NCBI GenBank assembly: GCA_964016885.1
Contig: OZ024754.1
Coordinates: 40,734,001 to 40,798,000, forward strand
Direction of reading: 5' to 3'
Length of the DNA stretch: 64,000 bases
DNA from: Eledone cirrhosa
Lineage: Eukaryota
Shown: positions 1-64,000 of the stretch, one piece after another
How the letters are laid out: every line of letters begins with the position of its first letter
Position numbering within the stretch: position 1 is the first letter of the stretch
The notes under the pieces: model-generated
What the model saw: only the letters and a program-made list of their open reading frames with translations
What the model was told of the DNA's origin: nothing
Database searches by the model: none
Made by a program: the position numbers and the translations under genes

Positions 1-376
1 CATATATAATATATACAATACTTAATGAAGACTTATTACAGAATGAAAATCTAAACACAAATAATACCTACAATTTAATTATTGCTTATTTTAACTTGTG
101 TAATGAATCTCTATTTGTTTTACTGAGTTTTTTTTAAACACCAACTTTCATCAGCTTTATTGAACATTTATTACCCACTGCGACAATAATTTATAATCTT
201 TATTTATATATTTTAGAAAATAATTATATATAGAAAGAGAGAAAATATTTTCTAAACAAAAAAAAAAAAAGGACAACTTTTGAAAAGATCCTCAAATTGA
301 ATGACACGCCAACCATTTCACGAGAAACTAAATACAACACACTTCTAATTTTTAAATGAAACGATATCAGCAGAAA

Positions 377-3300
377 ATGAAGATTTCTTTTATATTATTT
401 TGTCTCATCTCTTCAGCTACGTACGTATTATATATTTCAACTATTTTTCCCGGCTACAAAAAAAAAATTTAAAAAAAGGGAGCGGAGGAGAGATTAAGTT
501 TTTCAGGTGCTCTCGAAGCGTCGGGTTGTTCAGGATTGGTGGGGGTACCTGAGTTGCGCCAGGATGGTGCTGCACCCCCCTCCTATTTGGGAATTCTGTT
601 GTTTGCATTTTAGTTGTTTATTGTTATTGTATTTATTTTTTTTATTCGATTTTTTTTTTGTTTGTAAACCCTCCACTGTCCCTGTCTTTTTGTAATGTTC
701 CCTATAAGTAGGCCCTTGTGGTCAGTATAGAAAGAATTAAAATTCGTAAGAAGCTGTTAAAACAATAAAATATGGATTAGCAGAATTGATAGAGCATTGA
801 ACAAGATGCCAAGTAGTGTGAGATGGAGGCAGGGCCGGATTTAATGGTGGGAAAAAGGGAAAATTGCCTCGGGGCTCCACCAGAGACGGCTGTAGCAATT
901 TATTTGTGCCCTCAGCTGGGCTTCATATTTTTAGGGTGGTTAGAATTTTTTAATTTAATACCTGTATGTATAACTTTTCAATTCCAATTACTTGCACCAA
1001 GCTAACGTTGATATGTAAAATTGGGGGGAGGGGTTGCTGTGTATTCTAATATCTTGTATATGAGCCCTCTCCTCAAACCTGATATGCCTCAGGGCCCATA
1101 GGGTCTAAATCCAACCCTGGATGGAGGGACATGGAGCTATGCCAGCATAACTCCAGCATAACTCCATGTCCCTTGTAGTGTGAGAAGAAGTCAAGCCAGG
1201 ATAACTCCATGTAGCGTGAAATGAAGGAAGATGGAGTCAAGCCAGGATAACTCCATGTAGCATGAGATGGAGGAACATGGAGCCATGCCAGGATAACTCC
1301 ATGTCTCTAGTAGTGTGAGATGGAGGAATATGGAGTGAAGTCAGCATAACTCCATTTCCCATGTAGTGTGAGATGGAGGAACATGGAGTCATGCCAGGAT
1401 AACTACATGAAGTGTGAGATGGAGGAACATGGAACCATGCTAGGATAGCTCCATATCCCATGTAGTGTAAGATGGAAAAACATGGCGTGAAGCCAGCATA
1501 ACTCCATGTTCCAAGAAACTGAATATTACTTATTCTGTCTGAAAACAATGGGTTGTATATTAGTAGTGATAAAGCCTGGAATTGCTATAATAAATTACTT
1601 ATAAAAATGGATTAATATATTAATATTGAATAATTTATATTCCAGATGTGAAAGTGGAAGCCAACTAAACATATCTGAATGGTATGAGGATATGATACGA
1701 CTCGGAGCTTTTAAAGGCGATTTGAACTCTGATCAATTAAAAGTGAAAAGCGCAGTAGAAAATATAATTAAAAGTTCAAAGAAAAGCACAAAGATGTTTA
1801 ATCAAGAAAGACTTTTGGCTTATGAAAAAATTTTAAATGTAAATATTTATATAGATCTTGATGATGGTGATGAAACAGAGTTAAATGATGATGAGATGGA
1901 ATTTAGTTCAGATGAAAATACTGTGGGGCAAGAAATATTGAAAGATCAGCTTACCAAGACCAATGTAAACTCAGATAAGGAAAAACCTGATAAGAATACA
2001 TTGCTGAAGTCTTCAACAACGATAAAATCTAGAAATAATTCTGCAGAAAACTTGACGGATTTTAAGGAAGCAAAAACGTTATTGAGTCCTAAACAAACCA
2101 AAAATAAGACCAAGGAAACTCTCAAGGGGGAAGAGAAAACTAATGAAAGAAAACAAACTAATCAAATTGAAACAACTCTTAAGAAAACTTTTGTTGGAAC
2201 AAAGAGTAAAAGTACTCTCAAAACTTCTGTTCGATATTCATCCCAAATTTGTTATAGTAATGTTTCCAGCCATTTAGATGTGTTTTATACACATGAGAAG
2301 AATAAACCTAATAAACATTTTCAAAGACAAAAAGATTTAAATAATAAATCCAAAAAACCAGGCTGGTTTTTTCAGAAAAATAAAACAATTTCACGTTTAC
2401 CAAATAATTCTAAAATGTCAAAAGGGTTTAAAAATTCAAATAGATTTAAAAGCAAATATAAAATAAAAAATGATACTTTAAGAATTTGCTTAAGAAGCTT
2501 GAATTGTTACAAAGTGTGCCGATATTTCTTTGAATTTCAAATGTGTATACCAGGATTTAATTGGATACAGACTAATTCTAGTAAGAACAATTCTTTTTCT
2601 GTTCAGTGGGAAGTTTTCCCAAGAAAACAAAATTCCAAAAATGATTTTATAAAAATACCTTTTAACGGTGTCGAGAAGAATCTCCAAAAAGATAATGTAA
2701 AAAAAAATGAAAAGGATAAAGATGTAGGGAAAATCTCTGCCCAAAACGGCAAGAATAAAGAAGACTTTATTGGAAATAAGATTAAAGAAAATTTGCATGC
2801 TTCGGACGGTGGACAACAAAATAGTTTGTCCCCCAAATCAAAACAACCTAATGATTCACAAAACAAGATGGAAAAGAATCCGAAGAAAACAACCAGGAAC
2901 ATTGGTGTTAATAGAGTAGAAAATGGTAAAGAAAGTAATGTTCCAATCCAGGAAACTATAGAAGAAACAACACTAGAGAAATTGAACCAAAAATTAAAAG
3001 ATGAAAAGAATTTTGATATTGATATAATCAACAAGTTGATTGAAGAGAAATCTAAAGAATATTTGCTGAAGATACATTCACTAGAGTTGGCGGTAATAGA
3101 ACTGGATAAAGAAATACTAAAGGAACACCTGAGTAAAAGTAACGACCTGTTGACATTATATGAAACTGAAAGCCAAATTCTTAATTTACAGAAGGAAGTA
3201 AAGAAGCTGAATCAGACATACAGTACACTTGAACAAGAGAACAAAGTTTTGAAAGATAATCAACAAAAAAATTTAAAACCCAAACCAGATAATGAGGGAC

Positions 3301-6300
3301 AATTGACTAGTCAAGTGGAAAAGAATAAAATCCACACTCAAACCATTTTAATTAAGAAACAACAAACAAAACTGGCAGACATGACATATTTGATACATAA
3401 TCAATCGAACATGTTAAATAAATTACATTATCGTCAAGAACAAACAGAAGAACAAAACAGAATTCTTCATAATATCGTTATGAATCAATCATTATTGATT
3501 TCCGAAGTCATGAATAAAGTTCATGTATTAACTGAACAACTGCACAAAGAATGGAAACGAGAACGTAGTAATGACATTCAAGTGTCTTCAGTTCAATTAC
3601 TTCAACAGTTAGAACGTTGGATATCTAATAAAGAACCAGTTAAAAATGAGAAAACTGATGATGATAATAATAATAATAATAATTATAATAACAATGGGAA
3701 CAGAAAATCTCAAAATAAATGTAAAAATAAACCTAGGAAACCCATTTTAAAATATTCACATAGTAAAGTAAATGTGAAGCAAAGTAAGTTACAGTATATG
3801 TATTTAGCTCTTTTATCAAAATCTTGCTTTATATTTGATGGTAAAATAAACCAACAATATAGACCAACTTTGCCAGAGTCTTTTAATGAATTTAAATCCA
3901 GATTACCAACATCTTTAGAAAATAAAAACAAACCCACAAAGGAAACCATTTCTAGTAAAATACAGGATTCCCCAAATAGCAAAACACCATTACAAAACAA
4001 GCAATCAAATAATTTAAAATTACAGGAACCAAAAATTATTGAAACTAAAAAAGACATTCCCAATGGAGAAGAGATGAAAGAGAGTTTCCGGGATGTTAAT
4101 GTTAAAAAGGAAAACAATTCTAAGGATTCAAGAGAGAAAAACCAAACTCAGATTCCTAATTCTGATAAAATGTTACCAAATCAAGTAGCTCCTTCTGATG
4201 AAAATCAGTCTGCTAAGACTCCTGTTGGTCAAAAGCCTGAGTCCCCTGTTAGTCAAAAGCCTGAGACCTCTGCTGGTCAGAAACCTGAGACCTCTGTTGG
4301 TCAAAAGCCTGAGTCCCCTGTTGGTCAAAAGCCTGAGACCTCTGTTGGTCAAAAGCCTGAGACCTCTGTTGGTCAAAAGCCTGAGACCTCTGTTGGTCAA
4401 AAGCCTGAGTCCCCTGTTGGTCAAAAGCCTGAGACCTCTGTTGGTCAAAAGCCTGAGTCCCCTGTTGGTCAAAAGCCTGAGACCTCTGTTGGTCAAAAGC
4501 CCACAAAGAATTCTGAGACCCCAAAAAAAGAAACAAACGAGAAGGAAATTAATGATAAAAAGTTCCAACTGAAGGATCCACTATACGTTGGTGTGAACCA
4601 GAGAGAACCAAAAGGTAAGATATTTGGAATAGTTAATCTTTACTGTTTTAGACTCACCATCCTCATCACCACCACCACCACCACCACCATCACCACCCTG
4701 TAAGGTGGTAGTGCTGGTGCCACAATGAAAAGCACCTAGTCCACCCTCTGAGGTGGTAGTGCTGGTACCGCAATGAAAAGCACCCAGTCCACCCTCTGAC
4801 ATGGTAGTGCTGGTGCCACAACAAAAAAGATACCCATGTATCTTCTGTTAAGATGATTGTTTGTTGTGACCAGATGTATTTAGGGATTTCCCTCCACATG
4901 TTGAAGTCCTTCGTCATCTCGTTACGATAAATTAAAATATATCTGATTCCTTCTCAATGTTTGTTGTTTAAAATATTTCTTTACTTTGCAGATTGTTATG
5001 ACTTATATATTAAAGGAAATAGTAAGAATGGTGCTTATAATATTAAACCTGTTGCTGGCAATAAAATGATACAAGTTTTCTGTGATATGAAAAATGGTGG
5101 CTGGACTGTAATACAACGACGCCAGGGAGGAACAACAAACTTTTACCAAGATTGGAAGGTTTACAAAAAAGGATTTGGAGGTAATATTTCTTTAACTCTT
5201 TCATGACTGCATTTCTAATGAAATGCACTGTTTTATTTAATTAATGAATAATTTTGAGCGATTTATTAACATTATTAATTATTTCATTATTAAGATAGTA
5301 ACTTAATGTAAGGTTCTCTTATATAAAATTATGTTGGAAGATTTTAATATAAATTGGAAACCTTTAAAATGGGTGGTTTTATTTCATCGAACCAGGGCTG
5401 GTGTTGGCTAGGTTGGTAACTAAAGGGTTAATACATGTTTTTCATGAATCTGTAATATTTTGATTAATAAGACAGGCATCATACAACTGGCCTTTTGTTT
5501 GTAGAGAGAAACCTTTTGTTGTCAACAGAGGTAGTAGCTACCTAAACATTTTTACCATCTTCTTATTCTAGCTACTTTCTCCACTTCCGATTAGATCAAC
5601 TAGATAGCAGAAGCTGTGGCCATGCCTGTATTAACCTTTATATCTGTGTCCTATCCTGTAACTTAGTGGTTTGACAAAAAGAGATTGATGAAATAAATGC
5701 CAGATTTAAAAAAAATAAGTGTTGGAGGTGGTGGGCTCAATATGATTGTCTAAATTTTGTCTAATGACTGAAACCAGTAAAAGAATAAAAGAATGTTAAA
5801 ACTGCTCTTTTTAAAATATAATTTCCTTCTTCTTCGCCCACTTATTCCCGAGAAGGCCGTGGGGGTGCAGAGTCCTCAACCACTCCTTCCAGCGGGTCCT
5901 GTCAGCAGCAACCATCTCCAACTAATCCAACTGAGACCAGCCGAGCTCATGGATGTTATCCAACCATCTTGCTAAGAGTCTACTGTTTGGTTTTTGCCCC
6001 CCATAAAATCTGTATATATATCTTCCAACATAAAAACTACTAAACTTTTCTTCTACTTGACAGGTGTTTATGGAGAACACTGGCTCGGTAATAATAACTG
6101 GGTGTCTACCCCTGGGTCTCCTGCCAGTTGGTTTTGCCTCCCAAAACTACTAAACTTTTCTTCTACTTGACAGGTGTTTATGGAGAACACTGGCTCGGTA
6201 ACGATAATATCCACTGGTTGACTAACCAAGACTTTTACAGCTTACATGTGGAATTGGTAGATTGGGAGAAGAAGAAAGTAACAGCAAATTATGAATATTT

Positions 6301-6655
6301 TATGATTGATGATGATACGAATGGCTATCGTTTACATGTCGAAGGCTACAATGGCGATAGTGGTGATTCCTTGACCAAACATAATCTCAATAAATTTTCA
6401 ACAAGAGACGTTGATAATGATTTAGTCACAAAACAGTTTGGAGGAAGCTGTGCAAAACGTTTCAGTGGTGCATGGTGGTATTATAGGTGTTATGCATCGA
6501 ATTTGAATGGAAAGTTCTACCGTAATGGTTTAGTAGCAGACAAAAAGTTTGATGGAATTGCTTGGAAATCTTGGAAAAAGGCTAATTATTCTTTAATGAA
6601 AACAGAAATGAAAATAATACCTAAATCAAAGGTAAAGAAGGATTCAAAAAGATAA
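377..6655 (+). CDS. Secreted coiled-coil + C-terminal fibrinogen-related domain (FReD) protein, angiopoietin/scabrous-like architecture; exons 377-420, 1646-4614, 4992-5180, 6174-6655 (~1227 aa)
   Basis: Exon 1 encodes a signal-peptide-like MKISFILFCLISSAT and joins in phase 2 to the 2969-nt exon, which carries Lys/Asn-rich low complexity and a Leu/Gln/Glu heptad region at ~2970-3620. All GT-AG junctions keep frame. FReD motifs: PKDCYDLY, VFCDM..GGWTVIQRR, W..YKKGFG, GEHWLGNDNIH.LT, FST.D.DND, CA....GAWWY..C..SNLNG. Confidence 0.88.
830..1119. mobile_element. Non-autonomous hAT-like MITE
   Basis: Imperfect TIRs CAGGGCCGGATTTA...TAAATCCAACCCTG with an 8-bp target-site duplication GATGGAGG (822-829 and 1120-1127). 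Confidence 0.75.
1120..1510. repeat. Degenerate ~45-57-bp minisatellite in intron 1 of the FReD gene
   Basis: About 7 diverged copies of gtagtgtgagatggaggaacatggagccatgccaggataactccat. Confidence 0.75.
4221..4502 (+). repeat. Coding 24-bp tandem repeat encoding ~12 x VGQKPE(T/S)(S/P)
   Basis: Unit ctgttggtcaaaagcctgagacct, in frame within FReD exon 2. Confidence 0.95.
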
Positions 6656-6795
6656 ATACTTTAAAATAGAAAAATTTTAATAACAAAAAAAAATCTCTCA
6701 GTATATTACACCTCATCTGTAATTATCACATTCATTTCATGTAATTGTATATCTTAATCAAAATAATCGTTTTAAAGGAATGCTAATGAACTCGT

Positions 6796-7001
6796 TTAAC
6801 CCATTACCATTTACAATAATCTATATTTACTATTGTATTTTCGCAGTAAAGGATTTATCTCACATAATATTGAATCTATGAGATTTTGATATTATTTATT
6901 TTGAGAACAATATCTTAACATCAGTATGAGTGGCCAGTTACAACAGAAAGAGGTGAGAGAATTCTGGCCAGATATGGCTGGTTTAAATGCTAAAGGGTTA
7001 A
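6796..7001. mobile_element. piggyBac-like MITE family A (~200-225 bp); other copies 7287-7492, 8016-8241, 8712-9122 (SINE nested), 9521-9742, 12392-12616, 25975-26197, 48930-49153, 57547-57775, ~62660-62869
   Basis: Termini TTAA|CCCTTTAGCATTTA...TAAATGCTAAAGGG|TTAA. A TTAA target site with CCC.. ends is diagnostic of piggyBac. The internal sequence is conserved across copies, which occur in both orientations. Confidence 0.8.
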
Positions 7002-9143
7002 ACCCATCAACATTTTCATAAAAATGTTTTTGTTGATATAATCATAAAGGTATGCAATCTAGTGGTGTTGGACACATGATTGCAATGTTGGGGGTTTGAT
7101 TCCTTGACAGGACACATCATTGTCTTCTTGAACAAAACACTCACTTCATATTGCTCCAGTGTATTCAAGTAAAAATGAGTAATAGCATTAGTAGCTGGTG
7201 GGGGTTAAATCTGTGATGGACAGGGGAGATCTTGTACCTTCAGTTCCTTAACACCAATAGATTTCAGATAGCTTTTAATATTTAATTTAACCCATTAGCA
7301 TTTAAACCAGCCATATCCGGCCAGAATTCTTTCACCTCTTTCTGTTCAAACCAGCCGTAACTGGCCTCATACTGATTTTAAGGTATTGTTCTCAAAATAA
7401 ATAATATCAAAATCTCGGATTCAATATTATGTGAGATAATTATGTAAGATAAAGTCTCTACCCCTAAAATACAATAGTATATATAGGGTTAATGATAAAA
7501 AAAGAAAATATTCCTTATATTTGTAAATATGTTTAAAACCTCCCCCGCCAAAAAACACTGGCTTCAACAATATTGTACATTCAGAGAAATTGAAAGGAAC
7601 AAAATATATACAATGAAACACTTTTATTTAACTATCATTAAAAATAACTTTAATAAACTTTTAAACGCTGCCTTTATATGAACAAATTTGATCTTTGATG
7701 AAATGTTTCAAATAAATAATAACATAAATATTAAGGTAATGATATATTATTGTGTGTGCCTGTTGTTGTTATTTTAACCCTATTGATACAATTTCATTTA
7801 AGATTGATTCTAAAATACAAAACTTTTCATTTTAAAAGTTCTTATCTAAATTAAAGCCTTCCATCATAATTTTATTTCAGAATGTTTTGTTATGATCCCA
7901 AAGACAGCAAGATTATAAGGAAGTTGTTTTACTAAACCTTCCCCAACTCTTCCCCCTATACATCAACAACCTACTTGACATCACCTTCTTTTATCTTATG
8001 TTACAAAATACCATCTTAACCCTTTAGCATTTAAACCAGCTGAATCCAGCCAGAATTTTCTCACCTCTTTCTGTTCAAACCGGCCGTAACCGGCCACTCA
8101 TGCCATCGTATGGGTATTGTTCTCAAAATAAATAATATCAAAATCGCATAGATTCAATATTATGTGAGATAATTATGTAAGATAAAGTCTTTACCACAAT
8201 ACAATAGTATATATAGAGTAATGTAAATGCTAAAGGATTAATAATGAAATAATAAGTTTAATAAACCCTTCCAAATTCTTCATTAATTCAAATAGTGTAT
8301 TTTATTTAAAAATATGGTAATAAAAGGGTTAACTTGTTAATCCAGTACTGGTGAGAATCAAATAAATATGTAAATAGAACAAAAATAAACTGCTGACTAA
8401 GAGAGATCCCTCTATCTTCACCATGTATCCTGTGTAAGTATAGAGAGATCTACCCAGGGATAGACCCCGAGCAAGATGGTTGGATAACATCCATGAGCTT
8501 GGCTTGGGGATCCAGCTGGATCAGTTGGAGACAATTGCTTCTGACAGAACCTGCTGGAAGGAGTGTTTGAGGACTTTGCAGCCACGACCCTCTCAGGAAT
8601 AAGTGGGTAAAGAAGAAGCTTTCTGCCAATTAACCCCACCACATTCAGTGTTATCTTCTGTTGTAATCTGGTGCCTTATTCCTGTGATTATCCTTATAAC
8701 TAACTATTTAATTAACTCTTTAGCATTTAAACCGGCCATATCTGGCCAGAATTCTCTCACCTCTTTCTGTTCAAACCAGCTGTAATTGGCCACTCATACC
8801 GATGTTAAGGTATTGTTCTCAAAATAAATAATATTAAAATCTCATAGATTCGACATTATGTGAGATTAAGTGTTTACCATGAAAATACAATAGTATATAT
8901 AGATAATTGTTTCTACTTTTGGCACAAGACCAGCAATTACCCAGTACATTACTGGTACTTTATTTTATCGACCCCTTAAGGATGAAAGGCAAAGTTAACC
9001 TCGGCGGAATTTGAACTCAGAATGGCAAGGGTCATAACTCTATGCTTCAAAGCATGGTATCCGACCCTCTACTGATATTGCCAATATAGTATATATAGAT
9101 AATGTAAATGCTAAAGGGTTAAAAAAAAACCTTACCTTTCCCC

Positions 9144-16359
<7,216 letters not shown>

Positions 16360-17030
16360 GCCGAGTATGTTGTATAAACATAGACACGTTTATTTTACAC
16401 CGGTGTCGGATATATTGACCTCGATATACACAGACACTAATACAATAATTACATTATATAGTTTAGTATTAAATAATTGATAACTTCGTCTTAAAAAACT
16501 TGATTTGATTTTTTAAGTCGCAAAAATAGTAATTTAAATCTTGTATCTATATAACCATAATTCTAAACGAAAAACAAATTTGTCACTATTATGGAAAGAG
16601 ATTTTATTGAAATGGGTTTCAAGGAAATATACTATTATAAAGGGTACAGTAAATATAAATATATTTTCGAGGGATCAGTCTACGAAAAAAAAAAGAGTAT
16701 TTAAATAGATGGAATTTTTTTAAAGTTAAAAAATAATTGTCTTCACCGGTGAAAAGGTTAATCTGTTAAATCATAGTTGATTGGTTGGATTTAAGTATAA
16801 AAGTTTGTTTCCACCAATCAACATGTTTCTTTAATAATCCCCTTACAGTAAAATCGGACAAGTTGCTTGGCATGGTCCTAGGGTTTAATATTGTCCGGGA
16901 AATGTTAAAAAATAGATAGCTTCACCTATATACTAGCTCATATACGTCGTTATTAATTTAAAACTGGACCATGATTGAATAGAAGCTTTGTGAGTAAGCC
17001 TACCTTGCTGTATATTTATTACGGAAATCA
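16360..17030. promoter_or_regulatory. Putative bidirectional promoter shared by ALKBH6 (-) and Dicer (+)
   Basis: Directly upstream of the ALKBH6 ATG. Inverted CCAAT boxes (gttgattggttgga 16776-16789, tccaccaatcaac 16810-16822) flank TATAAAAG (16796-16803). A plus-strand donor-like GA|GTAAG lies at ~16994. Confidence 0.45.
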
Positions 17031-19431
17031 CTGTGACAAATGGAAATACTTAATGATTGCACGCCTTCATCTTCTTGGAGTAGACTTAAGCGTCTGCTCT
17101 ATTAACTTTCCCCTCTTTTCTTATTGATTTTCCTAACATAGACTACATAGAGATCATATCTTTATTTACATGCTTATGTCTCCGTTGTTTACAAACTCAA
17201 TAATATTCTTTCATCGATATTCAAATATTAAAAGCAAAAATTCATCCAAAATTAGGAATCGTTCCAGCCATTATTAATTCATTTGCTAGCGAAGAAATTG
17301 TTTTTTTTTCTTCATCATACTTTCTTTAAAGATATATATAACTCTCTCTCTATATATATATATATAGTTATATATACATACATATATATTTACATAAACA
17401 CATATATTTCTTCTCGTGTATTTATCTAAAGCAGATGCTGGCTGCTTCATCTGATTCTCTCACATGTTGATAATAACAGGATTTGGAACGAAATTTTATT
17501 TTATTTACTGTAATAATAGTTAGGACGTGTGTTTTTATTTATTTGGAATGTTTGCTTGTGCGATTGTTCCAACGTGCTCTCGGATCTTCTTTATTCCAAT
17601 ATCAACAACCACCACAAATATATTAATGCTTGCACCTTTTTTTACTTTTGGATCTCCTCGTTTTAGTTCTAGTGATTCACTCTGGGGAATAAGTCCATAT
17701 ATCGATACCTTATATTTCTATTGGAAATGCTTTTTGTTATATTTTGAAAATGTGATTAACCTTTTAAAACGTTCAGATTATATATACATACACATACACA
17801 TATAAATATATGTATGTATACACACACAAATACACACACATATATATATATGTTATTTTAATAAATATTTGCTCTAGGGTTCTTATATATTTGATATATA
17901 TTTATCCTTATCGATCCCTCTTTGGATTTTAGTCTTCACTTTTATTATTATTAAAATATATATATATATATATATATACCCCCACACATATACACATGTA
18001 TATATTTGGCACGATAGTGCAAACACCTGAAGTGTTTCCTATAAACATCTATTCCTTCATGTAAACAATCGGTTCTATTGTGTCCTTTGTTGTATGTTCA
18101 GATTTTGTGGCTTTTTACTTAATTTCTCTTTTTCTCGAATAGTTATGGTTGTTATTTCTACAACAACTTTCTGTTATTGAACTCTTAAGTATCTTTATAG
18201 ACGCACTTTAAGATAAATCGATATACCATCGACATAGTTGTTGAAGAAATTTTTCCGAGTATATTCCTTGGACTTCTCTCTATCATACTTAATGAACGAG
18301 GATAAGCTTAAGGTAGATATAATTACCAATCTTTTAATTAGAAGAAGGTTTAGTTGTATCTACTTTAAGTTTTCCGTAAATCTTTAAATATACGCTGTAT
18401 TCTAGCATAAATATACACATCGTATATTTAAAGATTTACGGTAAACTTAAGGTAGATACAATTAATCAAAGCTTCTAATTAATATATCGGGAATTATATC
18501 TACCTTTAGCTTACCCTAATTCATTAAATACAACAGAAATAAAGAAGTCCAAGGAAGCTGACTAAATTGGTTTCATTTCAAACATTAAAAACAGAAAGAC
18601 TTATTACTGACTATTTTGGACTTAGTGACGTTTTCAGTGAATGAAGAAGAAAAGCCTATAATTTTAAAATTCCATCAAGGAATGTTTCGCTTCCCATTCT
18701 AATTATACATTTAGATAAATATTCTCGTTTATATCACAAATCTTAAGATAGCATTTATTGCTTAGAATAAAAAATAATTGAAAAATATTTTTAATTTCAT
18801 TATCAGTTAAAGTTTTTAATTCATTTCCTGGTTTTATTCTTTGTAATTGAATTCAAATGTTTGAAAGTTTTAAGAAAATTTCCTATTATTCACCTAGTCA
18901 TTATTAAACAAATATTTCTATTAATGTTCGCTATTCTTCAGATATTTATTTACATTTACCATTAACTTCATTGATGGTACTGATGTGTCTTCTATTAGAA
19001 AAACACTGTACCATACATTATTTCACTATTTCACCACGACTATATTTTTGTTATATTGAAAGAAAATTATTTGTACATAAATAATTCTTATTGCAGGAAT
19101 TAATTCAGTGAATAATTTAGGAAGAGAAGGAAACATTGCAGCTAACACTGACAGCAAATTAGGAAAAATACAGAAACCACAAAGGATTTTCTTTCACGGA
19201 AAGAAAGAAAAAACAATCAAGGTTTGCTTTGATTTAAAATCTCTTCTTTAATTTCTTCTTCTTCACCCACTTAATCCTGAGAGGGTTGTTGGGGGGCAGA
19301 GTCCTCAAACACTCCTTCCAGCGGGTCCTGTCCAAAAATAACCGTCTCCAACTGATGTGCTTTCCATGCTGACATGGGTTGAGCAGGTTGTTACTGTCCA
19401 AGTCAGTTCTTATTATTCAGAATTGCTGAAG

Positions 19432-19857
19432 AGTGGTGGATTGGCAGTATCGGTAGAGCGTCAGACACTATGCTTTTGCAGCATAGAGTTACAGCCCTTT
19501 ATGATCTGAGTTCAAATCCCACCGAGGTTAACTTTGCCTTTCATCTTTACGGGGTCGATAAAATAAAGTACCAGTCACACACTAGGGTCGATTTAATCGA
19601 CCCCCCCCCCCCCCAATTGCTAGCCTTGTGCCTATATAAGAAACCATTATTCAGAATTGCTGAAGAGTGGTGGATTGGCAGTATCGGTAGAGGGTCGGAC
19701 GCCATGCTTTGCAGCATAGAGTTACAGCCCTTTGCGTTCTGAGTTCAAATCCGCCGAGGTTAACTTTGTCTTTCATCCTTACGAGGTCGATAAAATAAAG
19801 TACCAGTAATGCACTGGGATAATTGCTGGCCTTATGCCAAAAGTAGAAACAATTATT
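19432..19857 (+). mobile_element. Tandem pair of tRNA-derived cephalopod SINEs; other copies 8905-9085(-), 11530-11645, 34491-34675, 40530-40810, 44150-44345, 50890-51050, 51475-51900, 60341-60530, 61800-62175
   Basis: Pol III A-box-like TGGCAGTATCGG and B-box GAGTTCAAATCC, then a conserved core ttgcctttcatccttacggggtcgataaaataaagtaccagt and a tail ending agaaacaattatt. The copy at 34491 has an 18-bp TSD (attatttttctaacaaaa). Confidence 0.85.
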
Positions 19858-20535
19858 CAGAATTACTGAAACCCTAGATTGGTCAGAAGATATTCCTATT
19901 CCCTACATTCAAATTTTTGTTCCGACTTCTACGACTGGATGACCTTCCTAACACCAGCCACACAGATTCTATTTAAAAGTATTTATGAAAACAATTAGTT
20001 GTATAAAATGCTGTTATATCTAAACTATAATAAAGTAAGGAGCGCAGGACTGCGTACGGTTTATAATTTTTTATCACATTAGTAAAATAAGTTGCATTAC
20101 TTTGAATAAATAATGAATGAATATTACATAATTTATCTACTAAATTTCGTGGCTGTTGATTAAATATATTTTGTTTATTTAAAGATTCACTTCTTTAAAA
20201 TTTCTGAAATGTCAACACTTCCGGTTGGCCATCGCTTAAATAAACATATTAATTTTCTGTCACTAATTTTCTCCTAATGCAGTTTATATATAATATCGTC
20301 TTTTTTTAATGTATCATGGATTACGTTACTGATTACATAAGACAGTGAAACGCAGTCTTCGTTCAATTTCTATGTATTATATATTGTCAATTGCGATTTT
20401 ATTTGATGTATATACCTGCGTATAATATCAATATGCACACTACACATGCCAGCAGAAAACCATTTGAGGGTGGTTTTTCTGCTAGTTTCTTATAATTGTC
20501 TTAGTTGAACAGTTTTATATATATTTTTTTTATAG

Positions 20536-23278
20536 ATGGTGAAAGCTGCATATGATCCCGTGCGTAAACTGCCTCGCTACTTGCGAACAGAAGACCTTCC
20601 AGTACACACTTTTACACCACAAACATATCAAGCAAGTCATTGATTTATTTCATATTTAATGTTTTTCAAATGTTGACCATTTCTTTTTGTCTGTTTTTAG
20701 AGATATAACATGGTATGTAGTCCACTTAATTGAGTGACTATCGTCTGTAGAGAAATAGTATAGTATTTAGTTCACTTGGTGGAGTGGTTCTATATTACTG
20801 TCTGTAGAGAAATAGTATAGTATTTAGTCCACTTGGTGGAGTGGTTCTATATTACTGTCTAGAGGAATAGTATAGTATTTAGTCCACTTGGTGGAGTGGT
20901 TCTATATTACTGTCTAGAGAAATAGTATAGTATTTAGTTCACTTGGTGGAGTGGTTCTATATTACTGCCTGTAGAGAAATAGTATAGTATTTAGTCCACT
21001 TGGTGGAGTGGTTCTATATTACTGCCTGTAGAGAAATAGTATAGTATTTAGTACACTTGGTGGAGTGGTTCTATATTACTGTCTAGAGGAATAGTATAGT
21101 ATTTAGTCCACTTGGTGGAGTGGTTCTATATTACTGCCTGTAGAGAAATAGTATAGTATTTAGTCCACTTGGTGGAGTGGTTCTATATTACTGCCTGTAG
21201 AGGAATAGTATAGTATTTAGTCCACTTGGTGGAGTGGTTCTATATTACTGCCTGTAGAGAAATAGTATAGTATTTAGTCCACTTGGTGGAGTGGTTCTAT
21301 ATTACTGTCTAGAGGAATAGTATAGTATTTAGTCCACTTGGTGGAGTGGTTCTATATTACTGCCTGTAGAGAAATAGTATAGTATTTAGTTCACTTGGTG
21401 GAGTGGTTCTATATTACTGTCTAGAGAAATAGTATAGTATTTAGTCCACTTGGTGGAGTGGTTCTATATTACTGTCTAGAGGAATAGTATAGTATTTAGT
21501 CCACTTGGTGGAGTGGTTCTATATTACTGTCTAGAGGAATAGTATAGTATTTAGTCCACTTGGTGGAGTGGTTCTATATTACTGTCTGTAGAGAAATAGT
21601 ATAGTATTTAGTCCACTTGGTGGAGTGGTTCTATATTACTGCCTGTAGAGAAATAGTATAGTATTTAGTCCACTTGGTGGAGTGGTTCTATATTACTGTC
21701 TAGAGAAATAGTATAGTATTTAGTACACTTGGTGGAGTGGTTCTATATTACTGCCTGTAGAGAAATAGTATAGTATTTAGTCCACTTGGTGGAGTGGTTC
21801 TATATTACTCTCTAGAGGAATAGTATAGTATTTAGTCCACTTGGTGGAGTGGTTCTATATTACTGTCTAGAGGAATAGTATAGTATTTAGTCCACTTGGT
21901 GGAGTGGTTCTATATTACTGTCTAGAGGAATAGTATAGTATTTAGTTCACTTGGTGGAGTGGTTCTATATTACTGCCTGTAGAGAAATAGTATAGTATTT
22001 AGTCCACTTGGTGGAGTGGTTCTATATTACTCTCTAGAGGAATAGTATAGTATTTAGTCCACTTGGTGGAGTGGTTCTATATTACTGTCTAGAGGAATAG
22101 TATAGTATTTAGTACACTTGGTGGAGTGGTTCTATATTACTGTCTGTTTTCCACTTTATCTATGGTAAATTTCTACAGCCGGATGTCCTTCCTGACACCA
22201 ACTCATAATTTTCAGAATGATGAAGATTCACTTACTTATGATATCTTGGATGTGATGACAGTTGCACTAACATATATACAAACAGACACACGCACACACA
22301 CACACACAAATGATGGGTTTTCACAGATCTTCTGTTTATCAAATTCATTCACAAAACATTGGTTGGCCTGAAGCTATAATAGAAGACTTGCCAAAGTTAC
22401 CATGTAGGGGAATAAACCACATGTTTTAGAAGTGAATGTAGTGCTAGTAAAAAGACTGCCACAGTGAAATGGCCCTCAAAGTTCGTCATAGGCAGTGTAT
22501 TTTATCAGAAATATGATAATGGAAGGATTAGAACAACACAGAATATATGTTACTTCATTATCTCTGTATATAAGGGAAAAATACTTAAGAGCATTTAGAC
22601 AGGGCCATTTAAATTCTCTGTTGAAATCCTGCCACGGTCAACTTAGTTTTTCATCCTTCTGGGGTGGATAAAATAAAGGACCAGTAAACAAATAGGGTCA
22701 GTTTATTTGACTTTCCCCTCCCCTAAAATTACTGGCCTTGTGCCTATATTAGAAACATTATATGAGGGTCGGCTGAAAAGTTCATAAGTTGATCAAGACA
22801 CTCTCATGGAATGATCAAATGAGGTTTTAATTTTTCAACATAGTCCCTGGAAAGAAACGATGCAGTTATTAATAAGAAGAGTTGAAATTAATGTATGCAA
22901 GATTTCACAGCCCTAGCATCACTCTTTCATAATCAGCCTATGAACATTTCAGCCTACCCACGTAAATCACAGTTATTACCTGTATATATTGATGATGATG
23001 ATGAAGTATATAGATGATATGTTCTTATAATTACATTGTATATTATTCAGCTGGAGTTACTGGATGCTGCCTTACATCAGAACACAATAGTATGTGTGAA
23101 TTCTCCGCCTGGGAAAACATTTATTGCAGTTATGCTTATCAAAGAAATGGCTATACAAATCCGGCCGATCTTATCTGATATAACTAAACGCAAGTTTACA
23201 GTATTTCTTGTATCATCAGGTAAGTTCAAATTATGTTATATAACTGATTATATATGGGTCGTGGTCTTTACATATCAT

Positions 23279-23352
<74 letters not shown>

Positions 23353-23740
23353 ATGGTCACATGATGCGTGATGCGCATGAAAGACGACAGCTGTGTAAAA
23401 AAGTGCAAGGCAATAAAGATAGACGGTAGCCACGGAGTAGGCAGACCCAGAAAAACCTGGGAAGACTTGATAAATTCTGACCTCACACACTTACACCTCT
23501 CCAAGACAATGTCACTGGACCGAGATCTTTGGCGCTACACAGTAATACAGGAGACCCGCCTTACCTAAGTACAAAGTGAAACCTACTACAGTCAGTAGGC
23601 ACCTCTAACAAAAATACCGGATACTGGAGCAATGTGAAATAAAGTGTCTTGCTCAAGGAAACAACACATCACCCGGTCTGAGAATTGAACTCACAACCTT
23701 TCGATTGCAAGGCCAATGCTCTAACCATTAAGCCATGTGC

Positions 23741-23779
<39 letters not shown>

Positions 23780-24176
23780 GAAAGAGAGAGAGAGATTAAT
23801 AAGTATATATATATATATATATATGTAGATAAATCTACCAAGAGTTTACGGTAGTGTCCAATCCGTATGAAGAACTCAATGTATTCCGGATATCATGGAA
23901 AGAAGAGATGTAATGAAAAACCACTTTCGGTGAAAGATAAACGGTATACAGAGTCAAGATAAAATATTAAACAAATAATGAATAAACAATTCCTTATATT
24001 AAACAAAAAAAGTTCATTATTTAACGATCGTTTCTAGGATATATATGTGTTATAATTGGTATGCATATTCAACAGATCTATGTACAAAATTATACAAAAT
24101 TATACAAATTATCAAGATTAAATATACATACCAAACACATATATACGCCGTCTTCAGAAATAATGGAGATATAAAG

Positions 24177-24215
<39 letters not shown>

Positions 24216-27200
24216 TTTCACTTAATTGTGAAACAGCATTGCCAAAAGCTGTCTGGATGTTTGATAGTTGTCATCATTTCGGTTTGTACTTTTTCTTAAT
24301 TTATTCTTTTAAATTGAGTCTGGCAAACCATATTGTTCATAGTTAGTATCCTATTCACCCTGTCGAATCTGGTCCCTTACCATTTGAACACATATATGTA
24401 TATATCTGTGTTTATCTCTCTTTATTATAATGAATTATAATTATATATATATATATATATATATAAATATATAATACAGTATATAAGAGAAGAAAACACA
24501 AGAAGGGTATGTTTTCAATTACGTATTTGAAAATATAGCCTTTTTGTGTTTTCTTCTCTATAAATTGTATTATGAAGAGCCCGTACTTATTCCTTGAGAT
24601 CATTAAATTACAGGGGATTAATGCGATTCTTTAACTCCGTTTTTTTCATTTGATATATGTACCCTAGATCTACTTCTCCAATGTGGTGACATTGAAATAG
24701 ATGGGTCAGTGAGTGGTTTCTAACATTCTTGGGGACTGTCTGGGTTGAAGCAAGTTGGTGCTGTCCATCATTGTGGAGTATGCCTTGCTTAACATGATCG
24801 CCCCTTGGTTGGACAAAGGATGACGAGGAGAGGGGAGGGGGTGTAAGGGTTCAGTAGAGAAAATGAATAGCAGCAGCAACTACAGCGACAACAACTACAA
24901 CTTAACAATTGACAGTTGATCAACTTTCGTCAAATAGGACCAAGGAAACAATGTTTCCATTGGCCTTTCTAATTGCTAATACTCTCTATCGGTCTCAACT
25001 CCAAGTAGAAGGAGCAACGTGAAATAAAGTGTCTTGCTCAAGGACATAATGCATCGCCTGGTCCAGGAATCGAACTGACAACCTCACGATTGCGAATCCA
25101 ATTCTCTACCCACTCATCCACGCGCCCTCACAATATATGTCTATATATCTAAGTATCCAAATTAAAGAAGCTGATTTTTAAATAGAAAATAACCTAAATC
25201 TCATGTTTCATAGGGAAAATGAATCCTTACTATATACTTTGTAAAATGTTTAATATATTAGTTTACATGTTGAGGTTTTTTGTTGTTTTTTTTTTTCAGT
25301 AAATGTTGAATCACAGGCAAAGGTAGTTTGTCATCACACAGACCTGTCAGTAGGTTACTACGCTGATAATACTGAAATAGAAACTGATGAGGCTGATAAA
25401 TGGATTCCAGAACTGCTGACACATCAAGTGTTTGTTACAACAGCTTCAGTTTTTCTCAGATTTTTACAGTGTGAATTCTTGTCACTTACTCAAATAAATC
25501 TTCTTCTTATTGATGAATGTTCAGATATCTGTGTTAGTGAGTCTCATAAAGAGGTTAGTGGTCTTACTTTCATTTCACTGCTATATATTGTAAAGCATGA
25601 AAATATATGTATTTCATTAATTCATTCATCCACGAAGGTGGTCAACTTGGCAGAGTCGCTAGAGCCTTGGATATTTGTTACAGCTCTCTTCACATTCTGA
25701 GTTCAAATCCTGCTGAAGTCCACTTTCACTTTCATCCTTTCAGGCTTGATAAAAAAAGTACCAACCCATTGATGGTGTAGTCCTCCCTCTTTCTAACTGT
25801 CATATCCTGGGGATGTTCTTCTGGCCTAAGTAGGACACATCAACAGGGTGTCTGTATCTGGTTGAGACTGCGTAAGCACCTAAAGCCCTAAGTGAAAGTT
25901 TGATATATACTACCACGCCATACTCAATTGTGTGTGACAGTTGTAGTTTTAGTGGTTTCATCCACCATCAATGTTTAACCCTTTAGCATTTAAACCAGCC
26001 ATATCCGGCCAGAATTTTCTCACCTCTTGCTGTTCAAACTGTAACTGGCTGCTCATACTGATGTTAGAGTATTGTTCTCAAAATAAATAACATCAAAATC
26101 TCGTAGATTCGATATTATGTGAGATAATTGTGTAAGATAAAGCCTTTATTGTGAAAATACAATAGTATATAGAGTAATGTAAATGCTAAAAGGTTAAAGT
26201 GTACTTTGTGAAAAATGTTCAGTAATATTTTAAATGCAAAGAAGCACTCAAACTTCTTTATTGCCTTTTTTTAAAAACTTATCCAGTTGTTACTCCTCCA
26301 TTACAAATGGTTATTATTCAGTGTTCAGATGTGTAGAAGGAGTCTCCAAATTGTATTATTGTTGTTCTGTTAATTCAAGTGATATCATTAGCAACATAAT
26401 GTCTTCTTACAACTGTTTGAATGTCTATTAAGACTCAGCTACTCCCAGTAAAGTCTATTAGAAAGTCACATTATATTCTTCGGTATTTATTCCAGCTTTT
26501 CACTGAGTTCAAATAATACCAGTCCTTGGGTAGGGAGTTAGCAGAATTGTTAAAGAGTTGGACAGGTTCCTTTTTAGTGACACTTCTGCCAGGAGTTACA
26601 ATCAGCTGATAGTATCAACAACAGAAAAATACCAAAATATTTTTATTTTATAAGTTTGTATTTTGGTTGATTTATTGATTTATCATTTAATATTTTTTTT
26701 TTTTAGGTAATGAAAATCTACGAAAAATATGAAGAACATTTACAACCTCGAATTGTTGTGTTGACTGCAGTGTTGTTATCTAGTAAATGCCGGGACCCCG
26801 TTGAACTAGAAAATACCATCAATAAATTAGAGTCCATATTTCATTCAGTTGCAGAGACATCAACTTTGGTTTTCTCCGAACGCCATGGTACAAGCCCAAA
26901 AGAAAATGTGCTGGAATGTAATAGTGACTTTGATGAAATCCAGCAAATGCCAGAAGTTTCGATGATCCTGCAAGAAGCTCTATTTTTTATAGACGAATGT
27001 ATTCTTTCTGAGAAGGAGAAGGAAAATATCAAAGATCCTTTGCAAGTGCCCCGTACTGCTCTTGCTCAATGTCTTAACATACTTGATGTCCTAGGACCTT
27101 GGTGTGCCAACCATATAGCAGAAATGTTTATTAAACAGTTAGAAAAGATTATTGGCCATGAACAGTCAGAGATTGGGAAACTGTTATTACGTTATACAAC

Positions 27201-28977
27201 GACTCAATTGAGGATTGTAACAAAAACATTTGAGAAATTATTTAACATTGATTATTGTATTGATGACTTTTTACCATTTCTTACACCGAAAGTTATTAAA
27301 TTGGTCAATATTCTGCGTGGTTATAAACCAGAATTTGAGTTTGTCATTTTGAGAGATGAAAATGCTGATGGAATGGAAAATTCCGATGATGACACAATGG
27401 ATGATCTATCTGACTCGGATAGCGATGATTACGTTAATTCGTCTCATCACAAGAACGACTTACATATCACTCTGAAACACCCTGCAGCTGCTAGAGCGGA
27501 ATACTCCGACTCGGATCCTTTGGAACAGGAAGAAGAGAAGCGGCTATGTGGTCTTATTTTTGTTGATTGCAAATACGTTGCATATGCTTTAAATAAAGTA
27601 ATCGAAGAGATCTGTGCTTGGGATGAAAATATGTGCTTCGTTAAGAACGGACATATCACTGGCTATAAATATGGAGCTAAGAGGGAATCTACAACTTTCC
27701 GCAAACACGAAGAGGTTTTACGTAAATTCCGGATGCAGGAGATCAATGTATTGGTAGCCACATCTAACTTTGAGGAATGTATTGATATACCAAAGTGTAA
27801 TTTGGTTGTTTGCTTTGATCCACCAAAAGACTACAAATCATATAGTCAGTCAAAGGTAACATTTCACTAATTTTCTTAATTAATTAATTAATTATTAACT
27901 CATTATCCAATTATAATGAGGCTAACCATAAGTCTTGGTGCAGTGTTTTTTTTTTTTTGTGCCTTTAATTTGGAAAATATATTTATTCTTCTTTGCAGGT
28001 GCATGGCTGTGAGGTAAGATTATTTGGCTCACAATCATACTGCAGTGAGTTTGATTATTGGACCAGGCAATTTATTGGGTCCTTCAGCAAGACACTTTAT
28101 TTCATATTGCTCCATTCCACTCACCTGAAGAAAATGAGTTGTGGTAAGCTGTATGGTCCTATGCCTTTCTCTTGGACACATCGGTGGCATGAGAGGGGGA
28201 TACTTGCATGCATGAGTGACTGCTGGCCTTCCACAAAACACCTGGCCTGGGCTTGTGCTTTAGAAAGGAACTTTCCAGGTGTAAAACCCCTAGTCAGTGA
28301 TTACCAAAACGGGGGCTCGTTCTAAAAGCTGAAGCCTTTGTATTTATATTATAATCATAAAAGTATCCATTTGTTTCGCAGACTACAGAATTATAAATAT
28401 TTATATTCATACAAATCGTTTTCTTTCAGTCTCGTGCACGTGCTCGAAATGCTAGTTTCCTTATGCTAATCGACAGTGAAAAAGCTCGACCATTTTTAAC
28501 AGAACTCAATACATACAAAAGAATAGAGCAGGTAAGTCATTTAAATCTACCGTATTTCCCTATGTCGAAGATGCTACTTTTTTCCTAAAATAAGTCTAAA
28601 AAATCTATCTACCATGCGTCCTGGAGGTGTCCATGAATAGTGATGCGTGTTTTGCTATTGATCAGCTCAAGGTTCGATCTGTATCAATCTAGCCCAACTC
28701 TGGAATCAAAGCTCATCAGACCTCTGCAGTGGTAATATATATATTCAAATTTTAAGAAAGCCAAGGATAGGATATTACTGTCTATTTATACATCTCTACA
28801 AACGTTTCAACACCATTAGAATATCGAATTTGAATGTTTAAATGATCTGCTACCTGAATTGCCCTTAATCCATCCAGTTTCTTTTCACTCCTGAAGAACA
28901 GAGGACGGTAAAGTACATTGAGCTTATCTCCTCTTACCAATGACAATAGTGAAGTATTACACTATAACCTCATACAT

Positions 28978-29057
<80 letters not shown>

Positions 29058-32000
29058 ATGTATGTAAAAGGTAAACAGAAATAACAACACAATCGGTACA
29101 GTAGATGGAAGGAATATATTAGGTTAACGCTTGATATAGCAGGAAGAGGGTCTTAATGTTTCGGACGCTAGTCCTTCATCGGAAGAAAGAATGAGAAATA
29201 AGATAGATTGAGGGGACAGGCGAGGCGGAATTGGAAAAAATCTCTTTAGATAAAAATAACAGGTCCATTCATGTCGACATCTCTTTATATATATATATAT
29301 TTTTTTCTTTTGTTTCAGGTTTTATTGCGAAAATACCAAAATAAAGCTGAGCCTTCCAAAGAGGAATTAGTAGAAATCCTTGAACAGCACAATATTCCAC
29401 AGTCGGTAGTTTTGAATACCAATAACAACAACAACAACAACAACAGCAGCAACAACACAAATAACAACAACAACAATTCTGTTTCTCCTATTACGTTGTT
29501 TTCTGCTATTTCTATTGTGAACAGGTCAGTTAAGCAATATATTCTGTCTTGAAATTCTCTTAGACATAAATTTGGGTGTTCCCTCGTTTTAAGACACACA
29601 ATTCAGCAATCTTCCACTAGGACGGTCAATCTGCCAGTTATTTTGATCCCTGTCTAACCATTTTACATCTGTTTTAGATCTGTTTTCCTCGTGTAACATG
29701 ATGAAGGGAATAATCTGGGACGGTTTATCTGCCACAGTTACCTTTACCACTGTCTAACCATTTTATGTATGTTATCCGCATGTAACATGATGAAGAGGAT
29801 AATCTAGAAAAAAACTGCAAAACATTGCAACTAAACCAGTTTTCTAGAATATTAAATAGTAACATGTGCTTACGCCATATTTGACTAAATAGAATTAGTC
29901 TGTCAGTTGGGATTTGAAGAAAACCCTCTGATTGGAAAAAAAGGATCAGTATTGACGTACATGGGACATAAACCCACCTCTTTGGTTTGCCAGACCGATG
30001 TGTTGCCATTACACCAACACGCCACCCATGTAATGTGAGATCTTTAAGCAATAATTTTAAATACTCCCTCATTGATAATGAATGTGTACCAGTTGATGGG
30101 ATGGGATAGGAGATGTGTAGATATGTTTTCAACCATTATTATAATTGGAAGTTTACAATTTTCTGTGTTGAGTAAAGCAATGATACATCTTTCTGTGTCT
30201 TCTCTTCTTCAGATACTGTGCAAAATTACCCAGTGACGCCTTTACTCACCTCACGCCCAAATGCACCGTTGAAAAGGTCAATGTTAATAATGACACTTAT
30301 TATGTTGCTACTCTTAAACTTCCCATCAACTCACCAGTGAAGAAAGATGTTAAAGTAAGTCACAAAACTACATGAATTTTCCTCTCTTCATAACATAGAA
30401 TACCCACAGAGCGCTCTGGAAAATGGTTGATAAATGAATAATGAAAATATAGAGAAGATTGTTTGGTCTTGGTGACTTTCTCTCTGATGCTACAATAAAA
30501 TGAACCCAGTACACATTATAAAAGGGTAGTACTGGTGCATTAATAAAATACACCAAGCACATTTTGTAAATGGTTGGCGTTAGGAAGGGCATCCAGCTGT
30601 ACATACCATGCTAAAGTATTAAATGGATGAACAAGACATGGTTTCCAAATTCTCTTGTCTAGGACTGTGATTACCTGTCCAACCAATGCCAGCTTAGAAA
30701 TTGGACATATGATGATGATGATGGCTAAATAACATTTCAAGTAGTTTTCAATATTTGTACGTTCAATATACAATAATGAATCAATTGTTTAGAGGATAAT
30801 GATGTTGTAAATCTGTTATTGTTAATTCAAAGTTCAATTTACTTTTGATTTCTCTCAACATATTGTTTATTATAATTACTTTTGACTATCAATTGACAAA
30901 TAACTATCATCATCATCATTTAACATCTACTTTCCATACTTGCATGGGTTTGACAGGTTGTCAAATACTGAGGCTAGACAGGTCAAGTGACCATACCTTG
31001 CTCATACAATCTATTTTTGGTTTGGTTTCTATTTTATTATTCTATGTACTATACATGCACCTTCGATGAGTTGTAGTGCACCTGAGCACTGTACACAATA
31101 ATTTCATTATTATTATTATTATTATAAATACAGTGGAACTTTAGGAACACCTCTCGTCACAAACAAATCAGTTCACAAACAATTTTTACAAACATAAAAC
31201 GTCTCGGTTCATGAACACACAAGCCGGCAACAACGGTTGGCAACAAGCTTGGGAGTATCAGCAGGAAGGCATTACTTGCTGTGTAGTTAGTTACTATGGT
31301 GGTATCTATCTATCTTTCACACACAGCCCCCCCCCCCCCCTCTCTCTCTCTCACTGTCTCTTTCACTCTCAACATTTCGTATGGGAAGAATAGTTTCAGT
31401 TTACAAACATTTCAGGTAACAAATGATCTTCAGGAACAAATTAAGTTCATGAACCGAGGTTCCACTGTATATGTTTAATGTAAAACTTCTAGAAATATTT
31501 TGTTACTGAAGTTGTATCAACATTTACTTTAGGGAGATGTTATGCCAAGAGAAAAGTTGGCTAAAATGTCAGCTGCTCTGAAAATGTGCCAAGAACTTCA
31601 AATTCAAGGTAAACAGTTAACAAATCTTTACAAAAGTCTTTTTTAAATCTTTTATAATTTTTTTTGCTTAACCCTTTAGTTATCAACCCTGCCAAAACCA
31701 TTTCTGTTTCTATGATAGAAAACCTTGTCTTAACCCTTTAGTTACCAACCTTGCCAAAACCATTTCTGGTTCTATGATAGAAAACCTTGTCTTAACCCTT
31801 TAGTTATCAACCCTGCCAAAACCATTTCTGGTTCTATGATAGAAAACCTTGTCTTAACCCTTTAGTTATCAACCCTGCCAAAACCATTTCTGGTTCTATG
31901 ATAGAAAACTTTGTCTTAACCCTTTAGTTATCAACCCTGCCAAAACCATTTCTGGTTCTATGATAGAAAACCTTGTCTTAACCCTTTAGTTATCAACCCT

Positions 32001-33606
32001 GCCAAAACCATTTCTGTTTCTATGATAGAAAACCTTGTCTTAACCCTTTAGTTACCAACCTTGCCAAAACCATTTCTGGTTCTATGATAGAAAACCTTGT
32101 CTTAACCCTTTAGTTATCAACCCTGCCAAAACCATTTCTGGTTCTATGATAGAAAACCTTGTCTTAACCCTTTAGTTATCAACCCTGCCAAAACCATTTC
32201 TGGTTCTATGATAGAAAACCTTGTCTTAACCCTTTAGTTATCAACCCTGCCAAAACCATTTCTGGTTCTATGATAGAAAACCTTGTCTTAACCCTTTAGT
32301 TACCAACCTTGCCAAAACTATCTCTGGTTCTATGAAATAAAACCACATATTTTAACCCTTTAGTTTCCACATGTTCTTAGCAAAGTTAACTACATTCATA
32401 AGTTACATGAAACATTTTACTTTCCAGGAGAACTAGATGATCATTTCCTTCCAGTGGGGAAAGAGATTCTGAAACATGAAGAAAAGGAAGCCCTGAAAGA
32501 CCCCTTAAAATATGGAGAAGAAGATGATGCCGAATGGGAAGAGGAAGAAGAGGAAGAACTGATAGGCTGCCCAAGACCAGGCACTACCAAACGAAAACAG
32601 TATTATTTTAAAAAGGTATTTCTTTATCTTTACTAATTTCGAAAGATACTTTTCTTTCAAGGTAAACCTATCCCAAATACCAGGTATTTGACATATTGAA
32701 TATACTTCTGTAGGTGAATTAGCATGGAGGTGCGTGCCCTTATGGTAAGGGTCTTACAAACATAAGTATTATTTTAAAAAGGTATTTCTTTATCTTTACT
32801 AGTTTCAAAAGATACTTCTCTTTCAAGGTAAACCTATCCCAAATACCAGGTATTTGACATTGAATATACTTCTGTAGGTGAATTAGCGTGGAGGCTCGTG
32901 CTTTTGTGGTAAAGGTGTTACAATCATAATGTCATGGGTTCAATTCCTGGGCTAGCTTGTGTGTTGTGTTCTTGAGCAAAACACTTCATTTCACATTGCT
33001 CCAGTATACTCAGGTGAAAATGAGTACCAGCAATAGCTGGAGGTTTAACCCTGCGATGGACTGGCGTCCTGTCCAAGGAGAGTATTGTACTCTCAGTCGT
33101 TTCACGCTGCGAAACTGGGATAAGCTCCGACCTAATGTGCTTTCTGGCTTGAGACAGAGTTTAGACTTTAGAGGTGAATTAGCAGAGTTGTTAGAAGGTT
33201 GGGTTGAATGGTTTCAGCCCTTCACTCTCTGAGCTCAAATCCCACAGAAGTAATTTTACATTTCATCCTTTTGAGGTCCATAAAAATTAGTCCAGTCCAG
33301 TGCAGTCCAGTACTGGGGTTGATTCTTTCTCGTTCCTTCTCTGGAAGAAATAGTTGGTGATGATGATGTGGATAATGGTCATGGTGATGATGATGTGGAT
33401 GATGATGGTGATAGTATATACATGCTGTTAACTCAGTTGAGGGTTGATGATGATGTGATGGTGATGATGATGGTGATACATGCTGTTAACTCAGTTGAGG
33501 AGGATGATGATGATGATGATGAGGATGATGGTGGTGGTGGTGGTGGATGTGATGGTGATGATATGATGGTGATACAAGCTGTTAACTCAGTTGAGGATAA
33601 TGATGA

Positions 33607-33639
<33 letters not shown>

Positions 33640-35287
33640 CGGCGGCGGCGGCGATGATGATGTGATGGTGATACAAGCTGTTAACTCAGTTGATGATGAT
33701 GATACAGACAAGCTGTTAACTCAATTGAGGGTTTTTGTTTCTGTTATAGGCTGCCGATGCTCTGATTAACAATCATGTTGATACTAACCAGCTTTGTTGC
33801 TTATATAACATTCATATGGTACTAACTGGACCGATCACGGAGGAACAAAACACACGTGGAAGGAAGATCTATGTACCAGAAAACACACCAAGAGGATTTG
33901 GAATCTTATCTTTAAAAAACATTCCTCAGGTAAATAATATTATTTTGTTGTCTCTCTCCAATTTAGAATAGGTCTGCCATATAATAATAATAATGAAATT
34001 ATTGTGTACAGTGCTCAGGTGCACTACAACTCATCAAAGGTGCATGTATAGTACATAGAATAATGTACAAATGTCAGGAAAGTGAACAGTGTATGAGTCA
34101 TGGAATACATGTGTACATGTGTATGGAGGGGAGACATTAGGTGTAGTGTTGGTGAATTTCAGCAAAGGATGCAGTGTCTCGACAACTGATGCAGGTAGTT
34201 TGTTCCATGCTTCGACAACTCTGAGCAGGGAAAAATGTTTGGGAGCTGTGCTGTTTTCTGACTTTGTAGGCATGCCAACGTATGTCATAAGAAGTAACTA
34301 AATGGATTGGCACCAGGAAGGACATCAGGCCATAAGACATTACCTCAAAGAACGTCCCATGGTATACTGGCTCAGTGTCAGCTTTAATTTAAAGTGACTG
34401 CTCTCTGAGATAAATTGCCTTTGTTAAAGCTTGTGGAGCCCATGTCTACGACATGCAGTCTTATTTAGAGTGATTATTTTTCTAACAAAAGGGCGGTGGA
34501 TTGGCAGTATCGCTAGAGGGTCGGACGCCATGCTTTTCAGCATAGTTACGTCCCTTTACGATCTGAGTTCAAATCCCGCCGAGGTTGACTTTGCCTTTCA
34601 ACCTTACGGGGTCGATAAAATAAAGTACCAGTAATGAACTGGGTAATTGCTGGCCTTGTGCCAAACGTAGAAACAATTATTTTTCTAACAAAATTTTCTT
34701 ATATAAAATTATGTTGGAAGGTTTTAATTTAAGACCCTCTAAAATGGAACCAGGGGTGGTTTTGGGTAGGTTGGTATCTAAAGGGTTAAAATAGTGTATT
34801 TGTATTACTTTTTAATCTGCATGAATAAATTTGAGACAATTTTTCTCCACAGGTTCCATGCTTTCCAGTGTACACGCGTTCAGGAGAGGTAACTGTATCT
34901 CTTGACATGGTGGAATCTAATGTCTCTATCAATGATAATCAGTTAAAGAAGTTGACAATCTTTCATAGATTTGTGTTCAGCACTGTACTTCGACTGGAGA
35001 AGGATCCTATTGACTTTATGCCTGATGAAGCAAAAGTTGGTTATCTTATAATACCTTTGATTGAAGGTTTGTATTGGTTTTAATTACTACATTTCAATCA
35101 CTTTATATATTTCATTATCATCGTCATTTAACATCTATTTTCCATGGATTAGACAGGCTGTGTCATGTTATGCTGGTTAGGTGATTGTCTCTTGTTTAAA
35201 AACTCCGTTTTAGGCTTGATTTCTAGAGCCAGATGCTCTTCCTACCTGCCTCCAGCACTACCACCTCACAGAGTGGACTGGGTGCTG

Positions 35288-35320
<33 letters not shown>

Positions 35321-38094
35321 ATTATTGTTATCCACAACACATGGGTGGACGGCAGGCATCTATAACATTTAATTTGCAATATAAATTCAATTATTTTTAT
35401 ATTTCTGAAAACTGTTATGGAATAAAAATGCAAAATAAAAAGTTTGTTCAGGTTGACCAATGCCTTGTGAGTGAAAGTTGGGAGGTTGGAAACTGTAGAA
35501 GCCAAGAGTCATGTGTGTGTGTCTGTCTGTGTGTGTGTGTTTGTCTCTGTGTGTCTGTGTTTATGACACAAAACTTGGTGGTTTAACAAAAAAAAGATTA
35601 ATAATATGATCAGATTTGGAAAAATAAGTGTTGGGGTTAATATGATCAACTAAATTCTCTTTTTAAAGAGATGCTACAGCATGTCTAGTGACTGAAACCA
35701 GTAAAAGAAGCATTCATTTCTTGTGAAATTTTATTTTTTAAAATATTTTTTCTGTTTGCATTTATTACAATTTAAGATTATTTCTTCTAATATTGTGTGT
35801 GTTTCTGTTGTATACAGATGAGTGTGGGCATCATATTAACTGGAATTTTGTGAATGAAGTCCAGTTTTCCTTCAGCAGAAACCATCCTGATATTTATGAT
35901 TCAAAAAGAGATAAATTTAAGTTTTGCACAGAAGACTTTGAAGATGCTGTTGTAATGCCTTCGTATCGTAACATGGATCAGCCACAGCACTTTTATGTTG
36001 CTGAGATCAAATATGACCTCAATCCAAACAGTCCATTCCCTTCTCCTGAGCTTTATAGGACATTTAATGAGTATTACTCTAAAAAATATGGTCTCCATAT
36101 CACTAACTTGGAACAACCTTTATTGGATGTTGATCATACTTCTGCACGTCTTAATTTATTAACTCCACGTTACATGAATCAAAAAGGCATCGCTCTGCCG
36201 ACAAGCAGTGCCGAAACTAAGAAAGCCCGTCGAGAAAACTTACAACAGAAACAAATCTTGATTCCAGAATTGTGTGTTGTTCACATATTCCCTGCTTCTC
36301 TGTGGCGTAAAGCAGTGTGTCTTCCTGCCATTCTTTACAGAATAAACTATCTTCTGATTGCTGAAGAGATTCGTGTGAAAGTTGCCCAAGGAACCAAAAT
36401 AGGGGTTATTGAAATTCCAAAAGGCTTTCAATTTCCTAAACTTGATTTTGGTTTTGAAACCAACCCAGAAAAGATCATTGATAATAAACCTGAAAATGAG
36501 ATGAAGGGAACAAAAGCCAATACATGCTGCACTTCTTCATCAAAAACTCCTGCAAATGATAACAACAAGCTTGTGTTAAAAGATGCTAGAGAAAACAATG
36601 AACAAATTAAAAATGATTCTGGTTCCAGTTCACAAAAAGTTACGTTTGAAAATCAGAAAGATGTGAAAGAAATGCCAATAAAAGAACTATTGGTAAATAA
36701 TCTCGAGAGTAAGAAATTTAACTCTAGAAAACCTTTTATAAAAAGTAATTCAATGGAATCTCTTCATAAAAGCTGCAGTGTCAAAGAAGACTGTAATAGA
36801 CCATTGAAGGATTCTAATAGAATTCAAGAAGCACTTAATGCTGCAGCAGGAAAGAATAATTTTGAACGAAGAGAAGATTCAGTGAGTGCGCCATCTAACA
36901 GGAGTTTCCACCCGTCAGATATTAACACTTTCAAGTCTTCCTCTGTTAACAGCGAAGAAAAGAAATTTCAGCCTCAACAGTTTACAAATAAGAAAAAGCA
37001 TGAAAAAGAACCGCAACATTCGAATGAGAACATTAAAGAGGAGAACCTGAAAGAAGAGAAGAACAGTAAGTCTTTCCCAAAATCTAATTTTACTAACCTG
37101 CAGAATTCCAGTAGAATACCTAATGGCAGTAAAATGGATTTTAAGATAACTTTCGACATTGCAAAGGATTTAAATCCCAAAGACTCTCTTGATTCATTTA
37201 AAGAAACTACCGAGGTTCCCTCAAATGTTAAATTTCAGAATGATACTCTAAAGAAAGATTTGGAATCTCTCGATATTCGTCTTATTTGTGATAACAGAAG
37301 CTATCCTGAGGGAAACGCTTTCCATCAAATGGATGAGCAAATTAGGAAGGAAAAGAAAGCTTCTAAGACATTTGAACAATTAGATAACTTTTATCAGACA
37401 AAGCCACACAAGTCTGCAAGAATTGTAGAAATTTCAGATTCAGATGATCACCAAAAAGATAATATTGACAAACTTTCTAATGGCAACTGTGATAAAAGTG
37501 AATTGAAAAATATACCTCCTCCTACTTTTAGTCCAAAGAAAGATCCTGTGTGTAAAACTTCTGTGCAGAATTCTAATAACCAAGCAGATTATTCTCCAAT
37601 CATAGAAACATGTAAAGAATTAAAAAATAATTTCAATAATGCTCGTCTTCATTCTTCAGACACAAACATATGTCATGCTAATGTGGATTCTGTAAAAGAT
37701 GTTGAGGAAAAACTTTGCAGTAACTCAAATGAAAATGAGGAACATTTAAAACCTCCTACATCTGTCTGTGTGACTCCCAATAATAAAGATGAAACATGTA
37801 ATTTATATACAGCTAGCAAGTCAAACGATGTACTACATTCTAATTCCACTGCCACTACAGCATTTAATCCTCCTAGCCAGGAGAAATCTTTATCAACATC
37901 TTCAGACTCTGATTCTTCATCTAATTATGAATTAGCAGCCACCAGTCTCCATTCATCTCCAGAGCAAACTTTGAACCACTCTCATTCATCTAATCAGTCT
38001 ATATTTAATTGTACTCGGTCTCCTTCTTCACTGACAGATGTTGATGTTGATAATATTGATGATGTTGTTGTTGATGATGTTGATAATAATAATA

Positions 38095-38133
<39 letters not shown>

Positions 38134-40086
38134 TTGATAATGATGATGTTGATAATGATGTTGATAATGATAATGTTGTTGATAATGATGATGATGTTGA
38201 TAATGTTGATGATGATGATGATGATGATGATGTTGATAATGATGATGTTGTTGATAATGATGATGATGTTGTTGATAATGATGATGACGACGAAACATCT
38301 TCAGATTCTGAGGTCACTTCATGTCCAACCAAACAGACCACTTCTCATCTTCCGGACTCTAATGACCAACTCGTCGAGGAAGCTGAACGCGACATCTCTG
38401 AATCAGCACCTCTAAATGATGAAGACGAAAAAGATGTTGAAGCCGTTTCACCACCCATAACCCCACACAACAACAACAACAACAATGTCAATATCATTGA
38501 AAGCCCCATTGCTACAAAAGTACCCCTCTCTAACATAAACAAATGCACCAGTCTTATGTCGTCCTCTCATGATAATGCCGTCTGTGATAATAATATAAGA
38601 CACTCTTCAGACACCGATGTCTTTCAGAACATAACATCATTCAGTGGTCAGTCAGCTTCAGTAGATATGACAAAAATATCTGACTATGGCCAAATTGATG
38701 ATGCAACCAATGCAAATCTTGTTTACAGCTATGCTGAGACTCAGGAAAAACTTGCTCAGTCCTCAAACACTCCACCTCTTTTACTAGATACAGACATTGA
38801 ACTGAGTTGTTACATTGGTCCCAGCCCGTGCATTATTTTGCAAGCACTTACCATGTCAAATGCAAATGATTTTTTCAGTCTTGAGAGATTGGAAACCATT
38901 GGGGATTCCTTTCTTAAATATGCTATCACTGTTTACCTTTACTGTCAATATCCAGGTATCCACGAAGGAAAATTAAGCTATCTACGTAGTAAACAAGTTA
39001 GCAATTATAATTTATATCGTCTCGGTCGTAAGAAGGGTCTACCCGAGAGAATGGTCTCAGCTAAATTTGAACCTTACGAGAATTGGCTTCCACCTGGTTA
39101 TGTTATCAATGAAGATCGTAGGCGCGGCCCTGTACACAAAGTTCATATTTCTTCGAGCAGCAACAAACAAGACTCTTCTTCATCTGGGAATCAATGTGGG
39201 AATGAATCAGTTGATGAGGAAATTCTATCAACATCGTTGAATGATGAGAAGTTGTCATCAAATTTAAATAATGGCATGATGAACTTTATTGAAAACGAGA
39301 AACTTCCAAGCCATGTACGGAAAGCAAACTTCGAACAGTGGAAATTCAACCAAGAACTGGAAGAATTAAAACAATCACAAGAACAAGATGGTGTTAGTGG
39401 TTGTGGTAGTTCTACTAATGAAAAACCACTCGTTCCTTATAGCTTACAAACAATTCACAGCATCCCTGATAAAAGTGTAGCAGATTGTGTTGAAGCACTT
39501 ATTGGTTGCTATTTAACTTGTTGTGGGAAAAGAGCTGCTCTTCTTTTCATGTCTTGGCTTGGTTTAAAGGTTCTGCCACAAAAACATATCTTGGACCTAC
39601 AAGAACAATTTGATGAAGTATGTATATTAACACCTTTCATTTCGAAATGATTCTAAATTTTGGTATTAATAGGATTTGAATTTGTCTTTAAAAATATTTC
39701 ACTGTTTCAGAGAATTACATGGATTATTTTTAAAAATGTATATTGACCTTTCTTTTATAGAACTGAAGATGAGATTTTACATCCATTTAACTCTCCTTCA
39801 TTGTGTGAGTGTGAGTGTATATATATATATATATATATATATAACAAAGGAGTTGTGGTAAGGAACCAGAAGGACCATAACGCACCAGAGTACTCAATAT
39901 TTAGGGTAGTAGAGTGGGTAATAGGAAAATGTATGACCCCAACGGCAGAGCTGAAGCCGTTTCGATGGCTATTTCTGGACTCAGAGTCCAGAAATAGCCG
40001 TCGAAACGGCTTGAGCTCTGCCATCGGGGTCATACATTTTCCTATATATATATATATGCAACTATTCATCTATCTATATATATAGA

Positions 40087-40117
<31 letters not shown>

Positions 40118-40132
40118 GTGTGTGTCTACATA

Positions 40133-40199
<67 letters not shown>

Positions 40200-40289
40200 A
40201 TATGTATATATATATATATGCAACTATTCATCTATCTATATATATAGATGTGTGTGTGTGTGTATATATATGTGTGTGTGTCTACGTAC

Positions 40290-40336
<47 letters not shown>

Positions 40337-40337
40337 G

Positions 40338-40385
<48 letters not shown>

Positions 40386-43300
40386 ATGTGTGGGTGTGTG
40401 TATATGTATATATATATATGCAACTATCATCTATCTATATATATATAGAGAGATAGATATGTGTGTGTATATATATATGTGTGTGTATATATGTATGAGT
40501 ATGTATATTTATATTATTATCATCATCAAATCCAGCCGAGGTTAGCTTTACCTTTCTTCCTTATGGGGTCGATAAAATAAAGTACCAGTCATGCATTGGG
40601 GTCGATTTAATCGACTTTCCCCTCCCTAAAAATTGCTAGCCTTGTGCCTATAGTAAAAATCATCATTATTATACGTCCCTTTACGATCTGAGTTCAAATC
40701 CCGCCGAGGTTAACTTTGCCTTTCATCCTTTCACCATACGGGGTCGATAAAATAAAGTACCAGTAATGCACTGGGGTAATTGCTGGCCTTGTGCCTAAAG
40801 TAGAAACAATTATTATTATTATAATTAAAAGGATGGTGAATTGTTTTAAGTTGATTGTTTTTTGTTTTTGTTTGTTCAGGACATCACTGAACATCAGTTG
40901 GATGAGCTGGAAACTCCTCTGTCACCATTACTTACTCATACATCAAATGCCAAGGAAGTTCTTGAACGTTTACTTGATGGTTATGAAACATTTGAGAAAG
41001 AGATTGGCTACACATTCTCAGATCGATCGTATCTTCTACAGGCTTTCACTCATGCATCATATCATTACAATACAGTAACAGACTGCTATCAACGGTACGT
41101 TTTACAATCTTACCAATAAAAATCATACTTGAAATATAATCTGGAAAATGGTATATGTAATAAGACTAAACAATACAAAATGGATGGTAAGATGATGGCA
41201 ATGAAAAAGTTAGTTATCTGGTAATCTTTGGGGTTTTTTGTCCTATTTCGGGACTTAAAATTCCCTTTGTCAGATTATAAGGAACTCTCAGAGAAAAAAA
41301 AAAATGTTATGGTCTCTTCTTTTTAATTTCAGGAATATATTTGTGGATGTTCTCTAAAGATCAGTCTTCAGACTTAACTTTGCTTTTACCTGTGAAATTC
41401 TTCAAAAAAACATACAAAACAACACTATGACTGCATCACATAGAAAATAACACTATGACTGCATCACATAGAAAACAACACTATGACTGCATCACATAGA
41501 AAACAGCACTATGACTGCATCACATAGAAAACAACACTATGACTGCATCACATACAAAACAACACTATGACTGCATCACATAGAAAACAACACTATGACT
41601 GCATCACATACAAAACAACACTATGACTGCATCACATAGAAAACAACACTATGACTGCATCACATAGAAAACAGCACTATGACTGCATCACATACAAAAC
41701 AACACTATGACTGCATCACATAGAAAACAACACTATGACTGCATCATATAGAAAACAACACTATGACTGCATCACATAGAAAACAACACTATGACTGCAT
41801 CACATACAAAACAGCACTATGACTGCATCACATACAAAACAACACTATGACTGCATCACATACAAAACAACACTATGACTGCATCACATACAAAACAACA
41901 CTATGACTGCATCACATACAAAACAACACTATGATTGCATCACATACAAAACTGAAGTCTTTTCTCTAATACTGCAGATCTTTGCAATGATCTGTCCAGT
42001 AGTAAAGGCACTATATACATGTGAATTAACAAACTGTGTTTTAGATATTCTCTGCTAAATTATTACAGAATGTTAAGAATTAATAATAATGGAATAATGT
42101 TGAATAACCAGTTGTGATTTTTAATTTATAAATATTTATAATCATTTACCATTTTTACCTTTTGCGTGTTTCAGCCGACAGGCTGAGGCCATCCTGGGGC
42201 ACTGCTATTTAACTTATTTATTTAATCTTTTTTTTTTCAGTCTGGAATTTTTAGGGGATGCAATTTTGGATTATGTAATCACCCGTCATCTGTATGAAGA
42301 CTCTCAGCGTTATTCCCCTGGGGTTCTCACAGACCTCAGATCAGCTCTAGTCAACAATAATATTTTTGCAGCTTTAGCTGTCAAATGGAACTTCCATAAG
42401 TTTTTCAAAGCCATATCTCCAGAACTGTTCAACGTTATTGAGAGGTTTGTTGCTCGGCAAAAAGAGAAGGAAGATGAAATAGATTTTGATGAAGAAGTAA
42501 GTAATTTAATCAGATTTTCTCCTCTTAACGCTTTAGCATTTACATTACTCTATATTTACTATAATATTTTCATGGTAAAGGCTTTACCTCAGATAATTAT
42601 CTCACATAGCATTTACATTACTCTATATTTACTATAATATTTTCATGGTAACGGCTTTACCTCAGATAATTATCTCACATAGCATTTACATTACTCTATA
42701 TTTACTATAATATTTTCATGGTAACGGCTTTACCTCAGATAATTATCTCACATAGCATTTACATTACTCTATATTTACTATAATATTTTCATGGTAAAGG
42801 CTTTACCTCACATCATTATCTCACATAGCATTTACATTACTCTATATTTACTATAATATTTTCATGGTAAAGGCTTTACCTCACATCATTATCTCACATA
42901 GCATTTACATTACTCTATATTTACTATAATATTTTCATGGTAAAGGCTTTACCTCACATAATTATCTCACATAGCATTTACATTACTCTATATTTACTAT
43001 TATATTTTCATGGTAAAGGCTTTACCTGACATAATTATCTCGCATAACATTTACATTACTCTATATTTACTATTGTATTTTCATGATAAAGGCTTTACCT
43101 CACATAATATTGAATCTATGAAATTTTATGTTATTTATTTTGAGAACAATACCTCAACAATTATATATTTTTTTTAAACTTGAAAATTAGTTCCAAGATG
43201 AAGGAGAAGAAAGTCCTGACGAAGAAGTGGTTGAAATGGAAATCCCCAAAGCTCTTGGTGATATATTTGAGTCTGTTGCTGGTGCTATCTACCTTGACAG

Positions 43301-44836
43301 TAACAGGTCTTTAGATGTTGTATGGAAAGTTTACTATCGTATTATGAAGCCACAAATTGGTAAGAAATGGTTTTCTTTAAATATTGGAATTGAAATAGAA
43401 ATGTGATTATTGTTGTTTTAGTTTGGTTTTTAAGTTTTTTAATAATCAATAAAATTATTAACCATCTTGCCAACACCAACCCTGAGTACCTTTTTAAATC
43501 CATGTGTCTGACACACGTGGGCATGTGTACAAAATCAGAAAACAGTACAGCTCCCATGAATTTCAGAAACATTTTTCATGCTCAGAGTTGCTGAAGCATG
43601 GAACAAACTACCTGCATCAGTTGTTAGCTGCTGAGACACAGCATTCTTTAAAATCTCCATGCTTCCTGAAAATTTGCCAACACTACACTTGATATCCCCC
43701 CTCCATACACACACATATATCAAATTAAATTGATGTTGTTTTAATAATTGAATATATTTTGAATATTAAATTGATATTGTTTTAATAATCAAATATATTT
43801 ATTTTACTGGATTTTTTTTTTTCCTGTCATCATAGCTCAGTTTTTGTAGGGATAGGTTTCAAATATATTTGGGTTTTTTAATGAAAATATTCTGTATATT
43901 TTTTCGTTTTTTTTTTATTTTTCTCAGAAAATTATTTGAAAAAATATTCATTGATTTCTTTCATTTTTCTCAGAAAAATATTTGAAAAGTATTCCAAAAT
44001 CACCTGTACGAGAATTATTGGAACTGGAACCAGAAACTGCTAAATTTGAGTAAGTATTTTTAAGGATCATGTTTAATAACAGCCACAGAAATAAATGTAG
44101 CTTTGCTTGGTCAAAGTATATTTATTATTAAGAGTTGAGTAAAAGCTGTGAATGGCAGTATTGGTTGAGCATTGGTATAGAGTTACAGCTCTTTACGTTC
44201 TGGGTTCAAATCCCACCGAGGTTAGCTTTGCTTTTCATCCTTACGAGGTCGATAAAATAAAGTACCAGTAACTCACTGGAGTTGATTTCATTGACTTTCC
44301 CCTCACAGCAAATTGTTGGTCTTGTGCCAAAATCAGAAACCATTATTAAGAGTTAAATTGGTGTTAACATAATTAATATAAGGTGTTAACGAACTAGAGT
44401 TATGCAATCCACATTCCAATCAGTTAATTGTGATGCCAATAGCATAAAGCACTCTACACCACGTACACATCCAAGTTTGTTTTGGTAGTCCAAGGTGAAG
44501 AATACATACATACAGTACAGTAAATATTAGGGAAGGTCATATGAAGTTATGCCTTTGGTTAATATGAGATAATTGCATGATTATACGTCTTTATTTCAAG
44601 ACTCTACACTCCTTATTGTGAGATCTTTTGTTTATTTCAGGAAACCTGAGAGGACAGTTAATGGCAAAATCCGAGTTACTGTTAAAGTTGCTGGTAAAGG
44701 TGTTTATCACGGTGTTGGACGGAACTATCGCATTGCAAAGAGTGCTGCTGCAAAAAAAGCTTTGCGAATCCTTAAAACTATGCAATCACAAGGCCTCATT
44801 GCTCAAATATCAAATGAAAAGATGATGCAAGGATAA
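20536..44836 (+). CDS. DICER1: Endoribonuclease Dicer (Dicer-1 type); exons 20536-20631, 23051-23219, 25300-25553, 26707-27855, 28430-28531, 29319-29524, 30213-30354, 31533-31608, 32428-32615, 33750-33929, 34853-35066, 35818-39617, 40880-41094, 42241-42496, 43191-43359, 43974-44049, 44641-44836 (~2495 aa)
   Basis: Domains in order: helicase ([47 protein letters not shown]), DUF283 ([14 protein letters not shown]), platform ([21 protein letters not shown]), PAZ ([20 protein letters not shown]), RNase IIIa ([25 protein letters not shown]), RNase IIIb ([22 protein letters not shown]), dsRBD ([25 protein letters not shown]). Exon phases are all compatible. Confidence 0.97.
20745..22143. repeat. 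55/57-bp minisatellite (~25 copies) in the first coding intron of Dicer
   Basis: Unit tagagaaatagtatagtatttagtccacttggtggagtggttctatattactgtc(tg); no unique spacers. Confidence 0.95.
22763..22962. mobile_element. mariner-like MITE; a second copy at 61618-62277 carries a nested CR1 tail and two SINEs
   Basis: TA|TGAGGGTCGGCTGAAAAGTTCATA...TATGAACATTTCAGCCTACCCACG|TA termini; the internal sequence is shared by both copies. Confidence 0.7.
24015..24165 (-). ncRNA. Type I minimal hammerhead ribozyme motif (Penelope-like-element type) with long stem II
   Basis: Minus strand: CATTATTT-CTGAAGA-[~115-nt stem II hairpin]-GAAA-CGATCG-TT^AAATAATG. It has a perfect 8-bp stem I, a palindromic stem III and a GUU cleavage triplet, and sits in an insert flanked by (TA)n. 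The base of stem II is mismatched. Confidence 0.65.
26707..27855 (+). CDS. DICER1: Dicer exon 4 (helicase Hel1 end, Hel2i, Hel2)
   Basis: 1149-nt open exon: [46 protein letters not shown]. Confidence 0.95.
31131..31467. mobile_element. pogo/Tigger-like MITE
   Basis: TA|CAGTGGAAC...GTTCCACTG|TA termini. Confidence 0.65.
31668..32365. repeat. 62-bp minisatellite (~11 copies) derived from the terminus of a piggyBac-like MITE (family B)
   Basis: Unit ttaaccctttagttatcaaccctgccaaaaccatttctggttctatgatagaaaaccttgtc matches the reverse complement of the dispersed element ends at 5365-5431 and 34745-34789. Confidence 0.9.
33985..34290 (-). mobile_element. CR1-like LINE 3' fragment; others 43450-43720(+), 53450-53645(+), 55765-56105(-), 31030-31125(+)
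   Basis: Translates to [32 protein letters not shown], typical of CR1 ORF2 ends, followed by a conserved 3' UTR and (ATT)n tail. Confidence 0.75.
35818..39617 (+). CDS. DICER1: Dicer exon 12 (3.8 kb: PAZ, connector, large low-complexity insertion, RNase IIIa)
   Basis: Single open frame from the PAZ domain to [10 protein letters not shown], bounded by AG and GT. Confidence 0.95.
39842..40045. mobile_element. (TA)n-associated dispersed element ending in a ~60-bp-stem palindrome; relatives at 15447-15592, 15865-16020, 46995-47190, 47231-47385
   Basis: Shared body ggtaaggaaccag..gaccataacgcaccagagtactcaatatttagggtagtagagtgggtaatagg plus hairpin 39921-40045. Most copies are embedded in (TA)n. 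Confidence 0.7.
41410..41952. repeat. 28-bp minisatellite (~19 copies)
   Basis: Unit aaaacaacactatgactgcatcacata(g/c). Confidence 0.95.
42525..43160. repeat. 73-bp tandem amplification (~8 copies) of the end of a family-A piggyBac-like MITE, filling a Dicer intron
   Basis: Unit tagcatttacattactctatatttactataatattttcatggtaaaggctttacctcagataattatctcaca continues into the normal MITE body at 43100-43160. Confidence 0.9.
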
Positions 44837-45181
44837 GCTGGATAGATTGCTGATCAAGATGTATCTGTGATTCCATAATCAGCCATTACCGTCACGTGGC
44901 TGCAGATCATTGTTTCAACTACTTGGCACTGTGTGTGTGTGTGTACATGTATGGGTGTGTGGTGTGAACATGTATATGTGTCTGGGTGAGAAAGAGAGAG
45001 AGAAAAAGACAGTAACATTTTTTTTTGTGTGTACGTAATCGCGGTTTCATGTCAGGTATGGAACAATGAGTATGTATAATAATAATAATAATAATAATAA
45101 TAAGTTTTAATTTATGAATGAATTTTTACATTTTGTTTGTTAATGGCACAGATCATAGACTTCAAATTTGAAATAGAGAAT

Positions 45182-45672
45182 GGATAGCTCTCTAGGATAG
45201 CTCTTTTGGATAGCTCTCTAGGATAGCTCTCTTGGATAGCTCTCTAGGATAGCTCTCTAGGATAGCTCTCTAGGATAGCTCTCTAGGATAGCTCTCTTGG
45301 ATAGCTCTGTTGGATAGCTGTCTTGGATAGCTCTCATGGGTAGTTTTCTTGGATAGCTCTCTAGGATAGCTCTCTTGGATAGCTCTCTAGGATAGCTCTC
45401 TAGGATAGCTCTTTTGGATAGCTCTCTAGGATAGCTCTGTTGGATAGCTGTCTTGGATAGCTCTCATGGGTAGTTTTCTTGGATAGCTCTCTAGGATAGC
45501 TCTCTTGGATAGCTCTCTAGGATAGCTCTCTAGGATAGCTCTCTAGGATAGCTCTTTTGGATAGCTCTCTAGGATAGCTCTCTTGGATAGCTGTCTTGGA
45601 TAGCTCTCTAGGATAGCTCTGTTGGATAGCTGTCTTGGATAGCTCTCATGGGTAGTTTTCTTGGATAGCTGT
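45182..45672. repeat. 13-bp minisatellite (~37 copies) just after the Dicer stop codon
   Basis: Unit ggatagctctcta with a higher-order block (gatagctctcatgggtagttttctt) recurring three times. Confidence 0.95.
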
Positions 45673-46422
45673 CTTTAGCCTTTAAAACTATTATGGCATC
45701 GGTAATTTGTATTTGAAGTTTGTACAGAGAGTGTATATATGTGTGTGTATATGATACTAACTAAGAGAGCGTATATTTATGTGTGTATATGGTAGTAACT
45801 AAAAGAGTGTATATTTATGTGTGTATATGGTAGTAACTAAGAGAGTGTATATATGTGTGTATGGTAGTAACTAAGAGAGTATATATGGTAGTAAGTGAGT
45901 TTTTATATGTGCGTATATAGTAGTAAATAAGAGTGTATATATGTGTGTGTGTGTGTATATGGTATCAAATAACCGTGTATATGTGTGTGGTAGCAAATAA
46001 GAGTGTATATATGTGTGTATATGATAGTAAATAAGTGTGTATATGTGTGTGTCTATGGTAGTACATAAGAGAGGTTGTGAATGATGAGTAAAGCTATGTG
46101 AAAAGAAGTGTTTATATTGTGATTCAGAAATAATGTTGTGATTTGTGAAATGATCACAAAATTGTAAATGTCCTTACAGACTTAAATTCCAGAATCTAAT
46201 GAAATGATTCATCCAAAAATTGTTAAAATACATTTCATATCTTTATTCTGGTTGGGTTTTCATGCTCCACCAATCATTTGTTTTTCTATCTTGATTTTTT
46301 TTTTCCGACCACAAATTTTGAACTTCACTAACATTCAAACCCAACTCCTCATATCCATTGTTCACATATATTTATATTCACACCATCAACATTATTATGG
46401 TGTAAAATTGAGTAACCGGCTA

Positions 46423-46509
<87 letters not shown>

Positions 46510-46511
<2 letters not shown>

Positions 46512-46833
46512 ATGATATTAATAAATGGAAACTATATTTATAAAACCATATTTATTCTATTATATATATTTCAAGGGTACCAAAACTTTGGTACGCTCTC
46601 ATCAGATAAAATACAAAATTTCTTTTATAAATAGTGACATATCCAGGAATCAGACCTTATCATCCAAACGGAACTTGAACCGTTAAGGTCTGATTCCTGG
46701 ATATGTCACTATTTATAAAACAAATTTTGTATTTTATCTGATGAGAGCGTACCAAAGTTTTGGTACCCTTGAAATATATATAATAGAATAAATATGGTTT
46801 TATAGATATAGTTTCCATTTATTAATATCATTG
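46510..46833. repeat. Near-perfect ~150-bp inverted repeat (arms 46510-46659 and 46684-46833), Penelope-like inverted pLTR relic
   Basis: The arms are reverse complements with only a few mismatches around a ~24-nt loop. The insert is flanked by (TA)n. Confidence 0.92.
46730..46790 (+). ncRNA. Type I minimal hammerhead ribozyme motif (identical copy on the minus strand at 46553-46613)
   Basis: TATTTTAT-CTGATGA-GAGCGTACCAAA GT TTTGGTACCCTT-GAAA-TATATA-TA^ATAGAATA. Intact catalytic core, 8-bp stem I (one G-U), ~11-bp stem II and palindromic stem III; predicted cleavage after 46782 (AUA). Confidence 0.75.
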
Positions 46834-46919
46834 TTATTATACTCCAGAAAACCTGTCGAGTGCTTCGAATCTGTTATAAACATATTTGTTGAATTACCAA
46901 CAAATTAAATATCTCTTTG

Positions 46920-46988
<69 letters not shown>

Positions 46989-47381
46989 ATATAGGGAAAG
47001 AGTTAGAACCCCGATGGCTGAGCTCCGGCTGTTTCGACAACTAAATCAGAACTGTTCTGATCTAGCTGTTGAAACGGCCGGAGCTCTGCCGTCGGGGTCC
47101 TGTCTCTTTTCCTATTACCCACTCTACTACCCTAAGTATCAAGTACTCTGGTGCATTATGGTCCACCTGGTTCCTTACCACACTTTCCTTGTTTTATGTA
47201 TATATATATATTATATATATATATATATATAACGAAGGAAATGTGGTAAGGAACCAGGTGGACCATAACGCACCAAAGTACTCAATACTTAGGGTAGTAG
47301 AGTGGGTAATAGGAACGAGTAGGACCCCGACTTAGAATTAGCCGTCGAAATGGCTTGAGCTCAGCCGTCGGGGTCCTACTC

Positions 47382-47441
<60 letters not shown>

Positions 47442-47876
47442 AATTAGATATAGATATAGAATTGGCATTTACAGGACTAGAACTGTTTCATTCAAAAGAA
47501 ATCATCAGGAAAGCCCTGATGATTTCTTTCGAATGAAACAGTTCTAGTCCTGTATTTAAATTGATGTTTACACTCTACTAATGTATCGAGTACCTTACTT
47601 ACTGTGGTTACGCCTGATTGAACCCGAGACTCATATATATGTAATCTGTTCTTATAATCTCTCTCCCCCTATCTCTCTCTCTCCCCCTCACACTCCCCCT
47701 CTCTCTCTCAAACATATCTATTTATTCTTTGTTAAACAGTACAAGAAATCACGTTTAGCACTAATCTAATTTTATGTAAGACTAAATAATAATATAACAG
47801 CTACCAGATAAATTCCTCAGCAATCAGGGTATGCACTAAATAATTCTCTTCTGCATACCACCATTGCTCAATAACA

Positions 47877-48770
47877 TACCAGTTATATCCACAGGGTGGC
47901 TGTAACACCATCTTTTAGTGTTACTTACTCCAGAAACAACATCATGTGTGTGAAGTCGAGAAACATTCTCTCTGTATACCAGTTATATCCTTAGGGTGAC
48001 TGTAACAACAGCCTGTATGTGAAGTAGAGGAACATTCTCTCTGTATACCAGTTATATCCACAGGATGACTGTAACAACATCCTGTGTGTGAAGTAGAGGA
48101 ACATTCTCTCTGTATACCAGTTATATCCACAGGGTGACTGTAACAACATCCTGTGTGGGAAGTAGAGGAACATTCTCTCTGTATACCTGTTATATCCACA
48201 GGGTGACTGTAACAACATCCTGTGTGGGAAGTAGAGGAACATTCTCTCTGTATACCAGTTATATCCACAGGATGACTGTAACAACATCCTGTGTGTGAAG
48301 TAGAGGAACATTCTCTCTGTATACCAGTTATATCCACAGGGTGACTGTAACAACATCCTGTGTGGGAAGTAGAGGAACATTCTCTCTGTATACCTGTTAT
48401 ATCCACAGGGTGATGTAACAACATCCTGTGTGGGAAGTAGAGGAACATTCTCTCTGTATACCAGTTATATCCACAGGGTGACTGTAACAACATCCTGTGT
48501 GTGAAGTAGAGGAACATTCTCTCTGTATACCAGTTATATCCACAGGGTGACTGTAACAACATCCTGTGTGTGAAGTAGAGGAACATTCTCTCTGTATACC
48601 AGTTATATCCACAGGGTGACTGTAACAACATCCTGTGTGGGAAGTAGAGGAACATTCTCTCTGTATACCAGTTATATCCACAGGATGACTGTATCAACAT
48701 CCTGTGTGGGAAGTAGAGAAACATTCTCCCTGTATACCAGTTATATCCACAGGATGACTGTAACAACATC
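47877..48770. repeat. 69-bp minisatellite (~12 copies)
   Basis: Unit ataccagttatatccacagggtgactgtaacaacatcctgtgtgtgaagtagaggaacattctctctgt. Confidence 0.95.
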
Positions 48771-51700
48771 TCTATTGGCTGTGAAGTTTCATCTTGAGTA
48801 TTTTAACAAATTGTTCTTATATTTTCAAAATTTTATCGAAAAAAATCTAAAATGAATATTTAAATTAATCTCGTAGGAAGTTTTAAATAATTTAATTTTC
48901 ACATCTATATTATATTGTTTAGCTTTTAATTAACCCTTTCGCATTTAAACTGGCCATATCCAGCCAGAATACTCTCTCCTGTTTCTGTTTAAACAGGCTG
49001 TAACTGGCCACTCATATTGACGTTAAGGTATTGTTTTCAAAATAAATATCAAAATCTCATAGATTTGATATTACATTAGATAATTATATGAGATAAAGCC
49101 TTTACTGTGAAAATATAATGGTAAATTTAGAGTAATGTAAATGCTAAAGGGTTTTGAGATTGCAGATTTCATTAAAAACTTATAACTAATATCTGAAATA
49201 AAGATTGAAGTTATCAATGAAATGTGGTTTGTAAGAGGTTTGGCTACTGACTATTATATTAAATTGCAATAAATTATCATTTTAGTAATTCTTTGCTAAT
49301 TTAGTCAATTTGTTTTAGTTTTATATAGTCATGTCTATTTTTCAAAATCTCTATTTATATTCTTCTATTCATACACATATTCAGTCCACTGCTCTCATAA
49401 CCTCTTCTTTTATCATCTCATCTCCTTTTTATTTTCTTATATTGCTATTTGACCCTTTACTTCTGCCAGTTGTTTTTCTTCTAATTTCTCTCCTTCATAT
49501 ATGTTGTGTATGGCCCCTAAATTGGTTGAAATCTCTTGCTATAGCCATTATTATCTGTCTGCTGCTCAAACAAACCCCCCAAAAAAACAAACAAACCTGC
49601 TGTATCTATAATTTATATTTTTTTAAACCTAAAAATCTGTTGTAAACCAAGTACTTCCAAGTTTTGTGTGATATTGTTTTGTGTAATTTCACTTAAACCT
49701 CTTATTTCATCCATAATATCTCAATCTAAGAAGCTATCTTTTAAAAAAAAAAATGGCTGCTACAGATTGTTTTCTCCACCTCCCCTGTCAGCCGATAATC
49801 ACTACTCATTATCTATTTGTCTGCAGATTTATAAAATGTTAAACGATGTTGTCTTGGTAAATTCTGTGATGTTTCTGGATGTTGTACCAGAGTTTCTAAT
49901 AATAACCATTTTCATTTTATCTGTGGTACCATTTGTTGGAGACCTTCAAATAAGAGGTCATTTTTTTTCTGTTCAGAATTTTATCTCTAAAAATCTTCCA
50001 ACAGAGAGAAAAAAGTAAATAAAATATAAAAGTTATTTCTTCTTTGCTTTATTATTATTATTATTATTATTATTATTTGTAATGCTTTTCTGGCAGATGT
50101 TATACCAACACTAAACCAAAAGAGCAAGCCATAACCAATGGCCAAAGATACTTTGAGTCATTCCTTCTCCTTCAACTTTCCAATGCTCTCCTTAAAATTC
50201 TTGCTGTTCCCAGCAAGGCTGTTTTCTGCTTATTTGAAGGTTTTTGTTTTATTTGCTGAAGAAATATTCCCAATATTTTCACTCTAACTCTTTTATTTGC
50301 TTTCTCAACTCTGTAATTCTTTAAATATATATATTTTTTTAATTAAAAGGCTATTATTGCTGTTACTGTTGTTGTTGGTATGACCTAACTGCTTCCACTG
50401 CTGACAACAAAAGGTTTCTCTCTACGTAAAAAAGGAAGGCTGTGTGACACCTGTGTGCAGTGTGCGATCCTGCATGGTAGTGAAACATGGTCAGTGAATG
50501 TAGAAGACATACATAGACTGGAGAGAAATGAAGCAACCATGTTTCGTTGGATGTGCAATGTAAATATAAGAGAAAGGCAGAGTTTGACGAGCTGAGAGGG
50601 AAGCTGGGTTTAGGGGGAATCCAAGATGGTGTGCAGGAGAGAAGACTGTGTTAGTATGGACATGTGATGTGCACGGATAATGACCAATCGGTGAAGAAAT
50701 GCCAGGGAATCACAGTAGAGGATGATCAAGAAAGACCTGGGCAGAGGTGAGAGCTGACCTCGAATTACTAAGACTGGCAGAGGAGATGATGAAGGAACAT
50801 AACAAATAGAGAGATGCTGTGCTGAGAGGGACCCATCCAACCTATGCAAGTGTGGAAAAACAGATGTAAAAACAATGATGCTTCACAGCATACTTACGTC
50901 CCTTTATGTTCTGAGTTCAAATCCCGCCAAGGTTAGCTTTGCCTTTCATCCTTACGGGGTCGATAAAATAAAGTACCAGTAATACACTGGGATCGATTTA
51001 ATCGACTTTCCCCTCCCTCAAATTTTTGGCCTTGTGCTTAAATCAGAAATCATTCTCTTACAAACTGTATCTATGAAATATTTCATTTATCTCCCTAGAA
51101 ATCATGTCTGTTAGTTTTTTTTACATATTATCTTCTGCTTTTTTTTATCAATTGATTTATTTTTGTGAACTTTAGAGTTGTCAGTGAATGGGAGGAAAAA
51201 AAAATCATTTTGGTTTAAAGTAGTTTAACTAAATTCCCAATAATAATTAAAGCTCCTAAAAAAATAGGACTTCAATTTTTTTATTTTTAACCATTTCATT
51301 AGCACATTTCTAACAAAAGGCATCACTTTGATGGGTTTCGGCCAGTATTGGCCCAGACTATGTCTAACTTAATAGCACCACATAATCTATGATTTTCAAA
51401 TAATTTTGAAAATAATTGAGAATTTGGAAGGATTTAGTAAATATATCTTTCTCGTTATTAAGCTGGTGTTTAAGGGCGGTGGCTTGGTAGAATCAGTAGA
51501 GCATCGGACAATATGCTTTGCGGCATAGGGTTATGACATTTTAGGATCCGAGTTCAAATTACACTGAGGTTAGCTTTGGTTTCATCCTTACAGCGTTGAT
51601 AAAATGAAGTACCAGTAATACACTGGGGTTGATTTAATTGACTATTCCCTGCCCCAAAATTGCTGGCCTTGTGTCTAAATCAGAAACCATTATTAAGTTG

Positions 51701-51970
51701 TTGTTAAGGGCGGTGGATTGGCAGTATCGGTAGAGGATCGGACGCTATGCTTTGACGTATAGAGTTACGGCCCTTGCCATTCTGAGTTCAAATCCCGCCG
51801 AGGTTAACTTTGCCTTTCATCCTTACGGGGTCGATAAAATAAAGTACCAGTAATGTACTGGGTAATTGCTGGCCTTGTGCCAAACGTAGAAACAATTATT
51901 AAGTTGTTGTCCAGCCACTTCCACTTCTTCCAAGGTAGGATTTTCTGTTAGTACATCATTTGTAGGTCAA

Positions 51971-52155
51971 CTAGGAACCTAATAAACTCCCCACTGTCAT
52001 AGGAGTTTCTGGAATAAAAGCTCGAGGAGAATTTTTGCTACATCTTTTATGTTTCATGCATGGGAGGCTGGATTGATGACTCCACCATGGACCATGAATG
52101 AGTTTGGTCTTGATGATTTCAAAGAGATCTAGATCGCCATCTTTATCAGGTAACT
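51971..52155 (-). mobile_element. Helitron Rep-helicase coding fragment
   Basis: ELPDKDGDLDLFEIIKTKLIHGPW....PCMKHKRCSKNSPRAFIPET resembles the Helitron Rep motif E.PD...L...V...M.HGPC....CM....C.K.FP..F..ET. Confidence 0.7.
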
Positions 52156-53678
52156 CCACTGAAATGCTCTGAGGCCATAGTATCTAGAATAAAGACAGGA
52201 TGGAAGAAGTTTAGGGAGCTGCTTCCTCTGTTGACAATGAAGGGTTTCTCCCTACGAATGAAAGGTTGGTTGTATGATGACTTGGTAGTGAGATCCGGGC
52301 AGCAACTGTGGGGGATATGCGAAGACCGGAAAGAAATGAAGCAAGCATCCTCTGATGGATGTGTTGAGAATAAAACTGTATAAAAGGAGTAAACTGTAGT
52401 GTGCAGGAGAGAAGACTGTGTTGGTATGGCCATGTGATGCGCATGGAAGATGACTACTGGGTGAAGTGCCAAGAAATCCCAGTGGGAGGAAGAAGACCAA
52501 GAAATATATGGGTGGAGGTGGTGAGAGCTGACCTCAGACTGCTGAAACTCACAGAGAAGATGACAAAGGACCGTGACTAATGGAGAGATGCTGTGCTGAA
52601 GAGGACGCGTCCCACCCTTCATTAATAAACGTTGATTGCCACCTAAACTCTGTTTATATTTTAATTCTGAAGGAACTTATCCACTTGTGTTGATATAAGT
52701 GATTTTATGACTTTCCTGTAAGCATTTTGTCTTTATATATGTTATTATAAACGTGAATATATTCTGTATATGAAAAAAAAAAAAAAAAAGCTGAAATGAA
52801 ATGTCATGCGAAATATACAAAAAAAACCTGCAAAGAAAAAAAAACAGAAAAGATAACCAAGTCTATTACCTCCCTTGAATTTTCTGTAATGATGTCATAA
52901 GAGAATTGTTTTGTTTTTTTAACCAAATTCTACGAAATTCTTCATTTCATAAAATCATTCAAATTTATTAAAATCCTGAGTTATTTACAGATTAGTTTAT
53001 GATTCACACACACACACACATACACACGTACACACACACATACACACACAAATGTTATTTTGAAACAGAAATATAAGCTTTCTGTGTTCACTTTCCTCCA
53101 TCAAAAAAGTAACTGATATATTTTTATTGTCTTTTTTTAAATTCTTTTATTGGTTTTAATCAATAGACTGTGGCCATGCTGTGGCCATGTTGTGGCACCA
53201 CTTTAAAGGGATTTAATCAACTATATCAACCACAGTATTTATTTTGTCAAGTCTGGTACTTATACACATACATACATGCATACTCTCATATACATACATT
53301 CATACACACATACACTTACACACACATACATACATACATACATTCATATACATACATTCATACACACATTCATACACATACATACATACACACATACACT
53401 CACACATAGGTACATACACACACACATTCATACATACATACACACATGCTTCCTGAAATTCACCAACACTACACCTGATATCCCCCCCCCTCCCGTCCAT
53501 ACACCTGCACACATGTATTTCTTGACTCATACACTGTTCATTTACCTGACATTTGTACATTATTCTATATACTATACATGCACCTTTGATGGGTCATAGT
53601 GCACCTGAACACTGTACACAATAATTTCATTATTATTATTATTATACATACATTCATACACATACATACACACACATA

Positions 53679-54575
53679 CGAGGTGTGTCAGAAAAGTTCC
53701 AGGACGGATGTCACGAAAGATTTATTTCAAACCCAAACTTCACTCTGAGAGTTTTCTCCTTCAAAGTAATCCCCCTGGAGTATGTAACTGTAATCTTAGC
53801 TCTCTGCAGCGATCAAACTTTTTTCTTCATAATTTTATATACATGTCCTCTGTTTCAGGTCGTCAAGCAATGAGCATAGAGCAACGAACAAACTTGAAAA
53901 CTCCGTCAGAAGCACTGGGATTGCTGCAGCAAGTGTATGGAGATGAGACGATGTCACGTTCACGTGTTTTTGAGTGGTGCAAGAGGTTTAAAGAAGGACG
54001 CGAGGACGTGGAAGATGACCCCAGGAGCGGAAGGCCCTCAACAACCAGGACTGAGGTCAACGTTGAGTGCATCAGGCAGATGGTGCGTAGCGATCGTAGG
54101 CTGACTGTTCGACTGATGGCAAATGAGCTGGGCATGAATCGGGACAGCGTCTGGAAGATTCTCACTGAAGATTTGGACATGCGGAAAGTCTGCGCGAAGA
54201 TGGTGCCAAAACTGCTGAACGATGACCAGAAGGGTCGACGCATGCAAGTGTGTCAGGACATCCTCTTGAGCGTCTTGAAACCGAACCAGACTTGCTAGGG
54301 ACAGTCATCACCAGTGATGAGTCATGGATCTTCGAGTACAACCCGGAGGGACCCGTTTTGAAGATGTGGACAACATCAAAAAGGCCGTGACGACGGAACT
54401 GCAGATGATCCCGGAAGAATCCTTCCAGGAGTGCATGCAAGCGTGACAGAAAAGGATGGCAAAGTGCATTAGACTCCAGGGGGATTACTTTGAAGGAGAA
54501 AACTCTTAGTGCGAAGTTTGGGTTTGAAATAAATCTTTTGTGACATCAGTCCTGGAACTTTTCTGACCCACCTCG
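53679..54575 (+). mobile_element. Internally deleted mariner (Tc1/mariner) DNA transposon
   Basis: TA target-site duplication and ~100-bp TIRs (CGAGGTGTGTCAGAAAAGTTCCAGGAC.. / ..GTCCTGGAACTTTTCTGACCCACCTCG) enclose a transposase remnant. Confidence 0.93.
53870..54500 (+). pseudogene. mariner transposase pseudogene (HTH region intact; catalytic DDD domain frameshifted and largely deleted)
   Basis: VYGDETMSRSRVFEWCKRFKEGREDVEDDPRSGRP, DRRLTVR, KVCAKMVPKLL. A frameshift precedes VITSDESWIFEY, and the sequence then jumps to the C-terminal GDYFEG. Confidence 0.88.
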
Positions 54576-56201
54576 TACATACATACTCATACATACATAC
54601 ACACATATATACACACACATACATATATACCTACTTACATACATACATACCTACTTACATACATACATACATACACACATATGAGAGGCTTCTAATTTCT
54701 TTCTACCAAATTTCACTCACATGGCATTAGTCAACCTAGAACAAATCTTACACAAAGGTGAATGTTTTCCAAACAATAATAATGATAACTAGCAGAATGA
54801 CCTGGCATTTCTCAGGATTCTAAACATAGATTGGCATGTTTATCCCTCCTTTCTGAAACAGTACAGAGAAGTACGGAATACCTCGGCCTTGCGACCATCA
54901 AATAGCAGATTCCACTGACGATTCGTTTACCTGCCTTGTTCTTTTTCTTGCCGCTTTCGCAGTATTTCGGCCAATGGAATATCTCTTCCTTCGAGGCATG
55001 ACCTAAAATCAGGACGAAGTACACTAAGACTAACTGGTAGAGTAAGGAGTAAACTCGTCAGTGATGCATGTAATTTCCGAACCGTTGACTATGTTATTGC
55101 TGGCCTTGTACCAAAAGTAGTGGGACTTTTGGGGTGGCATATCGGCAGTAACAATGACGATAAGCCGTCTGAGCTTTCGTGAAATAAATACGTTTGTTTA
55201 TATTTTGTTTTTATGTATGCAAAAATATCTGGACATGAATATATAATTATATATATATATATATGTATATATTAAAATAACAGATTAAAGTTTAAGCAAA
55301 GAATCACTGCTTTCACACTTAACGGGATCTTCTGAAACTAAAAAAATCAATCTGTGAACGCAGGAGTAAATATTTCGAAAAACGTTGCAACCAAAGGAAA
55401 GCAGGAAGACGATGCTTTGGTTCATGAATATGTTCCCTGGCAATGAACGGAAAATAGTGAAGATGATACGTCAGCAATGAGAACAATATTTGTCATAATG
55501 TCGTAATGCAGACATACAGACATATATTATAAGAGCGCAACGTTATAGCTTTGTATCTATCTAAAAAGACAAACTAAGAAAGACACAGAGATCACTAACC
55601 GGCGCCTAATGCGGTCCCTACGGCATTGAAAATTCGAAATATTTTTCACTCAAAACACTCACACGACCATAAGTATTACATGTGTAAAGTTTGAAAAAAA
55701 TCGGTTGGGTGGTTCTCGAGTTTTAGGGAGTCAGACAGACATTCTCTGTTTTAGATATATAGATGATGAAATTATTGTGTACAGCGCTCAGGTGCACTAC
55801 AACTCATCAAAGGTGCATGTATAGTACATAGAATAATGTACAAATGTCAGGAAAGTGAACAGTATATGAGTCATGATATACATGTGTGCGTGTGTATGGA
55901 GGGGGGGATATCAGGATGCAGTGTCTCGACAGCTAAGAACTGATGCAGGTAGTTTGTTCCATGCTTCAGCAACTCTGAGTGTGAAAAGATGTTTCTGAAA
56001 GTGATGGGAGCTGTGCTGTTTTCTGACTTTGTAGACATGCCCACGTGTGTTAGACACATGGAATTCAAAAAGGTGCTCAGGGTTGTTGGCAAGATGGTTA
56101 ATAATTTTAGCCTACCTCGTTTTATTGACAGATGTGATGTGAAGGCTTTAATACATCAACTACACTAACAGAAAGTAAATCTCAAAGTATTACTGTTTTC
56201 T

Positions 56202-56556
<355 letters not shown>

Positions 56557-57352
56557 AGATAAGGTTCTTTATATGCATTTGCTGTCTATAGTCCAAAATA
56601 TATAGGACAAAATAATCGAAAATATCGAACAAAAGGGGTGTAGAAATTATCTGCGTATATAAGTCTTCAATAAAAGATAATACAGGTGAATCAATATAGG
56701 TTGATAATCTAGTTTATCTAGCTTAGGGGTCAGTATTTGGGACTAATATTTCTTGTAAGTATGCATGAATTAATCATGTGGTTGTTTAGATGAGTGTTGA
56801 CATGTTTACGCCTTTCTATTGATAACTAAAGTTCACTGACTGAATTTCATAACAGTTAAGTACTTCTAAGATATTTATTTGTATATTACAAACCAACAGT
56901 TTGTTTGTTAATGTCATTACAGTATTGACAGTTATTTCTTACATGGACAACAGAGTCACAGATATTACTGGTACTTATTTCAACAACAGCAGAACACGAA
57001 GTTGAGCTGGAAGAAATTTTGGATTTAGACTCAGAATGTAAAGGAAGATCACACACTATAAATATAAATATTATAAATATAAATATTATAAATATTGCTC
57101 AGAAACAGAGATAAAAACACAATCATACTTCATCAGAACTTAACCTTCTCCATTCAAAAAGTATTTGACTAAAAATGAAAAAATGTTATTGTAAAGAATA
57201 CTTAAAACTGAATTCTTTACATATTAGAAGCGTCGAGCTTTTCATTTTTTCATGGTAAACCTCTGAAGATTGTTAAAAGTTAAATAATTTCTGTGAAATA
57301 TTAAAAAGCAGTTTATATTTTAGATTGGAAAGAAACAAAAAAGGGTTAAACA

Positions 57353-60300
57353 ATGTTTCGAAAACATCTTTTAAACCTATGTCAGCGTGTGTCTGCAATA
57401 GCATTACCAACTGTGAAATCTTCACTTCACAGTGGAACTTTGAATGTGCCAGAAAATGTAGCCTTTCCTATGTATTTGTTGAGTCAAACTGCTAATTTTG
57501 AACACCAAACAGCTTTGGTAAGTATCTCATCATCTATTATAAACATTTAACCCTTTAGCATTTACATTATTCTATATTTACTATTGTATTTCTATAGTAG
57601 AGGCTTTATCATACATAATTATCTCACATAATATCAATTCTATGAGATTTTGATGTTATTTATTTTGAGAACAATACCTTAATATCAGTATGAGTAGCAA
57701 GTTACGGCAGGTTTGAACAGAAAGAGGTGAGAGAATCCTGGCAGGATACGGCTGGTTTAAATGCTAAAGGGCTAAAGAATTCTTTTGTAGCTTGAGTTGT
57801 TGAGTTATTGTTTTTCTATGCATGAATAAGTTGGATAAAGTCTGGAGTGTTCCATGGGTACTAAACCTGGAACTTATCCTTTCTTGGTTTCAAAGGGGTT
57901 AAACCTAGAACTTATCTTAGTTTCGTGGGGGTTAAACAACTGATAATACAAGGCCCTTACTTTAACAGGACACCAGTCCATCACAGGATTAACTCACCCA
58001 CACTAGCGAGCAACATATAATGAAGTGCTTTTCTCAAGAACACAATATATTACTTGGTCTGAGCATCAAACCCATGACATTCTGATTGTATGACCAACAC
58101 CCTAACCACTCGATCACAGCCCTTCACTTTTATACAGTAATTTGTGAAATAATAATGCTGTTTACAAGTTTCCAATATGTCAGGCTCTGGCTCCTGGTGG
58201 ACAAAATAACTTAAAGGACTTTATTTGTTGTTTGGGTTTGGGTCTGGGTTTGGGTTTGGGTCTGGGTTTGGGTCTGGGTTTGGGTCTGGGTCTGGGTCTG
58301 GGTTTGGGTTTGGGTTTGGGTTTGGGTCTGGGTCTGGGTTTGGGTTTGGGTTTGGGTCTGGGTCTGGGTTTGGGTTTGGGTCTGGGTTTGGGTTTGGTTT
58401 GGGTCTGGGTTTGGGTTTGGGTTTGGGTCTGGGTTTGGGTTTGGGTATGGGTTTGGGTCTGGGTCTGGGTTTGGGTCTGGGTTTGGGTTTGGGTCTGGGT
58501 TTGGGTCTGGGTTTGGTTTGGGTTTGGGTCTGGGTTTGGGTTTGGGTTTTCACTCTAATGTTTACATCCTGTGTCAATACACACTGGCAAAATATACACG
58601 CATACACACACATACATTGCACATACACACGCAGGCACACACATGTATACATACACACACACACATAAATACATACACTCACATTCATACACACACACAC
58701 ACGCACATACACACAAATATATACACTCACATTCACACATACACACATATACACACATAAATACACTCACACTCACACACACGTACACACACACACACAC
58801 ATACACATATAAATACATACACTCACATTCACACACACACACACTCATAATGGTTTTAAATGTCTAGCCAATATCTGGGAGATAAGGGGTTCAATTCCTC
58901 ACACCAGCTGATGGTAACTTCTTTTAAGGGTCTTATTCTATAAGCTATTTCATAGCATCCCTCCACACATCAGCACAACATTCATCATCATCATTTTCAC
59001 CGTTTTACGTCCATTCTTCCATGCTAGCATGGGTTATACGGGTTGTCCTGTTGTGGGCAATGGCAGGTCAGGTGACCATGTCTTGCTCATACAGAACTGA
59101 TTCTGGCTTGAATATCTACAGCTGGATGCCCTTCCTAACACCAACCTCATTTACAGCGAGTTCTGGGTGCTTTTTTACCGTGGCGCCTCCACGACCACTT
59201 TCCAGTGTGGGCTGGGTGCTTTTTGGCCGTGGTACCTCCACGACCCGCTTTGCAGTGGGAGGGGGTGGGGGCATATTGTCTATATGCTTCAGCTTCGGCT
59301 TGTACCGGTGGGGGGTCGGGTCTTCTGTATTACTGCGTGACGCCAGAGGTCACGGTCCTGTGTCATAACCTTTGGGAGGTGCAATTGGGCAAGGTCAGCC
59401 TTTATCACCTCGTCCCATGTCTTTTAATTCTATACCCAGTCCACACTGTAAAGTGGACGTGTAAAAGACACAGTAAAAAGCACCCAGCGCACACTGTAAA
59501 GTGGACATGTAAAAGACACAGCAAAGAGCACCCAGTCCACACTGTAAAGTGGACGTGTAAAAGACACAGCAAAGAGCACCCAGTCCACACTGTAAAGTGG
59601 ACATGTAAAAGACACAGCAAAGAGCACCCAGTCCACACTGTAAAGTGGACGTGTAAAAGACACAGCAAAGAGCACCCAGTCCACACTGTAAAGTGGACAT
59701 GTAAAAGACACAGCAAAGAGCACCCAGTCCACACTGTAAAGTGGACATGTAAAAGACACAGCAAAGAGCACCCAGTCCACACTGTAAAGTGGACGTGTAA
59801 AAGACACAGCAAAGAGCACCCAGTCCACACTGTAAAGTGGACGTGTAAAAGACACAGCAAAAAGCACCCAGTACACACTGTAAAGTGAACGTGTAAAAGA
59901 CACAGCAAAAAGCACCCAGTACACACTATCTATGTGGTTGGTGCTAGGAAGAAAACCAGACAGAAACTCTCCTATATGAGCAAGACACGGTCACCGAACC
60001 CAACTTGCCTCAAATTAGGATAAACCCATGTAACCCATGCTAGCGTGGAAGATAGATGTTAAACGATGATGATGATGATGATGATGATAGTGATGATTCT
60101 CACCATCACATATACTGTTTACCTTTTTAAAATATTCCTTCTTGCAATTACATAACAACGATGATCCTGGCCAGATAACTTTTCTTTTTGACATTCACAA
60201 ACATTTATTTACAATAGTTTATAACTTTGCCTATTAATCCGTATGGGTGAGCAAATGGGGTCCCACATGCTGGCCTCCCCACAGCCCCGACGGACAGGAT

Positions 60301-62493
60301 GGAGAAGGTATTTCCCTAGAAGATGCATACTATTATTATTGGTGGATTGGCAGTATCAGTAGAGGGTCGGACGCCATGCTTTGACGTATAGAGTTACGGC
60401 CCTTGCCATTCTGAGTTCAAATCCCGTCGGGGTTAACTTTGCCTTTCATTCTTACGGGGTCGATAAAATAAAGTACCAGTAATGCACTGGGGTTAATTGC
60501 TGGCCTTGTGCCTAAAGTAGAAACAATTATTAACAGACTTTTCTTTCTTTCTGTGAAGATAAATGGTGAAACTGGGCAAAAATTTAGTTATGAAAGCCTT
60601 CAAAAAGATTCCATAAAGGTCTCCAACTCCTTTTACCGTCTTGGACTGCGGAAAGGAGACGTTGTTTGTTTGTATGGATCCAACATTCCTGAAATGCTTC
60701 ATATTCTTTGTGGAGTCACTGCTATAGGGGGAGTCATAACTCCAGCCATGGCACAGATGTCAGTAGGTAAGAACTATTATCTATTCAAACCTTTTTGGAG
60801 GGTTTTTCTTAAACACATTCATTTCTCTGGGTTTTTTTCATTGTCTGTCAACTTTGAAATCATAAAATCAGGCGCGTCATGCTCCATTCTTCTTCTTCTT
60901 CTTCTTCTTCTTCTTTTTCTTCTTTTTCTTCTTTTTCTTTTTCTTTTTCTTCTTTTTCTTTTTCTTTTTCTTCTTCTTCTTTTTCTTTTTCTTTTTCTTT
61001 TTCTTCTTTTTCTTTTTCCTCTTCTTTTGCTTCTTTTTCTTTTTCTTCTTTTTCTTTTTCTTTTTCTTCTTTTTCTTTTTCTTCTTTTTCTTCTTTTTCA
61101 TTTTCTTCTTTTTCTTTTCTTTTTCTTTTTCCTCTTCTTTTGCTTCTTTTTCTTCTTTTTCTTTTTCTTCTTTTTCTTTTTCTTCTTTTTCTTTTTCTTC
61201 TTTTTCCTCTTCTTTTTCTTCTTTTTCTTCGTCTTCTTCTTCTTCTTCTCCTTCTCTTCCTCCTCCTCCTCCGCCCCACTTATTCCTGAGAGGGTTGTGT
61301 TAGGGGACAGAGTCCTCAAACACTCCTCTTCCAGAAGGTCCTGTCAGAAGGAACCCTCTCCAACTAATCCAGCTCTAGATTCCCCAAGCGAGACCAGCCG
61401 AGCTCAGGGATGTTATTCAGCCATCTTTCTCAGGGTCTACCCCTTTCTTCTACAATGTTTCTTCTACTTTCCCCTGCTGGCATGGGTTGGATGAGATAAT
61501 TTGAGACAATGTTTTACAACCAGACACCTTTCCTGATACCAACCGTTTTAGTCGCTTCTTTTGACATTCAGGAATATGGTGTACCTGTCCTAAAACCCAT
61601 GATATACATGATATCTACGAGGGTCATCTGAAAAGTTCATAGGCTGACCAAGATACTCTCATGGAATGACTAAATAAGGTTTATTTTTCAACATAGTCCC
61701 TGGAAAGAAACAATGCAGTTATACATAATTCTATGTACTATACATGCACCTTTGACAAGTGGTAGTGCACCTGAGCACTGTACACAATAATTTCATTATT
61801 GGTAGAGAGTCGGACGCCATGCTTTCCAGCATAGTTACGTCCCTTTTACGGTCTGAGTTCAAATCCCGTTGAGGTTAACTTTGCCTTTCATCCTTACGGG
61901 GTCGATAAAATAAAGTACCAGTAATACACTGGGATAATTGCTGGCTTTGTGCCAAAATTAGAAACAATTATTATATTAATAAGAAGGGCAGTGGATTGGC
62001 AGTATCAGTAGAGTCGGACGCCATGCTTTGCAGCACAGAGTTGTGGTCCTTTACAGTCTGAGTTCAAATCCTGCCAAGCTAAACTTTGCCTTTCATCCTT
62101 ACGGGGTCGATAAAATAAAGTACCAGTAAGGTACTGGGTAATTGCTGGCCTTGTGCCAAAAGTAGAAACAATTATTATATTAATAAGAAAATTTGAAAAT
62201 AATACATGCAAGATTTCACAGCTCTAGCATCACTCCTTCATAATCATCCAGTCTATGACCTTTTCAGCCTGCCCTCATATTTTACTTTGCCATTATAGAT
62301 ATTTTTTTGTTTATGCTTCGTTAGAAAGAACAATTATGTAAAAATTAAGCTCTGCTAATTATTGTGAATGTTTATTTCATTTGTAGGAGAACTCAGCTCT
62401 CAGTTACGAGACTCTCAGTCTAAGTTTATTGTAACCACCCCAGAATGTGTTATTAGGGCTAAAGAAGCTGCTAAAAGAACCAACAGTATTCAG
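57353..62493 (+). CDS. 4-coumarate-CoA ligase-like / luciferase-like acyl-CoA synthetase (ANL superfamily), 5' part only; exons 57353-57517, 60559-60766, 62387-62493; continues beyond the window
   Basis: Spliced: ..[62 protein letters not shown].[17 protein letters not shown]. This is the typical N-terminus of 4CL/luciferase-like AMP-binding enzymes, and the phases are compatible. Confidence 0.85.
58231..58550 (+). repeat. (TTTGGG/TCTGGG)n hexamer tract, ~50 units
   Basis: Directly visible; intronic. Confidence 0.95.
59434..59927. repeat. 48-bp minisatellite (~10 copies)
   Basis: Unit cacccagtccacactgtaaagtggacgtgtaaaagacacagcaaagag. Confidence 0.95.
60886..61272. repeat. ~390-bp polypyrimidine (CTT/CTTTTT)n tract
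   Basis: Almost pure C/T on the plus strand; intronic. Confidence 0.95.
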
Positions 62494-63351
62494 GTATTGG
62501 TTACTCTTTTACCCTTTTACTCTTTTACTTGTTCCCGCCATCCAGATGAGGCCATGCTGGGGCACCTGGGATCTTTCTTACAATCTTTGTCCTCACAATT
62601 TCTTTTATTTGCAGAGAACCTTTAAATTCATCATGTCTACCTGGAGAAAACAATAGGTTTACTTAAACTGGCTGTATCCAGCCAGAGTTCTTTCACCTCT
62701 TTCGGTTCAAACCAGCCATAACTGGCCAATCATACTGTATTGTTCTCAAAATGAATATCAAAATCTCATAGATTTGATGATATTATGTGAGATAATTATG
62801 TGAAATAAAGAGCCTTTAGTGTGAAAATATAATAGTAAATATAGAGTAATGTAAATGGTAATGGGTTAAGGGAGGACCAAGAGAGAGAGAGAGAAGGAGA
62901 GAGATCTTTTGAAAAACTCAAATGCTTGTGCTTTTGAGGTCACCAGGTTAACATTAATTTAGATAAATCTTTTGCTTTAAGTCTTCATTTTTAGCTAATA
63001 TATGGTACCTAGATTTTACCATTTTACAAAGCACCACCTTGCTGGCTAGATAGAGAGGAAGCTGTTATGTCTGTCTGATAAAGAATGGTAACAACCACAC
63101 TAGAGTGTTTTGTACAATGTTCTGACAATTGCGCCTATCCTGAACTGGTACTTTATTTCATTAACCCCAGAAAGATAAAAGACAAAGTTGACCTCAGCAA
63201 TATTTGAAGTCAGTACATAAAGAACCAGAAAATACTGCATGGTGTTTTGTCCCGAACTCTAATGGTTCTGCCAGTTCACTGCCTTGTTATCCTTGACATT
63301 CCTAAAGCGAGGTGATGGTCACAGATGGAATGCCTTTGATTTCATGTCAGC

Positions 63352-64000
63352 TGTAAAGTGGTCGTGTAGGAGACACGGTAAAAAGGCTCCTAGTCCACAC
63401 TGTAAAGTGGTTGTGTAGGAGACACGGTAAAAAGGCTCCTAGTCCACACTGTAAAGTGGTTGTGTAGGAGACACGGTAAAAAGGCTCCTAGTCCACACTG
63501 TAAAGTGGTCATGTAGAAGACACGGTAAAAAGGCTCCTAGTCCACACTGTAAAGTGGTCATGTAGAAGACACGGTAAAAAGGCTCCTAGTCCACACTGTA
63601 AAGTGGTCGTGTAGGAGACACGGTAAAAAGGCTCCTAGTCCACACTGTAAAGTGGTCGTGTAGGAGACACAGTAAAAAGGCTCCCAGTCCACACTGAAAA
63701 GTGGTCATGTAGGAGACACGGTAAAAAGGCTCCTAGTCCACACTGTAAAGTGGTCATGTAGGAGACACAGTAAAAAGGCTCCTAGTCCACACTGTAAAGT
63801 GGTCATGTAGGAGACACGGTAAAAAAGGCTCCTAGTCCACACTGTAAAGTGGTCATGTAGGAGACACAGTAAAAAGGCTCCTAGTCCACACTGTAAAGTG
63901 GTCATGTAGGAGACACGGTAAAAAGGCTCCTAGTCCACACTGTAAAGTGGTCATGTAGAAGACACGGTAAAAAGGCTCCTAGTCCACACTGTAAAGTGGT
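63352..64000. repeat. 49-bp minisatellite (at least 13 copies, runs off the window), related to the 59434-59927 array
   Basis: Unit ctcctagtccacactgtaaagtggtcatgtaggagacacggtaaaaagg. Confidence 0.95.

Follow-up and report, generated by a model that had tools for sequence, protein, structure and literature searches.

A hairpin of Penelope-like retroelement ends in the probable 3′ UTR of Eledone cirrhosa Dicer, most likely a neutral passenger

A near-perfect hairpin with a hammerhead ribozyme core in each arm lies downstream of the Dicer gene of Eledone cirrhosa, which raises the question of how it arose and whether it acts on the Dicer mRNA, for example as a self-cleavage switch. The window analyzed was a stretch of 64,000 nt (assembly GCA_964016885.1, contig OZ024754.1, positions 40,734,001 to 40,798,000), and all coordinates are positions in it. 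The reading that we favor, with a probability of approximately 0.86, is that a Penelope-like element (PLE) with Hydra-clade motifs gave rise to the hairpin by a short insertion, most likely neutral, which sits in what is probably the 3′ UTR of Dicer with its ribozyme predicted not to fold.

The inverted repeat consisted of two arms of 154 nt each (46506-46659 and 46684-46837), 98% complementary (three differences) and separated by a 24-nt spacer. A near-perfect inverted repeat after the Dicer stop had been reported by the first-pass annotation, and this description was borne out, the element lying 1.67 kb downstream of the stop codon. The folding energy of the hairpin was -235 kcal/mol (z = -34.8), and none of 100 shuffled sequences folded equally well. 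The extent first given (46510..46833) was too short for the element, which occupies 46506-46922 within (TA)n and consists of a pLTR end in sense orientation, extended by a tail of 85 nt, and an inverted copy that has no tail. The 24-nt loop is the unpaired start of the sense pLTR end. Identity over arm plus tail was 92-96%. AATAAA hexamers are found in both arms (46520 and 46787), where the duplex would hide them. The parts of the element and its target site are as follows.

46428..46509, no strand: left part of the target site, a (CT)n(AT)n microsatellite (from the sequence).
46506..46659, minus: inverted 5′-truncated pLTR copy without a tail (3′ end type A), corresponding to reference positions 25-182; it would be antisense in a Dicer transcript.
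46660..46837, plus: sense pLTR end, starting at the frequent 5′ end of the family (reference position 3 at 46662).
46838..46922, plus: 85-nt tail (3′ end type B), equivalent to the sequence from pLTR to ORF start in longer copies (L094 and L096).
46923..46982, no strand: right part of the target site, an (AT)n microsatellite (from the sequence).

The arm belongs to an abundant family. Used as a genome query, it returned 1,569 candidates, of which the 40 that were scored gave 55 matches, most of them 90-100% identical; a 22-nt core pattern had 2,622 exact genome matches, as compared with 0 for the reversed control. The family is young, because its nearest copies are 98% identical. The Penelope-like origin proposed earlier was supported by longer copies, in which the same pLTR is linked to RT/GIY-YIG frames. 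In locus L031, the arm pLTR is joined to a frame with RT plus GIY-YIG at the C-terminus, and RT and GIY-YIG-type motifs, read by eye against PMC8557442, adjoin the arm pLTR in the frames of L031 and L094-L098. Loci L094 and L096 showed the order inverted pLTR, pLTR plus tail, ORF, pLTR, with the tail sitting between pLTR and ORF start. Pfam searches of two element frames gave no RT or GIY-YIG match, and no intact master ORF was present among 11 long loci, all of which were broken or truncated.

The closest known elements were those of the Hydra clade, which are C-terminal EN+ PLEs (Craig et al. 2021, PMC8557442; for example, Hydra-1_Obim and Penelope-13_HM) marked by RW, DKT, and CxCX5C motifs, hammerheads, and (TA)n targets. 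The family shared with them the order of RT followed by GIY-YIG, RW near the N-terminus, DKT (in L096), the CxCX5C linker (intact in the L094 and L097 frames, with the first Cys changed in L031), a sense-strand hammerhead close to the 3′ end (the core is on the ORF strand, ~100 nt before the 3′ end), and (TA)n targets. The Hydra clade lacks the CCHH motif in its endonuclease, and the endonuclease domain here lined up by eye with the Hydra block of the supplement of that paper, which lists for Penelope-13_HM an inverted 5′-truncated copy and a hammerhead that is the same on either strand. In contrast to the clade as described there, the third residue of the N-terminal RWK was variant (RWR in L096 and RWH in L094), the unit was ~3.9 kb with a 1.3-kb 3′ UTR rather than “generally under 3 kb,” and the tail was 85 nt rather than 30-40 nt; the window copy also differed from these elements in having no ORF sequence. 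The hammerhead sequence was different from that of Hydra-1_Obim, an octopus member, and the two are separate families. Judging by motifs compared by eye, the family would be an EN+ PLE with Hydra-clade motifs. The inverted arrangement is already known for PLEs; opposite-strand PLE hammerhead pairs 100-700 bp apart have been published (PMC4209133). In a literature search with sparse coverage of subscription journals, no title dealt with this PLE family or with a Dicer UTR hairpin that carries hammerheads.

Other assignments were rejected. Naiad did not fit, the endonuclease here being C-terminal. Non-LTR retrozymes (10.64898/2026.07.22.740005) are likewise short non-coding hammerhead-bearing derivatives of PLE pLTRs, but they form direct tandem hammerhead arrays, whereas the window copy is head to head and the sampled loci are solo or inverted. 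Among the longer loci, a 365-aa frame in L099 (2338-1244, minus strand) matched the family at 86% in its RT half and at only 40% in its endonuclease half, and it may be an in-frame chimera of two related families. Further Hydra-like ORF fragments, from more distant families, were observed in L032 (8837-10000 and 1460-537).

The anatomy of short copies was determined in 26 position-ordered and 27 top-hit loci (7 duplicate loci were dropped, and the top-hit set includes the window locus), with arm ends measured against a natural copy in L031. Two fixed 3′ end sites 85 nt apart accounted for 75 of 82 arms, and TA runs abutted 70 of the 82 arm ends. A head-to-head partner was found at 13 of the 26 position-ordered loci and 16 of the 27 top-hit loci (29/53 together), which, along with L094 and L096, upholds the earlier statement that the pLTRs of such elements are often inverted. 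The 24 pairs that could be classified (of 29) comprised 23 with one tailed and one tail-less arm, one with two tails, and none with both arms tail-less; this pairing deviated strongly from a 50% expectation (23/24, P = 3e-6). The window copy fits the asymmetry, its left arm having no tail and its right arm having a tail to 46922. The 5′ starts of 25 of the 82 arms were within -3..+5 of one position (reference ~0, window 46660). This frequent 5′ end adjoins a TCACT motif, just after a pyrimidine tract, and TCACT resembles the initiator-like motif of a rotifer pLTR (PMC3846280). The position may correspond to a transcription start with an internal promoter, or to a stop of reverse transcription.

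These counts bear on two other readings of the palindrome, an artefact of assembly and a DNA transposon of MITE type. A near-perfect palindrome lying between microsatellites would be expected to arouse such a suspicion, but the two arms differ at 3 sites, a tail is present on one arm alone, an asymmetry seen again in 23/24 pairs, arm length varies by locus, and longer copies are connected to an RT frame. We consider either version extremely improbable, and a MITE was rejected on the asymmetric and variable arms and the tie of the family to the RT frame; any target-site duplication is made unreadable by (TA)n.

For the favored PLE insertion, we propose the following origin. The GIY-YIG endonuclease of the element would nick both strands of a TA run, and from each nick reverse transcription would be primed at either of two internal sites that lie 85 nt from each other. 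The resulting cDNAs would both end early, near the probable 5′ end of the RNA, and the two would then, we infer, be joined head to head. Anolis Poseidon in vitro (Frangieh et al. 2024, PMC11167929) offers a parallel: the anole protein nicks AT-rich DNA on both strands, extends both, and starts reverse transcription at two internal sites, which define an optional tail. Poseidon belongs to another clade, and no fixed combination of the two start sites within inverted pairs, as seen here (23/24), is described for it in the first half of that paper. The tailed/tail-less pairing agrees with coupled priming from the two nicked strands. Inverted copies have alternatively been proposed to arise by self-priming on an antisense template (PMC3846280), which is less simple to reconcile with the fixed tail asymmetry than two primers are and may still apply.

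Each arm contained a type I hammerhead core, one per strand, as had been read in the first pass; the reading is supported by the sequence and by predicted pairing. The two cores are as follows.

46730..46790, plus: type I minimal hammerhead (sequence and predicted pairing).
46569..46605, minus (read 46605 to 46569): hammerhead core of the inverted arm, from CUGAUGA to GAAA (sequence).

In the sense hammerhead, stem I is formed by 46730-46737 and 46783-46790 (8 bp), followed by CUGAUGA at 46738-46744, stem II at 46745-46770 with one C-C mismatch, GAAA at 46771-46774, the palindromic UAUAUA at 46775-46780, and UA. Reading of the core yielded a predicted cut after A46782, the same site as that named earlier. 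Stem III would consist of A-U pairs alone, closing a loop of 2-4 nt, and its palindrome would permit a dimer. Similar minimal metazoan PLE hammerheads (Cervera and de la Pena 2014, PMC4209133) also have a type I core, a long stem II, and a tiny palindromic stem III suited to dimers; here, in contrast, stem II closes with G-U or A-U rather than with the usual G10.1-C11.1, and the 8-bp stem I lies inside a longer predicted helix. In a solo arm (window 46712-46810), stem I was predicted to extend past an internal loop into another helix of 12 bp. The Rfam hammerhead models, of which one was suggested as a check in the first pass, gave no match to the hairpin: neither 40000-55000 (scanned with E up to 1) nor 46700-46830 (with E up to 10) contained a hammerhead family, and below-threshold matches to miRNA-like hairpins were all that appeared.

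Stem positions were paired in 89-100% of ~120 family arms, apart from one C-C mismatch. The two most common stem variants among 122 family arms (26/119 and 22/120) preserved the pair, and no two-sided stem changes were seen in this set. The hammerhead is probably under selection within the element, because these stem variants keep the pair. The low variation at core positions (1.3% vs. 4.5%) was not counted as evidence, many of the arms having been picked by a core-containing pattern.

Whether the hairpin is part of the Dicer mRNA depends on where that mRNA ends. The gene upstream of the hairpin is the only locus with a Dicer_dsRBD domain in the genome search, and its best named relatives, in a search limited to proteins of 710-2261 residues, are mollusc Dicers. 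A Dicer open frame of ~3.9 kb with PAZ and RNase IIIa matches was observed at 35742-39617 of the window.

44641..44836, plus: last coding exon of Dicer (dsRBD; Pfam Dicer_dsRBD, E = 2e-22), preceded by an AG acceptor and ending in a TAA stop at 44834-44836.
44837..50023, plus: probable long 3′ UTR of Dicer, its extent taken from run X4 contigs, with an AATAAA at 50018 as the candidate end.

Four sequencing runs were compared over 39000-51000; none had a recorded kind, and their RNA or DNA nature was judged from the contigs. Run X4 looks like RNA because one contig splices 39617 to 40880 (a GT-AG intron, with the Dicer frame kept) and another begins at the last Dicer acceptor, and runs X1-X3 look like DNA because their contigs lie inside introns. 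The unstranded X4 contigs (44641-45012, 45783-46417, 47534-48047, 48741-49047, and 49124-50002) flank the element on both sides, and the flanking contigs end in microsatellites. The depths of run contigs were not taken as copy number or expression, and missing X4 coverage of introns or beyond 50002 was given no weight. X4 also has contigs bearing letters of other family copies; therefore, other family copies are transcribed too. Tandem arrays of 13-bp and 69-bp units were observed in the probable 3′ UTR (window 45180-45680 and 47900-48780).

The claim that the hairpin lies in the Dicer 3′ UTR thus gained some support, from X4 contigs on both sides and from the lack of an earlier AATAAA or ATTAAA, and it stopped short of a direct link, no contig listed for the four runs bridging the element. 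The other possibility is that the element is outside the main Dicer mRNA, whose poly(A) site would be either upstream or set by the AATAAA at position 46520, and that the downstream contigs represent read-through or another transcript. The lack of a bridging contig, the unstranded contigs, and the AATAAA at the very start of the left arm speak for this; against it, no AATAAA or ATTAAA is present between the Dicer stop and 46520, one AATAAA is present at 50018, and X4 has four unique-sequence contigs spanning 45783 to 50002. On balance, the hairpin probably lies inside a long Dicer 3′ UTR, as judged from the unstranded contigs of one run, and a position outside the main mRNA is unlikely. The latter is compatible with the PLE insertion and would remove only the link to the UTR.

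The first-pass annotation proposed a self-referential switch: the hairpin would be diced as dsRNA or, once edited or unwound, its sense hammerhead would cut the Dicer mRNA at 46782. One component of this claim, that the upstream arm masks the sense ribozyme, was reproduced in the folding computation. In a Dicer transcript, pairing of the arms over 154 bp would conceal the sense ribozyme; a forced hammerhead fold costs 85 kcal/mol with the left arm present, whereas in a solo arm it exceeds the ensemble by only 3.3 kcal/mol. In favor of the switch are the intact core, this small solo-arm cost, and the pair kept by both of the most frequent stem variants (122 arms). Against it, simulated editing failed to free the ribozyme (random editing, 12 runs at each level, in which adenosines of the core and stems were deliberately left unedited). 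With inosine treated as G, a barrier of 57-84 kcal/mol remained; with inosine unpairable, the barrier was 23-35 kcal/mol (minimum to mean) at 50% editing and 19-24 kcal/mol at 75%, and it was therefore still at least 19 kcal/mol after 75% editing. Editing would also hit the catalytic adenosines, the chance of all five core adenosines escaping 50% editing being 3%. Stem III requires a same-sense partner, and the window scan found no such partner of this family in cis, with a single sense copy downstream of the stop. Minimal PLE hammerheads reportedly showed no activity as monomers and only weak activity as dimers (PMC4209133); in another study (PMC11167929), the PLE hammerhead needed the protein of the element, and RNA-seq showed no ends at its cut site. 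The dicing component of the claim likewise lacks support: molluscs, O. bimaculoides included, are described in PMC12479628 as having one miRNA-type Dicer, few siRNA-like reads, and no siRNA-type dicing, with the proviso that rare cell types may differ in siRNA-like reads. The switch is therefore rated as having almost no chance of being correct.

The fallback offered in the same annotation, a neutral recent relic of a transposable element, is the best reading. Two more fold-back families lie within 800 nt of the hairpin, both far more abundant than the arm family. The second (window 47455-47640) has CUGAUGA...GAAA cores on both strands, 7 nt apart, and 29,236 exact 24-nt matches in the genome.

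47508-47486, minus, and 47516-47538, plus: cores of the second family (CUGAUGA...GAAA).

The third has nested copies behind Dicer (46990-47380) and one copy in a Dicer intron (39843-40045); the CUGANGA core was absent from these copies, and a 19-nt pattern taken from other copies had 62,608 exact matches. By-eye counts of pairs at the first 100 places listed for each of the three families on one contig (C1) came to 10, 17, and 21, which extrapolates to ~18,000 two-armed hairpins, or one per 160 kb. Under even placement, the chance of a fold-back in a given 5.2 kb would be ~3% (extrapolated). Many genes would carry a fold-back, and therefore the place beside Dicer needs no selection. The hairpin is most likely neutral, a judgment drawn from youth and abundance. 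Other features of the window were a 1,032-aa open frame with no Pfam match (1605-4703), a fibrinogen C-terminal exon (6098-6655), a mariner-type transposase remnant (53609-54298), and an AMP-binding enzyme exon (60472-61494).

Even an unselected duplex of 154 bp can influence an mRNA when it lies in a UTR. Inverted Alu pairs are ADAR substrates, and in 3′ UTRs they affect the mRNAs that carry them. The present duplex is likewise a likely ADAR substrate, as would be many similar hairpins in other transcripts. Palindromic ADAR substrates such as Harbinger in Xenopus (PMC5625713) are comparable in being self-folding repeats in host transcripts that need no neighboring copy, with the difference that the window family enters the comparison as a predicted duplex. 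With the origin unchanged, the duplex could thus act on the Dicer mRNA without the ribozyme, through ADAR hyper-editing, nuclear retention, or RNase III cutting. A near-perfect 154-bp duplex with two more fold-backs within 800 nt in the probable UTR is consistent with such an effect, as are the very high hyper-editing of octopus and its many loci able to form long duplexes (PMC5625713). Against it stand the youth of the copy, the many genes that would have such hairpins, and the single miRNA-type Dicer with few siRNA-like reads of molluscs (PMC12479628). In addition, no A>G editing could be assigned to the window copy: the sole A>G row in the element (46579) was shared with the DNA-like runs. 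We regard an effect of this kind as quite unlikely. Slightly less likely still is co-option, in which editing of the 3′ UTR duplex by ADAR or its cutting by RNase III would tune Dicer output; hammerhead cleavage is unneeded for this and is the least likely route. If co-option were true, the hairpin would represent a transposon-made feedback loop on the miRNA pathway.

For Dicer itself, the neutral PLE insertion means that the hairpin probably does not matter. For PLEs, the origin of inverted repeats has been named as an open question (PMC8557442), and the tailed/tail-less pairing (23/24) provides a genomic test of how they are made. For octopuses, the ~18,000 fold-backs (extrapolated) are a candidate source of hyper-editing, which was described without repeat annotation in the accessible part of PMC5625713; that the three families are a main source of it is a tentative suggestion, possible and yet more doubtful than not.
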